DNA from: a virus
Reading direction: 5' to 3' (one strand)
DNA length: 64,000 bases
IMG/VR virus record: IMGVR_UViG_3300012663_001306
Span: 50,409-114,408 of that record
In this document: positions 1-64,000 of the stretch, piece by piece
Numbering within the stretch: position 1 is the first letter of the stretch
Layout of the letters: every line of letters begins with the position of its first letter
Program-made: the position numbers and the translations under genes
The notes under the pieces: model-generated
The model's input: the letters and a program-made list of their open reading frames with translations, nothing else
The model's database searches: none
What the model was told of the DNA's origin: nothing

Positions 1-3000
1 CCCAGGTTGATATGTAACCTCCTAAATTAACACTGTTAATATCTAAGATGTTGAAATAAACTCCAGTAACAGATGCTATTGTAGTAACATTATTAAATCT
101 TACATTACCGTTACCAGTTGTTTGAGGAGTTGTTGCGGTATTATCAAAGTAATATTTAATACCGCCCTTGTCTCCTTGACTACCGTTGTAGCCAAAGCTA
201 CCAGTGAATCCAAAGCTACCAGTGAATCCTGAACTTCCTGTATATCCTCTTTCGCCGGATCTGACTAAGAACACTCCTAATAATTCAGTATTAGCAATAC
301 CAAAATAGAACTGAGGAGTAATTGTTAATGCAAAGGAGTTTGTACCCGATGCCGCAACCGCTGTAACATCAGCTAGATACAAATTAGGTGAATTTGTAGC
401 AACATTAGACCTAACGACCAACTGTGCCTTAATAGGATTAACAATTGTAGTAAACGAATTAAACCATGCTTGTAAATCTGCACCATTGGTATCATATCTA
501 TTGATAAACACAGTGGTAGCACTCATAGGAGTGGCATTGTTTAATCTTAAAGTTCCGTTAGGGTTACCGCTGACCTGTGCAATTAATGCACTAGTATCCC
601 ATGTGTATATTAATCCACTTTGTGAGTTACTACCAGTATAACCAAAGCTACCAGTATAACCAAACGATCCAACAAAACCTCTACTGCCGCCGTAACCTAA
701 GTCACCTGCTCTAACATAATTTAATGCTAGCTGGTCATTGTTTCCCGGAATTGTGCCACTACCATTGGCAATATTAATTGTGTAATAAGATGTGTTATTA
801 ACAACACTAGATACGTTGTAGATTAAGAACGGACTGGATCCTGCTAGATTCTGGTTGAATATTAACTGTCCCTTAACAGTAGGATTACTACTATCTGCCC
901 ATTGGCTAATATATGTTGCTAGGTTAACTGAATTTACATCAGTGACATTAATAAAAGCCTGCGTAGCAGAAGCGGCAACTGCATTGTTTAATCGAATACT
1001 ACCGGCATTGCCCACACCCGCTGTTAACGTATTATCAAAATAGTATCGTAATCCTGCAGATTCTCCCTGACTACCAGTAAAACTCTGAGAGCCTGTAAAA
1101 CCAAATGATCCAACAAATCCTCTACTGCCCACATATCCAAAGTCACCAACTGGTACATACTCTAGTGCAAATACATCTCCGCCAAGTACACCCGCAAGTG
1201 TTCCAGAGAAACTGCTTACATTTAATGTATAGTAAGTGCCGTTGTTTACAATGGTGCTAATACCCCAAATACTAAGATAAGTTATAGTTGGAATAATATT
1301 TTTAATGTACAGCTGGCCTTTGGTACCTGGGTTTTTACTATCAGCCCAACGTGCTATATAACCAGATAGATCGTTTCCGCCTATGTCTTTAACATTAATA
1401 TATATCTGTGTAAATGCAGGATTAAATCTTAAACTACCGTCAGTAGTTACGCCCGGAGACTGAGAACTATCATCGTAGTAGAATGCAAGGCCAAGTCTCT
1501 CACCCTGACTGCCGGTGTAACCAAATGATCCTGCATATCCCTCGCTACCAATATATCCGCGGCTACCGTTGTAACCGAATGACCCAGTGTAACCAAAACT
1601 ACCTGTGTAACCAAATGATCCTGCATATCCTTCACTACCAGTAAACCCTCGACTACCAGTGTACCCAAATGATCCAGTGTAACCAAAACTACCAGTGTAA
1701 CCAAATGATCCAGTATAACCAAATGAGCCACTATAACCAAAGCTACCAGTGTAACCAAAGCTACCAGTGTAACCAAATGATCCTGCATATCCTTCACTAC
1801 CAGTAAATCCTCGACTACCAGTGTACCCAAATGAGCCAGTGTAACCAAATGAGCCAGTGTAACCAAATGATCCTACAAATCCTTTTTCACCAGTGTAGAC
1901 AAATTCTACAGCCAACGGTTCATTGGCTGTTGAGAATGATCCGCTTACATATGTTGCCGACAAGGTATAATATGTAGAATTATTTGTAACTCCAGTAATG
2001 TTCCATAAAGAAGAAGCAGATACTGAAGGCGATGTTGCTTTAACGATCAACTGTCCTTTTATAGTAGCAGTAGGATTATTAGTTCCCCATTGTCCTATGT
2101 ATGTACTAAATGAAACACCGTTAGTATCGTTTATATTAATGAATACTTGGGTAACAGATCCAATAACAACATTATTAAATCTTAAGCTACCGTTTGTTCC
2201 TACGCCGGCAACTTGAGAACTTAGATCGTTATAATAACGTAGGCCGCCACGATCACCTATACTACCAGTGTAGCCAAATGATCCGCTGTAACCAAATGAT
2301 CCAGTGTAGCCAAATGATCCGCTGTAACCAAATGATCCGCTGTAGCCAGCACTACCAGCATATCCCTGGTCTCCAGTTCTAACAAATTCTACAGCAAGTT
2401 TATCATCTGCAAGGGGAATATATCCAGATACAAAAGATACAGAAATTTGTGTATAACCTGATGCAACTACCACGCCGGTAACATTAAAAATTGTCATCAC
2501 AGGTTGAGCCATTAAATAATGTTTAATAATTACTTGACCCTTAGTGCCCGGGGATGTGCTTGCGGCCCACTGTGCTAGATAGGACCCAACATCCACTCCA
2601 TTTATATCAAAGTTAGAAAAATACAATGCTCCTACTGATACAACATCAGTATCACTGTATCTTAGGCCACCATTTGCAGTAACTCCTGGAGTTGTAGTAG
2701 CATCCAGGTAGTAACGAAGACCACTAGGATAACCATGACTACCGGTGTAACCAAAGCTACCGGCGTAACCAAAGCTACCGTTAAATCCAGCACCTCTACT
2801 TCCTACAAAACCAAGTCCGCCTAGATCTCCAGTTCGTTTAGCTTCGATAACTAATTGTGCATTATTAGCTGGCGCGGCACCGGATAGATATGTTACGGTT
2901 AGAGTATAATATGTACCTAAGTTGGCTGCGCCAACAATTGTAAATGCCGATGTTGCGCTAACGTTATTAACGTTTGATTTTATTAATAACGTACCTTTAT

Positions 3001-3180
3001 TTGGACTGTTACTTCCGCTCCAGGTTGCAATATAATTTGAGAAATTAATTGAATTCGTATCAACAACGTTAACATAAATTTGTGTTACACTACTAGTAAC
3101 AGCGTTATTGAATCTAATACTTCCTGGACTGCCGACTCCAGCTGTAAGTGTGTTATCAAAGTAGTAGCGTAACCCGCCAC
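1..3180 (-). repeat. Seven copies (last one truncated by the window edge) of a ~120-aa domain separated by short collagen linkers
   Basis: Each copy begins G[LI]xYxxD, then G.[IL]RFNN, [YF]INxxD, a conserved W, KGQLxI, YYTLxV and LAxExxxxGDxG. Approximate copies: 3180-2820, 2730-2365, 2250-1885, 1495-1140, 1060-700, 625-250, 170-<1. Confidence 0.75.
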
Positions 3181-6100
3181 GATCACCTTGACTACCCACA
3201 AAGCTCGTACTACCAGTAAATCCTGCCCCGCGGCTACCAGTGTACGCTTGACTACCTGTAAATCCTAAAGCGCCTCTACTACCGGTATAACTTTGAGATC
3301 CAGTAAATCCTGAGCCCTGGCTACCGGTGTACGCTTGACTACCAGTATAACCTTCTGATCCTGTATAACTTTGAGATCCAGTGTAACCAACGCCCTGGCT
3401 TCCTGTGTAACCTTCACTACCAACGTAACCTTCACTACCAACGTAACCTTCACTGCCACTATAACCTAAATCGCCTGGCGGGCCTTGCGGTCCAAGTTCT
3501 CCAGCATCGCCCTGGGGTCCTTGAAGTCCTTCTGGCCCTATTTCACCTTGACTACCAGTGTAACCAAATGATCCGGCATAGCCTTCACTACCAGCATATC
3601 CTCTACTACCGGTCCACCCTGTGATACCGCGTGGACCTTGTCCACCTTTTATAGAATCAACAATAGCAATATAATCTATGTTTGTTTGATACCCTGCAAA
3701 ACCGACATTTTCATGATACAATCTTAATTGTACAGTTCCTGCATCAATATAAGGAGTTGACGAAATAACTGATAATTGAAATTGATAGTATCCTGTAAGA
3801 CCGTTATAAGATCCAATTGAATCCCACGAAGATGTTGTGTAGTTGTATAGTTGCACATAAATTACATGACCCGATGCCGTTGTGTATTGTACATTCAAAT
3901 CTACTAGATTAAATCTAATTACGCCTGTGTAAGTTACATTGAATATCCACGCTGGCCCAGACGGGGCAGTACCAGGATTAATAGTGGTATTACCGTCTGT
4001 AAATACAAACTGGTTACCGTCATTAAATCCTTGAATATCTTCTACGGATCCAGATACAAAAACTCCGTCAACTAAGTTTGCAGTTGCGGCATTATAGATA
4101 ACTGCTTGCGGTGTTTCACCTTTACTACCAGTGTAACCAAAGCTGCCTGTGTAACTTTGTGATCCAGTGTAACCAAAGCTGCCAGTGTACCCAACGCTAC
4201 CAGCATAACTTTGTGATCCAGTGTAACCAATGCTACCAGTGTACCCTTCACTACCTACAAATCCTTCACTACCGACATATCCTTCACTACCCGAATATCC
4301 CTGACTACCTGTATATCCAAGAGATCCAACATAGCCTTCACTGCCGGTATAACTTTGTGATCCGGTAAAGCCTCGACTACCTGCATAACCTTGACTACCG
4401 GTAAAGCCTCGACTACCTGCATAACCTTGACTACCTATAAAGCCGTCGCTACCTGAATATCCTTGACTACCTGTATAACCAAATGATCCTGTATAACCAT
4501 CGCTACCAGTAAATCCAATCGAGCCGGTGTAGCCTTCACTACCTGTATAACTTTGCGATCCTGTGTAGCCAAAGCTACCAAAATATCCTATATTTCCTTG
4601 CGGGCCTTGAATGTTACCTGCATCAACCCATAGACTTCCGGTCCATACCCATAGACGTCCATCGTCTGTTATGTAACTATCCCCTCTGGCTCCTGTGTAA
4701 GTGTCAGGGTACCCTGGCAATAGCAAGTAAGTAGCAACGTTGCCTAAAATAGTAACAGATGTTCCGTCTGCACCCCTTGGGCCTTGACTACCTGCAAATC
4801 CATGAGATCCCGTGTAGCCTTCTGATCCAGTGTAACTTTGTGAGCCAGTGTAACCAAATGAACCAGTATAACCAAAGCTACCGGCATAACCAAATGAACC
4901 TGTGTATCCAGAGCTACCGGCATAACCAAATGAACCTGTATAGCCTTCGCTACCACTATAGCCTTCGCTACCACTATAGCCAAATGATCCAGTGTAGCCA
5001 AATGATCCAGTATAACCAAATGATCCAGTATAACCAATGCTACCAGTATATCCAAAGCTACCGACGTACCCTCGACTGCCGCTGTAACCAAATGAGCCAC
5101 TATAACCAAATGAACCACTATAACCAAATGAACCTGTGTATCCAGAGCTACCTACATATCCGTCACTACCAGTATAACCAAAGCTACCAGCATATCCCTC
5201 ACTGCCGATGTATCCTCTGCTACCTTGATAGCCTCTGCTACCATTATAACCAAAGCTACCAGTGTAACCATCACTACCAGTGTAGCCAAAACTACCAGCA
5301 TATCCTTCACTGCCACTATAGCCTCGGCTACCTGTGTAACCGAAACTACCTACGTATCCTTCACTACCAATGTACCCTCGGCTACCATTGTATCCAAACG
5401 ATCCACTAAAACCAAACGAACCTGTAAATCCTCTAGATCCAGCATATGCTCGACTGCCAACAAATCCGGCACTACCTGTATATGCTTGACTTCCGGAGTA
5501 GCCAATATCTCCTTGACTGCCGGTGTATCCCATGCTACCACTGAATCCAAAGCCACCATCAACACCTTGGCTACCTACATATCCAATCTCACCAATAATT
5601 CCGTCAACACCTCTACTGCCAGTGTAGCCTAGGTCACCTTGACTACCAATGTATCCGTCGTTACCTGCAATACCTTGTATACCTTGAGGACCTTGTTCTC
5701 CTAGAGAACCTGTGTATCCCCAACTTCCAGTCCATCCCATTGCGGCAAACGCACCATCACGGCCTTGACTTCCTGAAAATCCTAAAGGACCTTGACTACC
5801 CGCAAATCCTAACTCTCCTCTAGAGCCTGCATATCCTTCGCTTCCGCGGAAACCTATACTACCTATAAATCCTCGACTACCCGTCCAACCAATGCTGCCT
5901 GTAAAGCCTCTGCTTCCAGTGTAGCCAAAGCTGCCTACAAATCCTGCTCCTGAGCTACCCGAGAATCCTATAAAACCTTGGCTACCTGTATAACCTAGTG
6001 ACCCCGAGTAACCAAAAGATCCAGTATAGCTTTGAGATCCAGTAAAGCCAGCACCTTGACTGCCGGTGTATCCAGTACTACCAGTAAATGCCTGACTACC

Positions 6101-9100
6101 GGTGTATCCAGTACTACCAATAAAGCCATCGCTACCTGAATAGCCTTGGCTTCCTGAATATCCTTGACTACTAGTAAATCCTACGCTGCCGACAAATCCA
6201 CGACTTCCAACAAATCCAGCACTACCTGTAAATCCTGAATTACCAGCAGGTCCAATACTACCTGTATAACCAAATGAACCTGTATAACTTTGAGAACCTG
6301 TAAATCCGCTTCCCTGACTACCGGCGTAACCTAAAGACCCTGCAAAGCCAACACTACCAGTAAAACTTTGCGATCCAGTAAATCCAACACTACCTTGATA
6401 TCCTAAAGAACCAGTATATCCAAGTGATCCAGAATAACCAATACTACCAGTGAAACTCTGCGATCCGGAGAATCCTGTAGTACCCTGACTACCAATCCAG
6501 CCTAAACTACCTACAAATCCACGACTACCAGCAAAGCCAGAACTTCCAGTAAATCCTATTGAACCAGTAAATCCTATTGAACCAGTAAATCCAAGTTCAC
6601 CTTGACTACCTGTAAAACTTTGACTGCCTGTAAAGCCACTTCCCTGACTACCAGTATAACCAAAACTACCAAAGAAGCCTCGACTACCTAAGAAGCCTCG
6701 ACTACCAATCCAACCAACATCGCCTACACTACCTTGATAACCTATGCTACCAGTCCAACCAAGTTCACCTTGACTACCTGTAAAACTTTGACTACCTGTA
6801 AAACCTATACTTCCAACAAATCCAGAACTACCGAAGAAGCCTCGACTTCCTAAATATCCTCGGCTACCGGTCCATCCAGTATCGCTTTGACTACCTGTAT
6901 ATCCAAACCCTGGGATACCTTGACTACCTGCAAATCCCTGACTTCCGCCAAACCCTATTGCGGCGAATGCTCCTGAACTACCTGTATAACCAAATGATCC
7001 GGTATATCCAAAACTACCCGCATAGCCAGATGATCCAGTAAAGCTCTGTGAACCAGTGTAGCCTCTGCTACCGTTATAACCTAAGCTACCAGTATAACCA
7101 AATGACCCTACATAGCCAGATGAACCAGTGAAGCTTTGCGAGCCAGTATACCCTAGGCTTCCTGTGTAACCAAAGCTACCTGTGTAACCAAGGCTACCTA
7201 CATATCCTTCACTGCCTGTGTAACCTCTACTACCATTATATCCAAAACTACCCGTGTAGCCGAAGCTACCGGTGTATCCTTGGCTTCCGCCAAATCCTAT
7301 TGCGGCAAAGGCTCCTGAACTACCAGTAAATCCAAATGATCCAGCATATCCTTCGCTGCCTGTAAAGCCTATACTGCCTGTAAAGCCTCTGCTACCTAAA
7401 TATCCAATACTACCTGTGTATCCAAAGCTGCCAGTAAATCCAAACGATCCTGTAAAACTCTGCGATCCTGTAAATCCTTGACTTCCACTAAACCCTCTGC
7501 TACCTGCAAAACCAAATGATCCAGCATAGCCAACACTACCATCAAATCCTTTGCCGGCAAAAGCACCGGAACTACCAGTAAATCCAAATGATCCAGTGTA
7601 TCCAAATGATCCAGCATAACCTAGCGATCCAACGTAACCTAGCGATCCGGTATAACTTTGCGATCCGGTATATCCTCTACTACCAATGAACCCTAAACTT
7701 CCAGTAAATCCTAGAGAACCTGTGTAACTTTGTGATCCTGTGTATCCAATGCTGCCAGTAAAACCTCTGCTACCCGCAAAGCCAAATGATCCTGTAAAGC
7801 CAAATGATCCTGTAAAGCTCTGTGATCCAGTGAATCCCAAACTACCAGTAAAGCCCCTGCTACCTGCAAAACCAAATGATCCGGCATATCCAAAACTACC
7901 AGTAAAACTCTGCGAACCGGTAAATCCAACGCTACCATTAAATCCAACACTTCCGGCAAAGCCAGCACTACCAGCAAATCCCAATGCGGCATACTGACCG
8001 TCAACACCTCGACTTCCTGTAAATCCTGTAAATCCAGGACTACCTATAAATCCTTGGCTACCAACAAAACTTTGAGAGCCTGTAAATCCTTGACTGCCAC
8101 TAAATCCCCGACTACCAGCAAATCCAAATGATCCACTAAATCCAAATGATCCAGTGTAACTCTGTGAACCGGTGTATCCCTGACTGCCACTAAATCCTAG
8201 GCTTCCATTATAGCCTGTACTACCTTGGAAACCTTTACTACCAATATATCCTAAGCTACCAGTCCACCCTAAGCTACCAGTATATCCTACGCTACCAGAA
8301 TAACCAAAGCTACCAGTGTAACTTTGTGAACCTGTATAGCCTATGCTACCAGTCCAACCTAAGCTACCGGTGTAACCAAATGATCCTGTGTATCCTTGAT
8401 CACCTCTGCTACCCCAATAACCTGTACTACCTGAAAATCCTATTAAACCTTGACTGCCAGCATAACCTAGACTACCGGCGTAACCTACAAACTGTCCAAC
8501 ATCTTCAAATCCGTAATGATGTGTTGAATCTTCTAAAACGTTGTTAGTAAATACCCAAAGGTGTCCGTCACTACTATTGATATAGCCGTCGCCGAGCGCA
8601 CCGCTATAACCAGGCGGCAAATATGTATAATTTGCAACACTACCTACAATCGTAACACTAGTACCTACATCGCCCTTTTCACCCTTACTACCAGTGAATC
8701 CAAATGATCCGGTATAGCTTTGAGATCCAGTAAAGCCAGCGCCTTGACTACCGGTGTATGCCATACTTCCCGTAAACCCTCGATCACCACCAAGGCCTTT
8801 GCTTCCTGTAAATCCTTGACTGCCAGTCCATCCAATAGGACCTCGACTGCCAGTAAATCCTATCGACCCAGCAAACCCTTTTCCTTGTGTTGAAGGAGCA
8901 ACTTGCACATTTAGATTAAATGTGTTTGTAGCAGTTTGCGGAACACCATCAGTAATTGTAACTGTAAACGATAACGCACTAGACGTTAATAATAATGCAG
9001 TACCAGACAATTCACCAGTTGCCGGATTAAAACTTAATCCCAATGGCAATGCAGTAGTTGATGTATTGATAGCGTATGTATACGGACTTGACGGAGTTGT

Positions 9101-12100
9101 GTAACCACCGCTGGCTGCAACAGGTACAACAATCTGATATTGATTTTGTGTAAAATTAACTGGATTTGTAGGAACACTTGCTACCAATGGTGGTGGGCTA
9201 GTATTACCCACACTTAATGTAAAGGTTCCAGTGTTAACCTGAGCGGGAGTAGAAGTATCTGTTACTGTTACTGTGTAAAGTGTAGCAGATAGTGGGTCAG
9301 TCGGCGTACCACTCAACGCTCCTGAATACTGATCAAACGTTACACTTCTTGGTAGTGTAGGAGGGTTAAGAGTATATGTTAATACTCCGTATCCGCCCGA
9401 GGCTAACACAGGAATAATTGGTGTTGCTATGTTAGCATATCTGGTCAATACTAATGTAGGATTTTGTACATTAATTACAATTGGCTTAGGTAATACTGAT
9501 AAACTAAATGATGTAGCAGATGTTTGAGGAACAACAGCACTATCACGAACCGTTACAGTGAATGTAGTGGGTGCAAGAGTTACAGTTGGTACACCGCTGA
9601 TAACACCAGTAATTGTATCAAATCCTAAATTTGCAGGTAATGTGTTAGGTGCAATACTATAGGAAAGATCACCAGTTCCCCCGGAACCTAATACCGGAGT
9701 TACTGATGTGCTACTATCAACTACTAATACTATACTAGCACCTGCAGACAACACAGATCTAACGGCATCAGGAGTATTAATCTTTATACTAAATGATGTA
9801 CTTGTAGTTTGTGCTATACTGCCTGTATCTGTTATTGTAATTGTATAAACAGATGTATCAAAATTAACTATAGGGGTTCCGCTAATAGAACCAGTTGCAT
9901 TGTTTAACGATAATCCAGTACCAGTCAACGCAGGTAAGATTGAATACGAATATGGACTTGCACCGCCAACAACAGTTACCGGAGTAAATGCAGTAGCTGG
10001 CTTATATTGAGTTAATGTATTAACTGCAATTACAGTTGTAGCAGTTAACGGTGGATCAGATACAGATAGTGTAAATGTCTGTGTGCTAAGTTGTCCTACG
10101 CTGTCCGATGCTGTAATTTTATATTGTTTTGGCAAACTAACAACAGTAGCAACTCCACTGATATTGCCGTTGGTTCTAGTAAATGTTAGCCCGCTTGGTA
10201 ATGCAATATCTATACCAAATGTAATTGCGCCAAAGCCGCCACTTGCACTTACTGGGAATACATTAACAGTATCAACTAATCTAAGTATAGAAACAGTAGG
10301 AACATCTAATGTAGTAGTTAACGGCGGCAATGGTGCTACGTATAAACTAAACTGACTAGATGTTGTATTATTTTGAGTATCTTTTACAGACACTGTAAAA
10401 GTAGAAGTATTCAAAGAAACACTTGCAGTTCCGCTAATAGATCCAGTGCCTGTATTATATGTTAGTCCAGTTGGCAGATTAGGAACAACAGCATAAGACA
10501 GTGGAATATATCCATTAGCGCCTACTACAGGAGTAAAGACATTTGTACTTACTCTTTGTGTTAGTGCTTTTAACGGAATAACAGTAGTTGCACTAACAGG
10601 AGTTGCAGTGACTTCTAATGTGAATGTTGACGAAGTGATTTGTTTCGCCTGATCCGTTACAATAATTCTATAAGTTTGTATTAGCCCGTAAGTAGTAGGG
10701 CTACCGTTAATAATACCGTTATTAAATGTAATCCCTGCCGGCAATGTTGTCGGAGATATTGCATAACTTAATGTACCATAGCCGCCTGTTCCTTGTAGTA
10801 CTGTGATAGGCGTAAACGGTGTATTTTGTCTTAGACTAATTGTACTCGTTGATTGAGTAAACCCAAGTGCAGGCGGTGCTTCAATTTCTAAGTCAAATGT
10901 TAATTGTTCAAATTGGTCTGGCTGGAATCCAAAACTACTTACGTTATCATAAACAGTTACAATAAATGTAGCGTTAGGAAAAGTAACACTAGGAGTTCCA
11001 GAAACTTGTCCAGTTTTAGCATCGTAAGTCAATCCGGCTGGTAACGGACTATCTAATGTAAATCTTAAAGGTGCAACGCCGCCGGCGGCAGTTACTGGTG
11101 TGAAACTAGCCGCCACATTCTGTATCAGTAACTGTGTTCCAACTATCTGTGTTAAAGAAACAGGATCCGGCGGTACAACTCCTAATCTAAAAGTACCAGT
11201 GCCCTGTTGTGGAGGTATAAACTGATCACTAACAGTAACCGTAAATGTAGCAGTTGTTAGAGTGCTAGTCGATACTCCGATTATTTGACCAGTACTTGTT
11301 GTGAATATTAAATCTTTCGGTAGCGTTGGACTGATATTATATGTTAGTGCTCCGATACCACCAGATGCCAAAATTGGTGTAAACGAAGTTGGGCGAACAT
11401 ATTGTCTTAATACCGTACTTGCATACAATGTACTTGTAGTAATAACAATTGGCGGAGGAGGAGGCTCTTGCTCAATAAACAATCTAAAGGTACTAGTTGT
11501 CGCTGGCTGAGATACTGCATCAGTAACAGATACTGTAAATGTTGTAGTTGCCAAAGTTACAGTAGGAGTACCGTTGATCGCACCCGTAGCACTATTATAT
11601 GTCAACCCGTAAGGAGTAATACTTGGAGATACGCTGTAAACTAAAGGAGTAACACCGCCAGAGGCAGTAACTGGAATTACATTAGTCAATGTTCCAATTA
11701 TTCTCACAGTTGACACAATTGGTCTAGATTGTACTAGACTAATAGCAGGGTATACTACCGATAAATTAAATGTTTGACTATTTGTTTGTCCAATACTGTC
11801 AGTGATAATTACGGAATATGTTGCAGTGGCGCTTATTGCTGTTGGAGTACCAGTAATAACACCAGTCCCTGTATTATAAGTTAACCCTAACGAAGATACA
11901 GAAGGTACTATGTCATATGCTAAATTTCCATACCCTCCTGCACCAGTAACTGGTTTTGTATTTGCGGCCACCTGATAAATTAACTGAACTGACGGTAGCG
12001 ACGCAGAGATAGTTACTGCTGGAGGATTATTAATAGTTAGGTCAAATTGAGCACTTTGAGCACTAGTTGGACCTGTTTGATCAATTACACTAACTGTGTA

Positions 12101-15100
12101 ATTTGTTTTAGGAATAGACGCAATAGGAGTTCCGGTAATTGTTCCGGTGTTACTAAAACTTAAACCTGTTGTAGTAGTAAATGCAGTATCTATACTAAAG
12201 ATAAGTGTACCAAATCCACCAGTTGCTGTAACTGGACGGAATGCTGGATAAATTGATGTTGCTGGCACACCTCTTATTAAAGTATAGCTACTAGGTAATG
12301 CCGCTACAGCAACAATTGCACCAGCATTAATAGTTAATGTAAATGCTTTAGAACTAGTTTGTCTTGCATCGTCTGTGACAGTTACCGTATATTGTCGAGA
12401 TCCAATTATTGTTGGAGTTCCGGAAATTAATCCGTTAACAGCTGAAAACGTTAATCCAGTTTCAGCTCTTACATCAGGCGATATACTAAATGTTTTTATT
12501 CCGTATCCTGCTGATTTTATTGTAACAGGGGTAAAACTTGTTATTGCGGTATCTTTAGCAAATGAGTAACCAGTCTGTGATAAGTTAGTATCAAGCGCAG
12601 GTAACTCATTAATTGTTAATATAAAAGTAGACGAATTAGATTGTTGTACAGGATTGCTATCTCTAACTGTAATTGTATAAGTTGTTGCTGAAGAGGCAGC
12701 GTTTGGTGTTCCTGCGGTAACAAATCCAGTTGTTGAATTAAAAGATAATCCAGAGCCTAATGGAGGAAGTATACTATAAGTTAAACTACCAACACCGCCT
12801 GATCCTACAACAGGTTGAAACGTTGTAAACGGAATAAGATTTATTAACGTCTTATTTGCATCTGCTGTTTGTGTTACAATAACCGCAGGAGGGTATACAG
12901 ATAGGTCAAATACTGCCGGACCAGCAGATGACGGTGGGGTGTTACTATCTAATATGGTTAACGAATAAGTTGATGTATTAGAAATAACAGTTGGTGCACC
13001 ACTAATAATACCAGTACTCGATGTAAAGATTAAACCGGCAGGTAAAACTTTATCAATGTAAAATGTCTTAACTCCAACTCCACCAGATGCTGATACTGGA
13101 GCAAATGGTGTTACTGCACCAAATTGAGCAAGATCTCTCTTAGGAGTATCTACCTTAAATGTTAGTGGAACTGCATTAATTGTAAGATTAAATGTTCCAG
13201 TAACAGTCTGTCCTGTTGAATCTGTAATTGTTACTGTAAACTGTGTTGTGGGCAAAGTTCCTGTTGGACCAGCGGTTGATGTTATTTGTCCATTACTTGC
13301 ATTGTAGGCTAGACCTGCAGGAATCGTAGCATTATTTGGTCCTGCAATAGTATACGTTAACGGAGCTTCGCCGCCGCCGCCAGCTGTAACAGTAACTGGG
13401 GTAACTGGCAGTCCGGTAGTTGAATTTTGTCCTAATGTAACTGATGCAGAATTAACAACTGATGTTAATGTTGCAGGTGCGTTAACAGTTAACTGAAATG
13501 TTGCGGTTCCTGTTTGCCCCGATGCATTAGTTACTCTTACAGTATGTGTTACTGAAGATTGGGTAACTGTAGGAGTTCCGCTGATTGATCCAGTTGATGC
13601 ATTAATTGTCAATCCAGCAGGAAGGGCCGCTGTTGTAGCTGTATCAATAGAATATGTATAAGTGGTATCGGCACCGCCTGAAGCTGTTACTGGAATAAAA
13701 GCAGTAGCTACTTTATTCCTTACCAGTGTCGGAATAATTGCTGCCGAACGGGCAACAACAAGCGGAGTTAATATTACTTCTAGATAAAAATCTGCAGATG
13801 CAGTCTGTGTTGCAGAATCGTTAACGGTTACTGTAAATTTTCCGTTAGTGAATACAACCGACGGAGTACCAGTAATTGCACCAGTTGTAGTGCTAAAAGA
13901 TAAACCTGTCGGTAGTGTAGGGTTTGTACTAATACTGTATGTTAATGTTCCAAATCCCGCAGAACCAGTGACTGGACTAACAGGAATAAATGAGGTCACA
14001 GCCGTTCCTCTAATTAAAGATTTTGGAGAAGCGGCGGTTGGATTTGCAGAAGTTAATAATAATGCAGTAGCATTACTAACAACTAGATTAAATGTTTGAC
14101 TACTAGGAGTTGTTCCTGTACCACTATCTGTTACAGTAACAGTAACAGACGCGGTTCCTGCGGCACCTGTTGGAGTACCAGTAATTGCACCAGTTGTAGT
14201 ATTAATAACAAGTCCTGCTGGCAGTCCAGTTGCTGTGAATGTATAGCTAGGAACTCCATTTGCCGCAGTTACTGGAATAAAAGATGTAACTGCAACGTTT
14301 CTAGTAAGTGCAGGAATACTTGTAGATAATGTGGTAGATAACGGAGTTGTTACCGGAGTTGATGCACTTACTACTATGTTAAATGTTATAGTTTTAGTTT
14401 GTACTGGGGTTGAAGTGTCTGTAACTGTAACTGTAACAGAAGATGTCCCTACTGTAGTTGCAGTTCCGCTAATAAATCCTGTTGTAGCATTAATAGTAAG
14501 ACCTGCTGGTAATCCTGTTGCTGAAAATGTATAAGTTCCGCTGCCGCCAGCCGCTGTGCCGGATCTAAACGGAGTAATTAGTAAATTCTGTGTTACTGCA
14601 GGAATAGTACCTTGTGTTAACGTTAGTGCCGTTACTACAGGAGTGCTTGATAATACAATACTATAGCTTTGAGAACCTGTTTTTGGTGGACTAAAAGAAT
14701 CAGATACCTGAATAGTAAAGGTTGTAGTTCCTACACTACCTGCAGGTGTTCCAGAAATTACTCCAGTTGTAGCATTTAATGTTGCCCAACTTGGTAACGA
14801 TCCGCTTGCTACAGAATATGTAAAGGGTGCGGTTCCTGTACCGGCATTTACCCTTAACGTAGCAGAATATGCTGTGCCAACAGATGCTCCAGGTAAAGGA
14901 GCAGAACTTAGGACCGGTGCTGTGGCAATTACCGTGCCTCCTCCTGACACTACTTCTAATTGGAATGTTAAAGTTTGACTAATGCCAGCGGCATCTGTAA
15001 CTGTTAATGTATATGGTGCGGCGGCTACTGTGGAGGTACAAGTTCCAGTAATGGTAACGCTAGCACCGTTGTATAAAAATGGGCCAGCTTGTGTATCTGG

Positions 15101-15538
15101 ATTTTTTTGTGTTACAACTCCGGGACTATATGTGGCAGTTAGGCCAGCCGGTAAACCAGCCAATGCGTATGTGTATACTGTTGTTCTTCCAGGAACTGTG
15201 ATAGTACCGCCGGTTGGAACAATAGCACTTCCTCCGGAAATATCTGCAATCTTTTGATTAATAGCAGTTCCAACACCAAAACTAAAAACAGCAGTTGATG
15301 TTGGAACAATCCAAATTTTGTTGCCGCGATTAACTCCTCCCGTCGTGGAACTTAATGTTTCCGGAAACGGGCCGGCAGCAGGAGTGGCATATCCGTTCTG
15401 TCTTGTATTAGTATTATACGTAACTTTCAGTATTTTATTATTGGGATTGATGTACCAATCCCCGGTCGTATAATTCCAGTTATTACCCATGGGGTTTGTC
15501 GCGTCATTCGGGTAAGGGGAATAAAATATTGCTGGCAT
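1..15538 (-). CDS. Giant virion appendage/fibre protein (>5,179 aa, runs off the window start): Ig-like repeat array, collagen-like Gly-X-Y tracts and repeated ~120-aa domains
   Basis: ATG at 15538 gives MPAIFYSPYPNDATNPMGNNWNYTTGDWYINP. Spot translations at ~12000 (NPPAVTISA), ~8890 (FNLNVQVAPSTQG), ~4320, ~190 (GFTGSFGYNG) and ~2-43 (DINSVNLGGYISTW) are all in the same frame. It is absent from the ORF track, consistent with no in-frame stop inside the window. TAAATA box 5 nt upstream. Confidence 0.9.
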   Translation of the reverse strand, partial: MPAIFYSPYPNDATNPMGNNWNYTTGDWYINPNNKILKVTYNTNTRQNGYATPAAGPFPETLSSTTGGVNRGNKIWIVPTSTAVFSFGVGTAINQKIADISGGSAIVPTGGTITVPGRTTVYTYALAGLPAGLTATYSPGVVTQKNPDTQAGPFLYNGASVTITGTCTSTVAAAPYTLTVTDAAGISQTLTFQLEVVSGGGTVIATAPVLSSAPLPGASVGTAYSATLRVNAGTGTAPFTYSVASGSLPSWATLNATTGVISGTPAGSVGTTTFTIQVSDSFSPPKTGSQSYSIVLSSTPVVTALTLTQGTIPAVTQNLLITPFRSGTAAGGSGTYTFSATGLPAGLTINATTGFISGTATTVGTSSVTVTVTDTSTPVQTKTITFNIVVSASTPVTTPLSTTLSTSIPALTRNVAVTSFIPVTAANGVPSYTFTATGLPAGLVINTTTGAITGTPTGAAGTASVTVTVTDSGTGTTPSSQTFNLVVSNATALLLTSANPTAASPKSLIRGTAVTSFIPVSPVTGSAGFGTLTYSISTNPTLPTGLSFSTTTGAITGTPSVVFTNGKFTVTVNDSATQTASADFYLEVILTPLVVARSAAIIPTLVRNKVATAFIPVTASGGADTTYTYSIDTATTAALPAGLTINASTGSISGTPTVTQSSVTHTVRVTNASGQTGTATFQLTVNAPATLTSVVNSASVTLGQNSTTGLPVTPVTVTAGGGGEAPLTYTIAGPNNATIPAGLAYNASNGQITSTAGPTGTLPTTQFTVTITDSTGQTVTGTFNLTINAVPLTFKVDTPKRDLAQFGAVTPFAPVSASGGVGVKTFYIDKVLPAGLIFTSSTGIISGAPTVISNTSTYSLTILDSNTPPSSAGPAVFDLSVYPPAVIVTQTADANKTLINLIPFTTFQPVVGSGGVGSLTYSILPPLGSGLSFNSTTGFVTAGTPNAASSATTYTITVRDSNPVQQSNSSTFILTINELPALDTNLSQTGYSFAKDTAITSFTPVTIKSAGYGIKTFSISPDVRAETGLTFSAVNGLISGTPTIIGSRQYTVTVTDDARQTSSKAFTLTINAGAIVAVAALPSSYTLIRGVPATSIYPAFRPVTATGGFGTLIFSIDTAFTTTTGLSFSNTGTITGTPIASIPKTNYTVSVIDQTGPTSAQSAQFDLTINNPPAVTISASLPSVQLIYQVAANTKPVTGAGGYGNLAYDIVPSVSSLGLTYNTGTGVITGTPTAISATATYSVIITDSIGQTNSQTFNLSVVYPAISLVQSRPIVSTVRIIGTLTNVIPVTASGGVTPLVYSVSPSITPYGLTYNSATGAINGTPTVTLATTTFTVSVTDAVSQPATTSTFRLFIEQEPPPPPIVITTSTLYASTVLRQYVRPTSFTPILASGGIGALTYNISPTLPKDLIFTTSTGQIIGVSTSTLTTATFTVTVSDQFIPPQQGTGTFRLGVVPPDPVSLTQIVGTQLLIQNVAASFTPVTAAGGVAPLRFTLDSPLPAGLTYDAKTGQVSGTPSVTFPNATFIVTVYDNVSSFGFQPDQFEQLTFDLEIEAPPALGFTQSTSTISLRQNTPFTPITVLQGTGGYGTLSYAISPTTLPAGITFNNGIINGSPTTYGLIQTYRIIVTDQAKQITSSTFTLEVTATPVSATTVIPLKALTQRVSTNVFTPVVGANGYIPLSYAVVPNLPTGLTYNTGTGSISGTASVSLNTSTFTVSVKDTQNNTTSSQFSLYVAPLPPLTTTLDVPTVSILRLVDTVNVFPVSASGGFGAITFGIDIALPSGLTFTRTNGNISGVATVVSLPKQYKITASDSVGQLSTQTFTLSVSDPPLTATTVIAVNTLTQYKPATAFTPVTVVGGASPYSYSILPALTGTGLSLNNATGSISGTPIVNFDTSVYTITITDTGSIAQTTSTSFSIKINTPDAVRSVLSAGASIVLVVDSSTSVTPVLGSGGTGDLSYSIAPNTLPANLGFDTITGVISGVPTVTLAPTTFTVTVRDSAVVPQTSATSFSLSVLPKPIVINVQNPTLVLTRYANIATPIIPVLASGGYGVLTYTLNPPTLPRSVTFDQYSGALSGTPTDPLSATLYTVTVTDTSTPAQVNTGTFTLSVGNTSPPPLVASVPTNPVNFTQNQYQIVVPVAASGGYTTPSSPYTYAINTSTTALPLGLSFNPATGELSGTALLLTSSALSFTVTITDGVPQTATNTFNLNVQVAPSTQGKGFAGSIGFTGSRGPIGWTGSQGFTGSKGLGGDRGFTGSMAYTGSQGAGFTGSQSYTGSFGFTGSKGEKGDVGTSVTIVGSVANYTYLPPGYSGALGDGYINSSDGHLWVFTNNVLEDSTHHYGFEDVGQFVGYAGSLGYAGSQGLIGFSGSTGYWGSRGDQGYTGSFGYTGSLGWTGSIGYTGSQSYTGSFGYSGSVGYTGSLGWTGSLGYIGSKGFQGSTGYNGSLGFSGSQGYTGSQSYTGSFGFSGSFGFAGSRGFSGSQGFTGSQSFVGSQGFIGSPGFTGFTGSRGVDGQYAALGFAGSAGFAGSVGFNGSVGFTGSQSFTGSFGYAGSFGFAGSRGFTGSLGFTGSQSFTGSFGFTGSFGFAGSRGFTGSIGYTGSQSYTGSLGFTGSLGFIGSRGYTGSQSYTGSLGYVGSLGYAGSFGYTGSFGFTGSSGAFAGKGFDGSVGYAGSFGFAGSRGFSGSQGFTGSQSFTGSFGFTGSFGYTGSIGYLGSRGFTGSIGFTGSEGYAGSFGFTGSSGAFAAIGFGGSQGYTGSFGYTGSFGYNGSRGYTGSEGYVGSLGYTGSFGYTGSLGYTGSQSFTGSSGYVGSFGYTGSLGYNGSRGYTGSQSFTGSSGYAGSFGYTGSFGYTGSSGAFAAIGFGGSQGFAGSQGIPGFGYTGSQSDTGWTGSRGYLGSRGFFGSSGFVGSIGFTGSQSFTGSQGELGWTGSIGYQGSVGDVGWIGSRGFLGSRGFFGSFGYTGSQGSGFTGSQSFTGSQGELGFTGSIGFTGSIGFTGSSGFAGSRGFVGSLGWIGSQGTTGFSGSQSFTGSIGYSGSLGYTGSLGYQGSVGFTGSQSFTGSVGFAGSLGYAGSQGSGFTGSQSYTGSFGYTGSIGPAGNSGFTGSAGFVGSRGFVGSVGFTSSQGYSGSQGYSGSDGFIGSTGYTGSQAFTGSTGYTGSQGAGFTGSQSYTGSFGYSGSLGYTGSQGFIGFSGSSGAGFVGSFGYTGSRGFTGSIGWTGSRGFIGSIGFRGSEGYAGSRGELGFAGSQGPLGFSGSQGRDGAFAAMGWTGSWGYTGSLGEQGPQGIQGIAGNDGYIGSQGDLGYTGSRGVDGIIGEIGYVGSQGVDGGFGFSGSMGYTGSQGDIGYSGSQAYTGSAGFVGSRAYAGSRGFTGSFGFSGSFGYNGSRGYIGSEGYVGSFGYTGSRGYSGSEGYAGSFGYTGSDGYTGSFGYNGSRGYQGSRGYIGSEGYAGSFGYTGSDGYVGSSGYTGSFGYSGSFGYSGSFGYSGSRGYVGSFGYTGSIGYTGSFGYTGSFGYTGSFGYSGSEGYSGSEGYTGSFGYAGSSGYTGSFGYAGSFGYTGSFGYTGSQSYTGSEGYTGSHGFAGSQGPRGADGTSVTILGNVATYLLLPGYPDTYTGARGDSYITDDGRLWVWTGSLWVDAGNIQGPQGNIGYFGSFGYTGSQSYTGSEGYTGSIGFTGSDGYTGSFGYTGSQGYSGSDGFIGSQGYAGSRGFTGSQGYAGSRGFTGSQSYTGSEGYVGSLGYTGSQGYSGSEGYVGSEGFVGSEGYTGSIGYTGSQSYAGSVGYTGSFGYTGSQSYTGSFGYTGSKGETPQAVIYNAATANLVDGVFVSGSVEDIQGFNDGNQFVFTDGNTTINPGTAPSGPAWIFNVTYTGVIRFNLVDLNVQYTTASGHVIYVQLYNYTTSSWDSIGSYNGLTGYYQFQLSVISSTPYIDAGTVQLRLYHENVGFAGYQTNIDYIAIVDSIKGGQGPRGITGWTGSRGYAGSEGYAGSFGYTGSQGEIGPEGLQGPQGDAGELGPQGPPGDLGYSGSEGYVGSEGYVGSEGYTGSQGVGYTGSQSYTGSEGYTGSQAYTGSQGSGFTGSQSYTGSRGALGFTGSQAYTGSRGAGFTGSTSFVGSQGDRGGLRYYFDNTLTAGVGSPGSIRFNNAVTSSVTQIYVNVVDTNSINFSNYIATWSGSNSPNKGTLLIKSNVNNVSATSAFTIVGAANLGTYYTLTVTYLSGAAPANNAQLVIEAKRTGDLGGLGFVGSRGAGFNGSFGYAGSFGYTGSHGYPSGLRYYLDATTTPGVTANGGLRYSDTDVVSVGALYFSNFDINGVDVGSYLAQWAASTSPGTKGQVIIKHYLMAQPVMTIFNVTGVVVASGYTQISVSFVSGYIPLADDKLAVEFVRTGDQGYAGSAGYSGSFGYSGSFGYTGSFGYSGSFGYTGSIGDRGGLRYYNDLSSQVAGVGTNGSLRFNNVVIGSVTQVFININDTNGVSFSTYIGQWGTNNPTATIKGQLIVKATSPSVSASSLWNITGVTNNSTYYTLSATYVSGSFSTANEPLAVEFVYTGEKGFVGSFGYTGSFGYTGSFGYTGSRGFTGSEGYAGSFGYTGSFGYTGSFGYSGSFGYTGSFGYTGSFGYTGSFGYTGSRGFTGSEGYAGSFGYTGSFGYTGSFGYNGSRGYIGSEGYAGSFGYTGSQGERLGLAFYYDDSSQSPGVTTDGSLRFNPAFTQIYINVKDIGGNDLSGYIARWADSKNPGTKGQLYIKNIIPTITYLSIWGISTIVNNGTYYTLNVSSFSGTLAGVLGGDVFALEYVPVGDFGYVGSRGFVGSFGFTGSQSFTGSQGESAGLRYYFDNTLTAGVGNAGSIRLNNAVAASATQAFINVTDVNSVNLATYISQWADSSNPTVKGQLIFNQNLAGSSPFLIYNVSSVVNNTSYYTINIANGSGTIPGNNDQLALNYVRAGDLGYGGSRGFVGSFGYTGSFGYTGSNSQSGLIYTWDTSALIAQVSGNPNGTLRLNNATPMSATTVFINRYDTNGADLQAWFNSFTTIVNPIKAQLVVRSNVATNSPNLYLADVTAVAASGTNSFALTITPQFYFGIANTELLGVFLVRSGERGYTGSSGFTGSFGFTGSFGYNGSQGDKGGIKYYFDNTATTPQTTGNGNVRFNNVTTIASVTGVYFNILDINSVNLGGYISTW
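175..8885 (-). repeat. Collagen-like Gly-X-Y tracts dominated by the hexapeptide G[YF][TVSA]GS[FQRE], interrupted by globular inserts
   Basis: Plus-strand 18-nt periodic motifs such as ccagtgtaaccaaatgat translate on the minus strand as GYTGSFGYTGSQG. Longest tracts are roughly 4770-8490 and 4120-4610. Confidence 0.9.
8900..15300 (-). repeat. About 22 tandem ~95-aa Ig-like (putative Ig/He_PIG-type) domains in the giant protein
   Basis: Recurring pattern P-V-T-A-S-G-G-x-G/x-x-L-T-Y...LPxGLxFxxxTGxIxGTP...FTVTVTD about every 280-290 nt; counted by eye; boundaries approximate. Confidence 0.8.
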
Positions 15539-15543
15539 ATTAA

Positions 15544-15549
15544 TATTTA
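15544..15549 (-). promoter_or_regulatory. TAAATA late-promoter-like box upstream of the giant ORF
   Basis: Minus strand reads AATAAATAttaatATG; resembles the T4 gp55 late promoter TATAAATA; the same box recurs before many genes in the window. Confidence 0.6.
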
Positions 15550-15570
15550 TTAAAAGTTAAACTTGGCAGT

Positions 15571-17859
15571 TTACGCACGGAATGTGATATCTAATAACGA
15601 ATATGAAGTAAAACTAGCAGTGGTTACTACAGAATCATTTGGAGCTGAAAGATATATTGTATAATTTCCATTACTATCTGGTCCTGAATATGCAGGAGAA
15701 TTTGAATCATTAGGATCAGAATTAACAGTTGTACATGATGCCCCAATACCAACTCCTTTCACATCCATATAAGGCTGAACGCCTGCTCCTACGCCCACAT
15801 CTGTAGCAAACAAAAATGCATCCCCAGGATTACCTGATACCGTTAAATCTAAAAATGGCGGCTTTGACTCAATCATAATAAAAATTGATCCACCGGAATC
15901 TTCGTAATATGTATCACCTGGTCTCCATGTATCATAAGGATCTAATGTGTAATTTGTATAATGTTTAGGCGCACGTTGACGTTGATAATTTCCACTATCT
16001 CCTAACGTTAATCCAAACTGAGGTAAAAATTCTATGTATCCCGGAGGAAGTATTGTTATATTTGTAAATGTTACAGATGCAGTTGTACTAACATCTTGAC
16101 CAATAGATATTGTAGCGGTTGATGCAGATCCGATACCGCCTGCCAATGTTACACCAACTCCCGCCTCTATTGTACCAATGTATTGGCCAGGGATTCCTTG
16201 ACTACCTGTATAACCAAACGATCCCACGTATCCTTCACTACCAGTATATCCAAAACTACCAGCATATCCATCACGCCCTTGGTATCCGGCACTACCAGTA
16301 TATCCTTCACTACCACTATAGCCTGCACTACCACTATAGCCTGCACTACCAATAAAACCGTCTGTACCTTGATATCCGTCACTACCAGTAAAGCCAAATC
16401 CGCCGGCCGGGCCTCTGCTACCAGTAAAACCCTGACTGCTAACATACCCTACGCTACCAGTCCACCCAATATCGCCTTGACTACCACTATAACCAAATGA
16501 ACCACTATAACCAAAACTTCCGGAGTATCCAATACTGCCAGTATAGCCCAAACTACCACTATAACCAAATGAACCAACGTAGCCAGAAGAACCGCTATAA
16601 CCAAAACTTCCAGAGTATCCAATACTGCCAGTATAACCAAATGAGCCTGCGTACCCGTCAACACCCTGACTGCCTTGGAATCCAGCTCCCCTACTACCAA
16701 CCCAACCAATATCACCTTGACTACCTACATATCCAACTGCGGCAAATGCACCGTCTTGACCTCGACTACCTACATACCCAATTTCGCCCTGGCTACCAGA
16801 ATAACCAATACTACCAGTATATGCTTGACTACCTGTATAGCCTACACTACCTACATAACCTTCGCTACCGCTGTATCCTTGACTACCAAAGTATCCTCTA
16901 CTACCAGCAAATCCCTTGCTACCGGTATAACTTTGCGATCCAGTAAATCCTGCACCTTCACTACCTACATATCCTAGATCACCTTGAGATCCAATGAATC
17001 CTGTATCTCCCCTAGATCCTGTATATCCGTCACTTCCTGTAAATCCTATAGACCCTGTAAAACCTTCACTACCGACATAGCCTCTACTACCAGTGTAACC
17101 AAAGCTACCAGCATATCCGTCACTGCCACTATAACCAAATGAACCTGCATAGCCAAATGATCCACTATAGCCAAATGAACCAGTGTAACCAAAGCTACCA
17201 GCATATCCGTCACTGCCACTATAACCAAATGATCCGGTATAACCTACACCTTGACTACCAACAAAGCCTTCAGCACCGCGGCTTCCTACATAGCCTATAA
17301 TCTGACCAACATCAATCCATTGTGTTCCATCCCAAACCCATAGGTGTCCGTCATCTTGAGAAATATAACCATCTGCTACGTTAGGTTGGGGAAATGTAGG
17401 ATCACCAAAAGAACTAGGAGTTAACACACTCCCTTGAATTAATACCGACGTTCCTGGTGTTCCCGGATCACCTGGCAAACCTTGCGGTCCCGGATCACCC
17501 TTACTACCTACAAATCCTATACTACCAGTATAACCAAAAGATAACTCTGACCAATTTGATGTAGTGTTAGGCAGTGCCCCTGTATTAGGATCTCGAACCT
17601 GTCCAGGTAAGGGTAGGTACTTATAATACTTGCCACCGATATATGTTATGCCACCGTCTGTATAGGTTGTTGCAAGATATGCAATCATACCTTCTTGCAA
17701 ACGCTGTCCTGTAATGTTTGTTAATCTATCGCCGGCTGAACCAGAAACATAACGAAGACCTCCGCGCATTTCTGCGTCAAGGATAATAGGATGGTCAGAA
17801 CTAGGGCTCCATGTGCCGGGCCACGTATTTCTTGTTAAGCCATCGTAATTAGCTGCCAT
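15571..17859 (-). CDS. Collagen-like virion fibre protein (762 aa)
   Basis: Long G-Y-x-G-S-x tract, a GHLWVWDGTQWIDVG insert, and globular N- and C-terminal regions. Confidence 0.8.
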   Translation of the reverse strand: MAANYDGLTRNTWPGTWSPSSDHPIILDAEMRGGLRYVSGSAGDRLTNITGQRLQEGMIAYLATTYTDGGITYIGGKYYKYLPLPGQVRDPNTGALPNTTSNWSELSFGYTGSIGFVGSKGDPGPQGLPGDPGTPGTSVLIQGSVLTPSSFGDPTFPQPNVADGYISQDDGHLWVWDGTQWIDVGQIIGYVGSRGAEGFVGSQGVGYTGSFGYSGSDGYAGSFGYTGSFGYSGSFGYAGSFGYSGSDGYAGSFGYTGSRGYVGSEGFTGSIGFTGSDGYTGSRGDTGFIGSQGDLGYVGSEGAGFTGSQSYTGSKGFAGSRGYFGSQGYSGSEGYVGSVGYTGSQAYTGSIGYSGSQGEIGYVGSRGQDGAFAAVGYVGSQGDIGWVGSRGAGFQGSQGVDGYAGSFGYTGSIGYSGSFGYSGSSGYVGSFGYSGSLGYTGSIGYSGSFGYSGSFGYSGSQGDIGWTGSVGYVSSQGFTGSRGPAGGFGFTGSDGYQGTDGFIGSAGYSGSAGYSGSEGYTGSAGYQGRDGYAGSFGYTGSEGYVGSFGYTGSQGIPGQYIGTIEAGVGVTLAGGIGSASTATISIGQDVSTTASVTFTNITILPPGYIEFLPQFGLTLGDSGNYQRQRAPKHYTNYTLDPYDTWRPGDTYYEDSGGSIFIMIESKPPFLDLTVSGNPGDAFLFATDVGVGAGVQPYMDVKGVGIGASCTTVNSDPNDSNSPAYSGPDSNGNYTIYLSAPNDSVVTTASFTSYSLLDITFRA

Positions 17860-17871
17860 TATATATTTCCA

Positions 17872-19872
17872 TTAAGATATGCTAACATAGGTATTTCCAG
17901 GTTGCAGGACTATACCATACAGATTATAATTTTCTAAAACGTATCCAGACGGTACAACATCTGGAGATAATTGTACTGTTCGGTTAACTACTGTCACTCC
18001 GCTTAATAAACTTGCCGATGCGCCTGTTTGAAATACAGTAGGTTGTACAATACTACTCCTAACACCAAACCAAAATACTCTAGGAATAGCCAACGTATTA
18101 CTTACCGTTCCTGCAAATGTTTTAACTTGGTTGGCTAATACAGTAACTCCGGTCGTAAATGCAGATCCCGAAACAAGAATAGGCCGAGTTGGTGGAGCTG
18201 AAGTAGATGCTGTAAAAATCCAAAAACTAGGATATGTAAATGTTGGTGCTAGTATTAAGTCGCTAGCAGTTAATTGTGCGGTGTATGCAGATCCTGTTAC
18301 AGATATAGGACGTGAAAATGTAGCTGTTACACTTACAGATCTAGTTACATTAATATTATCTTTATGTACCGGAGTATCAAATGTAAAATTACCCTGTCCT
18401 GTAGGATTGCTTACTATGCCTCCGGTTGGTGTTACGTTTGTAGTGTAATTTGACGGATTAGTTATACCTGTGATGTTGATAGTATATGGAGCCTGTGTAT
18501 ATGTTTGTAAGAATGTGCTACCTGTAGGGTCTACCATCGATATGGCCAACGTAGGTGTATTCCAGGTTACGGCCCATGTTGTTGTTACATCAGGAAATAC
18601 TACCTCCGGAGTTGTATCAGATTTACTGTTAAAAATTACTGTTGCACTAGCGGTGCCGCCTGCTATTGTTGTGCTAATAGGTCGTATAGTTCCTATTCCA
18701 TTAGTACTAAATGTCTGCGCCCATGACACTCCGCCGGCAGGAGTTGCTGTAGGACCAGTTGATGTATAAGAATTAGGAGTTGTAGTAACTGCACCCGATC
18801 TAATAACTAACGAATTTACTGATGACAAATATTCTGTTGGGAAATCTAACGGGTTAGTAACTGATACGCTAAATCCTGAGCAGACTATATCCCAGTTTAG
18901 TAAAATAGCAGGTAGTATAGTAGATGTTGTAATTGGTGTAAATGATGCTAGATTAATAACAAATGCGCCAGCTAATAATTCAGTTGTTCTAACTGGGTAT
19001 TGTGAGCCGTTTGGATCTATGTATCCTGTTAGTCGTCTAGTTGTGCCAATGTTGGTAAAAACAAGGTTATTTGATCCTCGACTACCTACAAAACCAGCAC
19101 CTTGACTACCAGTGTAACCTAGTCCGGCACTACCTACATAACCTAGATCTCCCTGACTTCCTACAAAGCCCGATCCTGCACTACCTACATAACCAATACT
19201 ACCGGTATAACCTATAGGGCCTACATACGGACCTGCATCAATCCAAGTTGTGCCGTCCCATGACCAAAGATGCCCGGATCCAGACACTATATAACTGTCG
19301 CCTATACTTCCTGTATACCCTACTGGTAAACTTCCGGAGTCATATACAACACCAGTTATATTAATAGACTTGCCATCTGCACCTGCACTACCTACATAGC
19401 CAGCTATGCCTGCACTACCTACATAACCTACACTTCCTGCATAGCCAAATCCAGTACTACCAGTATAGCCAATACTACCTACAAATCCCGAAGTTCCGCG
19501 ACTGCCTGTAAATCCTGTGCCAACTGCTAGCCCGTCTACACTAAGCGTACCATTATTAACTACTAGAGTACTGCCACCTACATAGAATGTGCTAGAACTT
19601 AGATATATTGTTGCCCAAGGATTTGATAAAGTTCCTATTGTGCCTGTACTTAATGCATTTGTAACTGTATTAATTGCAGGTACTAAATTACCGCCTACAA
19701 TACCACTACCTGCAGTATTGGGATAAACTAGTCTTCCGCCAGGAGTATAATCATCACCTACACGTAAAATACCACTATCTTCGTCGTAGAAAAGCGTGCC
19801 TTGAGGGGCTACCCACGTAGTTGCATCTACGTTGTTTACTCTACCAGCTTGTATTTTAAGAATTGAAGACAC
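17872..19872 (-). CDS. Virion structural protein with short collagen-like segments (666 aa, GTG start)
   Basis: N-terminal GTLFYDEDSGILRVGDDYTPGG motif typical of phage fibre N-termini, GYTGS repeats, GHLWSWDG insert, Thr-rich beta C-terminus. TAAATA at 19893-19898 upstream. Confidence 0.75.
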   Translation of the reverse strand: MSSILKIQAGRVNNVDATTWVAPQGTLFYDEDSGILRVGDDYTPGGRLVYPNTAGSGIVGGNLVPAINTVTNALSTGTIGTLSNPWATIYLSSSTFYVGGSTLVVNNGTLSVDGLAVGTGFTGSRGTSGFVGSIGYTGSTGFGYAGSVGYVGSAGIAGYVGSAGADGKSINITGVVYDSGSLPVGYTGSIGDSYIVSGSGHLWSWDGTTWIDAGPYVGPIGYTGSIGYVGSAGSGFVGSQGDLGYVGSAGLGYTGSQGAGFVGSRGSNNLVFTNIGTTRRLTGYIDPNGSQYPVRTTELLAGAFVINLASFTPITTSTILPAILLNWDIVCSGFSVSVTNPLDFPTEYLSSVNSLVIRSGAVTTTPNSYTSTGPTATPAGGVSWAQTFSTNGIGTIRPISTTIAGGTASATVIFNSKSDTTPEVVFPDVTTTWAVTWNTPTLAISMVDPTGSTFLQTYTQAPYTINITGITNPSNYTTNVTPTGGIVSNPTGQGNFTFDTPVHKDNINVTRSVSVTATFSRPISVTGSAYTAQLTASDLILAPTFTYPSFWIFTASTSAPPTRPILVSGSAFTTGVTVLANQVKTFAGTVSNTLAIPRVFWFGVRSSIVQPTVFQTGASASLLSGVTVVNRTVQLSPDVVPSGYVLENYNLYGIVLQPGNTYVSIS

Positions 19873-19909
19873 GCCAAACCCTTACTTTAGCGTATTTACC
19901 GGAAAACGG

Positions 19910-20254
19910 TTATGATACTTTTTTGTTCTCAACCAGACGGTTGTATTCGGCTGTAAGTTCGTCATAATCTTCCGAAATATCAAATTCTGTTCGTGAGCCA
20001 CCGGTTGTGTCTGCACCGTCATCGTCTAATATTTGATTTAGAACTGTACTGCGTTTGCCTGATTTATGTTTTTCTAACTCTAATTGTTGCTGTAAGGGAG
20101 AAACAAATACGGGTTGATCGGGCATTTCTCCATTGCCTGGAGTAGTAGAAACGACTGGATCGCCATTTCCACTGGGAATTGTAATATTGATAGGGATATT
20201 AATGGTAACTGTTCTGGTACCGTCAGCTTCTGATAATAATTCTTTTGCTCTCAT
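19910..20254 (-). CDS. Hypothetical protein (114 aa), candidate internal head protein
   Basis: N-terminus MRAKELLSE resembles a T4-type capsid-targeting/LxE cleavage sequence. TAAATA box 6 nt upstream (20261-20266). Confidence 0.6.
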   Translation of the reverse strand: MRAKELLSEADGTRTVTINIPINITIPSGNGDPVVSTTPGNGEMPDQPVFVSPLQQQLELEKHKSGKRSTVLNQILDDDGADTTGGSRTEFDISEDYDELTAEYNRLVENKKVS

Positions 20255-20298
20255 AATATATATTTATGCCAAGGACTGTGTCTAAAGTAAATACCTCG

Positions 20299-20751
20299 AT
20301 GAATATACACGCAGATAAAGACTATTGGACAGCACTAAAGTGGCCCGCGGCTCCAAATTTAGACGATTATAGAGTATTTGAAAGCTACTGTACAGGCCGT
20401 GTATTGCTCTTAGGTAGCACTCAACTGCTGTTGCCCTTGTGTACAGAAGCGTGGGATTTAGAGCCAGTGTATGCTGATCCTAAAATCAAACAAAGAGATT
20501 GGTTTAACTTAAACAAGCATTGGGATACCATTATTATAGATGGCGGGCTAAGTTTTGGCATGGAATTTACCTATCAACTGTTGCCTATAGTGCTGGCCAA
20601 CTGTGATCGATTCGTTAGCCGCACATTCCTAAACCCTAACTGGCCTACAAAATATGCTTGTTATTTTCCCCGTGCCAACGAACTAACACCACAACCCGTA
20701 GAACACCCCGTCAACGAAGTTTACACATTTTACATATGGAACAACAAATAA
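20299..20751 (+). CDS. Hypothetical protein (150 aa), possibly a degenerate Rossmann/methyltransferase-like fold
   Basis: Start re-assigned to ATG 20299 because TAAATA (20288-20293) lies 5 nt upstream. RVLLLGST and WDTIIIDGG resemble SAM-MTase motifs I/IV, but weakly. Confidence 0.55.
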   Translation: MNIHADKDYWTALKWPAAPNLDDYRVFESYCTGRVLLLGSTQLLLPLCTEAWDLEPVYADPKIKQRDWFNLNKHWDTIIIDGGLSFGMEFTYQLLPIVLANCDRFVSRTFLNPNWPTKYACYFPRANELTPQPVEHPVNEVYTFYIWNNK

Positions 20752-21326
20752 TCTTAGCCATGTACTCAGGCGGCCTAGACAGCCTGGGTATGATATACAA
20801 GTTACTCACAGATCCTGAGTACAAAGACTATGTGTTACACATACATCACGTACATAATCGTAATGTAGAGCATAGAAATCAGGCTGAAGCCGTGGTTGTA
20901 GAGCGAGTTCTAAAAGAACTAGAACAGTTGGGATTTAGTTTTGTCTACAGTGAAAGCGAAATAGCGTCACAACCTTACAATGGAAAGTTTATGTATGACA
21001 CGGACAGCATCAACTTCTTTGCTGGTTACATCTGCTCTGTTAATCCCCGCATAAAGAAAGTTGCCATGGGTATGCAGGCCAACGATCACAATCATAGTTT
21101 AGAGGAACGCAGAATCCGTGCTAACAAAATATTCACTGCCTTCACTGATGTAGAAAAGATATTCCCTGTGCTTGACATGACCAAACGTGAGATCTACGAC
21201 AGCCTGCCTGAATCACTGCGAGATATGTTTTGGAGTTGCCGACGCCCTGTGTACAGTGAAAAAAATATCGCACCTTGTGGAAGATGCGATACTTGTGCTA
21301 AACTGCGTGAGCAGGATATAGGTTAA
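20736..21326 (+). CDS. Divergent QueC-like PP-loop ATPase (7-cyano-7-deazaguanine synthase superfamily), ~196 aa
   Basis: SGGLDS PP-loop and C-terminal WSC...PCGRCDTC Zn motif. Likely start MEQQIILAM at 20736 overlaps the upstream gene. The canonical QueC VPxRN and YPDC motifs are not recognisable. Confidence 0.75.
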   Translation: MEQQIILAMYSGGLDSLGMIYKLLTDPEYKDYVLHIHHVHNRNVEHRNQAEAVVVERVLKELEQLGFSFVYSESEIASQPYNGKFMYDTDSINFFAGYICSVNPRIKKVAMGMQANDHNHSLEERRIRANKIFTAFTDVEKIFPVLDMTKREIYDSLPESLRDMFWSCRRPVYSEKNIAPCGRCDTCAKLREQDIG

Positions 21327-21350
21327 CTAATCTTCCAAACTTAGACGCTC

Positions 21351-23390
21351 TTATAACGCAGCGATTCTAGTCTTGAAGTCTGCAAAGTCAGTACTAGCAG
21401 TTACAAGAGTTTTTAAGTCTGTAACACTTATTGATGCGCCGCGCTGAGTAGAACCATCTGGGAATACAATTCCGCCTAGCGCACTTAAACTTAATGTCCA
21501 TGTACCGTTGGCTAATGTAGCAGATTTGTCCTTAACTGGCAGATACAAGGAGAATGCATATACATTTGTTGATGTCGATTCTGCAACATCAACAGCAGCC
21601 ATTAGATATTCATTTGAAAATCCTCTAGTGTATTGTCTAGCATTGCCTACAATAGTAAATTCTTGATCAAATCCATTAGTATTTGCTGCTCTAATTTTAT
21701 TTCCCGGTTTTAGATCATATATAGCTGTTAATAGTTCTTTTCCAGGAATATTAAATGTAAACGTAGAAGTGTTCCAAGCAATGAATCCTGCGTCTCTGGG
21801 TCCGTTGCCTTCGCCGCCGAAATATTCTAGTTTAGAAACTGCATCATTACCGTTAACCAACATCTGCCCTGTTTCGGAAATACTAATAGTACTAGTACCG
21901 ATATAGACTGTACTGGTACTTAAATAGAGATCTCTAAATCGGTTAGCAGGACTACCTAAATCGTATGCTACATCAGTATCTGGTATAATATTGCCCGGTA
22001 CTGTTAAACTGCCATCATTGCTAAATGTCCAAGTATTGGCACCAAAAACATCTGGATTCGTTGTGCCGCCTGTGATTACCTGTACAATTCCGGACAGCGT
22101 TGACGCTGATCGAGCACGACCTCCTGTGATAGTAACGTCGCCGCCCTTGCCCGGATCAGATGGATCGCCAGCCTGGCCAACAACATCGCCGCCAGTGATT
22201 TCCACAAATCCACCGTAGCCTGTTGAGGTACTGTTATAGATTTCAGTATTTCCGCCTTCAATCCTAACATAGCCACCATCGTGGTCCTGTCCTTGGCCTC
22301 CGCGTAGTTTAACATCGCCACCACTGCCGCCAGTACGGCCACCAGTCCAGTCTTGGCTTTCACCACCAGTACCGCCCCAAATGTAAACATCACCGCCTTC
22401 GCCCACTGTGTAAGTACTAGTGCTCCAAACTCCAAATCCACGCTGTCCTTGAATTACGATTCGTTGAGCGGATGGGTTGGCCTCTGTGGTTGCTGGTCCT
22501 GTGACGATGACTTGATTGCCACTGTCATTGCTTAACCTTAATGTTGGTCCGTTAAGGGTGTAGTCATATTCGTAGCCTGTGTTAGTTTTGGTTGGCAGTG
22601 ACAGGCCTTCTGGTAGTCGTAGATGGCCATCAAACCTAAAAGTCCATGCGTATGAACTTGCTGTGGTTTCTGTGACAATCTGAATTCCACTACTGGCACC
22701 GTTGTCGTCTAGGTTTACAAGTTTTAACTCAAAGTAGTCGCCTGCTGACACGTAAATATCGTCTGTGGCGTCTAATGTAATATCTCTTCCTGAACGAATA
22801 GTTATATCATCGTCGCCAGTGGCCATGCCAAAGTAACCATTACCTTCAAAACCTTCGATGTCTAAACCAATGGTGTTGATGTAGTTGTAATTAAAATCAA
22901 TGTCATTTATTGCGATAGGCCCTGGGTCAGTTGTAGCCAGTGTTATAGTGTACAATCGTGGAGTACCACCTTGGGAGATCACATCGGTCACTGTTGTACT
23001 GAGATTGGTTGTGCCGGGATTTATTACTAGACTGACATCGCTGTAATTATAGGGAAAGGTAGTATTGCCATCAAAATAATTTGATAGTCTTGATAACAGA
23101 TCATCGAGATACAGTCCCTCATTATTCGCCATCTGTACAGCAATAGACCCAGTGGTATAGGTAAAAGTTTGGCCATCACCGTCATCATAATTGTCTTCGT
23201 AAGTTTTCTGTGCTGTTATTTTATTACCAGTACCACCAATAGATTCTAATCCGCTCCACGCTGTGGTACCATCACCTACTCTCAGTTCATTGTTGGTAGT
23301 GTCGTAGCCTGCTTCACCTAGTGCCAATACTGGATCATTACTAGTCCAATTGGCGGCTGTGTCTCTACGTAGTTTAATTCTTGTTGTCAT
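21351..23390 (-). CDS. Tail fibre-like protein with Mtd_N/hyaluronidase-type N-terminal domain (679 aa)
   Basis: N-terminus RIKLRRDTAANWTSNDPVLALGEAGYDTT..LRVGDG is the typical major-tropism-determinant N-terminal motif. Gly-rich GGDV repeats and WTF..G.L..P motifs follow. Confidence 0.75.
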   Translation of the reverse strand: MTTRIKLRRDTAANWTSNDPVLALGEAGYDTTNNELRVGDGTTAWSGLESIGGTGNKITAQKTYEDNYDDGDGQTFTYTTGSIAVQMANNEGLYLDDLLSRLSNYFDGNTTFPYNYSDVSLVINPGTTNLSTTVTDVISQGGTPRLYTITLATTDPGPIAINDIDFNYNYINTIGLDIEGFEGNGYFGMATGDDDITIRSGRDITLDATDDIYVSAGDYFELKLVNLDDNGASSGIQIVTETTASSYAWTFRFDGHLRLPEGLSLPTKTNTGYEYDYTLNGPTLRLSNDSGNQVIVTGPATTEANPSAQRIVIQGQRGFGVWSTSTYTVGEGGDVYIWGGTGGESQDWTGGRTGGSGGDVKLRGGQGQDHDGGYVRIEGGNTEIYNSTSTGYGGFVEITGGDVVGQAGDPSDPGKGGDVTITGGRARSASTLSGIVQVITGGTTNPDVFGANTWTFSNDGSLTVPGNIIPDTDVAYDLGSPANRFRDLYLSTSTVYIGTSTISISETGQMLVNGNDAVSKLEYFGGEGNGPRDAGFIAWNTSTFTFNIPGKELLTAIYDLKPGNKIRAANTNGFDQEFTIVGNARQYTRGFSNEYLMAAVDVAESTSTNVYAFSLYLPVKDKSATLANGTWTLSLSALGGIVFPDGSTQRGASISVTDLKTLVTASTDFADFKTRIAAL

Positions 23391-23403
23391 TTATCTGCTC
23401 CGT

Positions 23404-23610
23404 TTATGCTGTTCCACCGTCTAAGGTGACATCTGTTGCTGTAGTGTAGGTCCAGGCTGAATCGCCACCTTCCACATAGTATTTTGCTTGACTGCTGGTA
23501 ATTGCTTGGCTAGCGGACCAGCGATCACCGGTCCATACATAGGTTACCGCGTTGGTAGCCACATAACTTTGGCCCACTGTGGGCGATGCTGGAAATGTTA
23601 TTGCTGTCAT
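23404..23610 (-). CDS. Small virion-associated protein (68 aa)
   Basis: ITFPASPTVGQ...TYVWTGDRW motif is common in phage fibre accessory domains; ends LDGGTA. TAAATA 6 nt upstream (23617-23622). Confidence 0.65.
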   Translation of the reverse strand: MTAITFPASPTVGQSYVATNAVTYVWTGDRWSASQAITSSQAKYYVEGGDSAWTYTTATDVTLDGGTA

Positions 23611-23627
23611 AATGTGTATTTACCCGT

Positions 23628-24857
23628 TTATAGTCCGAATCTTGCTCGTAGAGCCGCATAGTTCTGTAGTTGTTCTGCTTCAGTCAATGCTCTGTTGTAC
23701 ATCAGCACCAAGGCAATTTGTCCTTGGAAGTGACGGTGAGCGTAGACGCTGGTACCAATGTACAATCCGTTTGGCATTGTCCAAGCGTTGTTGGTCCTAG
23801 ATCCGCCCATGATGTTCCATCCTGCTACTGGAAAATTACTTGCTTGGCCATTTATATAGTAAGTAGCCGCACTAGGGTAGGCCCAATCATTGCCGTCTCC
23901 AGGGTTGTTCACTGCCCAGCCACCGATGCCGTTGGTTCCAAATCTAACACTCTTATCTGCTTCTACACCAAACAATCCAACGAGGCCAGAGGCTGTGAAA
24001 TCAGGTTGAAACACTATAGTAAAGTCTGTATAGGTATTTTGTGCGGTGGTATGTATACTACTGCCTATATAACTATCTCCAGCATTTGTTTGCCAGCCAA
24101 TATAAGTGTTTGATCCAATTGTGCCTGTCACAATAGCACTAAAGTCATTTATAATAGTTCCATTGTTGGTAGCAGTTGATAGATCAGTGATGCCGGTCCC
24201 GTTAGTTGTGCCGCCTGAATAACAAACAGGATTGCTAAAATCGTAGTGTAATACCAATCCGTCTGTGACAATGGGCGGTGGTGGAGTATGACCTCTCAGT
24301 GTGACACCCCCACTAGGAACAAAAAATCCCGTGGTGCTATCTACATCACGATATAAATGCGGAGTAATATCATTCCAAGTAGATCCACTATCAGTGCTGT
24401 ATTCAATCAATAGGTCGGCACCTCCACCCTCATTGCCCCATTGTACTCTTAAGGGATAATCTGTGCCCGCAGTTAATGCGATAGGATTGCTGGTGTCGGG
24501 TGCTTGATAGTATGCCTTAATTAGATAATTTGGATTAACCGATTCATCGCCCGCAAATCCTTCTACAGCAAGTGAACCTAACCAAACTAAAAGATGGTCA
24601 TCAGGATTGCCTCGAATTAGGTAGGTGCCACTAGTAGGTGCTCGGAAGTAGCCTAGATACTGGGCACTACACGCTGAAACATCAAACAGACTATTAGAAT
24701 TCCATCCAGATACAACACTAGTGCTAGTTGCAGTATTTGCGGCGAACCAAGTGGCATCGTAATTAAAAATACCTGTGTAAAAAGTTTGTACAAGACCTGC
24801 TACTAGACTTGGTTGCCTAGTTCTGATAGTCTGTGCTGATCGTAGAGTTATTGACAT
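23628..24857 (-). CDS. PA14 plus LamG/concanavalin-like carbohydrate-binding virion protein (409 aa)
   Basis: PA14-like SAQYLGYFRAPTSGTY...DDHLLVWLG...YPLRVQWGN. LamG-like IVTDGLVLHYD...FQGQIALVLMYNRALTEAEQLQNY. Confidence 0.75.
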   Translation of the reverse strand: MSITLRSAQTIRTRQPSLVAGLVQTFYTGIFNYDATWFAANTATSTSVVSGWNSNSLFDVSACSAQYLGYFRAPTSGTYLIRGNPDDHLLVWLGSLAVEGFAGDESVNPNYLIKAYYQAPDTSNPIALTAGTDYPLRVQWGNEGGGADLLIEYSTDSGSTWNDITPHLYRDVDSTTGFFVPSGGVTLRGHTPPPPIVTDGLVLHYDFSNPVCYSGGTTNGTGITDLSTATNNGTIINDFSAIVTGTIGSNTYIGWQTNAGDSYIGSSIHTTAQNTYTDFTIVFQPDFTASGLVGLFGVEADKSVRFGTNGIGGWAVNNPGDGNDWAYPSAATYYINGQASNFPVAGWNIMGGSRTNNAWTMPNGLYIGTSVYAHRHFQGQIALVLMYNRALTEAEQLQNYAALRARFGL

Positions 24858-24860
24858 AGG

Positions 24861-27800
24861 TTAAGTGAAATTCCAGACTCCGCCCATACTTTGCCAAGCA
24901 CTGTCTGTAAAGATCAGCGTGACCATGTTGGTTGGATCAGTGCCGTCTGTAAATGGAGTAAATGAAACATCAGTATAAACTGTTCCGTCAAGTCGGACAT
25001 TGGCAACAGTTACATTATGAGCCGTTGAGCCAGTTTGTCTAACCAAATACATGATCTGTCCTTCAACACCATCAGCCAGTGTGTAATCACCGTTGGTTAG
25101 TTTGTTGACAGATTTAGTTAGATCTACGGCTGTTGGAGTTTCTTGTACTACTGAATCAACCCCTATGTTTGTGGTCTGTCCCGGAGAATCACCCAGGTCT
25201 TCACTGGTCAGTTGTCCAATAGTAGCATTTACAGCATACGACGAAGTTGAACTAATGTCGAAGAAACTAGTAATACTGCCGCTGGCGACAGTCACGCTAA
25301 ATGTCACGCTGCCTATGGTAACTGGACCATACATGCCATTCGCAAGACTCAACCCAGTCATGCTACCACCTAATGCGTTAGGTATGCCAGTGGTAGTTGG
25401 TAATATCACACCAGTCTTGGCCACTGTGCTTTTAACTAGGGCACCTGGCAATGTTAGTTTTCCATCTGCGGCAAATTCCCAAACTTTCATATCATTGGTT
25501 GAAGTTCCCGCAGTCAATACTACTTTAGCAAGACCGTCACCAAACTTGTTAAGACCTACTTGAGCAATCTGGGATGATGTGCTAGCAGTTTCTGCCCACT
25601 GTAATGCCACAGAGCCAGTGCTACCATACCCTTGAAGGCTAAATGCTTTGCCAGTGTCCGCAACAATCCTAGGAAAATGTGATCCATTGTATTCATCAAT
25701 GGATACACCAATAGGCAATGTTGTACTACCATCAGCGGCAAATGTCCAAGTATTGGTTGTACTTGTTGTTAAAGTTTCAATGTAGACATTAGGATCTGTA
25801 CTGTTGCCTAGGATAACGCTGGCTGTACTTAATGTTAGAACACCATCTGTACCAAATGTCCAAGTACTTGTGTTAGCACCCAGTGTACCAACGACTATGG
25901 TGCCACTGTGATCCACTTTGACATACTGATCATCATCGCCTAGATATAGATCAGTTCCACCACCACCTGCTGTCAAGTGTATGTGATTGCCGTCTACGCC
26001 TGCTGTGGGATAAATTACCAATGCTTGAGTAGAACTAGATGCTCCCGAAGGTTCAAGTCTAATAGCACCACCAAAAGCACCACCAACTTCTGAAATAACA
26101 CCACCGTTTGGTAATGTCAATGTGCCAGTTGAACTTAATACTACGCTGTTACTGCCTGCTGTTAATCTATCACCTAATGCTGTGGTACTGCCACCTACTG
26201 AATTACCATTCATCAATGTGTCTGTATAGACAGTAGCACCGTTGTTGATGTTAATGGTTAGATTCTTAAAGTAAGTTTTATTTACACCGCCGTCATTGTC
26301 GCTGGCAAAGCCAATCTTATAGCTAGTGTTAAAGAATGATGTTTCAGTATAGGTAATAGTGTCCAATACATTATTGCTGGTGTCCATTGTTACTAGTTCA
26401 ATTGCCGCGGTGCCTGTACCAGTTGGGTCAACAGTTAGTCTCGCTCTGTATGTTCCTAGGCTAGGTGGAATCCACCCTTCACCACCACCAGCACCGCCAC
26501 TTATACCGTTTAGTTCCGTTGGGGTATACTTTGCGTCAATGCTAGAGCCACTACCTTCCCAGACCCAAGTAGGAGTAGTTCCACTGGCAAATACAGTGAT
26601 ACCAAAGTCGGACTCTTCTAAATCATTGACTACAAAATCAACTGTGGTTACAGATTTTGTATCGTTGGGGATACTAAATGTTGTTCGGAATGGAAATGAA
26701 GTTCCTTCTGGTTCTTCAACCCCAAGTATGGTAGCATTAGTACTCCAAGCACCACTTGAATCCCAACCGTAGTCAGTGTTCAATGTTGGCAAGTGTTCAG
26801 TATCTGCTACCACTGTGATCCAATTTGGTAGGGCAATATATCTATCACCTAATACACTATTTCCATAACTGTCAAGGATATCACCACCCGGTGGTAGTAT
26901 GATATTGTTGTTGACAAATGTCCAAGTGTTGGTAGTTGTAGTTCCACCGGCAGTACCACTGCCCAAGGCAATAGTTTCGCCAGTTAAGCCAACTACATCA
27001 GTAACTGTACTAACGCTGATACTGCTGGTTGATGTTATCGCCGTTGATGTGCCAGTTGACCATACCAGTGTAGTCACAGTGTATGTACCAGTTGAACAGA
27101 TGCCGTCTATGTCACTGGTAATATCAATTATGTCTATGTTGTCAAAGGTGCCTGTGACGCTGCCATCGATGGGCAGTTGTGCCACCATTACTCTCCCTGC
27201 GTTAGTGCCAGTGTTGTCATCTATATCTGATTCAGTGACAGCAGTGACCACTATGGTATCTTGATATATGTCGCCTACTCTGTGACCAGAGGCTCCAAAG
27301 CCAAAGCTGAAATTATCAAAAATCAATAATCCCGCATTAGTTGCCAGCATACGACTGTATAACATTTCTCCATTAGTAGGATTAAGTTTTGTTATCCATA
27401 ACTGTGGTTGCCCTGCTGGAGGACCGGGTATAGTACCAGTTACATAGACATTGCCCGTGGCGTCAAAACTTAAATCGTATGCTCCGGTATTATAATCGCC
27501 AAAATTGTTAGGAATAGGGTCAAGTTCTCCCACTGCTAGGAATGACGCCCATATCAATACGCCATCTGTGTCAAATTTAGATACTACAGCCTTTTGGTCG
27601 GGATCGTCGTTGACTATGGTATAAACATATCCACCGTTGTATATCACCGCGGCGGCAACATCCCCTGTGACAGTGACTAATTCTTTGGTCCATTGATGTG
27701 AGCCATTGATGTCCCATTTAGACAACATAGCCCGTAAACCACCGTCATTGTAATCACCTATGGCCCAAACATCGCCTGTGGCAGGGTTAACAGTCACAGC

Positions 27801-30800
27801 ACGGTATACTCCATTACTAGGAAGGGATTCAAAATCTTCAGGTACGATACTGCCGGTCCAAATTGGCACCCCACTGTCGCCGTCAACTTTGATCACCGCC
27901 GGTATTTCATTACCGTCATAGAAAGCACCTGCTAGATAATAATTTCCAGAATTATCACAGGCTATATCAACACCGGCAAACGCTCCGTCAATAAATCCTA
28001 AACTTGCCTGGGCAACTCCGCCGAGTCCAAGATTGCCTTCAGTGTCCATGTAGCCGGTCCAGCAACCAAATGTTGGGTCGAGTGCTGTGGCCAACCAATA
28101 GATTCTGTCATTGCTGTCTATGGCAAAGGCTTGATTGACCGCACCGCAATTAGCACCACTGTCATCATGCCAGGTTCTACTCCATAATAAATTACCATTG
28201 GTATCGTATTTTAACAGTAGACTATCTAGACCAAACATCTCATTGGTATCAAATTGAACGCCACCTAGTACATATACATTGCCCTGACTGTCATAGAAAG
28301 CACCAGTGCCTACGGTATAACTAGATGTAGTGACCGCAGTGGTTATACCCCCAAATTCTGCCGCCCAGTATGGACGAATTACTCCACTGCCGGGTACCTG
28401 TATTGTTACACTGTTGTTGCTGACAGTCAACTTGGTGTTATCGCCACCGTCAATGACAATGGCATCACCGTCGACATTGGCAGTACCGATAACGGTGCCA
28501 TCAATGGCCAGGCCGTCTAGGTATGTTTCTGGACTTGGGATCTGTGTTGGACTTGCGTCTAACCATACACCATCGTTTTTAATGTATAGTCTACCTTCTT
28601 GATTATCAAACCATAACTGTCCATTGACTCTTGTTGGTGCTGTACTGGTTGTTGCTACACGGACAACGGATCCATTAGCATCTTGTATATCATCAGGTAT
28701 GGTTAAGTTACCATCCGCACCAAATTCCCAAGTGTTGCTACTACCGAAACCATTACTTATTCCTGTTAATATTTGTACGGTGCCAGTAGTCGATGCGAAT
28801 GGACTATTGACAATTACTGCCGCAACTTCTGTGCTTGTTGTTCCTAAATTTTCAAAGTTGTCTACCCATTGTAAAGCACCTGCGCCGGACTGACCGTGAA
28901 CAACAACACCTAACAAAGTACCGGTACTGCCTATAATAAAATCCTGGAATCCACCACCACTAATATCTCCAATACGAGTATTGCCACTTGGTAATGTTAG
29001 TACGCCATTTGTGTCAAATGTCCATAAACTATTTCCAGATAAAATATCAATATCAGCCACACTCTGGATTCGAGCAGTACCATTACTGGCCTGGGGAAGA
29101 TTTAACTGCCCAGTGTTGGCAAACGACCAAGAGTATGGTAGCGTACTAGTGACTTGTAAAGTGGCTGTGGTATTGTTTTGTATGCTAGCTGGAATGGTAA
29201 TTATGTCACCGACTGTGAATATTTCTGTAGATTGTACTACAAAATTACCACTGACTAACGGACCCGGGCCCGATGGAACATACACTAAGGTACCAGGATA
29301 GTCGGTGCCGTAGGTAGAGTTGCCAAGATAGTTTGTGCCGCTACTGACCACAGTTACACTAGTTGCATTAATTTGCCCTATGACTGCACCGCTGGTTCTA
29401 ATAGTTGCCACACTTCCGCTAAGATATAAATTATCTCCTGCTTTTAATTCTACATCATCACCATAGTTAAATGTAAGGAATGAGTTTACATCAGTGGGTC
29501 CTATTTTGCCCTGTGATGGTAATGTTAAATTACCATTGCTGCCAAAGGTCCATGTGTTGGCATTGGTAACTAGTGTGATATCACTGTTATTGCTAACAGA
29601 AACTTGCGAAGAGGTGAATGCAAAATTTGCTGTATTAGAACCGCCAGTTTGAATAGGTTCGCCGTTGATGGCTAAAGTGTTGCCAGCTATACTTAATGCT
29701 GTACCACCTAGATAGATAGTGCTGGTGCCCACATACAAACTACGCCATTGACTTGATGTAGATCCTAAGTCGTAAGCTAAATCTGATGAAGGTAATATAT
29801 TACTATAAACATTTTCCCAGTCTACGTAGGCAGCGCCACTATTAGCCCATTCTAAGTAATTTCCAGAACCTTGTATCATTACCTGGCCTGTAGAGCCTTT
29901 AGTTTTTGGTAATACATAGTTTTGACCAAACTCTGCTAATTCGTCGTAATCTCCAAATCCAAATCCGCCATGCGAACCTATTATAACTCCTAACGGAGTA
30001 ACTGCTAATAGTCCAGGACTTTCTCCACTAGTCCCAATATCGAAATCTAGTGAATTAGAAGCATACAGACCAATACTTCGACCTTTAATTAATAAAGGTG
30101 CATGTGTTGCTGTATTAGTAGACAATATTGTTTGTGGTTGCGTTAAGAACGGAACTGGATATCCAGGTGGTGTAGCAAACGAAGCGTTTGGAGTAATTTG
30201 CAGGCTATGTCTGCCTATACCCGAAGCCGGGTTAATGATTCCAGTGCCTTTGAATGTAACAGGGGTATCAATCTCTCCAATAACTCGAACTCTATTTCTC
30301 AATTCAATACTAGCACCCGGTCCTTGCAATGTTACTCCAACAGTTCCAGTATTAATAATTGTGAGTGGTTGGAATGAAGAATCTCCGTCACTGGGTAACA
30401 CAATTCCGGCTGTACTCGGAACATCTCCAAGTTGTGCATTAGGTCGACTAGTTGCCGACAATCTTACAGTTAAATCATTTGCATAAAACGAAGTAGGTGT
30501 GATGGTCCACCCAGCCAAAATATCATTTCCGTTTACATATAAACGAGCAGTTATAGGGTCTACGTTTACTCCGATACCACTAAAATATGTAGCTCCACCT
30601 AGATATAAGTTACCCCATGTGTAGTCTTCAGCACCTATATTATAAAATGCGGCTGTATCTGGAATTAAATTACTTTGGCTAATGCTTTGATATATTGTGG
30701 CTGTTGTGTAATCTCTTAGAAGTTGAGCAGTAATACCTGCTTGTGTATTAGTAACGTACCCTGTTAAAAAGTTAGGCAACGTAGTCGGAGTTAAAAATCC

Positions 30801-31205
30801 TTGATTATCTACATAAAGATAAGTGGTATATTCAGTTAAGGCACCGTCTACATATTCCTTTGTAATATAATTTCTACTATCGAGCGTAGAAGTAGAAACA
30901 AATCTATTGTTAACATAATCTAGACTAGCATAGTTTGATAGAGATATTGTACTGCTAGTAACAAATCCTAAAGGATTTTCATCTGAATAAGGTGTATATC
31001 CTAAAATTGTTGAGATATCAGTTGCTGTAAACGTTACAACTCCCGTTTGACTATTAAAACTAGTAACCCCGGCAGAGACAAATGCTGACTCTAATCTTTT
31101 GAAATTGTCATTTACTTTGGTAAACGCAGTCCTTAAACTGTCGCCGTTACCTGCATTTGCGCTAGTTCCTGTGTTGATGATGTTAATTATTGAAGGCGTA
31201 GTCAT
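24861..31205 (-). CDS. Large baseplate/tail-fibre protein (2,114 aa) with T4 gp9/gp10-like N-terminus and a central beta-propeller-like region
   Basis: INTGTSANAGNGDSLRTAFTKVNDNF matches the gp9/gp10 N-terminal motif. About 9 WxF..G.L.LP repeats. Propeller-like repeats DSQGNVYV, LLKYDTNGNLLW, SKFDTDGVLIW. Confidence 0.75.
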   Translation of the reverse strand: MTTPSIINIINTGTSANAGNGDSLRTAFTKVNDNFKRLESAFVSAGVTSFNSQTGVVTFTATDISTILGYTPYSDENPLGFVTSSTISLSNYASLDYVNNRFVSTSTLDSRNYITKEYVDGALTEYTTYLYVDNQGFLTPTTLPNFLTGYVTNTQAGITAQLLRDYTTATIYQSISQSNLIPDTAAFYNIGAEDYTWGNLYLGGATYFSGIGVNVDPITARLYVNGNDILAGWTITPTSFYANDLTVRLSATSRPNAQLGDVPSTAGIVLPSDGDSSFQPLTIINTGTVGVTLQGPGASIELRNRVRVIGEIDTPVTFKGTGIINPASGIGRHSLQITPNASFATPPGYPVPFLTQPQTILSTNTATHAPLLIKGRSIGLYASNSLDFDIGTSGESPGLLAVTPLGVIIGSHGGFGFGDYDELAEFGQNYVLPKTKGSTGQVMIQGSGNYLEWANSGAAYVDWENVYSNILPSSDLAYDLGSTSSQWRSLYVGTSTIYLGGTALSIAGNTLAINGEPIQTGGSNTANFAFTSSQVSVSNNSDITLVTNANTWTFGSNGNLTLPSQGKIGPTDVNSFLTFNYGDDVELKAGDNLYLSGSVATIRTSGAVIGQINATSVTVVSSGTNYLGNSTYGTDYPGTLVYVPSGPGPLVSGNFVVQSTEIFTVGDIITIPASIQNNTTATLQVTSTLPYSWSFANTGQLNLPQASNGTARIQSVADIDILSGNSLWTFDTNGVLTLPSGNTRIGDISGGGFQDFIIGSTGTLLGVVVHGQSGAGALQWVDNFENLGTTSTEVAAVIVNSPFASTTGTVQILTGISNGFGSSNTWEFGADGNLTIPDDIQDANGSVVRVATTSTAPTRVNGQLWFDNQEGRLYIKNDGVWLDASPTQIPSPETYLDGLAIDGTVIGTANVDGDAIVIDGGDNTKLTVSNNSVTIQVPGSGVIRPYWAAEFGGITTAVTTSSYTVGTGAFYDSQGNVYVLGGVQFDTNEMFGLDSLLLKYDTNGNLLWSRTWHDDSGANCGAVNQAFAIDSNDRIYWLATALDPTFGCWTGYMDTEGNLGLGGVAQASLGFIDGAFAGVDIACDNSGNYYLAGAFYDGNEIPAVIKVDGDSGVPIWTGSIVPEDFESLPSNGVYRAVTVNPATGDVWAIGDYNDGGLRAMLSKWDINGSHQWTKELVTVTGDVAAAVIYNGGYVYTIVNDDPDQKAVVSKFDTDGVLIWASFLAVGELDPIPNNFGDYNTGAYDLSFDATGNVYVTGTIPGPPAGQPQLWITKLNPTNGEMLYSRMLATNAGLLIFDNFSFGFGASGHRVGDIYQDTIVVTAVTESDIDDNTGTNAGRVMVAQLPIDGSVTGTFDNIDIIDITSDIDGICSTGTYTVTTLVWSTGTSTAITSTSSISVSTVTDVVGLTGETIALGSGTAGGTTTTNTWTFVNNNIILPPGGDILDSYGNSVLGDRYIALPNWITVVADTEHLPTLNTDYGWDSSGAWSTNATILGVEEPEGTSFPFRTTFSIPNDTKSVTTVDFVVNDLEESDFGITVFASGTTPTWVWEGSGSSIDAKYTPTELNGISGGAGGGEGWIPPSLGTYRARLTVDPTGTGTAAIELVTMDTSNNVLDTITYTETSFFNTSYKIGFASDNDGGVNKTYFKNLTININNGATVYTDTLMNGNSVGGSTTALGDRLTAGSNSVVLSSTGTLTLPNGGVISEVGGAFGGAIRLEPSGASSSTQALVIYPTAGVDGNHIHLTAGGGGTDLYLGDDDQYVKVDHSGTIVVGTLGANTSTWTFGTDGVLTLSTASVILGNSTDPNVYIETLTTSTTNTWTFAADGSTTLPIGVSIDEYNGSHFPRIVADTGKAFSLQGYGSTGSVALQWAETASTSSQIAQVGLNKFGDGLAKVVLTAGTSTNDMKVWEFAADGKLTLPGALVKSTVAKTGVILPTTTGIPNALGGSMTGLSLANGMYGPVTIGSVTFSVTVASGSITSFFDISSTSSYAVNATIGQLTSEDLGDSPGQTTNIGVDSVVQETPTAVDLTKSVNKLTNGDYTLADGVEGQIMYLVRQTGSTAHNVTVANVRLDGTVYTDVSFTPFTDGTDPTNMVTLIFTDSAWQSMGGVWNFT

Positions 31206-31266
31206 GTAATTGTCCCGATGTTATGATATTTAGTTTGGATTTTTGTAATCCGAATGTAAATACTTT

Positions 31267-31554
31267 ATGTTTTTACAAACAAAGATTATAACCACAAAAT
31301 TTACTAGAAAGAGTCGATTAGGAGTAGAGCATACCTACGTAAAAAATAAAACAATCGCAATATTCGAATGTGATAATTGCAAATCTCAATTTGAACGGGA
31401 CTTAGGAAAAGTTGACCACAGGCGCCTAAGTAATCATGTTACCCACGTTTGCTCAAACTGTAATCAAAAACAATTTGCCCAAAGAAAAGGAGTTGAACAA
31501 CGTAAGTTTTGGAATCTGCCCGTCGACAGCGATATCAATATCAGCAATATTTAG
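31267..31554 (+). CDS. Small zinc-ribbon protein (95 aa)
   Basis: Two CxxC pairs (CDNC, CSNC). TAAATA at 31257-31262, 4 nt before the ATG. Confidence 0.65.
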   Translation: MFLQTKIITTKFTRKSRLGVEHTYVKNKTIAIFECDNCKSQFERDLGKVDHRRLSNHVTHVCSNCNQKQFAQRKGVEQRKFWNLPVDSDINISNI

Positions 31555-31555
31555 G

Positions 31556-31584
31556 TTGCATATTTGGTGTTTACATGTTATAAT
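31556..31584 (+). promoter_or_regulatory. Sigma70-type promoter upstream of the HNH gene
   Basis: TTGCAT-17 nt-TATAAT with extended -10 TG. A TAAATA box (31605-31610) also precedes the ATG. Confidence 0.55.
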
Positions 31585-31617
31585 TTATGAATGTAAAACC
31601 TCAATAAATAGAGTATC

Positions 31618-32139
31618 ATGGGATCAACATTAGTATTAAACACAGACGGAACACCGGTTTCTATGCTACCTTTGAGCGTAGTTCCTTGGGAAGAAGCTAT
31701 CAAATATATGGTTTTGGACAAGGCACACGTTCTAGAATGGCACGATCATTGGATTGTTCACAGCGCAAATTGGCAAACTCCGGTTCCTGCCGTTATCATG
31801 TTACGCGAGTACATGAAAAAGAAAACAGGCATTCGTTTCAGCAAGGCCAATGTGTTTCTTCGTGACGGTTATGTTTGCCAATATTGTGGAGATCAAACTA
31901 GTCGTAAAACAGCTACTTTAGATCACGTTGTTCCAACATCACACGGAGGTAAGACAACCTTTGAAAACACTGTTTGCGCCTGCGCTGATTGTAATGCTCG
32001 CAAAGGTAACAACAAGAAGATTGTTCCAAAGAAAATGCCTGTGAAGCCTACTTACTACCAATTGGTAGAAAAACGTAAGCACATGGAATTTGATCTACGC
32101 CATCCAAGTTGGGCGGCATATTTAGGTGTTGATACCTAA
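31618..32139 (+). CDS. HNH endonuclease (McrA-like family, 173 aa)
   Basis: TLVLN...P.S...W..A N-terminus and NVFLRDGYVCQYCG...TLDHVVP...GGKTTFENTVCACADCNARKGN. Confidence 0.9.
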   Translation: MGSTLVLNTDGTPVSMLPLSVVPWEEAIKYMVLDKAHVLEWHDHWIVHSANWQTPVPAVIMLREYMKKKTGIRFSKANVFLRDGYVCQYCGDQTSRKTATLDHVVPTSHGGKTTFENTVCACADCNARKGNNKKIVPKKMPVKPTYYQLVEKRKHMEFDLRHPSWAAYLGVDT

Positions 32140-32141
32140 AC

Positions 32142-32167
32142 AAAAAGGGCTCTAAGAGCCCTTTTTT
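32142..32167. terminator. Bidirectional intrinsic terminator between the convergent HNH and infA genes
   Basis: AAAAAGGGCTC-TAA-GAGCCCTTTTTT hairpin with T-tracts on both strands. Confidence 0.85.
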
Positions 32168-32173
32168 ATTGCT

Positions 32174-32392
32174 TCACCGTTCTCTGTAAATTACACGACC
32201 TTTGGTTAGATCGTATGGACTCATTTCTATTTTAACACGATCCCCTTGCAGGATCTGAATCCTATTTTGGCGCATACGCCCTGAAATTATTGCTGTAATT
32301 GTATGAGTATCTGTGATGCGTACTCTGAACATTGCATTAGGTAATACTTCCTCTACTTTACCTTCTAGCTGAATTAAATCTTCTTTGGCCAC
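32174..32392 (-). CDS. infA: Translation initiation factor IF-1 (72 aa, GTG start)
   Basis: [24 protein letters not shown]...[35 protein letters not shown] is a full-length canonical IF-1. Confidence 0.95.
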
Positions 32393-32394
32393 GA

Positions 32395-32637
32395 TTAAAC
32401 TGTTTCCCCTTTTAGTCCCTTAAGGATTAATGCTTTTGCTCTTGTATTTAGAGCTGCCTCTTCGGCTTCTTTAAGTTTCCACCCTATTAAATTCATATAT
32501 TCTACAAGTGCCACTTTACCGTCGTCTGTCCAATGACTATAGCCCTGTCCAATAGAGCTATGATAATAATATTTGCGGTCCTGCATTAATTCACAGATCC
32601 CTCCAAACATTAAATCCTTGACTGCTTGTTTATCCAT
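32395..32637 (-). CDS. Hypothetical protein (80 aa)
   Basis: Likely start MDKQAVKDL at 32637, directly after the ligase stop. The longer track ORF (to 32862) overlaps the ligase. Confidence 0.6.
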
Positions 32638-32638
32638 T

Positions 32639-33943
32639 TTAGAGCTTTTCACCTGCAACAAAGCCTCGGAATTGAAGGAATCGCGGAAATCGTAGTGACC
32701 AAACGTCTTCACTATCTTGACTCCGAGTCGCCGCATCAGCCCGGACTTCAACGATTTGACCTTCGAGTGATTCTTTATCATTCCAATATTCAGTACGTTG
32801 GTCGTCAGTAAAACCCGATCCAACATTGACGCGAATAAATTTACCATCATCATTGCCTTCACAAATTAATGCGCCTAATCTTCCTTCGTTTTTTCCGGTA
32901 CCTTCTTCAACGGCTACTACAGCCAGACTAACTTCGATAAATGGCTTCATCTTAAGCCAGCTAACACTACGCTTACATTCGTATTTTGCGTCAAGGTCTT
33001 TGATCATAATACCTTCATAGCCATCGGCAATTGCTTGTTTATTGTATTCTTTGAATTGAAGTTCACCTACATAAGAATCTAGATCTACTTCAATTTGAGG
33101 AATAATGCCAATGCCTCCAATCTTTTCAAAGATTGCTTTCATGCCTTGTAGCATATTGCTACGGCGTTTCTGTCCCATTACACTTTTACCAGCTTTGAAC
33201 TCGCTCAATGGAATAATGTCAAACACCATAAGAACTGCATCGTCACTTTTTACATCAGATTTACGATGTACCTGTTTCATTAATGCTTGGAAACTTGTAC
33301 TAATCATTTCACCGTCAAGAATAACACTACGTCCAATTAGGTCAATGTTATCTTCAATTGCTTTTGTAATATGACTGAAGTTTTCCAGTACTTTGCCGTT
33401 GCGAGTGTATTGTGTAACCGTGCGATTGTCCATATTAACAAAGGTTAGTACACGAACTCCGTCAAGTTTAGGTTCAAGGAGTTTCTTACCTGTAATTTTC
33501 TTTTCGTGGTTAGCACCGTCATGTGCTAGCATACATTCGAATACTGGGACAGCATTCTTTTTAATTTTGTTTACAGTCTTTTCACTCACACCGCATCGCA
33601 GGTCCTTGATAAGAATACGGCGGTACCAGTCGTTCCATTCGGACTGTGTGCTGGCGCTTAGGGCAAGTTCAATTGCATCTCGTGCATCATGCCCAGTGAG
33701 TTGTCTGGTGTATAACAAATGACACAGTTCTTTGAACGCTTCCCAAGGCAGTCCTTGTCCGTCCGGACCGCCATGTGTAGGAACTTTTTTCACACCAAAA
33801 GTATAAAGGTTGTCAAGGGCCATACGCATACCCTCAAACAATTCCGTATTTTCCATATCGGCTTCTGATTTCAGAATGCCTTCTTTATTCAAACGGCTAG
33901 GATGATCTTCTAGGATGCGGATAATTGCGGCGCAGTTACTCAT
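32639..33943 (-). CDS. ATP-dependent DNA ligase (T4 gp30-like, 434 aa)
   Basis: Motif I EPKLDGVR, ILDGE, EGIMIKD, WLKMKP, and OB-fold VGSGF...SLRFPRF. Confidence 0.95.
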   Translation of the reverse strand: MSNCAAIIRILEDHPSRLNKEGILKSEADMENTELFEGMRMALDNLYTFGVKKVPTHGGPDGQGLPWEAFKELCHLLYTRQLTGHDARDAIELALSASTQSEWNDWYRRILIKDLRCGVSEKTVNKIKKNAVPVFECMLAHDGANHEKKITGKKLLEPKLDGVRVLTFVNMDNRTVTQYTRNGKVLENFSHITKAIEDNIDLIGRSVILDGEMISTSFQALMKQVHRKSDVKSDDAVLMVFDIIPLSEFKAGKSVMGQKRRSNMLQGMKAIFEKIGGIGIIPQIEVDLDSYVGELQFKEYNKQAIADGYEGIMIKDLDAKYECKRSVSWLKMKPFIEVSLAVVAVEEGTGKNEGRLGALICEGNDDGKFIRVNVGSGFTDDQRTEYWNDKESLEGQIVEVRADAATRSQDSEDVWSLRFPRFLQFRGFVAGEKL

Positions 33944-33974
33944 ATTAATCTAACTTATTTGTTACGATAACACT

Positions 33975-34003
33975 ATTATACAATATTTTGGATCAAGTGT
34001 CAA
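33975..34003 (-). promoter_or_regulatory. Consensus sigma70 (early-type) promoter for the ligase-hypothetical-infA unit
   Basis: Minus strand TTGACA (34003-33998)-17 nt-TATAAT (33980-33975), a perfect consensus. Confidence 0.85.
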
Positions 34004-34745
34004 GGCCGATTTTACCATTCTTCTTAAAGAATTTTTCTAAAATTATGCCCAAAACATCATATTTGTGGAACCGCGCATCACCGGGACGATCGTGGTGATT
34101 CTTATGCCATGCTTCGCCCCCAACAAATAAGTTAACCCAGACTCTATTACTTGGAATGTCTTTGGCCCAATCATGTGTCCATGTGTTAATAAATCCTTCA
34201 AAGTGAAATACTATAGCAATTGGTGCCCAAAATAATGCAAGTGCTAAATTAAAAGGCAATAGGAATAGTGAGCCTACAAGGATAGGAACATATATCCAAT
34301 AGTAGTACTTGTGCCATACTGCATGATGTGTCTTAAACAGGGTTGCAACAGATCTTGGATCAATTTTACTAAATCCATATCCAAAAATTTGTACATACCA
34401 TACACCCATAATTTTAGGGCTATGTGGGTCTTTATCGTTACCTTGGAATCTATGATGCTGTCTGTGTACTGCCGCCCAACTCAATGCACTTCCTTGCATA
34501 CTAAGGCCGGCAACAAACAATCCTATAAATTCTAACCAACGAGGTAGTTGTACTGCATTGTGACTAATTGACCTATGATAAGTCATGCTTATTCCGATTA
34601 TTGCAATTATATAATGCATTGCTAATGATAACAATAATAATTGCCATTGTAATGTTATTATTAGATATGCTAGAGCAATGTGTCCTAGTGCTACCCACAT
34701 ATAGCCGTATACTCTACCGGCTGTTAATTCTTGAAATTGTTTCAT
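33993..34745 (-). CDS. Membrane fatty-acid (Delta-9-like acyl-lipid) desaturase (250 aa)
   Basis: Three His boxes HRSISH, HRQHH, HKNHH; DPHSP motif; transmembrane segments. Confidence 0.9.
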   Translation of the reverse strand: MKQFQELTAGRVYGYMWVALGHIALAYLIITLQWQLLLLSLAMHYIIAIIGISMTYHRSISHNAVQLPRWLEFIGLFVAGLSMQGSALSWAAVHRQHHRFQGNDKDPHSPKIMGVWYVQIFGYGFSKIDPRSVATLFKTHHAVWHKYYYWIYVPILVGSLFLLPFNLALALFWAPIAIVFHFEGFINTWTHDWAKDIPSNRVWVNLFVGGEAWHKNHHDRPGDARFHKYDVLGIILEKFFKKNGKIGLDT

Positions 34746-35491
34746 TTTTTAATCAGTCGAATAATTAACGCAGGAATATCCCATTCCCACCACTTCTCCC
34801 AATTGCTCCATGCATAAGGTTTAGCATGGTGATTGTTGTGCCAGCCTTCGCCCAAAGTAATTAAATTTGCAATCCAACTATTACGACTTTCGTCATGTTT
34901 CAGATCGTAAGTTTTATAGCCATGTCGATGAGCTATAACAATAATAGAACTACTACTGTGCAAGCACAAAGATGCAGGTAGTGCATATACAAAAATAACA
35001 AACCAAGGATTAATTAATGCTAGGAGCAAACAATACATTACAATGATAGCAAGATAGTTTTTATGCAACCAGCGTTGGAATGCATTTCTTCTAAAATCTC
35101 GAATAAGTTTGACTTCTAATTTTGTAGTATTCCAAAAGCCAAACCATGCTTTTAAGTTTCCTAACAAATAAGGGCTATGCGGATCACCATCCCGTTCACA
35201 TGCTCGATGGTGTTGTCTATGAATTGTAACCCAGGCTAGCGGGCTTCCTACTGTTGTAATAACTCCAATTAAACTTAGTATTTTTTCTAATATTGTAGAT
35301 GTCTTAAAACTTCTATGACTTAGTAGTCTGTGATATCCTATGTTAATTCCAAGTACTCCAATAATCCAATATGTTATAAGAGATATTAACAATAGATAGT
35401 ACTGGCCAGTCATAAAAACCATAGCTATGCCCACTATAGATATAATATGATTCAAGATTTGGAGGCCGCGCACCGTTTGATTATGTGTCAT
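34742..35491 (-). CDS. Second membrane fatty-acid (Delta-9-like) desaturase (~249 aa)
   Basis: GYHRLLSHRSF, HRQHH, DPHSP, GEGWHNNHHA, WWEWD. Start re-assigned to ATG 35491 (TAAGTA box 5 nt upstream; avoids overlap with the divergent gene). ATGA overlap with the next desaturase. Confidence 0.9.
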   Translation of the reverse strand: MTHNQTVRGLQILNHIISIVGIAMVFMTGQYYLLLISLITYWIIGVLGINIGYHRLLSHRSFKTSTILEKILSLIGVITTVGSPLAWVTIHRQHHRACERDGDPHSPYLLGNLKAWFGFWNTTKLEVKLIRDFRRNAFQRWLHKNYLAIIVMYCLLLALINPWFVIFVYALPASLCLHSSSSIIVIAHRHGYKTYDLKHDESRNSWIANLITLGEGWHNNHHAKPYAWSNWEKWWEWDIPALIIRLIKK

Positions 35492-35536
35492 ATCCATACT
35501 TATCCGTATAGTAAATAGGTGTCCATAAATATTGGT

Positions 35537-36067
35537 ATGATCAACCAGAAAGAGTTTATTGAAAATTTTATCAAACATAAAGATACAGTTATCAACGAAT
35601 ACATTGCGTGTCCTAGAAAAAGTATTCCATTATACGGGTTTGATGGATCCGGTAAACCGTTAACAGAATGGCGTACTGTAACACTTTGGTGGGATAAAGA
35701 ACCTTGGCGTATTTTTCAAAAGTATTTTCCCTTCACTACTGACCTAGTTAGAACTGGTCCCACTCACCAAGGAACTGGGTGGCTTATTTTAGAGCCCAAC
35801 TCTCGCACACCCGAACATAATCATATAAGTTGGGGACATAAGATCATTGTTCATTTACCTACAGAAATTCCAGAAGGCGATACAGGATTTTGGGTAGAAG
35901 GCAAAGTTCATAGGTGGAAAATGGGGGAGTTATTTGCATTTGATGCAAATAAAGCTCATTACGGGTTTAATAATACAGGCAACCCGCGTTCTATTTTTGT
36001 AATGGAATTTGACTACAACGAATGGATTGATACCCTGCGCCCGTATATGCTATTAGACAGAGAATGA
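35537..36067 (+). CDS. Aspartyl/asparaginyl beta-hydroxylase-like Fe(II)/2OG oxygenase (~176 aa)
   Basis: [12 protein letters not shown]...VHLP...[19 protein letters not shown]...R fits the Asp_Arg_Hydrox pattern. Start at ATG 35537, 5 nt after TAAATA (35526-35531). Confidence 0.75.
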
Positions 36068-36382
36068 ACTACCGCATCCGCAGGTTGTTTCGGCATTAGG
36101 ATTTGTAATACTAAAATTACTACCCATTAAGTCTTCTTTGTAATCAATAATTGAGCCTTGCAGGTATTGAATACTCATACTATCTATTAAAAATCTTACA
36201 CTGTTTTTTTCAATCATAAAGTCATCTTCATTCTGGATTTCGTCAAATGTAAATCCGTATTGAAATCCACTGCATCCGCCGCCTTGAACAAATACACGTA
36301 GCATTAGCAACGGGTTTGCCTCATCAATAATTAAATCTTTAACTTTATCAGCACACTTATCTGTAATTTCAAGTTGTTGCAT
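36053..36382 (-). CDS. erpA: A-type Fe-S carrier, ErpA-like (109 aa)
   Basis: [20 protein letters not shown]...[16 protein letters not shown]. Confidence 0.9.
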
Positions 36383-36752
36383 GTTTTTTCCTATAATCTT
36401 CTACTGCGGCTTTGATTGCGTCTTCTGCTAAAATACTGCAATGTATTTTAACTGGAGGTAATGCTAGTTCTTCTGCGATTTGGGAATTTTTAAGGTTAAC
36501 AGCATCATTAATATGCATACCCTTAACCCACTCTGTAACCAACGACGAACTGGCGATTGCTGAACCACAGCCATATGTCTTGAAACGAGCATCTCTAATA
36601 ATACCATCTTCGTCTACCTTTATTTGTAATTTCATTACATCGCCACACGCAGGAGCGCCGACCATGCCGGTTCCAACTGTATCGTCAATTTCAAACTTAC
36701 CTACATTTCTTGGGTTTTCGTAATGATCAATAACTTTATCTGAATATGCCAT
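36369..36752 (-). CDS. iscU: Fe-S cluster scaffold IscU (127 aa)
   Basis: [53 protein letters not shown]. Confidence 0.95.
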
Positions 36753-36783
36753 TGGGGGTTCCTATGAGTAATTAGTGCCAACA

Positions 36784-36805
36784 TGCTATTTACACGTAAA
36801 TAGCA
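36784..36805. promoter_or_regulatory. Perfect 10-bp inverted repeat made of two back-to-back TAAATA boxes between divergent iscU and iscA
   Basis: TGCTATTTAC-AC-GTAAATAGCA. Confidence 0.7.
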
Positions 36806-36807
36806 GT

Positions 36808-37134
36808 ATGATAACTATTACCGAAACCGCTAGAAACAAAATACTTAAATTGCTGGCAAAAAGAGGAAAAGGAGTAGGAATCCGTCTGGGTGTAAAAACT
36901 ACAGGATGCAGTGGGCTGGCATATACTTTAGAATATGTAGATGAATACACTATAGAAAACGGTATTACTAATTATGCACAACAGGATTTTGTAGTTTTAG
37001 TAGATGCAAAGTCTGATGCTTACTTAAAAGGCATGACAGTTGATTGGGCAAGAAACGGTCTTAATGAAGGATTTGAATTTAAGAATCCCAATGAGAGAGA
37101 TAAGTGCGGGTGTGGAGAATCTTTTAGAGTTTAA
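36808..37134 (+). CDS. iscA: A-type Fe-S carrier IscA (108 aa)
   Basis: MITITE...RGKGVGIRLGVKTTGCSGLAYTLEYVD...GLNEGFEFKNPNERDKCGCGESFRV. ATG 36808 lies 5 nt after TAAATA. Confidence 0.92.
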   Translation: MITITETARNKILKLLAKRGKGVGIRLGVKTTGCSGLAYTLEYVDEYTIENGITNYAQQDFVVLVDAKSDAYLKGMTVDWARNGLNEGFEFKNPNERDKCGCGESFRV

Positions 37135-37601
37135 TCAAATTCTTCTAAAGAAAATGTAATACTTGCCCGTGGACTATCCGGTATAGCACAATGTAATAAT
37201 CCTGGAAGGATATATAACATTTGATTTTCTTGTAATACAAATTTAGAATCTTCAACTTGCCATAACGTATCGCCTATTATTTGCCATACCCATAAATGTT
37301 GTCCAGGATCTTTATGTAAATCAAATGTTTTACTAGTTGGTGTTGTTCCTGCATATAGTCCTGCTCTAGCATAATAATTTGGTAACAATGGTTGTAGAAA
37401 ATCCAGTACATCTTTACAATACGGATCTTGATCTAATCCACCTAACGTAAATCCACCTTCTCCAAAATTTCTATAATACAGTTTGTTTATGCTTGTTTGA
37501 TGTTTGACCAAAGAATGTATTTTATCCCATGTCCATTTGTTAGAATCTAACGTGTGGTCTACAACTCCCCAACGGACATTGAAAGATGTAGTATCAATCA
37601 T
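37131..37601 (-). CDS. JmjC/cupin-type Fe(II)/2OG oxygenase-like protein (156 aa)
   Basis: FDLHKD (HxD)...WQIIGDTLWQV...LYILPGLLHCA...RASITF. ATGA overlap with the upstream gene. Confidence 0.75.
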   Translation of the reverse strand: MIDTTSFNVRWGVVDHTLDSNKWTWDKIHSLVKHQTSINKLYYRNFGEGGFTLGGLDQDPYCKDVLDFLQPLLPNYYARAGLYAGTTPTSKTFDLHKDPGQHLWVWQIIGDTLWQVEDSKFVLQENQMLYILPGLLHCAIPDSPRASITFSLEEFD

Positions 37602-38350
37602 AACTCTTCTTCAACTCGATCCCAAAATAATATTCTAGCTTTAATAGCTTCAACAGCAGTCTGCTCTGCTTCTACTATTTTAGTAGGGCTGTAATCGCAC
37701 AGTTCGTTAATTAAGTTCAGTGCGGCCGGCCCATGTTCTTCTCCGTCAACTTCTATATGCCTATCTAAATAATATAAAAATCTGTTAGCGTTCAATGAAT
37801 TAATATCAAGCTGATTTACGAGTCTTCTAAACATTTGCGGAATAACAGTTTCTCGGCCGTAAGTAAAGGCGGCGGCAATTTCATGTGCTTTGCCGCGTCT
37901 AATGATAGTAAAGGTAGAATTCATAAATTCTTTGCTAGGTGCAGGAATATATATGTTATCTAATGCCCAATCTAATCCGTTAGTTTCTACTGAGCTTAGG
38001 AAATTGGTTATAGGTGCAACATTTGCTCCAATTTCTAACATAGCCTGGCAGTAAAGATCAAAATGGGATAAGTGATTACCGTTAAACGGATCAACATCAC
38101 TTTCTTCTGCTAAAATAATTTCGTTGATCAACCTACTGGATGTACGCTGTATCCTAGTAGGAATCCAAAGGTCACCGCTTGGGCATATTCTATGTTGTAG
38201 TGCTTTAGCAAGACTCATAAAATCCCATACAGCATACACATGATGTTCCATGAATATCCGTAGATCTTCAATTGATTGAATTGTGTTGGTTACCAGTAAA
38301 GAATGATTCTCTAACAGTACCCTATGTTGTTCAATTATTGACTGGCGCAT
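37598..38350 (-). CDS. DUF3050-like protein (heme-oxygenase-like helical fold, probable diiron enzyme), 250 aa
   Basis: FMEHHVYAVWDFMSL, RLINEIILAEESD, SHFDLY, AAFTYGRETVIP, YYLDRHIEVDGEEHGP. Confidence 0.8.
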   Translation of the reverse strand: MRQSIIEQHRVLLENHSLLVTNTIQSIEDLRIFMEHHVYAVWDFMSLAKALQHRICPSGDLWIPTRIQRTSSRLINEIILAEESDVDPFNGNHLSHFDLYCQAMLEIGANVAPITNFLSSVETNGLDWALDNIYIPAPSKEFMNSTFTIIRRGKAHEIAAAFTYGRETVIPQMFRRLVNQLDINSLNANRFLYYLDRHIEVDGEEHGPAALNLINELCDYSPTKIVEAEQTAVEAIKARILFWDRVEEEL

Positions 38351-39659
38351 TTATAGATTCTATCCCCATTTCTAGCAACTCTACTTCTTGTCCAAATAAT
38401 AATTCAAAGGCTTTGTGCTGTATGGCGCCGTTCCATACTTTTTCTACTCTACAGTTTTGTAGGAACACGTTATCTGGGAATGTTATAGGACAACTAGACT
38501 TGCACAGTCTACGTACACTACAATCAGAACAATGAGTTTTCTTTCTGTTAAGATCTAATTGTATAATGCGGATGCCTTTTAAGTTATCAATTTTACCTGC
38601 AATAAATTTTTCGCTTGTATGCGGACACAGTCTTACATTTCCTTGGACATCAACTGATAGCACATCTTCGGCATCTGCTCCACACCCTGTTGTCATTGTT
38701 ACAGGTACTTGATGTTTAAGTGTGGCAGCATAGTCAAGAACTCCGCCCTTGCCATCAAATATATTTGTTTCTAAGAACTCTCGATTTTTATTTCTTCCGT
38801 GAGTCTTTAGTTGTTTAATGCACTCGTCAATATAGCTATTCATTGTATGTTTGAAGTTTGCTAGGTCTTCTCCAGATATAACATGATCAGCACTATTTTG
38901 TGAATTAGTCTCGTCATAAATTCTAGCCATTGTATAACTTAATTTGACATTTTTAAGATTGAGTTTTTCTGCAACATCTCTAAAATATTTGTTAATGCCA
39001 AACATATCATAGTTGGTTAAACTTATAACAGTATTAAAGCTAAACTGTACATGAGGATACATGGTGTCTAATCGTTGCAATGTTTTAGCCACACTAGACT
39101 TATCAAATATGTCTTCGCCACGTAAAGATTCTTGTCCAGGACCGTCGTGGCTTATTCCCATAGTAATTTTTGATTCTAGCGTCTCAAAAAAGTCAGCATG
39201 TTTATCTCTTAGTGGACTACCATTAGTAGATATATAGAAATGACGTCCTGCTTTATCTAAGTGTTTCATAACTGGCATTATGTCATTCCAATATAGGAAC
39301 GGTTCTCCGCCCCAAAGCTCTATGCGTTCTAAGTTTTCAAGGTCAAGATAAGTATCGATTGATTTAATAAATGCATCCAGATTGGTGTTCTTTTTTTGCT
39401 CTTCTGGATTACCAATGTCTTTCTGCATACAGTAAGAGCAACTATAGTTACAGGCCTGCCCAAACAAAATACGAATAGCTGTTGGCTTATTACTTTTCTT
39501 TCTAGAGCCATGCACTTTGCTAGCTTCTTCATAGAAAGAAATATCTTTCTCCGGAGGAAGCGTTAATGGTTCGCCTAGTTCGTTGTATATGGCATTATTA
39601 TTAATTTCATAATAGATAATGCTGTTTGATTGTTTTAATCTAAATTTGGAATAGCTCAT
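38331..39659 (-). CDS. Radical SAM protein with SPASM-type C-terminus (442 aa)
   Basis: CNYSCSYC, WGGEP, STNG, SHDG; C-terminal CGAD...DVQGNVRLCPH...CSDCSVRRLCKSSCP...C. Confidence 0.92.
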   Translation of the reverse strand: MSYSKFRLKQSNSIIYYEINNNAIYNELGEPLTLPPEKDISFYEEASKVHGSRKKSNKPTAIRILFGQACNYSCSYCMQKDIGNPEEQKKNTNLDAFIKSIDTYLDLENLERIELWGGEPFLYWNDIMPVMKHLDKAGRHFYISTNGSPLRDKHADFFETLESKITMGISHDGPGQESLRGEDIFDKSSVAKTLQRLDTMYPHVQFSFNTVISLTNYDMFGINKYFRDVAEKLNLKNVKLSYTMARIYDETNSQNSADHVISGEDLANFKHTMNSYIDECIKQLKTHGRNKNREFLETNIFDGKGGVLDYAATLKHQVPVTMTTGCGADAEDVLSVDVQGNVRLCPHTSEKFIAGKIDNLKGIRIIQLDLNRKKTHCSDCSVRRLCKSSCPITFPDNVFLQNCRVEKVWNGAIQHKAFELLFGQEVELLEMGIESINAPVNN

Positions 39660-40714
39660 ATTTTACTTATTATTGGTATAACCTGGTCTGTTTTTAACAT
39701 TCCAAATTTTGTCATTGTCCACCCTAGCTCTTGAAGTTTATAAAAAAATCTCGACTTGTTAGTATACATGTAGTATGGTATAAAAGTAAAGTTTTTATTA
39801 ACGGTGTATTCTAAGGTTGTTTTGTAGTATTCTCTAAACTTTGGATTGATAACTCTATTTTTCCAACTATCGTAATGGTATTGTTTGCTCGTAAGCATAT
39901 CAGTCATAAAGCTAGAATGATCAAACCCGTTAGTAATTAAATGAAACGGATCAATAGTTAAATTACTAGCATCGTCGCTTGAAAAATAAAATCTATCGTT
40001 ATATAGATGTATAGACTCCCTATAAATTTGCATCAATCCGCTATTGTCGTTTACAACCCACGTATTTTGATATTCGGCATAGTCTTGTTCTAATATTTCT
40101 CTGTTGTTTGTTCTAAAATCGTGATGCACACAATTATGTAATCTATGCTTTTTAGTAAATTCAATTAACTCTTTGAAGATAGTAGGATTACCGCAGTCTA
40201 TATATTTGATTTTTTGTATTCCGTACTTATCGTATAGTTTACCTAATGTATCAAGTACTTTATCAACACCCACTTGTTCTAAAAATTCTGTGCTTATAGA
40301 GATATCGCCCAGGGTTTTTATCTTAATATCTAAGTCAAGTATTCGGAAGATTGCGTTATCAGTAATACATACTTCAAACAGGTGTCCGTGGGTTTGATAC
40401 CATTTGTAGTGGTTAGGAAAATTATATTTTAGATAATACAAGTCATCATTTGTCCTAACAGATCCAAAGTAATCAAATATTTCAAACCACGTAGATTGCA
40501 AACTAAAATCATCTGTAAAAATTTCATTTACTAAATCTTTAGTTTTAGCCAAATTGTCTTTTATGTAACATACTTTACAACCTGCGCCACAATAGTATCT
40601 TTTACCTAAACTAAAATACAAGTCGTGATCAAGAGAACGAAGGCAATCTTCCTTAATCCAATAGTCAGCTAAACTATCGTAGCCGTCAAAATTATCTCTG
40701 TTTGTATTTTGCAT
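39656..40714 (-). CDS. Atypical radical SAM-like protein (~352 aa)
   Basis: CGAGCKVCY (CxxxCxxC) near the N-terminus, but no GGEP motif and no SPASM cysteines. Start likely ATG 40714, 6 nt after TAAATA (40721-40726). Confidence 0.65.
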   Translation of the reverse strand: MQNTNRDNFDGYDSLADYWIKEDCLRSLDHDLYFSLGKRYYCGAGCKVCYIKDNLAKTKDLVNEIFTDDFSLQSTWFEIFDYFGSVRTNDDLYYLKYNFPNHYKWYQTHGHLFEVCITDNAIFRILDLDIKIKTLGDISISTEFLEQVGVDKVLDTLGKLYDKYGIQKIKYIDCGNPTIFKELIEFTKKHRLHNCVHHDFRTNNREILEQDYAEYQNTWVVNDNSGLMQIYRESIHLYNDRFYFSSDDASNLTIDPFHLITNGFDHSSFMTDMLTSKQYHYDSWKNRVINPKFREYYKTTLEYTVNKNFTFIPYYMYTNKSRFFYKLQELGWTMTKFGMLKTDQVIPIISKI

Positions 40715-40729
40715 AATCAATATTTACAA

Positions 40730-41848
40730 TTAAGAAATAATCTTAAAGTCTTCTTGGATTCCTACCCATTCTAAGATATTTTGTTTTTGATTTAGCTTTG
40801 ATACATGCATTATAACAAAGTCCATATATGTATAAAACTCCTTGCATTTTGTACCTGGCTGTTCGTTGAACATATGATACAAATACTTTAATCCGCAACT
40901 AGGACGCTTTTTACAGTTCATACAACTATCGTATATTCTTCCAGCATCGCCTTGATTTTTCCAAATTTGCTTGTTTCGCCAATCACCTATACGAGCATCA
41001 ACAGTTTTGTATTCTAGAAAATCGAACTCGGGATAAATGAATCCATCTGGTGAGAGTATTAATTTGTTATGCTCTGAAAAGTATGCTTTATCAACCATAG
41101 TATAACATCCGTCAATATATACAGATATCTTTTTAACATAGAGTATCTGAATAAATTGCAAAAAGGCATCTAAAAATTGTACTAAATCTAACTTATCAAT
41201 TATAACGTCAAACTTATCTTTACCTCTTCGATGCCTTAACGGAATAATATTAATAGATCGGCATCTAGTTTTATAACAGGTACTAACAATATCTTTTATG
41301 TTGTCTAATGAAAAAGAGTTTGGTTGATCAATGGGTAACACGCATTGCCATTGCCACTTAATTTTATTTCTATTAAGTACTGTTGACATTTCTACAACAT
41401 CAAACGATTTTCTATTAGTAGCTTGATGCATAAAATCGTAACTGACTGTTACATATAATACATCTGCGTATTGATCAAAGAAGTCTTCAGTCTCTTTAAC
41501 TAATGAGCCGTTTGTAGTTACAGTCAATTGCCAGTTGTTCTTTTTTAAGATAGGATATAACCATAACATTATTTCCTTCATTCGAGTTATAAAGAGCAAA
41601 GGCTCGCCGCCGTGAAATGATACACGTTCTACTTCATTTGGTTGAAGGGCAACCCATTCTATAAACTCTTTGATATCTTGAGAAGTATCTCGAGTTAAGT
41701 TTTGCCCTCCTAGATTTGTAATATAGTCTCTATCGCAATATGTACAATCAAAATTACATGTGTTACCTAAGTAGATAACAACCATCTTTATTTTATCTAG
41801 TGGTTGAATGGGTATGAGATTTATTTTTTGATTCAATAAGTCGTTCAC
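40730..41848 (-). CDS. Radical SAM protein with reduced SPASM/Twitch-like tail (372 aa)
   Basis: CNFDCTYC, FHGGEPL, TTNG; C-terminal CMNCKKRPSCG...C. Confidence 0.9.
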   Translation of the reverse strand: MNDLLNQKINLIPIQPLDKIKMVVIYLGNTCNFDCTYCDRDYITNLGGQNLTRDTSQDIKEFIEWVALQPNEVERVSFHGGEPLLFITRMKEIMLWLYPILKKNNWQLTVTTNGSLVKETEDFFDQYADVLYVTVSYDFMHQATNRKSFDVVEMSTVLNRNKIKWQWQCVLPIDQPNSFSLDNIKDIVSTCYKTRCRSINIIPLRHRRGKDKFDVIIDKLDLVQFLDAFLQFIQILYVKKISVYIDGCYTMVDKAYFSEHNKLILSPDGFIYPEFDFLEYKTVDARIGDWRNKQIWKNQGDAGRIYDSCMNCKKRPSCGLKYLYHMFNEQPGTKCKEFYTYMDFVIMHVSKLNQKQNILEWVGIQEDFKIIS

Positions 41849-43553
41849 TAAATGTACCTTGATAAGTTTTATGCATGGATTGTAAAAATATCATATGCAG
41901 TAGGCAAAGATAGAATGCACGTTGATACAAGTTTTCAGCTTTTATCTTATTATCAATTGGAGCAAGATTTCCTTTTTTAACAACATAATAGTAAAAGTCA
42001 TCAACTTCTTCTGTATCGCTAGTAATCAGAGCTTTGAGTTCTTCTACAAAATTATCCTTGCTGAAGTTAGGAGTAATCTCATCATTGATAATCTTTTTCC
42101 ATACGGCAAGCAATGTTCTATAATCTGCAATCTCGTCCATATTAACATGAACTTTATCTATTAGCGGATGGAAATTAAATGTGTAGTAGAACATCAAATA
42201 TACCAAACCTTTAACATAGGGATGATTCTCTTCGCTAGATTCTACTGCGCTACAAATGCTTTCGTATTTTTTCTTAAATTGTTTTTTAGCAATATCTTCC
42301 TGCAAGTCTAGATATAGCTTCACAATCTTTTGGCACATGTCGTCTGGGCGAAACATTCTAGATCCGGTATCTAAGTTTCCAGCAGGGCATTGATAACATG
42401 CGTTCTTCAAATCACATGTTTTGCATTGTTCCTCTTCTTCAAACATTTTAGAATATTCTACTTGGAAGTACTTGTACCTGTCTATATAAAGATTATCTTG
42501 GAATAGATTACCTAGTATAGTTTCCGAAGTTGCGCCAGCCTTTTGGTTAGTAAAGAAGTAGCATCCGCTCCAGTCTCCGCTTGCATCGATGGCAATCATG
42601 TCAGATCCTATCATGCAGTTTTCTTCACCTTTCTGTCCAACACCTTCTGAAAAATGTATTTGGAAATCTGCATATTTGTCTAACACTGCTAAAATATCTC
42701 TATGTAGGTTATTCCATTCGCTATCGGACCAGCGGATGAAGCCTTTGCTAGAGTCCAGGATCAGCGGATGTACTACCATCCTTCTAATGCCCCTAGTATA
42801 CAAATGATCAACGAACTCTGTAAAATACGGAGCATTTTCTCTTGCTAGAGTGCATCTAATAATAATACGCTTTTGTTGCTTAGGACCATCGGGCATATAA
42901 CTAATGAAGTCCATAATTTTATTAATCTTGTCTTGCCCAATTTCTCTATGATCAACTTCGCTTCTATCTGTATCAAGCGATAATAAGATATACGTGAAAT
43001 CATAGTTTAGAAATTCGTCTAATAATTCTTTAGTAAACAATAACCCGTTAGTAACCATACCAACAACAGTGTTAACATCACCACGGCTATTTTCTTCTAG
43101 CTCTTTTTCATTTTTTCTTACAAAGTCTAAGATAATATCTTTATGAATTAACGGCTCTCCGCCAAAGAAATTAAAGACTTTCTTTTGTCTTTGATTTGCG
43201 TTAACTAAGAATCTATATGCTTGAAGTAAACTTTCGTTAGTAAATCTTCCAAAATCTTTATTATGCTGTTCGTAGCAGTATGAGCAGGATAGATTGCAAG
43301 CGTTGGTTAAAATTAAATTTAGTTGCTTAAGGTCTTGGAACAAATAGTTAGCTGATGAAATAGATACAACTGTTTCATCTACTTTAGGTACTACTGAAAT
43401 TAGTTTATTTGCTTTTTCTAATCCTTTGGGTGTAATAATATTCTTAGTTTCAAATCGTAGCGAACCGTCTTCAGATGTAGTCACCGAAGCCTTATGATCT
43501 TCCAATCTTTTCTTTTGAGTTTCGTTCTTAATCCAAATTACACTATTGGTCAT
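41793..43553 (-). CDS. Radical SAM/SPASM protein, putative peptide/protein maturase (586 aa)
   Basis: CNLSCSYC, FFGGEPL, VTNG, LSLD; SPASM CMIGSD...DASGDWSGCYFF...CKTCDLKNACYQCPAG...C; extra helical C-terminal domain. ATGA overlap with the Cys-rich small gene. Confidence 0.92.
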   Translation of the reverse strand: MTNSVIWIKNETQKKRLEDHKASVTTSEDGSLRFETKNIITPKGLEKANKLISVVPKVDETVVSISSANYLFQDLKQLNLILTNACNLSCSYCYEQHNKDFGRFTNESLLQAYRFLVNANQRQKKVFNFFGGEPLIHKDIILDFVRKNEKELEENSRGDVNTVVGMVTNGLLFTKELLDEFLNYDFTYILLSLDTDRSEVDHREIGQDKINKIMDFISYMPDGPKQQKRIIIRCTLARENAPYFTEFVDHLYTRGIRRMVVHPLILDSSKGFIRWSDSEWNNLHRDILAVLDKYADFQIHFSEGVGQKGEENCMIGSDMIAIDASGDWSGCYFFTNQKAGATSETILGNLFQDNLYIDRYKYFQVEYSKMFEEEEQCKTCDLKNACYQCPAGNLDTGSRMFRPDDMCQKIVKLYLDLQEDIAKKQFKKKYESICSAVESSEENHPYVKGLVYLMFYYTFNFHPLIDKVHVNMDEIADYRTLLAVWKKIINDEITPNFSKDNFVEELKALITSDTEEVDDFYYYVVKKGNLAPIDNKIKAENLYQRAFYLCLLHMIFLQSMHKTYQGTFSERLIESKNKSHTHSTTR

Positions 43554-43765
43554 ACAGTTCCACGGTTACAGTTACATTGACATTGACAGTCACATACTGT
43601 GGTATAATCATCATAAAATATATGATTATGCGTGGCAAGGTTGTTCAAAATTGTTAACATAGTTTGATAATTTTGTTGACCAATGATGGTTGTATTTGCA
43701 ACAGCATCAGCCGGTGGTTGGACACCATCGGCCCAGTCGTTTACGTTTTCAGTATTTTCTGCCAT
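43550..43765 (-). CDS. Small Cys-rich protein (71 aa), candidate radical-SAM substrate or precursor
   Basis: Ends in TVCDCQCQCNCNRGTV. AAGGAG SD upstream. Stop overlaps the start of the rSAM/SPASM gene. Contains an HxH module. Confidence 0.75.
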   Translation of the reverse strand: MAENTENVNDWADGVQPPADAVANTTIIGQQNYQTMLTILNNLATHNHIFYDDYTTVCDCQCQCNCNRGTV

Positions 43766-43776
43766 ATATTTGCTCC

Positions 43777-44703
43777 TTAAATTTTATGTACTACATATTC
43801 TCTGTAGAATCTATTGGTCTTATTTAATGCTACATCCATTGCTGTAGCAGTGTTCCATCTTAGATATAGATAACCAACAGAATTATCAACTGTTATTTCA
43901 AACTGATTGTTATTTCTAGTAACTGGAAAGTTTGTAGTACATTTGACTTTGGCGTTGTCAAATAAATCAGTATCAGATAAATGCAGTCTTATAAACCAAT
44001 TATCAAAGTTTGAAACTGTAAACTTGTCTCCAGTTACTAACAATTGATTTCCTACTATTTTTACATTTTTAGAAAATCTAGGCTGAAATAATGTTTCGTT
44101 AAGATTATTACCATGATTGTCTATAGAATGTACAAAGGTGTTATCGTCTATTCGTCCACTTAGATTTGCAGATTCTTGTATGGCATAATGATTTAATACA
44201 ATGTAATAGATGTCTGCATCATTAGTTTTATAAACTAAAAACCAGGGAATGACATCAAAATTTTCAGATATAGTTTCATTGTTTCGATGATCTAACATTA
44301 ATCCGTTATCTAGTCTACTAAAATATCGAGTACCTTCTATAGCACTTTTTTGATCTGTTGCGTCAGCTAACGGAGCTCCAAATAATAAAATCTTACACTG
44401 AGGACGCCTGTCCTTAATTTTTTCGTATTCATCTACTATATCTTGTAAATTGATAGATATAGATGGTAACAGATCGGCTGTGGTATAAGGCCTAGTTAAA
44501 CATATATCAGATTCAACTCCTGCCGACAGCACAAATCTAGTATCTACGTTTCTAAAAAAAGATATTCTTGCAGTTCGGTATGCATCGGTATTCAGACTAG
44601 AAAAGTACCCTAGGCCTGGTTCTGGATTTAGATTATATGTGCTCTCCGCGTCATCCCACATACTTGAAAATCCTTGCCCGGTTTGGAAAAAAAATGCTCT
44701 CAA
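43777..44703 (-). CDS. Hypothetical protein (308 aa, TTG start) within the rSAM operon
   Basis: Long ORF tightly packed between neighbours; AAGGA upstream of the TTG; no family recognised. Confidence 0.7.
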   Translation of the reverse strand: MRAFFFQTGQGFSSMWDDAESTYNLNPEPGLGYFSSLNTDAYRTARISFFRNVDTRFVLSAGVESDICLTRPYTTADLLPSISINLQDIVDEYEKIKDRRPQCKILLFGAPLADATDQKSAIEGTRYFSRLDNGLMLDHRNNETISENFDVIPWFLVYKTNDADIYYIVLNHYAIQESANLSGRIDDNTFVHSIDNHGNNLNETLFQPRFSKNVKIVGNQLLVTGDKFTVSNFDNWFIRLHLSDTDLFDNAKVKCTTNFPVTRNNNQFEITVDNSVGYLYLRWNTATAMDVALNKTNRFYREYVVHKI

Positions 44704-44712
44704 TTTGTTTCC

Positions 44713-45168
44713 TTACGCCGATGTTCGATCAACGATACCGTGTCTATGATATCTTAGAGTTTTAATCCTAGTGTTCATTGCATTGTAGTCGCTTGCTCTA
44801 ATAACTCCAGCTTGCTTAAAATCACCACCGGTCGCTGGGCCTGCGCCGGTGAGTGTATCGCCGGTTTGAACTCCGTATGCGTAACCTGTATTTCTGCCAC
44901 CAGGAGTATAGTAATTATTTCGGTCTCCTGCACTTGGGTTATCACCGTACCCTGCACCATATGTAGCTAATTGATATGCATCGGTATATTGGTGGTAGTG
45001 CCCAGCCATTGAAGTAATTAGACCTTTTATAGCATTTATATCTGAATAATAAATTACTTTACCGGCACCTACGTTCCCCTGTAAGGTAGGAATTTGAGAT
45101 TGGTATGCAAGATTTCCTAAAGGATGAATTATGCTATACGCGGCACGGGGTACTTGTCCTGTTGGCAT
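44713..45168 (-). CDS. Gly/Tyr-rich protein with two internal coiled-coil+HxH modules (151 aa)
   Basis: VIYYSDINAIKGLITSMAGHYHQYTD and VIRASDYNAMNTRIKTLRYHRHGIVD. GGAG SD upstream. Confidence 0.75.
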   Translation of the reverse strand: MPTGQVPRAAYSIIHPLGNLAYQSQIPTLQGNVGAGKVIYYSDINAIKGLITSMAGHYHQYTDAYQLATYGAGYGDNPSAGDRNNYYTPGGRNTGYAYGVQTGDTLTGAGPATGGDFKQAGVIRASDYNAMNTRIKTLRYHRHGIVDRTSA

Positions 45169-45169
45169 T

Positions 45170-45619
45170 TTAGTTCTCCACTATAAGTGTTTCAGTATAT
45201 ACTGTACTGGTACTAATTGACGGTGATAATACATAAACTACCTCTCCGTCAACATCAAAATTGTCAAATAATAAATTTACAACATTTTCATCGTAAAATG
45301 ATTGTATTTCAGCTACATCAGTAGACTGAAGTATGTGTCCAAAATTAGTTAATAAGGAATCTTTTACTGATTGATCAATTGCGGTGTCTGCTAGAAAATC
45401 TGGAAAGATAATTTTGAGATCTGGGGATATAATTCTAATATTACTAGGAACATCGTCATTGCCCGTGAATCCTAAATGTTCTACTAAATCTTTTATTTCG
45501 TCTGTAATAACTTTAACAATTCGTTGACCTTCTACCGGAGTATCAGTAATGTTAACCAACGGAAATTCTTTACGCTTCATAGCGTATTCTAAAAAAATTA
45601 ATCTTGGATCTATACTCAT
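45170..45619 (-). CDS. Acidic hypothetical protein (~149 aa), probable first gene of the rSAM operon
   Basis: Likely start MSIDPRL at ATG 45619, with AAAGGTG and TAAATA (45641-45646) upstream. Confidence 0.65.
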   Translation of the reverse strand: MSIDPRLIFLEYAMKRKEFPLVNITDTPVEGQRIVKVITDEIKDLVEHLGFTGNDDVPSNIRIISPDLKIIFPDFLADTAIDQSVKDSLLTNFGHILQSTDVAEIQSFYDENVVNLLFDNFDVDGEVVYVLSPSISTSTVYTETLIVEN

Positions 45620-45669
45620 AGTAATTAGCACCTTTAATCATATTTAGCATGACTAAAGCTAAGGACAAA

Positions 45670-45891
45670 TTACTTACTGTCGTAGTCTTTAACGTCGCCG
45701 CCGTAGTGTACTGATTTGGCTTTCTTGCCTTTAAGGTAATTACCGTGACCATCCGTGTGGCCTTTACCTTTTGATGAATGCGCTCTTAACCCTTGACTAA
45801 CGCAACTGCTATAATCTGATCTACCTAGACGCTTTGGTGATCTGCACAGTTTTGGGTCTGTTTTTTCGTTTATGAATTCAAATGCTCGCAT
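45670..45891 (-). CDS. Small basic protein (73 aa), candidate internal head protein
   Basis: N-terminus MRAFEFINE (IxE) resembles the T4 capsid-targeting sequence. TAAATA 4 nt upstream (45896-45901). Confidence 0.6.
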   Translation of the reverse strand: MRAFEFINEKTDPKLCRSPKRLGRSDYSSCVSQGLRAHSSKGKGHTDGHGNYLKGKKAKSVHYGGDVKDYDSK

Positions 45892-45918
45892 GATGTATTT
45901 ACCATGCGAGCATGTCTT

Positions 45919-46248
45919 TTACCTAAAAAGTATCAGACCCATTAAAAGCGTCTGTCCAATAAATCCTACACAAATTGTAGCAATATAGGTCCAGTTGCGT
46001 TCAATTAGACTTTTGAAGAACATAGTAGTTAAACCTGCCCATACAAAAATCATAAGGTCTACTGGGGGTAAGCGATCGCTTTGTCCAACCAATACGCTAA
46101 ACAATGTAGGTACACTGGCTAAATGTAGCAAAACAATAGTAATCCACCCTAGTGTATTACCAGTGACTCTACCCATGTGATCTCGGAAAAAATACCATGA
46201 CCAACGTGGGAATTTTGTCATTAATTCCAATATTTCTCTACGGCTCAT
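45919..46248 (-). CDS. Small membrane protein (109 aa, ~3 TM segments)
   Basis: Three hydrophobic stretches; directly downstream of the cell-wall hydrolase. Confidence 0.7.
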   Translation of the reverse strand: MSRREILELMTKFPRWSWYFFRDHMGRVTGNTLGWITIVLLHLASVPTLFSVLVGQSDRLPPVDLMIFVWAGLTTMFFKSLIERNWTYIATICVGFIGQTLLMGLILFR

Positions 46249-46262
46249 AATTAACTAACCTT

Positions 46263-46865
46263 TCAATTATAAAAAATATGACGACCAATATGGGCCACTG
46301 GTTTCTTACCCCATCCTGGGTTGATGTAATCCCCGTGAAAATACAGGGCATCTTTTAGGCTAGGAAGCCTAAAACCTTCTAGCAAAACTTTCTTTGCTAC
46401 TTCTTCACTTTCCTTAAAACGAGCACCGTTTACGGGTTTCACTGATGGCGCAGATTGACAAACCCAACTAAACTGGCAAACTACTTTACTGTAGATTATG
46501 CTCTTTTGATAGATAACTTGACAGATGTCATCAGGAAATGCTGATGATTTAGCTCTATTCATTGTTACTTGAGCCACTGCAACTTTACCCTCAAACGGTT
46601 CACCACCTGCTTCGTAGTATATGTTCCTGCTTAGACATGCCAACTGCTTTTCTCTCATAGCGGCTGTAATCTCTGTTGTGGGCCCACTAACTTCACTCGA
46701 AGCAAGTTCTCTTTTGTCCATAGCCCAATCGAGCAAACTGACTGCAAGCCAGATGCTAATTGATGCGAGGATTAACGTACAAACTGTTCCGAGGAATCGG
46801 GCAATTTGAATATTGGCTTGACGAGGATCGAGAACTTCCTCTACCAATGTGTTCGTAGTAGTCAT
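46263..46865 (-). CDS. Cell-wall hydrolase, SleB/Hydrolase_2 family, with N-terminal TM segment (200 aa)
   Basis: CLSRNIYYEAGGE..GKVAVAQVTMNR...ICQVIYQ...QFSW...ALYFH...IGRHIFY. Strong SD AAAGGAGG. Confidence 0.9.
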   Translation of the reverse strand: MTTTNTLVEEVLDPRQANIQIARFLGTVCTLILASISIWLAVSLLDWAMDKRELASSEVSGPTTEITAAMREKQLACLSRNIYYEAGGEPFEGKVAVAQVTMNRAKSSAFPDDICQVIYQKSIIYSKVVCQFSWVCQSAPSVKPVNGARFKESEEVAKKVLLEGFRLPSLKDALYFHGDYINPGWGKKPVAHIGRHIFYN

Positions 46866-46940
46866 AACTAGAACCTCCTTTGTTAAATCATAATAAGTAA
46901 CTGAGTGTGTAATCGCTCAAAATGTATGGGCGATATATTA

Positions 46941-46969
46941 ATTATAGCATCTAGCTTGAATTGTGTCAA
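46941..46969 (-). promoter_or_regulatory. Consensus sigma70 promoter for the hydrolase and membrane-protein genes
   Basis: Minus strand TTGACA (46969-46964)-17 nt-TATAAT (46946-46941) with extended -10 TG. Confidence 0.85.
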
Positions 46970-46997
46970 GTTTCAGGGCCAAACGCCCAGTTTTTGG

Positions 46998-47025
46998 TAG
47001 ACATTTAGGTAAAATGTGTTATAAT
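46998..47025 (+). promoter_or_regulatory. Divergent sigma70-type promoter for the small ORF and glycosyltransferase unit
   Basis: TAGACA-16 nt-TATAAT with TGn extension. Confidence 0.6.
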
Positions 47026-47062
47026 ATACATACATTAAACATTTTCCAAGAAAGAACTGTAT

Positions 47063-47212
47063 ATGTACCGTTATAATGTTTGGATTCGATTAAATCCTTA
47101 TCAAACTGCTAATGTAGTAGTTAGTGCTAACGACGACTACCAGGCCAAGCTCTTAGCCGAAGCGCAATATGGATCGGGAAATGTATTAAACTATACAAGA
47201 ATTTATGATTGA
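47063..47212 (+). CDS. Small hypothetical protein (49 aa), not in the ORF track
   Basis: MYRYNVWIRLNPYQTANVVVSANDDYQAKLLAEAQYGSGNVLNYTRIYD*. Follows the promoter and overlaps the next ATG by 8 nt. Confidence 0.7.
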   Translation: MYRYNVWIRLNPYQTANVVVSANDDYQAKLLAEAQYGSGNVLNYTRIYD

Positions 47213-47999
47213 ACAAGAAGAACAAGAAATTATTCCAGGACCAGTAGGTATTATACAATCCAGGGGGCTAGGCGATATTATTATTGCCTTGCCAATTGCT
47301 TATTATTTTTTACAAAAAGGGCATAAAGTTATTTGGCCCATTTGCGAAGAATTTTATCCGTCTTTTAGAGATACAGTTACATGGGTAGAATGGGTTCCTA
47401 TTCCTACTGATAGGGCTGGCAAGTTTTTTTACGATCGTCCTTATTTTGAATTAGGCAGTAGAGGTTGCACAGAATTTATATGCCTGTATCAAAGTTTAAC
47501 AGGTCATCCAGAATTAAGTGGGCGGAACTATTTTCAGATACAGAAATTTGACGAGCACAAATATACAGCAGCCGGGGTTCCTTTCCTATGGAAATGGAAA
47601 TTACGGGAATGCATCAATAGGAATGAAGAACGAGAGCACGATCTGTATAAAAAATTAGTAAGCGATAAACCATATTATGTCACTCACCTAAAGGGTAGTT
47701 CATACACAGCTAACATTGACTTATCACACATGCCCGAAGATTGGCAAAGAATTGATATTGACGATAACATAACTGAAAACATATTTGACTGGATTAAAGT
47801 AATAGAACATGCTCAGGCACTAATTACCGTAGATTCTGCAATTTCTAATATGGTTGACCAGTTTAACATATCAGTAGATAAGTATTGGATTCCACGGAGC
47901 CATATACATATAACACCAGTGTTAGGATCAGATTGGACAATACTAGCGGCACCGCCAGATAGTTTGGCCGCAAAAGAAATATTTCAATCGGCAAAATAA
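47205..47999 (+). CDS. Glycosyltransferase, GT-B/GT9 (heptosyltransferase)-like (264 aa)
   Basis: RGLGDIIIALP N-terminal motif and IEHAQALITVDSAISNM C-terminal motif. Confidence 0.7.
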   Translation: MIEQEEQEIIPGPVGIIQSRGLGDIIIALPIAYYFLQKGHKVIWPICEEFYPSFRDTVTWVEWVPIPTDRAGKFFYDRPYFELGSRGCTEFICLYQSLTGHPELSGRNYFQIQKFDEHKYTAAGVPFLWKWKLRECINRNEEREHDLYKKLVSDKPYYVTHLKGSSYTANIDLSHMPEDWQRIDIDDNITENIFDWIKVIEHAQALITVDSAISNMVDQFNISVDKYWIPRSHIHITPVLGSDWTILAAPPDSLAAKEIFQSAK

Positions 48000-48001
48000 T
48001 T

Positions 48002-48721
48002 ATGAAAATTTGGATTTATTATCATATAGCTCAACTACCAGGCTGGAAAGAACTTGTAGAAGAAAAAATTAAGTTAATGAAAACAACAGGTCTGTGGAAT
48101 GCCGCTGACAAAATTGTTATACAATTACATTATGATCCGTACGAAGGATCTGGGTGGGCCAGGCAGAACATGGATCTCATCGACGCTCGTGTTGAAGTTG
48201 TCCCGCATATAGAACGATTTGGTTTTATAGGGTTTCGCCCCAGCTTCAAACCTGTAGGTGAAGTATATTCAATAAGAGAGTTACACGACGATTGTAATCG
48301 TGCTACGGAAAATACTGCGGTGTTTCATTTCCATACTAAGGGAATTACCCACAGATGGGACGAAACATGGCCTGTTGCAGAAAAGTGGAACGAATATTTA
48401 GAATATTGGAATATTAAAAATTGGCAACTATGTGTTAAATCACTCGAAGCAGGATACGATACTGTTGGTGCTAACTGGCACAATGGATGTTGGTCCGGAA
48501 CTATTTGGTGGGCCAGCACTGATTTTATTAAAAAGATCCCCTTGCTTAAATGGCCGCATGAAGTTAAATTTGAAAAACAATTAAATGGATGGTCGAATAT
48601 GCACGATGCCGAACATTGGATAGGACAACAAAATCCTAGAAGATTAACATTGCATCAATTAGACTACGGAATTAATTATTACCAAGGGCCCGAGCCTGCA
48701 GAATATAAATTTAATTCATAA
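48002..48721 (+). CDS. Putative glycosyltransferase-like protein with HTKG motif (239 aa)
   Basis: IYYHI N-terminus, FHFHTKG, YDTVG.N, GTIWWA, AEHWIG. I recall this pattern from viral glycosylation clusters; function inferred. Confidence 0.5.
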   Translation: MKIWIYYHIAQLPGWKELVEEKIKLMKTTGLWNAADKIVIQLHYDPYEGSGWARQNMDLIDARVEVVPHIERFGFIGFRPSFKPVGEVYSIRELHDDCNRATENTAVFHFHTKGITHRWDETWPVAEKWNEYLEYWNIKNWQLCVKSLEAGYDTVGANWHNGCWSGTIWWASTDFIKKIPLLKWPHEVKFEKQLNGWSNMHDAEHWIGQQNPRRLTLHQLDYGINYYQGPEPAEYKFNS

Positions 48722-48722
48722 A

Positions 48723-48744
48723 AAAAGCACCCTAGGGTGCTTTT
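48723..48744. terminator. Bidirectional intrinsic terminator between convergent genes
   Basis: Perfect palindrome AAAAGCACCCTAGGGTGCTTTT flanked by A and T tracts. Confidence 0.85.
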
Positions 48745-48747
48745 CTT

Positions 48748-51678
48748 TTAAGCCTGAGCTTCTGTCCAGGCTATACGAGCATTAACCGAGTTAATTGTAA
48801 CTGGTGTAACGTTTTGGGCACACATAGTTACAATATCGGGACCGTCTGGGTACTTATTTTGAGCACCCGATGGAACTGTATAACTAGTACCGCCACCTAA
48901 AATACTATTACCTAGATCGCGCACTGTAGTTAAGTCAAAGGATGAAACTCCCGGAGTAGTGGTAAAGAAGCCAAATATTGTTTCGCCTCCAGTAATTGTC
49001 TGTCCTGCTGTATGGTAAGCAATTTGAGAAAGACTAGATCCGCCAGCTGCCGCAAATGTTCCGCCTGATAAATTGCCATTAAGTCGCAAAGTAATCAAGA
49101 AAGACACGTTAGTACCAGTTGAATATACACCAGCTTGTTGCAACTTCAACTGCATGGTGTTAAGAATTTCACGTTGGCCAACGATACCAGTTAATCCAGA
49201 ATCTACACTAGGTGCGACTCGAATACTAATTAAAGGTTGTACAACGTTGGTAGCCAAGGTAGCAATAGTTGCTGTCATACCCGCTACGAAAATTAACGAT
49301 TTATCATCATCATATCGACCATCCATAATAACCGATGATCCCCAATGACTGATAGTATTGGCAGATTGAGGACCCCACCATGATACCCCAACTGGTGCAG
49401 ATCCTAATGGTAATGTAGCAGTAACGTTGGCTAAGTTAAATGCCGTGGCGGCTGCTCCACCACCACCAGTTAATCCGCCCGGTCCTATTAAATTTTGGAC
49501 GCCACGAGTTAATCCGGTAAATGATGTGTCTGTTTTACCTGTATAGTTTACATATTCAATGGCTGCGCCGGTGTTTCCGCTGGCCATGATAGTTATTGTT
49601 CCTGTGCTTGCAAAACCGACAGTACTATCTACAGATATTGAGGTAGCACCTGTTGTAATATTGGCAGTTACGTTTGCAGTTGGGTAGAATGTATTAACTT
49701 CGTATCTAGCAGGAAGGTTACCAGAACGCATATAAGCTTCTGTTTGATTATTAGCATGAGCTAATCTATGGCAATATATTACTTCACCACGGGCATTCTT
49801 AAAGCCCCAACGAATTGCTCCAGCACCGTACCAACTATAATCTATGTACCACATTTGCATCTTGCTAACATCTACATTAAATCCAGAAGCTCCAGTTCCG
49901 TCACATCTATCAATATTCCATTGACTCTGTGGGATCACAAGATCAATAGTTTTACTAATAGTCACTTGACTAGGAGAAGAAATAGTTGTACCTTTATAAT
50001 CTGGATAAATGGTCATTGCCGTGTTGCTTTGTATACTTAATACTTTATGAGACATTCCTCTAATAACAACAAGATCGCCGACACGCAACTGTTGTGCCCA
50101 AGAAGTATTTGTACCTGTACAAACCTGAGTTCCATTAGTTAAGGCTGTTAGGTAACCTTGCAACTGAGTGGTACTAGATCTACGAACCGCACTTAATGTA
50201 GTACCGTCATAGTTAAAGAAGAATCCGTTTTGAGATGTGAACATTCCCATTCGTATGCTAGCGCCAGTCCATTGATAAGGCTGTACAGTTATTCCATTAA
50301 GAGAAGTTGCAGGACTAGCTTGAGGATTATCTGTTGCGGTATATGTAAATGTCAAATCAGACGCAACAGTTTGTACAACAAAAGTACCGTTGTAAAATGA
50401 TTGGTCTGAGCCAAAAACTATAATAGTAGCGCCAGTTCCCATATTGTGTGGGAATTTTGTAGTTACTGTTACAACTCTTCCAGATGCTGTTAAACTATCA
50501 ATCTGAAAGGGAGAACACAAATTCGAACCAGTGGAGAATTGAACTCCTTTACCTGATTGGTATCGGAAAAATCGACGAGTCTGTCGAATTATTTGATTCC
50601 CTTGGTAAGGGTAACCATCAGTAAAAGTTACGCCGCCGTCGTATGCTCTGTGAATACTGGTTCCCCATGTTCTAGCATATAATGTAGCTTGAGCTCCGGC
50701 GGTAGCAGTAATTGTCCCCGATGGCGTATTAATTACATCAAATATAAACGTGTTACTGGTAGGAGTTTGACGAACTTGCCAAGTACCGTTTGGAGCATTA
50801 GTACCTGTTGTTCCCACTACAAATATAGCCTGGCCAACTGAAAGTCCGTGGTGATTTGTTGTTGTGCAGGTTACTGCTGTTCCTACGTTGGTAAAGGCTG
50901 CACCAGCTGATGCAGAAAGTGGTATACCCGCTTGAGTATAGAATGAACCAATAAAAATGTAAGTTTTAGTTGGATCAAAAATATTAGATGTTGTCACAGC
51001 AGATCTAGAAACGTATGTAAAGTTAGCATTAGTTGACACGGTTGCAGGTAAGTACCAACCGTTAGCAGAAGGGTCGATAGTATCCTGGACAAAAATAGGA
51101 GTACTTGTTGTAATATTTGTTGTATTATTAATTGTAACTGTTATTACTCGACCTGCATTCCCGGTCATTGCGGTAATCTGATAAGAACCAATTGCACTAC
51201 CAATAGTAAGAACAGTTGCTACGTTACTAATACCTTGTGTTGGGTCATAGAAAGCAGCCGGTCTATTATTAACAAGTGCCAATGTTTCCCACTTGGTACT
51301 TTGAACACCATATTCAAAGTCAGTATCAATTAACGACTGGGGATTGCTTACACGCAATTTTCCCACAGGATCTTGTAATACTTCTGATGGGCGAAATAAT
51401 TCTTCAATTTCGTCTACAATGATACTTAACTTGTCGCTAGCGTTCATACCACTACAGTTATACGCTAATATGATTGTAGTTGTTTCAATGTTACTTGCAA
51501 CACTTGTGGTGTATGTACCAGCAGTTAAAGACGAATCGGCAAAATTATAGATAATAGTGTTAGTTGTTACGTTAGTAATAAGAACTAACTGTTCTCTTCT
51601 AATTGCTTTACCAGTTATCACCACAGTATTACTACCGGGTGTAAAGGTATATCTTTCTAAAATTACGTGTTTTGCCAT
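48748..51678 (-). CDS. Large virion structural protein (976 aa)
   Basis: DPVGKLRVSNPQSLIDTDFEYG, QTRRFFRYQSGKG, IDYSWYGAGAIRWG; repeated VTxTT..H..GxxIxV.G...NGT..V beta modules; Thr/Gly-rich. Confidence 0.7.
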   Translation of the reverse strand: MAKHVILERYTFTPGSNTVVITGKAIRREQLVLITNVTTNTIIYNFADSSLTAGTYTTSVASNIETTTIILAYNCSGMNASDKLSIIVDEIEELFRPSEVLQDPVGKLRVSNPQSLIDTDFEYGVQSTKWETLALVNNRPAAFYDPTQGISNVATVLTIGSAIGSYQITAMTGNAGRVITVTINNTTNITTSTPIFVQDTIDPSANGWYLPATVSTNANFTYVSRSAVTTSNIFDPTKTYIFIGSFYTQAGIPLSASAGAAFTNVGTAVTCTTTNHHGLSVGQAIFVVGTTGTNAPNGTWQVRQTPTSNTFIFDVINTPSGTITATAGAQATLYARTWGTSIHRAYDGGVTFTDGYPYQGNQIIRQTRRFFRYQSGKGVQFSTGSNLCSPFQIDSLTASGRVVTVTTKFPHNMGTGATIIVFGSDQSFYNGTFVVQTVASDLTFTYTATDNPQASPATSLNGITVQPYQWTGASIRMGMFTSQNGFFFNYDGTTLSAVRRSSTTQLQGYLTALTNGTQVCTGTNTSWAQQLRVGDLVVIRGMSHKVLSIQSNTAMTIYPDYKGTTISSPSQVTISKTIDLVIPQSQWNIDRCDGTGASGFNVDVSKMQMWYIDYSWYGAGAIRWGFKNARGEVIYCHRLAHANNQTEAYMRSGNLPARYEVNTFYPTANVTANITTGATSISVDSTVGFASTGTITIMASGNTGAAIEYVNYTGKTDTSFTGLTRGVQNLIGPGGLTGGGGAAATAFNLANVTATLPLGSAPVGVSWWGPQSANTISHWGSSVIMDGRYDDDKSLIFVAGMTATIATLATNVVQPLISIRVAPSVDSGLTGIVGQREILNTMQLKLQQAGVYSTGTNVSFLITLRLNGNLSGGTFAAAGGSSLSQIAYHTAGQTITGGETIFGFFTTTPGVSSFDLTTVRDLGNSILGGGTSYTVPSGAQNKYPDGPDIVTMCAQNVTPVTINSVNARIAWTEAQA

Positions 51679-51730
51679 TTAATATTCCTAATTCCGTGTG
51701 AGATTTATGCTAGCCCAGGATATGATCTAA

Positions 51731-51961
51731 TTATTCAACGTCAACTGGTTGACCAGGAACTGGCCATAACCAGGAGATATCCTGGGCGCCGTGTCCAATG
51801 TCATGCTTGGCTGCAAAAATAATCTGATTGCCGTGATTCAAAACAGCACCGTCGTCACCTGTTAATCTAGCAACTCTCTCCATTGCTTCTGCTAACATCA
51901 ATCCTTGCACAATGTAAAAATGTGTGTATCCCGGGAAAATTTGACTTAATTCTTCGTACAT
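51731..51961 (-). CDS. Hypothetical protein (76 aa)
   Basis: AAAGGA SD; TAAATA at 51996-52001. Confidence 0.6.
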   Translation of the reverse strand: MYEELSQIFPGYTHFYIVQGLMLAEAMERVARLTGDDGAVLNHGNQIIFAAKHDIGHGAQDISWLWPVPGQPVDVE

Positions 51962-52002
51962 TTTTTTAATCCTTTCAAATGTAAAACTTGTATCTTATTT
52001 AG

Positions 52003-55000
52003 TTAATTCCAAAACTGTATAGGCTCTTTTTTAGGTGCCGCAACATCGACAATACCGTTTTGCCCATTTTTACCAGCGCCAGTCTGGAATTTAACAATTC
52101 GTCCATCGGTTATTAAACTTACATTAACTGCAAACACTTTGTTAATCTGCTTTTGTAGGCTAGATAACTTTGGATCCACAGTATTTATAGCTAAACTATT
52201 TCCAAATGTAGATAACATTCTTCCATATTTGTAACCCTGTGCCATCTCAGCGTAGTATAGCATTTCTCTTGGGTTAGTTGGAGCAAGTGTTGTTTTAACA
52301 TCACTGCGCCTAAATATTGGCACACTTGCTCCGGCAATGGTCCCTCGACCACTAACTTCTAAATAAAAACCGTTAGTTAATTTATTAACTGTAACGTAGT
52401 TGTTTCCAGAATCAGTTACTAGAGCCGTTGTAGATTGACCATTAACGTTATTGGTCAATTTAACATAAGTTCCAGGATAGTAAGGGCGAGGCAAGCCCAA
52501 GTTATTTGTAAAATATACAGTAACTGGATATCCTGTACCAATACGTCGAATTGTCATACCACTAATTGGAGGTAAGTTGCTTATATTTTCTATCGTAATC
52601 GATCCACCGTCACTTGATAATACTTGTACATCGACGTTATAACCCCCTGCAACAGATTGGAAAATACGCACCGTAGATCCTGCGGGGAATCTGTTGGGTA
52701 TACTATAGTCTGCTTCAAAGTATAATGTTAATACTGGAGATCCAATAGGCACAGCTTTTAGTACATCAGCTTCATTGATGTACCACAAAAGAACGTTTGT
52801 AGTGTATGTTGGGGTTCTACCAATAACCGAAACTACAGGGTCGGTGGATTTTATTATTGCAAGAAAAGGGTCAGTTGCAACTCCTATATTGTCAAAATTT
52901 GATAGATTATCTGGATTAACTTTTGCAGGAGTTGGACTTAATACTCTGCCCTGTTGTATACCGTGACTATAATTAAAACCTGGAGCAATTTTTTGATATT
53001 GTAGTCTAGCTCTAGGACTATCTGGAGCAGTTATAAGACTATAATTATTTTGATTATAGTAGTCAGTAACTCTCGAATATGCAATAAATGGTTGACCGGC
53101 ATCGGCCTTTACTTTTATAGGTGCCAATAATTTATTAACAACTATATTTCTAGCAATGCTTCTAACTACTAACCCGGGCGATACTTTACCTAAAGTTGCA
53201 GGTAGGAACAGAACTTGATATTTGTTGGGATTATCTTTTGCTTTTTCAAAGTTGCCAATCTGTGTAAGGTTGAATGCATTAGGGTCGTCTGTTCTTAAAA
53301 CAAATCCTCGATTAGCAAGACCAACTTTGAAGAGGGCGGTATCTGTTTTTAAGACATATAACTGCTTTTGTAACATATCAGCATTACGTATAGTCCTATC
53401 AGCAGTTAACACTGTATTGGCAGTTATTCTAGCTATGTCAGGAGTATAAAACACTACGGTCTTGTCTGCAGGAGTTTTGAATATTTCAATTCTATCACTG
53501 TCAAATGCTAGATTGCTGTCAGTCCTTAGATTAACCAAAGGTTTTTGCAATGTGTCAATATCAAAGAATACGTTGTCAGATCTCAAAACTGTTGTAGACG
53601 CCGTTCTTCCCAGTGACAATTCTATTTTAGTATCTCTTAGTATACTGTTGGCTGTTAATTTAGACAACAGAGGAGCATATAAAACTTGAGTTTTGTCTGC
53701 AGGGGTCTTAAATATTTCAATCCTATCGCTGTCAAATGCTAGATTGCTGTCAGTCCTTAGCAAGGTTATAGCAGTCGTTTTTCCAACAAATAGTCCATGT
53801 GTGATGTCTCGCAAAACACTAGTCGAAGTTAACTTAGATAATTCAGGTGTATAAAATACCTGTGTTCTATCTGCAGGTATTCTAAATGGATTTTGAATAG
53901 CACCTGTATTAAATGTTAAAGTTAAATTATTATCAGTTCTTAAATTAAACAACTGCTTTTCTACGGTGTTAATATTAAGTAGAATCTTATCAGATGTTAA
54001 GACTATTGCAGATGTTAATTTATCAACTGATAATGTTGTTTGAGCATCTCTAATAGTTACTAACTGTTTTTGTAATGTGTCTATATTAAATCTAATATTG
54101 TCAGATTTTAAGTAAGATACCGATTTTAAGTTGGATGATAACGGGGCATAAAATAATGACGATTGATTTGCATTTAATAATTTGCCTCTCTCAATTGCAC
54201 CTATTGTTAGAGAAGAAAGAAATTTATAATCTTGTCTTATGGTTATAGCCGATGTTAATTTATCAACTGTTAATAATGTTAAAGAACTTTTTAATGTTGT
54301 ATTAGAAGTTAATTTAGATGATAACGGTGTAAAGAATACCTGAGTTCTATCAGCAGGTATCCTAAATGGATTTTGAATAGCACCTGTATTAAATGTTAAA
54401 GTTAAATTGTTATCAGTCCTTAGTGTTGTAATAGCAGACAACTTGTCAACATCAAATATTAGATTATTATCAGTCCTTAGTGCTGTAATAACAGATAACC
54501 TATTAACATTAAATGTTAGATTGTTATCAGATCTTAAATTAAACAACTCTTTTGGTAAACTACTAATTGTTGGTGTATAGAATACCTGAGTTCTATCAGC
54601 AGGTATCTTAAATGGATTAATTAAATCTACATCAAATGTTAAATTGCTGTCAGTTCTTAATGGAGTAATAATAGATAACTTATCAACACCAAATGTTAGA
54701 CTATTATCAGTTTTTAAGTTGAGTAACTGTTTCTGTAAGTTATTGACATCAAGTAATGTATTCTTTTGATCAGCTCTCAGTACTGCATTAGCAGTTAGTT
54801 TATCTAGCGTAGGTGTAAAGAATACCTGAGTTCTATCAGCAGGTATCTTAAATGGATTAATTAAATCTACATCAAATGTTAAATTGCTGTCAGTTCTTAA
54901 TGGAGTAATAATAGATAACTTATCAACACCAAATGTTAGACTATTATCAGTTTTTAAGTTGAGTAACTGTTTCTGTAAGTTATTGACATCAAGTAATGTA

Positions 55001-58000
55001 TTCTTTTGATCAGCTCTCAGTACTGCATTAGCAGTTAGTTTATCTAGCGTAGGTGTAAAGAATACCTGAGTTCTATCAGCAGGTATCTTAAATGGATTAA
55101 TTAAATCTACATCAAATGTTAAATTGCTGTCAGTTCTTAATGGAGTAATAATAGATAACTTATCAACGCTAGTTTTTAGACTATTATCAGTCCTTAAATT
55201 GAATAATTGTTTTTGTAAAGTATCAGTGTTGAATGTTAAATTGCTGTTAGCTCTTAAATTGAATAATTGTTTTTGTAAGTTATTGACATCAAATAATGTA
55301 TTCTTTTGATCAGCTTTTAGTACTGCATTAGAAGTTAATCTATCTAGTGTAGGTGTAAAGAATACCTGAGTTCTATCAGCAGGTATCTTAAATGGATTTT
55401 GAATAGCACCTGTATTAAATGTTAAACTACTATCAGTTCTTAATTTGAATAATTGTTTTTCTAAATCATTGACATTGAATAACACATTTTGTCGATCAGC
55501 TCTTAACACACTCATCGATTGTGTTTTACCTAAGTTTAAGTTATACGAAGGTTCTTTAATTGCTGTAATTGGTTTGCTTAGATTTCCTGAATAAATTATT
55601 GAACTAATAGACCTTGCGGTTGCGGCAGTTTGTAATTTTCCTAAATTAGTTGGTAAGAATAATGTTTGATTATTGAACGCACTCTGCTTAGATCGTTCTA
55701 TATAACTTATTGTATTCCAAAAATAGGTAAGGTCCGATTTTAGATTAAATAATTGCTTTTGTAAAGTACTAACAGTAACCCCAGAAGTGTTATCAGATCG
55801 TAAATTAAACAACTGTTTTTGTAAAGTGTTAGCTGTAAATATTGGGTTAGCGTCTGTTTTTAGTGTGTTTATTGATAACGTTTTACCAACAGATATTATA
55901 GTTGATGAATCTCGAAGTACGGCTGCGGCAGTTAATTTAGACAGTAGCGGTGTAAAGAATACCTGAGTTCTATCAGCAGGTATCCTAAATGGATTCTGAA
56001 TAGCACCCGCATTAAATGTTAAAGTTAAATTGTTATCAGTTCTTAAACTAAACAACTGTTTCTGTAACATGTTGACAGAAAATCTAAAGTTGTTATCAGT
56101 CCTTAAACTGAACAACTGTTTCTGTAACATGTTGACAGAAAATCTAAAATTGTTATCAGTTATTAATTTTGTAACTGCACTTACTTTACTAACTTGCGGT
56201 AGATTGGTGCTACTTCTTACCAAAGTGGCAGCAGTTAATTTAGATAATAATGGCGTGTAGAATACCTGAGTTCTATCTGCAGGTATCCTAAATGGATTCT
56301 GAATAGCACCCGCATTAAATGTTAAAGTTAAATTGTTATCAGTTCTTAAATTAAACAACTGTTTCTGTAATGTGTCCCCAGAAAATCTAAAGTTGTTATC
56401 ACTTATTAATTTTGTAACTGCAAATAATTTATCAGCCCTAAATGCTAAATTGTTATCAGTTCTTAAATTAAACAACTGTTTCTGTAACATGTTAACAGCA
56501 AAAGCAGAAACGTTATCAGTTCTTAAATTAAACAACTCTTTTGGTAAACTACTGATTGTTGGTGTATAGAATACCTGAGTTCTATCAGCAGGTATCTTAA
56601 ATGGATTAATTAAATCTACATCAAATGTTAAGTTGTTATCTGTACGCAATTTTGTAATAGCAGATAGCTTATCAACATCAAATATTAGATTATTATCAGT
56701 TCTTAAATTGAACAATCTCTTTTGTAGATTACCAGAATTCCTAATACTAATATCTGATTGCAACTTATTCATTGAGGCTAATTTGCCAGACGATCTTCTA
56801 TCATCGGGAGGCATGCCAATTGTATTTCCAAGTCCGTAGACTATACTTCTATTAAGTCGAGTACCTTGTCCTATATTGATATAGTATAATATTTCTCTTG
56901 GATATACTGGTTGTGTAGTTGTAACAACACTTGTTTGAGAAAAAGATATAGCTATTTTAGGTATGTAAGTATCGGGAGTTGCTAATATAAATGCACCATC
57001 TGCTAATTTCCTAGTAGTTTTAAGATCTCCCGACGAAACAACAAATGTCGGCAATCCTTTTAGTCTAGCAGCTGATGCAATTTTTCCTGTATAAGATAAA
57101 TTATTATCTGAGGCAATGATTTGACCACTAACAATAGAAAGATTATATCTATATCCCGGTGCTATATTAGCATAATATAAAGTTTCTCTTGGATTTGTAG
57201 GTGCTACCAATGTAGATACATATTTTTGTTCATACACTGACCCAAATACTTTTTCAATTGTCATATTACTGATAACTGGGAATGCACTTGTACTGATAAA
57301 ACTAGACGCCAATGTGGATGTAGTGATTGTAAATGTAGAGGTAGCAGTGGTAACTGTAGGAATTCCTCCCAATGGTAGCGGAGTTCGATGGTCTCCAGGC
57401 TCTAACCAAAAGAATCCATTCGCGGCTCCAGTTACTCCTCTCCCTCTTCTACTGTCTGCAATTAATACAATGTCAATAACTCCGTTGCCAACACCGGGAT
57501 TAGTTGGATCTTCATAAAATGCCGCTTCCCATACTAATGTCGGTGTTCCAGTTTCGGAAGTAAATCCGTATCCTTCAAATCTAATTCGATAAGTTTGACT
57601 GCCGGGTGCGCCATCTGTTTTAACAAATATTTGACTTGACTTATTGTTATAGCTACTAATATACAATCCGTTAACAAACAGATCTGCTGGGCCCAAGAAA
57701 CTTGGAGACCATTGGTCGTACGGAACATCTATATTGCCTTGATCATCAATCCAACTAGCTTCAGCATACTGGCCAAAGTAGATAGCACTATTTGTTCCCA
57801 ATGCATAATTTTCGTAAATTTGTCCATCAAATAATAAACTAAATGGGGGGAATAAGTTATAATACCCATTGTCTAATTCAATAGTTTCCGGATATCCTGC
57901 ATTGAATATCTCTGTCATTGTACTACTGCCTAGTTCAGTAATATCTGTTCTATTATTTGTAAATGTTGTTGTGCCGGCAGTGGCTGAATTTATCCTGGTA

Positions 58001-60345
58001 TTAGAATAAGTTACGGTTGTTACTGATGTAGATGTTGTGGAAAAATAATTTGTAAACGTTGAATTAATTGATACTGTAACTGATTGATTGTTAGAATTAA
58101 TTACATTATAAATTTGATCAAATTTATTAATTCCACGTATTCTTATTTGAGATCCGGGAGAGTATGGAGCAATTCCTCGATACGGAAAATAAATTGTACG
58201 AACCGTTTGAGTATTAATTGAGTAGGTTAATATATCTCTATCAAATGTCAAATAGGGTGCAATGTTATAACTTATATTTGGAGTTGCTCCGTACACTGGG
58301 AAAACATTGTCTCCAGGTATGTTGAGATCTTGAAAAATACTTAATGACCCGTTTGTAGCTGTAGGAACTATTCCGTCGCCAGCTACGTTCCTGTCAAGAG
58401 ACAATTTAACTCCTCTTAAATTAGGAGTAAATGATTCTGCAAAGAATAAGTTTTCTCTGGGATATTGTACTTCGTATGGTAACTGTACTGATATTAAATT
58501 GTTAAACACCGTTGTTCTTGGATAGACATATGGGTCTACACTTTGTATGGTTGTGTTACCAGTTTTGTCATTAGGAAATCCAGTTGCAGGTTCCGCACTT
58601 TCGGAGGTAACTCCGTCAATACTAATTGTTATAGTATTAAGAGTAGCTTCGAGAACCAAAAATACTGCGCTATAATTTTTAGGTACATTTTTAACCTGTA
58701 CATATTGGCCAACTTTGAAAGGTAACACAAACGTTTGATTAGGTGTATTTTGTACAGCAAAATACAATTTGTATACGTAATCTGTTAAAAATGTACCTAA
58801 ATAATCTCTATCATATATATGATATCCGACAGTATCAGCAAACAAGTTACTCTGGCCTGTTAATTTTATTAATGGACCATCAGTCAATCCCTGATTACTA
58901 AATGGACTCATTTGTTCTATACTTCTGGGATCGGTTACTACTGCAGAATCATACGATCCACCAGTTATTGTTGTGCCGGTAGATATTCCAGGTATACCGC
59001 CTATGAATCTTCTTAGATCTCCTAATCGTATTCCAGAGCCAGTTGAAACAGCTTCTATTCTTGTTGGGGATCTTCTTAAATCATTAACTGACCTATATAC
59101 CAGAGACGGCCGTAATTTATCAACAGTTCTTCTAAGATCGGGTACTATTGCAAATTGATAGAATCCACTAATTATAGTTGTACCCGTAGATATTCTAGGT
59201 ATACCGCCTATAAATCTTCTTAGATCTAATCGTATTCCGGTTCCGGTTGTGATAGTGTCTATTCTTGTTGGGGATCTTCTTAAATCATTAACTGACCTAT
59301 ATACTAGAGAAGGCCGTAATTTATCAACAGTTCTTCTACGATCAGTTAGCATTGCCATATCGGTCGTTAATCCACCCAATATTGTTTTACCGGTTAATCC
59401 CGGAATACCACCTCTAAATTGTCTGAAATCCCTTAAAAATACTCCAGTTGCTGTGTTTACTGATTCTACTCTTGTTGGTCTAGTTCTTAAATCAGTAACT
59501 GATTTAGCTGTAGCTCTTGATAATACTTTACCTGATCTCGATCTGTTATCGGTAACTGATTTAACTGTGGCTCTTGATAATACTTTACCTGATCTTGATC
59601 TGTTATCGGTAACTGATGTAGCTGTGGCTCTTGATAATACTTTACCTGATCTTGATCTATTATCAGTAACTGATTGAACCTTAATGCCAGATGAGATTTT
59701 ATTCACATAGTTGTATGTAATAGTGTTAGGCACAATACCTAGTGACGCATAAGAAACAGCCTGCGTTAATTGATAAGGTGTTGCTACTGAGCCTAATTCT
59801 AGTTGAGCTCCAAATATTCTTACTGTACCCGATGTAATTGCTCTAACAGGATACACTATTACACTCGAAGTGTTTGCGGTAAATGTTGTTGTTACTCGTG
59901 TCCAGGATGAAGTTGTTAAACTTGAAACATAACTAGATGTTGATGAAATAAAAGTTCCTGCAGAATTAGTAACAGCATGTCCTACATTGGCCGTTCCTCG
60001 TTTTGCAAAAAAACTTAAAGTATAAGTAGTGCCAGAGGTCACAGCAACAGACTGTCCCACGGTTGATGTTGCTGAAAACAATGTTACCAAAGATCCTGTA
60101 GATGCAACATCGGCACCAACATCTATTCTATTCCTAACTGCAATAATATCTTGATCGTATGTATACCAATCGGCAGTTTGATACTTGGTAGAACTCATCC
60201 ATGCGGTGTTAGACAAATTCTGACTGAAAAGTAATAAGTTTCTAAATGTTCCGCCGCTGACAGGGGCTATGTCAAATCCTGAAAATGGATTTAAGAATTG
60301 GGTACCGGTGGTACACCCCGGAGCTGGAAATACTAATGCTGGCAT
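52003..60345 (-). CDS. Very large repeat-rich protein (2,780 aa), probable virion component
   Basis: N-terminal RNLLLFSQNLSNTAW...GAQLELGSVATPYQ carbohydrate-binding-like domain. Many LQKQLFNLRTDNNL and NPF[KR]IPADRTQVF[FY]TP repeats. TAAATA 6 nt upstream (60352-60357). Confidence 0.8.
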   Translation of the reverse strand: MPALVFPAPGCTTGTQFLNPFSGFDIAPVSGGTFRNLLLFSQNLSNTAWMSSTKYQTADWYTYDQDIIAVRNRIDVGADVASTGSLVTLFSATSTVGQSVAVTSGTTYTLSFFAKRGTANVGHAVTNSAGTFISSTSSYVSSLTTSSWTRVTTTFTANTSSVIVYPVRAITSGTVRIFGAQLELGSVATPYQLTQAVSYASLGIVPNTITYNYVNKISSGIKVQSVTDNRSRSGKVLSRATATSVTDNRSRSGKVLSRATVKSVTDNRSRSGKVLSRATAKSVTDLRTRPTRVESVNTATGVFLRDFRQFRGGIPGLTGKTILGGLTTDMAMLTDRRRTVDKLRPSLVYRSVNDLRRSPTRIDTITTGTGIRLDLRRFIGGIPRISTGTTIISGFYQFAIVPDLRRTVDKLRPSLVYRSVNDLRRSPTRIEAVSTGSGIRLGDLRRFIGGIPGISTGTTITGGSYDSAVVTDPRSIEQMSPFSNQGLTDGPLIKLTGQSNLFADTVGYHIYDRDYLGTFLTDYVYKLYFAVQNTPNQTFVLPFKVGQYVQVKNVPKNYSAVFLVLEATLNTITISIDGVTSESAEPATGFPNDKTGNTTIQSVDPYVYPRTTVFNNLISVQLPYEVQYPRENLFFAESFTPNLRGVKLSLDRNVAGDGIVPTATNGSLSIFQDLNIPGDNVFPVYGATPNISYNIAPYLTFDRDILTYSINTQTVRTIYFPYRGIAPYSPGSQIRIRGINKFDQIYNVINSNNQSVTVSINSTFTNYFSTTSTSVTTVTYSNTRINSATAGTTTFTNNRTDITELGSSTMTEIFNAGYPETIELDNGYYNLFPPFSLLFDGQIYENYALGTNSAIYFGQYAEASWIDDQGNIDVPYDQWSPSFLGPADLFVNGLYISSYNNKSSQIFVKTDGAPGSQTYRIRFEGYGFTSETGTPTLVWEAAFYEDPTNPGVGNGVIDIVLIADSRRGRGVTGAANGFFWLEPGDHRTPLPLGGIPTVTTATSTFTITTSTLASSFISTSAFPVISNMTIEKVFGSVYEQKYVSTLVAPTNPRETLYYANIAPGYRYNLSIVSGQIIASDNNLSYTGKIASAARLKGLPTFVVSSGDLKTTRKLADGAFILATPDTYIPKIAISFSQTSVVTTTQPVYPREILYYINIGQGTRLNRSIVYGLGNTIGMPPDDRRSSGKLASMNKLQSDISIRNSGNLQKRLFNLRTDNNLIFDVDKLSAITKLRTDNNLTFDVDLINPFKIPADRTQVFYTPTISSLPKELFNLRTDNVSAFAVNMLQKQLFNLRTDNNLAFRADKLFAVTKLISDNNFRFSGDTLQKQLFNLRTDNNLTLTFNAGAIQNPFRIPADRTQVFYTPLLSKLTAATLVRSSTNLPQVSKVSAVTKLITDNNFRFSVNMLQKQLFSLRTDNNFRFSVNMLQKQLFSLRTDNNLTLTFNAGAIQNPFRIPADRTQVFFTPLLSKLTAAAVLRDSSTIISVGKTLSINTLKTDANPIFTANTLQKQLFNLRSDNTSGVTVSTLQKQLFNLKSDLTYFWNTISYIERSKQSAFNNQTLFLPTNLGKLQTAATARSISSIIYSGNLSKPITAIKEPSYNLNLGKTQSMSVLRADRQNVLFNVNDLEKQLFKLRTDSSLTFNTGAIQNPFKIPADRTQVFFTPTLDRLTSNAVLKADQKNTLFDVNNLQKQLFNLRANSNLTFNTDTLQKQLFNLRTDNSLKTSVDKLSIITPLRTDSNLTFDVDLINPFKIPADRTQVFFTPTLDKLTANAVLRADQKNTLLDVNNLQKQLLNLKTDNSLTFGVDKLSIITPLRTDSNLTFDVDLINPFKIPADRTQVFFTPTLDKLTANAVLRADQKNTLLDVNNLQKQLLNLKTDNSLTFGVDKLSIITPLRTDSNLTFDVDLINPFKIPADRTQVFYTPTISSLPKELFNLRSDNNLTFNVNRLSVITALRTDNNLIFDVDKLSAITTLRTDNNLTLTFNTGAIQNPFRIPADRTQVFFTPLSSKLTSNTTLKSSLTLLTVDKLTSAITIRQDYKFLSSLTIGAIERGKLLNANQSSLFYAPLSSNLKSVSYLKSDNIRFNIDTLQKQLVTIRDAQTTLSVDKLTSAIVLTSDKILLNINTVEKQLFNLRTDNNLTLTFNTGAIQNPFRIPADRTQVFYTPELSKLTSTSVLRDITHGLFVGKTTAITLLRTDSNLAFDSDRIEIFKTPADKTQVLYAPLLSKLTANSILRDTKIELSLGRTASTTVLRSDNVFFDIDTLQKPLVNLRTDSNLAFDSDRIEIFKTPADKTVVFYTPDIARITANTVLTADRTIRNADMLQKQLYVLKTDTALFKVGLANRGFVLRTDDPNAFNLTQIGNFEKAKDNPNKYQVLFLPATLGKVSPGLVVRSIARNIVVNKLLAPIKVKADAGQPFIAYSRVTDYYNQNNYSLITAPDSPRARLQYQKIAPGFNYSHGIQQGRVLSPTPAKVNPDNLSNFDNIGVATDPFLAIIKSTDPVVSVIGRTPTYTTNVLLWYINEADVLKAVPIGSPVLTLYFEADYSIPNRFPAGSTVRIFQSVAGGYNVDVQVLSSDGGSITIENISNLPPISGMTIRRIGTGYPVTVYFTNNLGLPRPYYPGTYVKLTNNVNGQSTTALVTDSGNNYVTVNKLTNGFYLEVSGRGTIAGASVPIFRRSDVKTTLAPTNPREMLYYAEMAQGYKYGRMLSTFGNSLAINTVDPKLSSLQKQINKVFAVNVSLITDGRIVKFQTGAGKNGQNGIVDVAAPKKEPIQFWN
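54579..55167. repeat. Perfect 240-bp (80-codon) tandem repeat, about 2.45 copies
   Basis: Lines starting 54601, 54841 and 55081 are identical, as are 54661/54901, 54721/54961 and 54781/55021. Confidence 0.95.
59491..59673. repeat. 57-bp (19-aa) tandem repeat x3, SVTDNRSRSGKVLSRATxx
   Basis: Visible in both DNA (gctcttgataatactttacctgatct) and protein. Confidence 0.9.
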
Positions 60346-60360
60346 AACTTATATTTACTC

Positions 60361-60396
60361 AAAAAAATAGCTGCCTTATAGACAGCTATTTCTTTT
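60361..60396 (-). terminator. Intrinsic terminator after the 1,131-aa gene
   Basis: Minus strand AAATAGCTGTC-TATAA-GGCAGCTATTT followed by a T-tract. Confidence 0.75.
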
Positions 60397-60410
60397 TGTT
60401 GACTTACCTA

Positions 60411-63400
60411 TTAAGCTGGAATAGCCCAACGGAAGTTGTTTGGATACAACGCTGATGTGTTAGCGGCAATAGCACCAGTATCTTCTAAGCTACGTGTACT
60501 TTGGAAGTTAGTACCGGCTAAGGAGAATCTGAATGTACCAGTTGTTGCTGTAATAACCCAATGGTCGGCGGCAGTTTGTGTACTGTCGTAGAAATCATTT
60601 GAATCAATTGTTACAGAAACAGTATCCATCAATGTACCTAGCGCACTTGGAATAACTTTCAAGCCGTATATACGCCCACGGATATCTGGATCATAAGCTG
60701 GTCCAAGGACAACTACAGGACTAAACATGAAACGCTTGCTGTTGTATACGTTGGTATAAACAGGAACTAAGTGACCCATGTGTGGAACTGGAACAGAGTT
60801 GGCTGTTAGAGTTGCTACACCTGCACCAATTGCCGTGGTTGGTGCAAGATACGATGCCCCAGATCCGCCAATTTCCCACAAGTGTCCCCAACGACCTGTT
60901 GTAATTGTAGCGGCACTATAAACGTGTGCATTTAATCCAACTAAGTCACCAGTACTTAAACGTAGTCTTGGTACAGAGAAAATACCACCGTGTACGGCTT
61001 GTGTGTAGCCGGTTGTAGGTGCTGTAGGAGTTTGTGCAGATCCAACTGGGAATCTGTTACCGTTGAAGTAGGCAAAGCAAGGCCATGGACTTACACCAGG
61101 TGTACCAGAAACTGGGTTACCAGTAAAGATAGAAACACCAGTTGTAGAACCTAGACCAGTACCTGTGTCTTCAGGTTGTGAGCGTTCAAATTCAACGCAA
61201 CCTAACCAAGCAAGTTGTCCACCACCAAATGTCTTACCTTGTACAATGAAGTAACGTGGTTTAGCAAACAAGTATAAGAATCCACCTGTTGTCTGTACCA
61301 TGGCTGTTTGATCAACAACACCGCTTAAGATAGTTGAAGAGTCAGACTGGTCAGCTCTGTTAATACCTACACCGTTAGTTTGATTGTGTGCCGCTGTCCA
61401 ACGCTCGTAAACTGTGATGTTATAAGCAGAACCAGATGTACCAATTGCTGTACCAGAACCACCGCCTTGTGCTAGAGGGAACATTCTGAATCCAAAATAT
61501 TTACGATCTAAGCTGGTGTTGAACAATGTTGTAGTTGCTTCAGCACTCTTGTTAGGAGCACTATATACAAATTCTATATGGTCAGTTGCGGCCGCTGCCG
61601 TGTAAATTGCAGGTGGTACAAAGCCATTACTATAAACAGTATTTTTAATACTGTGGAATAGTGTCATGACAGAACCAGCAACTGCTGTAATCTGTGTATA
61701 CAACGGCGTTGTACGATAGATTGGACTGGCAACAACAACTGCCTGTCCGAATGCAGTTACTAATGTACATGCAGTATCGCTGGCAATGGATGCAACAACT
61801 GCATACTGTCCGCCAATACAAATTTCAGCACCAACGTGTAGTTGAGTAGTGAACTGTGTATTAACTCCAGTAACTGCTGTAGTTGACACTGTTGCTTGTC
61901 CTGTTAGAGGCACAGCCGGTCCGCCAGCACCTTGAATCTTAATAAACTGGAATGGAGCGAAGCTGGTTGCTGTAGCCACGGTAATTTGGTTAGCACCAGC
62001 CACATAGTTTGTACCAGTTGCAACTACAGAAGTTGTTACAACAGACCATTTGTTACCAGTAGCGGCGCCTTCGCGTGTACCTTCTAGCACAAATCCGTGA
62101 ATCTTTTTCTTCTTATACACTGTGGCACCAGAAGTGCTATGTGAAAAGTCTATATTAATTCTAAACTGTGTTGCGCTGAGAATTTGAATAACTGTGCATT
62201 CAGTGCCGTCGATGATTAAATCATCACCAACACGTAGTTCAGTTGTAAAGCTCGTACCAGAACCAGTGATGTATGTGTCTTCACGGTGGAATGGTGCAGT
62301 GATCTTTGTTTCAAACAATCTGCCGATTGCAGTACCGCTATAACCAGTGTAGTCAGTTAACCATGCGTTTGTTGCTCCGCTTGCGCCAACTGCTTGAACA
62401 TAGTTAAAGTTAAATGTTCTTAACTCATCACCAATCCATACTTGATCACCAGTTACTAAGTCCCATAGGAAGTTAGTATTAGTACCCTGAACACTGCTGT
62501 TAAAACATGCTGCCGCAGAGATAGTAGTTGCCACGTTGGTTGTGTATGCACCAGTTCCGCCACCTACGTAAAAACTTACAGATGTACTTGATAAAGCACC
62601 TGTTAAGTTTTGGCTTAATGTAACTGTAGTACCGCTGATTGATGTAACATATGTTCCGTTTGCAATACCTGCTACAACTGCACCGTTACCGCATATTAAA
62701 TGACCAACTACGATACCAGTAGCACTTGCCACGGTAATTGAGTTAGTACCGCTTGTACCTGTAGCTGTTGTAGTGGCTGCGCCAGCACCAGTTGCACCGA
62801 ATTGTTGATTAACAATGAATGTGCCTGCTGGAACACCGGTACCAGTAATAATTGCGCCCGGAATAAACACACCAGAAACTGTTGCGGCAACCGTCAATGT
62901 TGTACCAGAACCTGTGGCACTGGTTGTACCATAGAATGCACCAACTGTACCTGTAGCATTTTGCAATGTACCGCGTGGATAAACTTTATAGAACAAGTTA
63001 CTGTCAGTAATATCCATAGCATAGTTCAATGTCAATGCTGTGTTGCTTTGAATAGAACTAATAGTTCTTACTTTTCCGTTAATTATGATTGTACGTCCGC
63101 TAACACCGTTTGCGGCTTTGGCAATAGTAGCTCCGCCCGAAATAGCGGCTACTGATGTTAATGTAATCGTTGCGGCAGTGTCGCTTGTTACTGTAGCAAT
63201 AGTATAGAAAAATACTGCGCCGTTTAATGTAATAGAAATACTATCGCCTGGATATAAACCATTAACGGTACCAGCCTGTGATTGGAATGTTGTTCCTGTT
63301 CCTGTGATAGTACCATCGGTACCAAGTGCAACTGTTCCAGAAAGTGCTGAAGTTGTTACTGAGTTAGTTGCGTCCGATAAGAAGAACGTGCCAACTCCTG

Positions 63401-63806
63401 TTACAGTAGCAGAACCGTTAGTAACGGATACTACACCGTTTGTATCTCCTCTTACTACTGTAGTAATTGTACCAGATAATGTAGTATTAATTACTTTAAC
63501 CGCGCTTGCTAATGTGATTGTAGGGCTGAAGCCCGCTGTCACAGTGAATGCAGTGTCGCTAGTAACCCCAGCGACTGTACGCATTTGTCCTGCGATCATA
63601 ATAATATCGCCTGCCCTTACCTGTGTTGTGAAAATTGTACCAACGCCTGTGACGTTTGTACTGGATGCGGTAACGTATCCTTGTAGTGTATCGTTCCTAA
63701 TCCAAGTGTCCATTAGCTGAAAGGTCGGCCATTGATCTTGACCTGTTGCAAACGGGCCGTAAGTTAGTGATGCACTATTTCTACCTAATTCGTTGAGTGT
63801 TGCCAT
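60411..63806 (-). CDS. Tail fibre/appendage-like protein (1,131 aa) with repeated VTGxGTxFxT...GDxI modules
   Basis: At least 6 copies of TG.GT.F......GD.I.I.G....V..V.SDT. Thr/Gly/Ala-rich. AGGAG SD; TAAATA at 63854-63859. Confidence 0.75.
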   Translation of the reverse strand: MATLNELGRNSASLTYGPFATGQDQWPTFQLMDTWIRNDTLQGYVTASSTNVTGVGTIFTTQVRAGDIIMIAGQMRTVAGVTSDTAFTVTAGFSPTITLASAVKVINTTLSGTITTVVRGDTNGVVSVTNGSATVTGVGTFFLSDATNSVTTSALSGTVALGTDGTITGTGTTFQSQAGTVNGLYPGDSISITLNGAVFFYTIATVTSDTAATITLTSVAAISGGATIAKAANGVSGRTIIINGKVRTISSIQSNTALTLNYAMDITDSNLFYKVYPRGTLQNATGTVGAFYGTTSATGSGTTLTVAATVSGVFIPGAIITGTGVPAGTFIVNQQFGATGAGAATTTATGTSGTNSITVASATGIVVGHLICGNGAVVAGIANGTYVTSISGTTVTLSQNLTGALSSTSVSFYVGGGTGAYTTNVATTISAAACFNSSVQGTNTNFLWDLVTGDQVWIGDELRTFNFNYVQAVGASGATNAWLTDYTGYSGTAIGRLFETKITAPFHREDTYITGSGTSFTTELRVGDDLIIDGTECTVIQILSATQFRINIDFSHSTSGATVYKKKKIHGFVLEGTREGAATGNKWSVVTTSVVATGTNYVAGANQITVATATSFAPFQFIKIQGAGGPAVPLTGQATVSTTAVTGVNTQFTTQLHVGAEICIGGQYAVVASIASDTACTLVTAFGQAVVVASPIYRTTPLYTQITAVAGSVMTLFHSIKNTVYSNGFVPPAIYTAAAATDHIEFVYSAPNKSAEATTTLFNTSLDRKYFGFRMFPLAQGGGSGTAIGTSGSAYNITVYERWTAAHNQTNGVGINRADQSDSSTILSGVVDQTAMVQTTGGFLYLFAKPRYFIVQGKTFGGGQLAWLGCVEFERSQPEDTGTGLGSTTGVSIFTGNPVSGTPGVSPWPCFAYFNGNRFPVGSAQTPTAPTTGYTQAVHGGIFSVPRLRLSTGDLVGLNAHVYSAATITTGRWGHLWEIGGSGASYLAPTTAIGAGVATLTANSVPVPHMGHLVPVYTNVYNSKRFMFSPVVVLGPAYDPDIRGRIYGLKVIPSALGTLMDTVSVTIDSNDFYDSTQTAADHWVITATTGTFRFSLAGTNFQSTRSLEDTGAIAANTSALYPNNFRWAIPA

Positions 63807-63885
63807 TTATATGTTCTCCTATGTGTTAGTTCTCAGCTAACCAAATTGTCTTATATTTAGTTGTAGAGGCAATAATACTAAGTCT

Positions 63886-64000
63886 TTACACATTATAAAG
63901 CCCTAAACTAAAATTGATTCCATTACCCGCTACCACGTTTACTGTTAAATAATCATTGATATTTATCACATAATTTAATGAACTATATGTATAGGTAATA
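63886..64000 (-). CDS. 3' end of a gene entering from beyond the window
   Basis: Open frame ...ITYTYSSLNYVININDYLTVNVVAGNGINFSLGLYNV* ending at TAA 63888-63886. Confidence 0.55.
   Translation of the reverse strand, partial: ITYTYSSLNYVININDYLTVNVVAGNGINFSLGLYNV

Follow-up and report, generated by a model that had tools for sequence, protein, structure and literature searches.

An IscU, IscA-like and ErpA gene trio in a freshwater jumbo T4-like phage lineage and its partly supported link to radical SAM enzymes

Genes for iron-sulfur (Fe-S) cluster assembly have been reported from uncultured viruses of both marine and fresh waters. Nishimura et al. (2017, mSphere; PMC5332604) described viral Fe-S assembly genes in marine T4-like environmental viral genomes, with 14 genomes carrying an A-type carrier and 6 carrying IscU in the available text of that study, and concluded that viral Fe-S proteins, and those of the host too, are clients of the viral assembly proteins. 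Their uncultured phages, in which IscU and/or an A-type carrier accompany up to 12 radical SAM (rSAM) genes, are the closest described counterparts of the locus considered here. A freshwater case comes from Lake Baikal, where Coutinho et al. (2020; PMC7678222) found a viral Fe-S assembly gene adjoining a viral ferredoxin gene, and maturation of an Fe-S protein encoded by the virus was suggested as the role of the assembly protein. In bacteria such as E. coli and the Burkholderiales, the iscRSUA-hscBA-fdx operon is complemented by an unlinked erpA. The transfer order given for bacteria, from scaffold to ATC-II carrier to ATC-I carrier to target (PMC8593673), is expected to be common to the bacterial and viral systems.

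We analysed a window of 64,000 nucleotides (positions 50,409 to 114,408 of IMG/VR record IMGVR_UViG_3300012663_001306), taken from a fragment of an uncultured T4-like jumbo phage from lake water; the record carries phage structural and replication genes, among them those for tail fibres, a virion protein, an endolysin, RNR and NAMPT. As the sequence-only reading of the window had stated, three intact Fe-S biogenesis genes with conserved cysteine motifs are present, and coordinates, profile scores and structure alignments bear this out (Pfam matches across the trio: NifU_N once, Fe-S_biosyn twice). The iscU gene (36369..36752, minus strand) encodes a U-type scaffold of 127 residues that scored 215.5 bits against TIGR01999, above the equivalog cut-off of 192.4, and matched PF01592 with an E value of 3.6e-53. 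Three cysteines, an aspartate and a histidine are the cluster ligands of IscU, and LPPVK is its HscA chaperone-binding motif. Residues 1-124 of the phage protein aligned with PDB 2l4x (E 2.3e-62), with ACGD, GCGS, LPPVK and IHCS identical column for column, so that both the Cys/Asp/Cys/His-Cys ligand set and LPPVK are present. The erpA gene (36053..36382, minus strand; PF01521) encodes an ATC-I type A-type carrier of 109 residues, which exceeded the NF010147 equivalog cut-off (174 against 117 bits); its closest solved structure is 2apn (HI1723; E 1.9e-39), with GGGCSG and CGCGSS conserved. The third gene (36808..37134, plus strand) encodes an ATC-II type protein of 108 residues that scored 101.1 bits against the A-type carrier subfamily TIGR00049 (cut-off 58.8). 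IscA is its best-scoring family, and E. coli IscA is its best solved relative (1s98, E 5.6e-32); TGCSG and CGCGES align with the three cysteine ligands of the latter (C...CGC). The protein fell under the IscA equivalog cut-offs (134.7 against 150.6 bits for TIGR02011 and 122.4 against 181 bits for NF007049), and we therefore class it as an IscA-like A-type carrier. The Cys...CGCG pattern is retained in both carriers. All three proteins are under purifying selection relative to viral homologues, with dN/dS values of 0.016 and 0.053 for IscU, 0.12-0.19 for ErpA and 0.08-0.11 for the IscA-like carrier. Neither kind of gene is new to phage catalogues: the IscU matched phrog_8429 (1.4e-41), annotated as a NifU-like Fe-S cluster assembly protein in the AMG category, and the carriers matched phrog_17776 (4.8e-46 and 7.8e-37), a family without a functional label that is readable here as A-type carriers of two subfamilies.

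Direct reading confirmed the arrangement described earlier, in which iscU and iscA are divergent and erpA follows iscU, its start lying 14 nt inside the iscU 3' end. The earlier claim that iscA overlaps the rSAM operon by 4 nt was accurate as to the overlap (TTAA, which holds both stop codons); the overlapped gene, the last of the leftward operon, is cupin/JmjC-like and not an rSAM gene. The iscA ORF opens with a GTG at 36775, but the ATG at 36808 is the likelier start, as the family profiles begin to match at residue 12-13. A perfect 9+9 inverted repeat with a 2-nt spacer lies between the divergent iscU and iscA genes (36785..36804, by direct reading) and is not conserved upstream of iscU among relatives.

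The module differs from cellular isc loci in both ancestry and context. In a phylogenetic tree of IscU, 83 of 84 viral sequences, that of the window included, formed one clade (SH-aLRT 95), and all 80 of the closest cellular sequences, which are from Burkholderiales, fell outside it. The window IscU thus belongs among viral Fe-S assembly AMGs in the sense of Nishimura et al. (PMC5332604) by viral genome, given the phage genes on the record, as well as by viral lineage. Within 10 kb, IscS, IscR, HscB and Fdx were found at none of 89 viral loci, as against 78, 70, 78 and 64, respectively, of 80 cellular loci; the missing iscS is a difference in gene context and does not concern the fold or function of IscU. 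An ErpA-type gene lay within 10 kb of iscU at 21 of 80 viral loci and at no cellular locus (0/80), and an A-type carrier was present at 70 of the 80 viral IscU loci. The viral genes are clear homologues of the bacterial ones with all ligands retained; the joining of erpA to iscU and, in the window, the inversion of iscA set them apart. The sequence-only reading had noted that iscS, hscA and fdx are missing from the window and suggested searching further; the absence extends to the whole 114,408-base record (CheckV completeness 32%), which gave no match to IscS (PF00266), Hsp70/HscA (PF00012) or Fer2 (PF00111). In five relatives, Hsp70 genes 5-7 kb from iscU were considered as candidate HscA genes and rejected: they are DnaK (NF001413, 976 bits, above 648), they scored under the cut-offs of the HscA models, and an IbpA-like small heat-shock gene then follows. 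Judged by the IscU tree, the dN/dS values and these locus comparisons, the trio is a phage-specific module and not a captured host operon.

The same observations bear on whether the segment might be host DNA introduced by chimeric assembly or contamination, a concern raised at the outset. In favour of a host origin, identity between the phage IscU and its Burkholderiales counterparts is 79-86%. However, all 80 cellular sequences fall outside the viral clade, the iscS, hscB and fdx context is absent, the module recurs with phage neighbours in dozens of viral contigs, and the G+C content of the isc segment (0.36) is like that of the phage DNA around it. In addition, identical junctions were recovered in Logan contigs from lake metagenomes of three studies, one run of which may be the source sample: a 2340-nt piece spanning 34165-36504 (X2) and pieces of 3.2-3.3 kb running from 36721/36889 to 39000 (X1, X2 and X3). 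We regard this explanation as effectively refuted.

Compared with the described viral systems, the locus differs in several respects. The genomes of Nishimura et al. (PMC5332604) are marine and their IscU proteins are nearest to those of Gammaproteobacteria/SAR86, whereas the present lineage consists of freshwater jumbo phages with IscU nearest to Burkholderiales; here IscU, ATC-II and ATC-I proteins occur together, and the available text of that paper does not describe a trio of IscU, IscA and ErpA. The Baikal gene belongs to a Nitrospira virus with ferredoxin as the client (PMC7678222), in contrast to the rSAM set of this T4-like jumbo phage. The idea that such genes supply viral Fe-S proteins is already in print (PMC5332604), so what the present locus adds is detail and scale and not a new concept. 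New here are the complete chain from scaffold through ATC-II to ATC-I and the variable island beside it.

That island became apparent when the neighbourhood was compared among relatives. On one side of the trio lie two fatty-acid desaturase genes (minus strand; PF00487 twice) and an Asp/Asn beta-hydroxylase-like gene (plus strand; PF05118), together spanning 33993..36067, followed by an ATP-dependent DNA ligase gene (32639..33943, minus strand; PF01068, PF14743) that forms a conserved backbone flank. The desaturase/hydroxylase block is missing between erpA and the ligase gene in 11 relatives (L012, L043, L051, L069, L072, L088, L090, L258, L259, L260 and L262); there erpA abuts the ligase gene directly, except in L259, where an iscA-like carrier does so, and the ligases are 71-85% identical to that of the window. 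On the other side is the operon of likely Fe-S clients (37131..43553, minus strand; PF04055, PF13186, PF11251, TIGR04085; phrog_1802, phrog_36229), which holds a cupin/JmjC-like gene, a DUF3050 gene and genes for an rSAM/SPASM protein of 442 residues, a 354-residue protein with a CX3CX2C motif read in its translation, an rSAM protein of 372 residues and an rSAM/SPASM protein of 586 residues. Beyond it, a 109-aa ORF and an endolysin gene (200 aa) form the far conserved flank (45919..46865, minus strand; PF07486, phrog_938), and these adjoin isc genes in 16-18 of 80 IscU loci as well as in G045, G047, G070 and G076. Eight relatives (L012, L051, L043, L013, L069, L072, L088 and L090) show the order endolysin, 109-aa ORF, (iscA), iscU, erpA, ligase but lack this rSAM operon. 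The slot of the operon is a variable island with different cargo in relatives, and the trio predates this particular rSAM operon. The G+C content of the rSAM block falls to 0.315-0.349, and this block, like that of the desaturase and hydroxylase genes, resembles an insertion flanking the trio.

A backbone trio between two apparent insertions is what would be expected if the module were a general booster of host metabolism with no dedicated tie to rSAM enzymes, the trio and the operon being neighbours only as cargo within or beside a single hyperplastic island. Such a booster would supply host Fe-S enzymes (respiratory, isoprenoid and nucleotide-related) after shutdown of host gene expression or under iron or oxidative stress, and host clients are also allowed by Nishimura et al. 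(PMC5332604). Against it, two relatives, G070 and G076, carry other rSAM clusters in the equivalent island slot beside the trio, and we consider this explanation somewhat unlikely.

Whether the module travels with rSAM genes was examined across relatives, a correlation that the sequence-only reading had proposed as a check. The lineage set consisted of 46 relatives picked by a structural protein (a 976-aa virion protein); the ligase, considered as a marker, was found at only 9 loci, too few for a test. Within this set, the module and rSAM genes were associated (2x2 table 7/4/4/31; odds ratio 13.6, Fisher p 0.0014). Records with the module had 37 rSAM matches in 1.69 Mb and those without it 9 in 2.97 Mb, or 2.19 against 0.30 per 100 kb, an approximately sevenfold enrichment, although absence of the module is weak evidence because the records lacking it are mostly fragments. 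Among records of at least 100 kb, rSAM counts were 9, 4, 1, 7, 4, 6 and 6 with the module and 0, 0, 0, 1, 0, 1, 2 and 0 without it (Mann-Whitney p 0.0025), and across 43 IscU-anchored records the density was 3.3 per 100 kb. Of the near-complete or complete genomes, all five that encode IscU or an A-type carrier (G036, G063, G076, G084 and C48C1) had at least one rSAM gene, as against none above cut-off in four near-complete records lacking the module, two of which are near-duplicates. The raw correlation is strong, and both the enrichment and the near-complete genomes argue against a booster with no rSAM tie. The correlation did not carry over to a phylogeny-aware test, which was underpowered: of 8 independent pairs, about 3.5 differed in the same direction, 0.8 in the opposite direction and 3.8 showed no difference (median p 0.375). 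An initial indication that the module is independent of rSAM genes, from a single weak tblastn match of the window rSAM proteins against 80 IscU loci, proved to be an artefact of rSAM divergence and 10-kb flanks, as exposed by a Pfam-profile search of whole records.

Other observations loosen the association. The adjacency seen in the window does not hold as a conserved rule: of 23 records, 9 had their nearest rSAM gene no more than 5 kb from iscU, and in 7 the distance was 18-75 kb. Proximity to iscU was no tighter than expected by chance (combined Fisher p 0.21 over all 23 records, 0.10 over the 12 of at least 70 kb), which fits the chance adjacency of the booster explanation. The complete IscU phages C48C1, G036 and G063 each have a single rSAM gene, distant from iscU, and two fragments lacking the module, G067 and G075, have 5 and 2 rSAM matches. 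Occurrence of the trio independently of rSAM genes had been named beforehand as a result that would count against the link; the enrichment speaks against such independence, whereas G014, a 96-kb record with the full trio and no rSAM match, speaks for it and for the booster. To our knowledge, phage T4 lacks isc genes and still obtains a mature NrdG, its rSAM activase, and the module is therefore no prerequisite for a phage rSAM enzyme. Taken together, the link between the trio and rSAM genes is partly supported.

We consider it somewhat probable that the trio is a phage auxiliary module comprising the central and final steps of the bacterial ISC pathway (scaffold IscU, IscA-type ATC-II carrier and ATC-I carrier ErpA), which boosts Fe-S delivery chiefly to phage rSAM/SPASM enzymes. 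Because the scaffold keeps its cluster ligands and LPPVK, it would need sulfur from the host cysteine desulfurase IscS, together with host HscB/HscA and ferredoxin. Clusters would then pass from phage IscU to the phage IscA-type carrier, on to phage ErpA and finally to apo-proteins. Host isc and erpA are controlled by IscR and RyhB (PMC8593673); the phage copies, being transcribed from phage DNA, need not follow that control. The outcome would be a greater Fe-S delivery capacity in the infected cell, of which the chief beneficiaries are probably the phage's own rSAM/SPASM enzymes, four of them encoded next door, and host Fe-S enzymes may gain too.

The neighbouring genes also suggest a different role for these proteins. 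Iron binding by IscA has been proposed previously, and the A-type proteins, perhaps with IscU, could be iron chaperones or buffers for non-haem iron enzymes, or else decoys titrating host IscS. Cluster-free iron enzymes crowd the island (the two desaturases, the AspH-like hydroxylase, the JmjC-like cupin and the DUF3050 protein, a relative of haem-oxygenase-like enzymes), and a fusion of ferrochelatase with a 2OG-Fe(II) oxygenase is encoded on the record as well. Yet every Fe-S ligand residue and LPPVK are retained under strong purifying selection, and the neighbouring iron enzymes are not conserved next to the trio in relatives, making such roles highly improbable.

Fe-S enzymes moved into a foreign host often do not function, and co-expression of an Fe-S pathway broadens the range in which they work (PMC8896826). 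If the trio does mature phage rSAM enzymes, it would be a natural case of the engineering rule that foreign Fe-S enzymes need matching assembly and delivery (PMC8896826), and it would be of practical help when phage rSAM/SPASM enzymes, many of them uncharacterised, are to be expressed. A bolder extension, which we offer tentatively as possible, is that a lineage of freshwater jumbo T4-like phages keeps the trio as a fixed "maturation platform", set at the edge of an island that swaps unrelated rSAM cassettes, and a portable compatibility layer for acquired Fe-S enzymes. Were this so, their own carrier chain would let these phages acquire and run foreign rSAM pathways in any infected host, and this would explain why only lineages with the module accumulate rSAM genes (up to 15 per 83 kb). 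For phage biology, more than 600 IMG/VR contigs match the IscU, pointing to a large and abundant lake phage lineage that invests in iron-sulfur supply.

The proposal that the genes act late in infection found no support in promoter scans. The T4-type late promoter TATAAATA had a single occurrence in the window, where about 10 would be expected, and this was not near the isc genes; a combined scan of the window for sigma-70 promoters and terminators gave 81 hits, not above the 71.9 obtained in shuffles. One RNA run (X20) covered only 34555-35145, in the desaturase genes, and no isc gene. A consensus sigma-70 promoter precedes iscU in 11 of 80 relatives, as in early host-takeover genes, a pattern that would also suit a general booster of host metabolism.

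Translation of the window between 36053 and 37134 gives three small open reading frames, all intact. An ErpA gene on the minus strand (36053-36382; NCBIfam NF010147, 174 bits, cut-off 117) is coupled by a 14-nt overlap to a minus-strand iscU (36369-36752; TIGR01999, 215.5 bits, cut-off 192.4). The third, on the plus strand and ending at 37134, encodes an IscA-like A-type carrier, which scores 101.1 bits on TIGR00049 (cut-off 58.8) and 134.7 bits on TIGR02011, under the equivalog cut-off of 150.6. A GTG at 36775 opens its frame, and because family profiles begin matching only at residue 12-13, the ATG at 36808 is the likelier start. Against the solved IscU 2l4x (E 2.3e-62), the phage IscU aligns column for column, including the Cys, Asp and His ligand stretches and LPPVK. 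The nearest solved relatives of ErpA and the IscA-like protein are 2apn (HI1723) and E. coli IscA (1s98), respectively, with three cysteines retained in each. The sequence-only reading had described iscU and iscA as divergent, with the iscA end overlapping a leftward operon by 4 nt, and this geometry was borne out; the last gene of that radical SAM (rSAM) operon, which iscA overlaps, is cupin/JmjC-like and not itself an rSAM gene. In phage pairs with unsaturated dS, dN/dS was 0.016 and 0.053 for IscU, 0.12-0.19 for ErpA and 0.08-0.11 for IscA; in phages, selection on the kit genes is thus purifying. Between the iscU and iscA starts, a gap of 55 nt contains a perfect inverted repeat (9+9, 2-nt spacer; 36785-36804) with TAAATA in each direction, for which no conservation was seen upstream of iscU among relatives.

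An IMG/VR scan gave at least 600 IscU matches, of which the best 80, at 78-98% identity to the window IscU, were used as viral IscU loci; the nearest cellular IscU, from Burkholderiales, are 79-86% identical. Of the 84 viral IscU in a 165-sequence tree, all but L060 (83 sequences) group in a single clade (SH-aLRT 95) that contains no cellular sequence, both sets having been chosen as nearest to the query and the 126 columns resolving little else. Within 6 kb of iscU, 80 cellular loci carry IscS, IscA and HscB (78 each), HscA (76), IscR (70) and Fdx (64), and none carries an ErpA-type gene. At 89 viral loci, IscS, IscR, HscB and Fdx were all absent within 10 kb. An A-type carrier is found at 70 of the 80 viral IscU loci (within 2.5 kb in 69), being of IscA type alone at 49, ErpA type alone at 9, both at 12 and neither at 10. 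Because the pairing of erpA with iscU is unseen at the 80 cellular loci, it appears to have been brought together by phages. The kit is a phage-specific module and not a captured host operon. Aminotran_5, HSP70 and Fer2 were unmatched in the whole source record (114,408 bases, with the window as its final 64 kb), which extends beyond the window the earlier statement that iscS, hscA and fdx are lacking, although two thirds of the genome is missing (CheckV completeness 32%). An Hsp70 near iscU in some relatives was considered as HscA and rejected, being a full DnaK (NF001413, 976 bits); it lies 5-7 kb from iscU (L050, 13225-15612; also L003, L004, L007 and L076) and is followed by an IbpA-like small heat-shock protein.

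Could the segment be mis-assembled host DNA? This was rejected, since metagenome contigs from at least three studies bridge the junctions and the record holds phage genes. One 2340-nt contig runs from the desaturases through a hydroxylase and erpA into iscU; among contigs of 3.2-3.3 kb, those from runs X1 and X3 extend from the iscU start through iscA into the rSAM operon, and that from X2 starts within iscA and does likewise, although one of the bridging runs may be the source sample. Of the sampled words of 33500-39000, 74-76% are present in lake and freshwater metagenomes of three or more studies. Among the products of the record are collagen-like tail fibres, an endolysin and a virion protein with ~40% identity to T4-like cyanophage counterparts, together with class Ia ribonucleotide reductase, NAD salvage enzymes, IF-1 (32174-32392, minus strand), a ribosomal protein S21 homologue (G000:C1:8322-8567 of the full record, minus strand) and DNA ligase. 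The collagen-like fibre genes (15571-19872) lie beside giant minus-strand ORFs, which occupy 2-15538 (>5179 aa, running off the window), 24861-31205 (2114 aa) and 52003-60345 (2780 aa). Summed over lake metagenome contigs, depth across iscU (36444-36811) rises to 5-12 times the flanking value and contigs break there, a pattern that sharing of near-identical iscU stretches among many related phages and bacteria would produce.

The kit sits in a backbone (endolysin, 109-aa ORF, sometimes iscA, iscU, erpA, ligase, IF-1, HNH, fibre) that is also present in L012, L013, L043, L051, L069, L072, L088 and L090. Two blocks of the window are additional to this order. One, between erpA and ligase, consists of two desaturases and an AspH-like hydroxylase; the other, between iscA and the 109-aa ORF, spans 8.7 kb from the cupin gene to a 153-aa ORF. 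The larger block, in which G+C falls to 0.315-0.349, includes DUF3050, three Pfam-positive rSAM genes and a minus-strand gene for a 354-aa protein (39656-40720; phrog_36229) that has no Pfam match; from its CX3CX2C motif (CGAGCKVC) near the N-terminus, it is probably a fourth, divergent rSAM enzyme of the operon. The same slot holds 7 other rSAM matches in G070, none with a tblastn match to the window rSAM proteins at 1e-4, and 5 in G076, with one weak match (23% identity, 39 bits); in G045 and G047, rSAM clusters are found beyond the endolysin. The region 33993-38350 is also dense in non-Fe-S iron enzymes, namely the two fatty-acid desaturases, the AspH-like hydroxylase, the JmjC-like cupin and DUF3050, which is related to haem-oxygenase-like enzymes; outside the window, G000:C1:36721-37980 encodes a ferrochelatase fused to a 2OG-Fe(II) oxygenase. 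Three contigs of a freshwater metatranscriptome are identical to the desaturase genes (34555-35145), possibly through DNA carry-over.

Relatives were picked by a structural marker, the 976-aa virion protein (80 loci), and Radical_SAM, NifU_N and Fe-S_biosyn were sought in the whole records of the 46 on contigs of at least 28 kb. Kit and rSAM genes occur together in 7, kit alone in 4, rSAM alone in 4 and neither in 31 (Fisher p 0.0014, odds ratio 13.6), many of the kit-less records being short fragments. In records of at least 100 kb, rSAM counts were 9, 4, 1, 7, 4, 6 and 6 with the kit versus 0, 0, 0, 1, 0, 1, 2 and 0 without (Mann-Whitney p 0.0025); densities per 100 kb were 2.19 and 0.30. 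The correlation suggested as a check from the sequence holds in raw counts. Against the link, the kit needs 8 changes on the marker tree, a phylogeny-aware sign test with just 8 independent pairs gave a median p of 0.375, and kit-rSAM closeness was no better than chance (combined placement p 0.21 in 23 records, 0.10 in the 12 of at least 70 kb). The distance to the nearest rSAM gene in those 23 records, all of which have kit and rSAM, is at most 5 kb in 9, at most 15 kb in 16 and 18-75 kb in the rest. G014 (96 kb) carries the trio with zero rSAM matches, G067 and G075 are fragments with rSAM matches and no kit, and C48C1, a phage of the cultured collection, encodes IscU but no carrier, with a single distant rSAM gene. 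The 43 IscU-anchored records searched, of 80, hold 54 rSAM matches in 1.63 Mb. The richest record here, G033 (83 kb, that of L055), has 15 Radical_SAM matches at 36-72 kb, and G034 has 10 in 200 kb.

Fe-S clusters pass from scaffold to ATC-II (IscA-type) and ATC-I (ErpA-type) carriers and then to the apo-protein, and IscR and RyhB keep host isc and erpA down (PMC8593673). The phage encodes every step of this line: scaffold, ATC-II and ATC-I. Because this line is whole and the known part of the genome lacks a sulfur donor, chaperone or reductant, the kit may represent added Fe-S capacity outside host control that would rely on host IscS, HscBA and Fdx. Its clients are most likely the four adjoining rSAM/SPASM enzymes, heavy [4Fe-4S] users. 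Foreign Fe-S enzymes often do not work in E. coli, and co-expression of an Fe-S pathway broadens the range (PMC8896826), which offers a rationale for such a kit. Fe-S assembly genes were reported in 16 marine viral genomes, one T4-like genome combining a carrier with 12 rSAM genes, and those authors reached the same conclusion for marine viruses (Nishimura et al. 2017, PMC5332604); work on Lake Baikal put forward a like argument with a viral ferredoxin as client (PMC7678222). PHROGs already contains both gene kinds, IscU and A-type carriers, and our literature search found no experimental test of phage IscU, IscA or ErpA. New here are the full three-step chain at one site, evidence that viral IscU belong to a single old lineage, and the view of a fixed kit with a variable rSAM island alongside.

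Expression of the kit in late infection, as first proposed, was not supported. The T4 late-promoter octamer TATAAATA is strongly depleted in the window, occurring once, distant from the kit, compared with 10 on average in shuffles (each of the 100 had at least one), and a promoter scan of the window gave a count not above shuffled sequence. Among 80 relatives, 11 have a consensus promoter of the TTGACA-17-TATAAT type ahead of iscU, suggesting that host polymerase transcribes the gene there. In the window, perfect 12-of-12 sigma-70 consensus sequences lie on the minus strand just upstream of ligase (34003-33975) and just upstream of the endolysin (46969-46941); the latter candidate could drive the entire leftward block ending in the rSAM operon.

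Follow-up and report, generated by a model that had tools for sequence, protein, structure and literature searches.

Ranthipeptide and SCIFF maturation systems are among the closest described counterparts of the phage gene cassette reported here, with CteB-CteA (PDB accession no. 5WGG) and PapB-PapA (freyrasin, NF047865) likewise encoding a radical SAM (rSAM) enzyme with a full SPASM domain beside a small Cys-rich protein. Their enzymes are the best sequence matches of rSAM586 of the cassette, and non-alpha thioether chemistry is most likely here too. In both, Asp/Asn-type residues lie between the Cys residues, but the repeat of the described systems is CX3D or the SCIFF motif while that of the cassette is Cys-X. 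They employ one rSAM enzyme, whereas the cassette encodes four rSAM-type enzymes; no RRE domain could be demonstrated, and no protease or exporter was found with the cassette. Furthermore, the cassette is phage-encoded and tied to tail-fibre genes and a docking partner, and its product probably remains a protein.

QhpD is an rSAM/SPASM enzyme that installs several Cys-to-Asp/Glu thioethers in QhpC, a protein of about 80 aa. Similar to what is proposed below for pep71, the small protein of the cassette, QhpC is not cleaved away and works as a subunit bound to partners; the cassette differs in having no dehydrogenase, Trp-quinone or periplasmic context, and the QhpD family (TIGR03906) scores 65.5 bits (cut-off 453). 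Another likeness is with the T4 gp37 needle, gp12 and P2 gpV, in which an HxH motif following a helix or strand is met three times round the axis and with which a tail-fibre gene context is shared. Such sites belong to homotrimers, whereas in the phage system two chains (2 + 1) or one fused chain supply the three motifs; this likeness is one of motif and predicted model, not of detected homology, and metal binding is putative.

NxxcB forms a Cys-Asn beta-thioether in the motif NxxC, with Ala, Gln and Asp tolerated as acceptors (PMC9389541). A (N-C)n sequence amounts to a run of overlapping NxxC motifs, and this acceptor set matches the X residues of the Cys-X ladder, the likeness being one of acceptors and motif. 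NxxC peptides possess a single motif and belong to a quorum-regulated bacterial operon, whereas the phage system has a C-terminal ladder of 2-6 or more Cys residues. In HXS (HxsA/B/C/D), a bacterial antiphage system, two rSAM enzymes mature a protein with short His-containing repeats (PMC13128918). Once matured, that product works as a protein in the conflict between phage and host, but HXS is bacterial and defensive, with an HxS repeat and a periplasmic effector, and the scores of the cassette enzymes against the HxsB and HxsC models are far under the cut-offs. No paper describing this cassette or the pairing of tail and enzyme was found in the literature, and the phage tail-plus-rSAM system is widespread and apparently unpublished.

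The cassette is located in a window of 64,000 nucleotides of IMGVR_UViG_3300012663_001306, the source of which is a large uncultured freshwater phage (Table 1). Ten minus-strand ORFs, each abutting or overlapping the next, span 37131-45631, as the first-pass annotation of this DNA had described; g153 has an alternative start (ATG at 45619) giving 149 aa. The overlap it had noted between the pep71 stop and the rSAM586 start was read directly (ATGA at 43553-43550), the two genes being translationally coupled, and an AAGGAG ribosome site precedes pep71. Genes for Fe-S assembly (IscU and two IscA-type, 36053-37134) abut the cassette and probably supply Fe-S clusters to the four rSAM enzymes; the E-values of the Fe-S_biosyn matches of the IscA/ErpA-type genes are 1.6e-17 and 7.8e-17. 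Immediately upstream of the cassette in the window are a cell-wall hydrolase gene and small unknowns, with no fibre genes.

Table 1. Features of the cassette and the adjoining Fe-S assembly genes (positions in the window)
Feature	Position	Strand	Description
g153	45170-45631	-	Acidic protein, 153 aa from GTG
HxH151	44713-45168	-	151 aa, partner protein
p308	43777-44703	-	308 aa, TTG start
pep71	43550-43765	-	71 aa, presumed substrate
rSAM586	41793-43553	-	586 aa, radical SAM/SPASM
rSAM372	40730-41848	-	372 aa, radical SAM
p354	39656-40720	-	354 aa, or 352 aa from ATG; divergent radical-SAM-like
rSAM442	38331-39659	-	442 aa, radical SAM/SPASM
DUF3050 protein	37598-38350	-	PF11251
cupin156	37131-37601	-	Small cupin
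IscU	36369-36752	-	NifU_N, E 3.6e-53
IscA/ErpA-type gene	36053-36382	-	Fe-S_biosyn match
IscA/ErpA-type gene	36775-37134	+	Fe-S_biosyn match

Eight of these genes (HxH151, p308, pep71, rSAM586, rSAM372, p354, rSAM442 and DUF3050) occur in the same order in 19/19 related IMG/VR loci, and one MAG contig as well as the Ralstonia phages RP12 and RP31 keep this order too. The rSAM proteins are 45-75% identical to those of the window in the IMG/VR loci and 41% in RP12/RP31. HxH151 was found in the IMG/VR loci and as ORF074 of RP12, and p308 in all 19 loci; the DUF3050 gene, with which the conserved part of the cassette ends, was found in 12 loci whose downstream DNA extends far enough and as ORF080 of RP12, and is inverted in L024. 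Family searches placed g153 in no known family, its only homologues being in L012 and L023 (22% identity), and cupin156 is specific to the window, with no homologue in L001 or L005-L023. As these two genes are absent or barely detectable in relatives, the unit of ten genes originally proposed is reduced to a conserved unit of eight. The JmjC label given to cupin156 was also dropped, with JmjC_2 scoring 19.2 bits (cut-off 22). The Cys tail, by comparison, is kept in every related cluster fetched (19/19 IMG/VR loci, RP12 and one MAG contig), contrary to the concern that such rSAM clusters might usually lack a Cys-tail ORF. In relatives, the genes lying immediately before the cassette give matches to fibre PHROGs or YomR. 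In L009 and L012 the cassette itself includes genes for a ketoacyl synthase and a desaturase, a hint at other substrates.

Four rSAM enzymes had been called; Pfam Radical_SAM is matched over its cut-off by rSAM586, rSAM372 and rSAM442, while p354 is without a Pfam match. rSAM586 (PF04055, 68.5 bits; PF13186, 21.6 bits) possesses a conserved N-terminal region of 74 aa, a helical C-terminal extension and invariant Cys residues at 86/90/93 and 313/331/377/380/386/389/407. Its best PDB match is CteB (5WGG, E 9e-19, residues 75-389) and its best NCBIfam match PapB (125.8 bits, below the cut-off of 340), with the SCIFF maturase also among the best (79 vs cut-off 425); every NCBIfam maturase match of the cassette enzymes is far under its family cut-off. 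Full 7-Cys SPASM motifs are present in rSAM586 and rSAM442, the latter matching PF04055 (43.7 bits) and TIGR04085 SPASM (28.9 bits, cut-off 27). Phylogeny places the rSAM442 clade as sister to 34 fibre-associated rSAMs (SH-aLRT 98), and rSAM442 is 27-28% identical to rSAMs encoded inside the tail-fibre modules of phages JWF and RSP15. Phylogeny ties rSAM442, and not the translationally coupled rSAM586, to Cys-Asn tails. rSAM372 (PF04055, 46.9 bits) forms a separate clade confined to this cassette; its conserved Cys residues are C31/C35/C38 and C191/C309/C312/C318/C335, the shorter C-terminal cluster resembling a twitch-like or partial SPASM domain. p354 carries a CX3CX2C motif (C44, C48, C51) invariant in 10 homologues and matches phrog_36229. 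No Pfam or PDB sequence match was obtained for it, and in the ESM Atlas it resembles viral Radical_SAM clusters (0.94), a lead only.

The two remaining conserved non-rSAM genes besides pep71 and HxH151 encode p308 and the DUF3050 protein. p308 matched no Pfam, PHROG or NCBIfam family; its AF2 model (pLDDT 81, pTM 0.82) comprises an alpha/beta part at the N-terminus, followed by an Ig-like beta-sandwich at the C-terminus (residues 200-308), with Ig-like structural matches reaching Z 6-7, and Foldseek identified ORF075 of RP12 as a structural homologue (TM 0.73-0.76, E 2.7e-17). It may act as a scaffold, chaperone or structural partner. The DUF3050 assignment was confirmed (PF11251, 278.7 bits vs cut-off 22.2, E 5e-83); this protein, MgoB/PvfA-like and heme-oxygenase-like with conserved His/Glu/Asp residues, is a probable di-iron oxidase.

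pep71 consists of a variable N-terminus (25 residues), an amphipathic helix, H46-x-H48, the stretch FYDDYTTV, a (Cys-X)4-Cys ladder and NRGTV, its C-terminus being CDCQCQCNCNRGTV (CDCQCQCNC then NRGTV). This is the sole in-frame CxCxCxC tail of the 114-kb contig. Thirty-three close homologues were identified, and a profile search extended the family to at least 74 representative clusters, nearly all of 45-135 aa, with the pattern helix, HxH-x3-D-x-Y, (C-X)n, then x-RG. Residues H46, H48, D52, D53, Y54, C58, C60, C62, C66, R68 and G69 are invariant, N/Q/D/A/E occupy 321 of the 336 X positions (95%), and HxH and Cys are spaced by 12 residues in 91/95 family proteins. Natural fusions place two or three helix-HxH modules in one chain: P0060, P0090 and P0102 each have three stretches matching the pep71 profile, and the C-terminus of P0060 is a bona fide pep71 tail (E 7e-14).

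HxH151 possesses two helix-HxH modules (H57/H59 and H141/H143), both pairs invariant in the alignment, and is without a Cys tail. The helix-HxH module of pep71 is predicted to dock on it: the modelled complex has an ipSAE of 0.69 (best control 0.25), a value attained by 58/80 solved complexes and 2/110 mismatched pairs, with three runs agreeing in at least 83% of contacts and a partner pLDDT of at least 68. The modelled interface joins pep71 residues 28-52 to HxH151 residues 43-61 and 123-147, leaving the Cys tail outside. A role for the N-terminal part of pep71 as a disposable leader was considered and set aside, as the predicted complex and the fusions make it look like a docking module for HxH151.

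The same Cys-Asn tail forms the C-terminus of fibre proteins of 300-600 aa in many unrelated phages. For 57 of the 71 IMG/VR ORFs of at least 60 aa that end in (NC)4, an rSAM homologue lies within the fetched flank, always on the same strand and downstream in 54; in 12 of the 14 without one, the DNA downstream is shorter than 2.7 kb, and an rSAM lies near only 1/52 non-C-terminal or short matches. The coupling also holds from enzyme to tail: at 61 loci chosen by rSAM profile alone, an upstream same-strand Cys-X-tail ORF is present in 41 (strict pattern) to 51 (looser pattern), compared with 1/3974 among the other ORFs, and 10 loci have no Cys tail. PHROG tail-fibre families are matched by 7/10 sampled tailed proteins, down to E 2.5e-70, and in the isolates JWF and RSP15 the pairing lies within annotated tail-fibre modules. 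Simple fibre systems of this kind combine a tail with a single rSAM, lack both FYDDY and DUF3050, and often comprise only the tail gene, the rSAM gene and an ORF of no assigned function.

We therefore favour, with moderate confidence, a reading in which the rSAM enzymes cross-link the Cys-X tail of a host-attachment component, not of a secreted bacteriocin, the cassette being a stand-alone form of the fibre-tail system. SPASM-type rSAMs would act on Cys-(Asn/Gln/Asp) tails that form the distal, C-terminal ends of tail-fibre proteins, and in the window phage the tail is instead carried by a separate protein of 71 aa. The helix-HxH of pep71 and the two modules of HxH151 may assemble into a unit of three helices and three HxH motifs, which would imitate, with one and a half chains, the His6 metal sites in trimeric fibres, while up to four radical-SAM-type enzymes would modify the free ladder. 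Among these, rSAM442 would be the counterpart of the fibre-tail enzyme, rSAM586 a CteB/PapB-like enzyme, and rSAM372 and p354 specific to the cassette; the putative DUF3050 oxidase and the Ig-domain protein p308 complete the conserved set, with the IscU/IscA genes alongside. The most likely chemistry is the formation of thioethers from Cys-S to side-chain carbons of N/Q/D/E, as in ranthipeptides or the NxxC type, and the product would be a rigid cross-linked element that remains a protein in the host-attachment apparatus, neither cleaved nor exported. A single Cys tail per pseudo-trimer cannot form the inter-chain staples possible in true trimeric fibres, and the need for four enzymes and an oxidase, where fibres have one enzyme, is unexplained by this reading.

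The ladder and HxH motifs could instead only chelate a metal, Fe-S or thiolate cluster, with the rSAMs acting elsewhere, for example on lipid. CxC motifs are typical of metallothioneins and the HxH modules of T4 gp37 bind Fe; alternate residues of a strand point the same way, Fe-S assembly genes adjoin the cassette, and ketoacyl synthase and desaturases are encoded inside or near it. We regard this as unlikely, given that the coupling of tail to rSAM and of rSAM to tail extends across unrelated phages, often as just two genes and an extra ORF, that X is limited to the known thioether acceptor set and not to metal-site residues, and that the nearest characterised enzyme relatives are peptide cross-linkers. 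Chances are very small that the cassette makes a redox cofactor or protein-bound quinone (PQQ, mycofactocin or CTQ-like) by cross-linking FYDDY and Cys through the rSAMs and oxidising them with DUF3050. Invariant Tyr, Asp and Cys do lie directly before the ladder, the QhpD family is matched as given above, and an rSAM/SPASM set with a heme-oxygenase-like oxidase recalls PqqE+PqqC and QhpD+QhpG; however, the cassette is without a protease or dehydrogenase partner, family scores are all far under cut-offs, and the simple fibre systems dispense with both FYDDY and DUF3050.

It is equally improbable that pep71 is a classical RiPP precursor, its leader removed and its cross-linked core freed at lysis to serve as a bacteriocin, a signal or a peptide against competitors, even though it is small, Cys-rich, variable in its N-terminal 25 residues and coupled to a SPASM rSAM that scores best against ranthipeptide and SCIFF maturase families. 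Neither the window nor the relatives examined yielded a peptidase or an exporter, in agreement with the first-pass annotation; the helix-HxH "leader" is a predicted docking module that recurs in the partner, and other phages have the two in one chain; the core shows strong conservation and no diversification; and the identical tail type ends 300-600-aa fibre proteins. The earlier choice of a modified virion component in place of a secreted bacteriocin fits the matches of tailed proteins to tail-fibre PHROGs, the fibre genes before the cassette in relatives and this absence of peptidase and exporter. Matured pep71, alone or with HxH151 and p308, might also remain inside the cell and act against host defence, in superinfection exclusion or in host takeover, without being part of the virion; a bacterial precedent is how the rSAM-matured effector of HXS works in phage-host conflict (PMC13128918). 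Its neighbours in the window are hydrolase and metabolic genes, not fibre genes, and cassette proteins are missing from RP31 virion gel-band mass spectrometry, which listed none of ORF68-76; the depth of that analysis was low, and cross-linked peptides would go undetected in it. The recurrence of the fibre context in relatives and simple systems, and the HxH module as a hallmark of fibre and spike proteins, make such a role rather improbable.

Virion location had originally been argued from a TAAATA box, taken to be the promoter of structural genes. The hexamer is real (at 45646), but the argument fails because the box is not specific to such genes: it also precedes, by 4-50 nt, many other genes of all sorts, including the Isc genes, an HNH endonuclease gene and p354 (box at 40726). 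A perfect sigma-70 consensus promoter is located further upstream of the cluster (46969-46941).

The window is the 3'-terminal 64 kb of an IMG/VR viral contig 114 kb in length, and since CheckV gives this contig a completeness of only 32%, the phage is a large one. A search of sequencing runs showed near-identical DNA to be present mainly in lake and freshwater metagenomes and in some from seawater, with no RNA data set among the runs listed. The gene-by-gene description of ten minus-strand ORFs in the first-pass annotation proved correct as judged by the ORF layout, the ATGA overlap and the Pfam/NCBIfam matches. The gene of pep71, the 71-aa protein with the alternating-cysteine tail, possesses an AAGGAG ribosome site, its product ends in CDCQCQCNCNRGTV, and its stop codon overlaps the start codon of the gene of rSAM586, a radical SAM enzyme of 586 aa. 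The JmjC identity suggested for the last gene (cupin156) was not borne out, its score against PF08007 (19.2 bits) being below the Pfam cut-off of 22 and only the last 33 residues being matched. The preceding gene matches DUF3050 over its full length (PF11251, 278.7 bits against a cut-off of 22.2, E 5e-83), which places its product in an MgoB/PvfA-like heme-oxygenase-like family. Genes of IscU and two IscA-type proteins adjoin the cassette, consistent with a high demand for Fe-S clusters.

Coordinates of features in the window and in related loci
Feature	Position	Strand	Remarks
Giant ORF	2-15538	-	At least 5179 aa; open at window start
TAAATA	23622
409-aa protein	23628-24857	-	PA14/GLEYA carbohydrate-binding domains, E 3.6e-16
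Giant ORF	24861-31205	-	2114 aa; no Pfam family
Two tandem fatty-acid desaturases	33993-35578	-
Asp/Asn beta-hydroxylase homologue	35519-36067	+	PF05118, E 4.5e-15; between desaturases and Fe-S genes
TAAATA	36792/36797		Two boxes back to back between divergent iscU and iscA
Ten ORFs	45631 to 37131	-	Abutting or overlapping; in order 153 aa (149 from ATG), 151, 308, 71, 586, 372, 354, 442 aa, DUF3050, 156-aa cupin
TAAATA	40726		Gene of p354
ATGA overlap	43553-43550	-	pep71 stop, rSAM586 start
pep71	43550-43765	-
TAAATA	45646		Gene of g153
TAAATA	45901
Sigma-70 consensus	46969-46941	-	Perfect (12/12, extended TG); upstream of hydrolase gene
Divergent sigma-70-type pair	46941-47025		Between hydrolase operon and plus-strand genes; plus-strand one 11/12
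Giant ORF	52003-60345	-	2780 aa; no Pfam family
TAAATA	60357
RP12 small gene	L001:6889-7086		Unannotated; precedes p308 counterpart
Insert in L009	3230-5252		Between HxH151 and p308
Insert in L012	3904-5130		Between HxH151 and p308
JWF gp028	L025:2679-4130		T4 gp36-like fibre protein
192-aa ORF	L028:4612-5187	-	Right after a Cys-Asn-tailed fibre

Three of the enzymes score above the Radical_SAM cut-off of 29.5 bits (PF04055), namely rSAM586 (68.5 bits), the 372-aa rSAM372 (46.9 bits) and the 442-aa rSAM442 (43.7 bits), and the CX3CX2C motif is invariant in the alignments of all three. It is likewise invariant (C44, C48 and C51) in ten homologues of p354, a divergent radical SAM-like protein of 354 aa for which no sequence match was found in Pfam, NCBIfam or the PDB, with nothing below E 0.07 in a PDB profile search; its look-alikes in the Atlas are viral radical SAM clusters (0.94), which serve as a lead only. 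A SPASM domain was identified in rSAM586 (PF13186, 21.6 bits; cut-off 21.5), with the full set of seven cysteines invariant (C313, C331, C377, C380, C386, C389 and C407), and the same seven occur in rSAM442 (TIGR04085, 28.9 bits; cut-off 27). As only about five C-terminal cysteines are conserved in rSAM372, its domain is twitch-like or a partial SPASM.

In sequence, rSAM586 most closely resembles the peptide cross-linking maturases, though all of its scores are far under the family cut-offs. It is a relative of the ranthipeptide maturase PapB rather than a member of that family (NF047865, 125.8 bits over profile positions 2-321 of 330; cut-off 340), and it reaches 79.3 bits against the profile of the SCIFF maturase CteB, where 425 are required (TIGR03974), and E 9e-19 against the CteB structure (PDB accession no. 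5WGG). The motif of pep71 differs from that of the SCIFF precursor. The N-terminal 74 residues of rSAM586 are conserved; in its AF2 model the mean pLDDT is 58, with values below 50 over residues 1-103, the region where an RRE would be judged. In a tree of seventy sequences, built by a quick maximum-likelihood search and containing long branches, rSAM586, rSAM372, p354 and rSAM442 form one clade each, and the rSAM442 clade, alone of the four, joins the radical SAM enzymes associated with fibre tails, as sister to thirty-four of them (SH-aLRT 98).

Using rSAM586 as query, nineteen related loci were found in IMG/VR (45-75% identity), along with the Ralstonia jumbo phages RP12 and RP31 (41%). The sole match among 185,579 species genomes was a 25.6-kb contig (NCGL01000045.1) of a MAG labelled Bdellovibrio sp.; it carries the complete cassette with the DUF3050 gene on the opposite strand, and is probably a phage contig binned into this MAG. 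Megablast of the region and tblastn of a 1131-aa neighbour gave no match among phage records. The genes of HxH151 (the 151-aa partner), the 308-aa p308, pep71, the four enzymes and DUF3050 are kept in all related loci wherever the DNA reaches, so that the coupling of a cysteine-tailed ORF to these radical SAM genes, as first proposed, recurs throughout. The p308 counterpart of RP12 was recognised by structure alone (TM 0.73-0.76). No homologue of cupin156 was present in the related loci examined, and g153, the 153-aa product of the first gene, has a 22% match in just two of them; the conserved cassette therefore consists of eight genes. Two loci have inserts within it, encoding a FabF-like ketoacyl synthase and a fatty-acid desaturase in L009 and the synthase in L012, together with three ORFs without assigned function. 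The window itself carries desaturase genes beyond its Fe-S genes. Neither peptidase nor transporter families were detected by Pfam and NCBIfam in the ten genes, their neighbours or the inserts of related loci, and the leader removal and export of a RiPP pathway are thus not represented there.

Thirty-three close homologues of pep71 were identified, and a profile search of 1.8 billion representatives gave seventy-four clusters. Nearly all members are of 45-135 aa and consist of a variable N-terminus, an amphipathic helix, an HxH motif, x3-D-x-Y and a (Cys-X)n ladder with two to six cysteines. The spacing from HxH to the first cysteine is exactly 12 residues in 91 of 95 family proteins, X is N, Q, D, A or E at 321 of 336 ladder positions, and x-RG follows the final cysteine in 74 of the 95. 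Within the 114-kb contig, the pep71 tail is the sole in-frame CxCxCxC tail, two other sites coding for CxCxCxC being out of frame.

Alignment shows the helix-HxH module of pep71 to be present twice in HxH151, with both HxH pairs invariant. A predicted complex of the two proteins scored 0.69 against 0.25 for the best control. Among solved complexes 58 of 80 attain this mark, and among mismatched pairs two of 110. At least 83% of contacts are shared between the runs, with a partner pLDDT of 68 or more. The predicted interface sets the helix and HxH of pep71 (residues 28-52) against residues 43-61 and 123-147 of HxH151, with all three HxH motifs lying in these two HxH151 stretches and in pep71 residues 36-52, and the Cys tail outside. 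At the model's confidence, the pep71 helix-HxH is predicted to pack against both HxH151 modules. Natural fusions occur as well: family representatives P0060, P0090 and P0102 each carry three separate pep71-profile matches in a single chain, and P0043 and P0099 carry two. The C-terminus of P0060 is a clear pep71 tail (E 7e-14); because the similarity of its N-terminal module to the HxH151 profile is itself weak (E 0.0017), the fusion argument rests on the three pep71-profile matches. Taken with the docking prediction, these fusions make the pep71 'leader' look like one third of a three-module unit. HxH metal sites are known from trimeric fibres, and by analogy the three-module unit looks like these.

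Distant homologues of rSAM442 are encoded inside the annotated tail-fibre modules of Achromobacter phage JWF and Ralstonia phage RSP15. The fibre protein gp028 of JWF contains NCNCDCNCNCSC immediately before a Hint domain, and the side tail fibre of RSP15 ends in NCQCGN. A Cys-Asn ladder directly preceding this intein-like domain, in the form NCNCNCSC and then FPAG..., is a feature of gp028 together with fibre proteins of loci L196 and L200; self-cleavage by Hint would leave the ladder as a new C-terminus, possibly as a thioester.

The association of such tails with radical SAM enzymes was examined in both directions. IMG/VR was scanned for DNA encoding NCNCNCNC, and for seventy-one ORFs that are 60 aa or longer and carry the motif no more than 20 residues from the stop codon, a radical SAM homologue was sought in the fetched flank. 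One was found for 57 of the 71, always on the same strand (57 of 57) and in 54 cases at 25-5330 nt downstream. For 12 of the 14 ORFs lacking one, the available downstream DNA falls short of 2.7 kb. Only one of 52 short or non-terminal motif matches has such a neighbour. PHROG tail-fibre families were matched by seven of ten sampled tailed proteins, down to E 2.5e-70. Conversely, of eighty loci chosen by radical SAM profile alone, sixty-one extend 3 kb or more upstream; in 41 of these 61, an ORF terminating in (C-[NQDE])n lies upstream on the same strand, a number that rises to 51 under a looser pattern including two further Hint-fused cases. A Cys-X tail was found in just one of 3974 other ORFs. 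Ten loci (L174, L198, L199, L204, L205, L207, L213, L215, L223 and L226) encode a fibre-tail-type enzyme with no alternating-Cys ORF upstream; their enzymes may serve other substrates, or the pattern may have overlooked their tails.

The commonest layout of these simple systems is a tailed fibre followed by one or more ORFs of 190-320 aa of unassigned function and then a radical SAM enzyme of 450-490 aa. Pfam gave nothing for the accessory ORFs but one weak 2OG-oxygenase match, in a 192-aa ORF and its homologues that directly follow one group of Cys-Asn-tailed fibres (PF13759, 2OG-Fe(II) oxygenase, E 1e-4). Oxygenases recur next to Cys-Asn tails, as does the cupin in the window. No relation of p308 to the ORFs following the tailed fibres of the simple systems, or to JWF gp029 and RSP15 ORF046/047, was detectable by hhalign, and these proteins are equivalent by position only. 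Foldseek of p308 against the PDB returned nothing beyond weak Ig/cadherin-like matches (TM about 0.2), its C-terminal domain is generic Ig-like (VIA-align, Z below 7), and the ESM Atlas gave no usable match.

The cassette of the window shows the same pairing, in which the gene for a C-terminal Cys-(N/Q/D) tail precedes, on the same strand, that of an enzyme of the rSAM442 clade, and the jumbo-phage cassette adds to it a predicted two-protein HxH complex and three extra radical SAM paralogues. In relatives, the genes immediately upstream of the cassette match fibre PHROGs (YomR in RP12); in the window these are a cell-wall hydrolase and small ORFs, with a virion structural gene (phrog_5838, E 2e-248) 3 kb further.

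On the reading with the best support, rSAM442 would act on the Cys-X ladder, as probably would rSAM586, rSAM372 and p354, and the product would persist as a protein in association with HxH151, as part of the host-attachment apparatus. Thioether formation would be the most likely chemistry, as the nearest characterised enzymes make links from Cys sulphur to carbon, and as the residues at ladder X coincide with the acceptors of NxxcB, (N-C)n being a run of overlapping NxxC motifs. In an NxxC motif, NxxcB bonds the Cys to the Asn beta-carbon, with Ala, Gln or Asp tolerated as the acceptor (PMC9389541); Asn, Ala, Gln and Asp are the residue set found at X in the pep71 family. The enzymes might also act on the invariant FYDDY stretch of pep71. 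Gel-band mass spectrometry of RP31 virions lists no cassette protein (PMC5468394, Table S3), which counts against a virion role, although the analysis did not go deep and could easily have overlooked proteins that are small or cross-linked. On balance, we put it at a little below an even chance that phages mature their own host-attachment apparatus by radical SAM chemistry, through which the alternating Cys-Asn/Gln tails at fibre tips would gain a ladder of cross-links, whether thioethers or other products of radical reactions; in large phages this would take the form of the eight-gene cassette, a two-chain metalloprotein with three HxH motifs and one ladder being served by four radical SAM enzymes and a di-iron oxidase.

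Another enzyme encoded near the cassette is an Asp/Asn beta-hydroxylase homologue. Its family, PF05118, also includes lipid hydroxylases of the LpxO type, and the protein could either hydroxylate Asn/Asp of the ladder or be LpxO-like, with a lipid target.

Radical SAM/SPASM maturases are makers of bacterial peptide antibiotics and cofactors. Their action on Cys-rich substrates is of a known kind; what would be new is the setting in phages, with fibre-type proteins, a docking partner and four enzymes. A full-text literature search, including radical SAM with tail fibre and with receptor-binding protein, found no paper on Cys-Asn-tailed fibres or on radical SAM enzymes acting on phage structural proteins. 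The RP12/RP31 paper merely names the enzymes in lists, and the HXS system demonstrates radical SAM maturation of a protein effector in a conflict between phage and host (PMC13128918). The two-way genomic association across unrelated phages ties the same enzyme class to the host-recognising distal ends of fibres. If the cross-links are real, they would mean that the assembly, stability and host range of fibres involve a further layer that has so far gone unrecognised; they would also explain recurrent 'hypothetical' and 'radical SAM' genes in phages (the cultured RP12, RP31, JWF and RSP15 included) and provide enzymologists with a large new family of substrates built on a very simple repeat. 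The proposal, if true, would make this the first case in which radical enzymes cross-link a virion protein, and would give SPASM enzymes a new substrate class made up of proteins, not peptides.

A TAAATA box occurs at forty-three sites in the window and lies 4-50 nt ahead of many gene starts, whatever the kind of gene; many ATG starts have it as close as 4-25 nt, for example GTAAATATAAGTTATG. It was considered as a structural or late-gene box and this was ruled out, as the Isc genes, an HNH endonuclease gene and internal cassette genes have it too, besides the giant ORFs. The box is not a mark of structural genes, and the argument of the first-pass annotation that the promoter pointed to a virion component fails. 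If these boxes are promoters, many transcripts would be nearly leaderless. Sigma-70-type sequences are present upstream of the cassette, inside which no minus-strand terminator-like site was found. Elsewhere in the window, the three giant ORFs probably encode virion or fibre proteins, and the 409-aa PA14/GLEYA protein is likely to be an adhesin-type virion protein.

Follow-up and report, generated by a model that had tools for sequence, protein, structure and literature searches.

The stretch of DNA analysed here (64,000 nucleotides, henceforth the window), which belongs to a large uncultivated phage, carries a repeated module formed by a helix and an HxHxxxD motif, which profile comparison confirms to be a true repeat of about 33 residues, occurring twice in a protein of 151 amino acids (p151; 44713..45168, minus strand) and once in a protein of 71 amino acids (p71; 43550..43765, minus strand). 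On balance, we incline to the view that this module is an assembly element of a metal-clamped unit made of one p151 and one p71, in which the tail of p71 would be modified by radical SAM (rSAM) enzymes, and which is perhaps associated with a fibre. The ORF call places both genes on the strand and at the positions where a first-pass annotation, made from the sequence alone, had put them; both have homologues, and p151 also has an AF2 model. That annotation had offered two readings of the module: Either p151 and p71 could associate into a pseudo-trimer that has a six-His site and presents the Cys tail, or the module serves both proteins as a common leader that the rSAM enzymes recognize, with the Tyr/Gly-rich linker of p151 as a second substrate. 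The pseudo-trimer is, on sequence and modelling grounds, the better supported of the two, because there are three modules per locus, because they are fused in single chains in some relatives, and because of the predicted model of the complex.

The three copies are module 1 of p151 (residues 33-67, with H57, H59, and D63; 44968..45072, minus strand; 51 bits with the module HMM), module 2 of p151 (residues 120-150, with H141, H143, and D147; 44719..44811, minus strand; 41 bits), and module 3, in p71 (residues 22-56, with H46, H48, and D52; 43598..43702, minus strand; 44 bits). They had been described as three segments of 25 residues aligning without gaps and having heptad-like hydrophobic spacing. 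The three 25-mers are indeed present and align gap-free, with hydrophobic positions at 3-4-3 spacing, and the repeat is genuine; the length of 25 residues was too short, as the real module starts from a conserved G-x-x-I-x-A and spans about 33. Since raw pairwise identity among the 25-mers is just 5-8 of 25, the single sequences prove little. The families are more informative: The HxHxxxD motif, whose conservation had been proposed as a check, is invariant both in p71 relatives (H46, H48, and D52 in 34 sequences) and in the two copies of p151 relatives (H57, H59, and D63 plus H141, H143, and D147 in 32 sequences). When the whole families of p71 and p151 are compared with hhalign, they match with a probability of 85% (E 5.8e-6), and profiles of the modules only match over 32-33 gapless columns, with E 3e-12 for module 1 versus module 2 and E 5e-10 and 7e-10 for the two p151 modules, each versus the p71 module, values that are somewhat favored by anchoring on the first His. 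When 16,015 ORFs are searched with an HMM built from p151-family modules only, 49 p71-like ones are retrieved, the best at E 6e-7 and the median at 3e-3. The p71 of the window is the weakest of these 49 (E 7.4), and the significance of the repeat therefore rests on the families.

The number of modules is nearly constant. In a census with a combined HMM (at least 15 bits), nearly every complete locus has three of them, split two plus one; the exceptions are loci in which a divergent copy scores low and one locus with the p151-like gene split in two. The same combined HMM finds no further copies in the window. Other relatives partition the modules differently: P0067 combines three modules and the Cys tail in a single chain of 230 amino acids, three modules are likewise united in one chain in P0097 and P0109, and in P0050, P0060, P0076, P0106, P0110, and P0094 the Cys tail is attached to two modules.

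In p151, an N-terminal strand and helix precede module 1, which is followed by a conserved beta-hairpin segment (DAYQLATYG ... GDRNNYY), a Gly-rich loop and, at the C-terminus, module 2, the chain terminating four residues beyond D147; the AF2 model (pLDDT 75) has helices at residues 19-32, 41-55, and 125-139. In p71, a variable N-terminus leads into module 3, then an invariant DDYTTVC and a tail of alternating Cys that ends in RGT (residues 58-71; 43553..43594, minus strand). The tail of the window's p71 has five Cys alternating with Asp, Gln, or Asn, followed by N-R-G-T-V, and a census of relatives shows 4-6 alternating Cys in nearly all of them (3 in one divergent tail), with D, E, Q, N, or A between the Cys and a constant R-G. 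Such Cys-tailed p71 proteins amount to 74 cluster representatives among 1.84 billion proteins in an exhaustive profile search, which also found longer p71 relatives after an earlier word-based search for these had found none. For p151 there is no sequence match in Pfam, PHROG, NCBIfam, or PDB, and the p71 profile has chance-level matches alone among PDB sequences (E 0.15 or weaker). Fold searches with p151 (Foldseek, and VIA-align against PDB) gave nothing clear; TssK and IglD recur (Z 4.1-5.3) and are the best matches (Z 5.1-5.3), from which we make no claim because these values lie within the stated noise.

How, then, is a module present twice in one protein and once in another to be understood? 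A predicted 1:1 complex of p151 and p71, modelled with Fe, reaches an ipSAE of 0.77 (0.72, 0.80, and 0.77 in separate runs) against 0.21 for the best control, a score that expresses the model's own confidence and refers to 1:1 stoichiometry only. The mark applied to this score is attained by 58 of the 80 solved complexes and 2 of the 110 mismatched pairs in the calibration of the tool, from which our run departs in using its own alignments and an accompanying Fe ligand, itself unscored. At least 87% of contacts are common to the runs, with pLDDT of at least 70 for the partners, and recall of a known structure is an unlikely source of the good score because no solved complex is similar by sequence. 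In the model, p151 residues 47, 50, and 51, as well as 135 and 138, contact p71 residues 36-43, and H59 and H143 of p151 each contact H48 of p71, so that each of the three HxH motifs is predicted to bring its second His to the same place; residues 60-71 of p71, in the tail, lie outside the confident contacts. Together with three modules per locus, the single-chain triples and the invariance of six His and three Asp, these predicted contacts are consistent with the pseudo-trimer and its six-His site. A separate assembly of each protein, for example a p71 homotrimer with a six-His site of its own and p151 in some other oligomer, would leave the module as a trace of common descent only. HxH sites in phage fibres normally belong to homotrimers, and in T4 gp37 HxH pairs from three chains bind iron (PMC11705849). 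Here, the modules are spread over two genes and not gathered in the homotrimer of one chain: Nearly all complete loci show the split into two plus one, adding up to three, the sum is still three in the other partitions, where one chain carries them all, and the heterodimer model scores well against controls. We consequently deem separate assembly very unlikely.

In the mechanism that we favor, the module would act mainly as an assembly element and not primarily as a leader. p151 would contribute two modules and p71 one to a heterodimer with the predicted interface, the three module helices would pack as a pseudo-threefold bundle, and the three HxH pairs would meet at one end of it, probably holding a metal ion as in homotrimeric phage fibres and spikes. 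The Cys tail of p71 would project from this unit and be the likely target of the rSAM/SPASM enzyme that is translationally coupled to p71 and of the three paralogues of this enzyme, their chemistry most probably consisting of thioethers from Cys to neighboring Asp, Glu, Gln, or Asn. The mature product would remain a protein subunit, instead of being released as a peptide.

The enzymes in question follow p71 on the minus strand. The first, rS586 (586 amino acids; 41793..43553, minus strand; Pfam Radical_SAM 1e-18 plus SPASM), has a start codon overlapping the stop codon of p71 as ATGA, p71 itself being preceded by an AAGGAG Shine-Dalgarno site. There follow, each in a conserved cassette position, a radical SAM enzyme of 372 amino acids (40730..41848, minus strand; Pfam Radical_SAM 4e-12), an atypical rSAM-like protein of 354 amino acids (39656..40720, minus strand; phrog_36229 8e-28) whose sequence keeps a Cx3Cx2C motif, and a radical SAM/SPASM enzyme of 442 amino acids (38331..39659, minus strand; Pfam Radical_SAM 4e-11; SPASM TIGR04085 at 28.9 bits, cut-off 27). 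A heme-oxygenase-like DUF3050 protein (37598..38350, minus strand; PF11251 5e-83) is present in most loci, usually as the last gene of the cassette; its counterpart in phage RP12, ORF80, is annotated as MgoB and called MgoB-like (PMC5468394). The nearest NCBIfam model to rS586 is the PapB ranthipeptide maturase NF047865 (2e-36; 126 bits versus a cut-off of 340), followed by the SCIFF maturase TIGR03974 (3e-22; 79 bits versus a cut-off of 425), and the QhpD model TIGR03906 gives 65.5 bits with the cassette rSAMs versus a cut-off of 453, so that these are not equivalogs; indeed, none of the four rSAMs comes near the curated cut-off of any named maturase family. As a short Cys-rich protein whose gene adjoins that of a rSAM/SPASM enzyme, p71 has the hallmark by which ranthipeptide and SCIFF precursors are recognized, and it is very probably a rSAM substrate; for this reason, the pseudo-trimer and leader ideas may both be partly true.

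Taken as a full account, the leader idea would make the module a recognition sequence for the rSAMs; p71 and p151 would each be a RiPP-type substrate in its own right, with a second core supplied by the Tyr/Gly segment in p151. It draws on the resemblance of rS586 to leader-dependent peptide maturases, on the adjacency of p71 to the rSAM/SPASM gene in every locus, directly or with p308 (see below) alone between them, and on the segments just behind modules 1 and 3, which share the pattern HxHx(F/Y)xDxY and are the best conserved parts of p151 and p71. Against this, module 2 ends p151 with no core behind it, which makes a role as leader only weak; the residues invariant in all three copies are of metal-ligand type; loci have three modules almost without exception, all fused in some relatives; and neither peptidases nor ABC transporter/exporter families appear among the cassette genes scanned with Pfam, PHROG, and NCBIfam. 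The linker fares no better as a second substrate: It is missing in P0067 and RP12-type relatives, other p151-like proteins have a Gly-rich domain (PF21722) inserted between modules 1 and 2, and its Tyr is often Phe. The leader role is thus poorly supported as the main function of the module, and we judge this reading quite unlikely. In the linker, G71 is invariant and position 70 is Tyr or Phe among homologues. A splicease reading of it (XYG, spliceotide) was also considered and dropped, as several homologues have Phe for Tyr.

The predicted p151:p71 interface would fit equally well if p151 were a chaperone or scaffold, similar to a RRE, that presents the Cys tail to the rSAMs for the making of a released peptide or peptide-derived cofactor. 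The four rSAMs, DUF3050, and a cupin do look like a biosynthetic pathway, and cassette proteins are absent from the virion proteins of phage phiRP31 listed in a published mass spectrometry study (32 proteins from gel bands), an absence that counts little, also against a virion location of the unit, as small proteins tend to escape such sampling and the number of gel bands analysed was limited. However, the scanned cassette genes show no cleavage motif, protease, or transporter, the fusion of substrate and chaperone in one chain, as in P0067, would be unusual, and P0077, in which the Cys motif is followed by a Pro-rich linker and a domain of 180 amino acids, ill suits a released peptide. The location of the cassette among fibre genes in many phages also argues against such a pathway, which we consider unlikely.

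Comparison with known systems places the favored assembly between two bodies of work. Metal sites of HxH type occur in the needle of T4 gp37, which holds seven Fe ions, in gp12, and at the apex of P2 gpV and phi92 gp138. The putative p151:p71 site resembles them in having HxH supplied three times around a predicted (pseudo) threefold axis, in the invariance of its His and in its occurrence in phages, often in a fibre locus. In contrast, the known sites lie in homotrimeric beta-structured needles or beta-helices, whereas here the motifs are distributed two plus one over two chains, each behind an alpha-helix and ahead of an invariant Asp; PDB profile search, Foldseek, and VIA-align yielded no clear match that would relate the two proteins to gp37, gp12, or gpV. 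With ranthipeptide and SCIFF systems (PapA-PapB of freyrasin, CteA-CteB), the cassette shares the short Cys-rich protein beside a rSAM/SPASM gene and Cys next to Asp, Glu, or Asn, while differing in having four rSAM paralogues and not one, a phage location, no protease or exporter found, a core that is nearly invariant over distant phages, and a p71 front that repeats the module of its partner. In quinohemoprotein amine dehydrogenase, the small subunit QhpC carries Cys-Asp/Glu thioethers made by the rSAM/SPASM enzyme QhpD and stays in the hetero-oligomer, providing a precedent for a cross-linked small subunit retained in a protein complex, although the cassette has no dehydrogenase, quinone cofactor context, or QhpE-type protease. 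To our knowledge, no HxH metal site has been reported outside homotrimeric fibres and spikes, and rSAM/SPASM maturation of Cys peptides is known solely as bacterial peptide or cofactor biosynthesis; our literature search found no prior description of an arrangement like the present one.

The cassette, comprising p151, p308, p71, four radical SAM-type genes, and usually DUF3050, is confined to phages and strongly conserved. It was found in 44 IMG/VR contigs, one metagenome (JGI) contig, one contig of a MAG labelled Bdellovibrio, and the cultured Ralstonia jumbo phages RP12 and RP31, which were reached via rSAM and p71 searches alone. The co-occurrence of the module with rSAM clusters, which the first-pass annotation had proposed to examine, extends to all 44 IMG/VR loci: p71 is followed by the same four rSAM-type genes, that of rS586 type coming directly after it or with p308 between, and a p151-like gene with two HxH lies upstream, one locus beginning inside this gene so that only its last module is visible. 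RP12 and RP31, the MAG contig, and the JGI contig show this arrangement as well. Blastn and tblastn searches of GenBank phages with the region and p151 gave no match, and none came from viral contigs scanned with P0076 or P0067; P0094 is absent from GenBank phage and plasmid collections, and the metagenome scan returned standard two-plus-one loci only. In about ten distinct loci and in RP12, the gene before or close upstream of the p151-like gene ends in a shared fibre-type C-terminal motif, and the RP12 copies of such genes are annotated as virion structural (YomR-like); in the window, the gene immediately before p151 is not a fibre gene. Given the restriction of the cassette to phages and its frequent position next to tail-fibre genes, the unit may belong to the virion, in association with fibres. 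We advance only tentatively the more specific proposal that phage rSAMs cross-link the tail of a hetero-pseudotrimeric, metal-clamped p151:p71 unit and that this unit is installed on the tail-fibre apparatus, possibly as a tip for receptor contact that bears iron or is unusually robust. Should the model hold, a natural threefold metal site would have been rebuilt from two unequal chains, phage-encoded radical chemistry would act on a phage protein, RiPP-type chemistry thereby reaching a virion protein if the location is also true, and ideas on iron carried by phage tails would gain a concrete object. Direct testing is possible because RP12 and RP31 are in culture and both proteins are small and easily expressed.

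Two further proteins accompany the pair. The ORF of p308 (308 amino acids; 43777..44703, minus strand; a likelier start at 44661 gives 294) sits between those of p151 and p71 and is, by synteny, the constant third member of the cassette that is not an enzyme. The ESM Atlas gives no match for p308, whose AF2 model has a pLDDT of 84, and PDB fold searches detect a generic Ig-like C-terminal domain alone, an Ig/filamin-like sandwich at residues 185-294 (Z about 6); its fold is that of RP12 ORF075 (TM 0.68, E 9e-13). Directly upstream of p151 lies a gene for a protein of 153 amino acids (45170..45631, minus strand), which has no family match in Pfam, PHROG, or NCBIfam; it has phmmer matches in loci L036 and L037, and ORFs of 155-167 amino acids occupy the same position in L002 and L009.

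The cassette occupies a run of abutting genes on the minus strand, which encode in order a 153-aa protein, the 151-aa protein p151 (44713-45168), the 308-aa protein p308 (probable true start 44661), the 71-aa protein p71 (43550-43765), a 586-aa radical SAM (rSAM)/SPASM enzyme, a 372-aa rSAM, an atypical 354-aa protein retaining the Cx3Cx2C motif, a 442-aa rSAM/SPASM, a DUF3050 protein and, as the operon's last gene, a small JmjC-like cupin of 156 aa (37131-37601; weak JmjC_2 match, 9e-4, below cut-off), which has homologues in only a few related loci. The p71 gene has a strong Shine-Dalgarno site, and its stop codon overlaps the start codon of the next gene, which encodes the 586-aa enzyme. 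There were no matches in Pfam, PHROGs or NCBIfam for p71, p151, p308 or the 153-aa protein, and a PDB sequence search gave no meaningful match for p71 or p151. The source IMG/VR virus record is 114 kb long (CheckV completeness 32%), and very large structural ORFs crowd the window (one open-ended of more than 5179 aa, others of 2780, 2114, 1131 and 976 aa), the last of which has matches among the virion structural families of PHROG. Upstream of the cassette lies a 200-aa SleB-type cell-wall hydrolase (46263-46865, minus strand; PF07486, 5e-24), whose N-terminal segment is hydrophobic and which has a homologue at the same relative position in two other cassette loci, L036 and L037.

The first-pass annotation had proposed that p71 and p151 share a gapless 25-residue module, present once in the former and twice in the latter. 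The three stretches are found exactly as quoted, with only 5-8 identities between single stretches; for this reason families were compared instead, built from close homologues in a 90%-clustered protein set (33 for p71, 7 for p151) and further ones from viral contigs. No copy of any of the three modules departs from the HxHxxxD motif. In whole-family profile comparison, p71 residues 20-53 align to p151 residues 110-148 (E 5.8e-6), while module-only profiles match each other over 32-33 gapless columns with E 3e-12 to 7e-10, a match somewhat favoured by the anchoring of these alignments on the first His. A cleaner cross-check comes from an HMM of the p151 modules alone, which recovered 49 p71-like ORFs among 16,015 ORFs (best E 6e-7, median E 3e-3); of these 49, the p71 of the window itself gave the weakest match. 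Because these profile comparisons, the invariance of HxHxxxD and the p151-module HMM agree, the three-copy repeat is, as judged from sequence, real at the family level. The module is thus shared and gapless as first described, but longer, at about 33 residues in the family profiles; it begins at a conserved G-x-x-I-x-A and has a 3-4-3 hydrophobic spacing.

What is the function of such a repeat? Four independent lines favour an assembly element: module count, fusions, residue pattern and a model of the 1:1 complex. Regarding the count, a combined module HMM found three good copies in nearly all complete loci, the p151-like protein having two and the p71-like protein one; the few exceptions involve a divergent copy that scored low and one locus in which the p151-like gene is split in two. 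Over the 64-kb window the same HMM found no fourth copy, giant fibre-like proteins included. Regarding fusions, an exhaustive profile search recovered a single 230-aa chain in which the Cys tail comes after three modules (P0067), two further proteins with three modules in one chain (P0097 and P0109) and six proteins with two modules plus the Cys tail. Wherever the whole set is visible, the total stays at three, however it is split among chains. If p151 and p71 formed separate homo-oligomers, this constant total would be left unexplained.

Only two His and one Asp are invariant across all module copies, a pattern characteristic of a putative metal site and not of a docking peptide; in the tip of T4 gp37, three chains contribute HxH pairs to the octahedral binding of iron (PMC11705849). 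The first-pass annotation had alternatively taken the module as a shared leader, with the p151 linker as a second substrate. A leader-only role is weak, since no sequence follows module 2 at the C-terminus of p151, and the linker is not present in all relatives, nor is its Tyr fixed.

The 1:1 p151:p71 complex, modelled from family alignments of the two chains together with a single Fe, gave an ipSAE of 0.77 (runs 0.72, 0.80 and 0.77) versus 0.21 for the best control. In the tool's calibration, 58 of 80 solved complexes attained this mark, as did 2 of 110 mismatched pairs; these counts are only rough here because the modelling relied on our own alignments and included a ligand. At least 87% of contacts agree between runs, partner pLDDT is at least 70, and recall of a known structure is unlikely because there is no solved relative by sequence. 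The lowest-error contacts set p151 H59 and H143 against p71 H48; p71 positions 36-43 pack on p151 helix positions 47/50/51 and 135/138, and each chain's N-terminus pairs with the strand following the other chain's HxH. Since residues 60-71 of p71, the Cys tail, lie outside the confident contacts, the tail is probably free in the complex. The predicted interface would fit equally well if p151 were a chaperone presenting p71 to the enzymes, the product then being released. The earlier proposal of a pseudo-trimer is supported by the comparative and modelling evidence (three-module count, fused forms, invariant His/Asp and the 1:1 model), metal binding being putative.

The tail itself contains 4-6 Cys in nearly all relatives (3 in one divergent tail), alternating with Asp, Glu, Gln, Asn or Ala and ending in a constant R-G. 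The p71-coupled enzyme is nearest to the thioether-forming PapB and SCIFF maturases, with scores far under their cut-offs, and we infer that the tail would be cross-linked through Cys thioethers. A p71-like protein of 256 aa, P0077 (NCBI/Logan), has its alternating Cys motif inside the chain; a Pro-rich linker comes next, and then about 180 aa forming a domain that matches no known family. Given this continuation past the Cys motif, and given that no protease or exporter families were found in the cassette, we argue that the product remains part of a protein. The nearest precedent is QhpC of quinohemoprotein amine dehydrogenase, although the cassette enzymes are not QhpD equivalogs.

A virion location of this product is putative and constitutes the weakest step of our reading. 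In its favour, Ralstonia phage RP12 and about ten distinct loci have, just before or close upstream of the p151-like gene, a gene that ends in a shared fibre-type C-terminal motif; in other loci p151 is preceded by genes for a fibre-like and a p153-like protein. In some p151-like proteins modules 1 and 2 are separated by a Gly-rich domain, PF21722, and p308 has an Ig-like domain at its C-terminus. Against it, cassette proteins are absent from the published phiRP31 virion proteome (32 proteins; only gel bands were sampled).

A pattern scan of IMG/VR with p71 alignment yielded 44 distinct loci. The co-occurrence with rSAM genes holds throughout, the same four rSAM-type genes following p71 in 44/44 and the run usually closing with DUF3050; a p151-like protein carrying two HxH motifs is encoded upstream, and p308 is rarely missing. 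Among cultured phages, the cassette was found only in RP12 and RP31, two Ralstonia jumbo phages related to phiKZ, in which ORF074 is p151-like, ORF075 is p308-like (same fold as p308, TM 0.68, identity 13% for RP12) and ORF076-080 are the enzymes. Between ORF074 and ORF075 of RP12 we located a 65-aa p71 homologue (L046:12889-13086; NC_041911 about 82888-83085), missing from the GenBank annotation of both phages, with the HxH module and an alternating Cys-Asn tail. Among 185,579 species genomes there was one matching contig, labelled as a Bdellovibrio MAG, with the gene order of the cassette. From this distribution the cassette is essentially confined to phages; no published description of the system was found in the literature.

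Several loci show further variants. P0094 (EHM1384083.1), of the two-module-plus-Cys-tail form, lies on a 246-kb, jumbo-sized contig of a Salmonella enterica isolate assembly and was not found in the GenBank phage or PLSDB plasmid collections searched. It aligns across the junction between the p151-like and p71-like ORFs of L045, which share one reading frame with only closely spaced stop codons between them; the former (L045:7119-8516, 387 aa) has a Gly_rich_2 domain between modules 1 and 2. At L030:8527-9894 the p151-like protein is extended at its C-terminus by 320 aa that give a weak Hint/homing-endonuclease-associated match (PF05203, 9e-7, under the gathering score). Finally, in some phages, as at L010 (5439-8960) and L036 (6086-8868), an insertion of 4-5 genes separates the p151-like gene from the p308-like gene; by eye, the start of the first resembles beta-ketoacyl-ACP synthase and that of the last a hotdog dehydratase.
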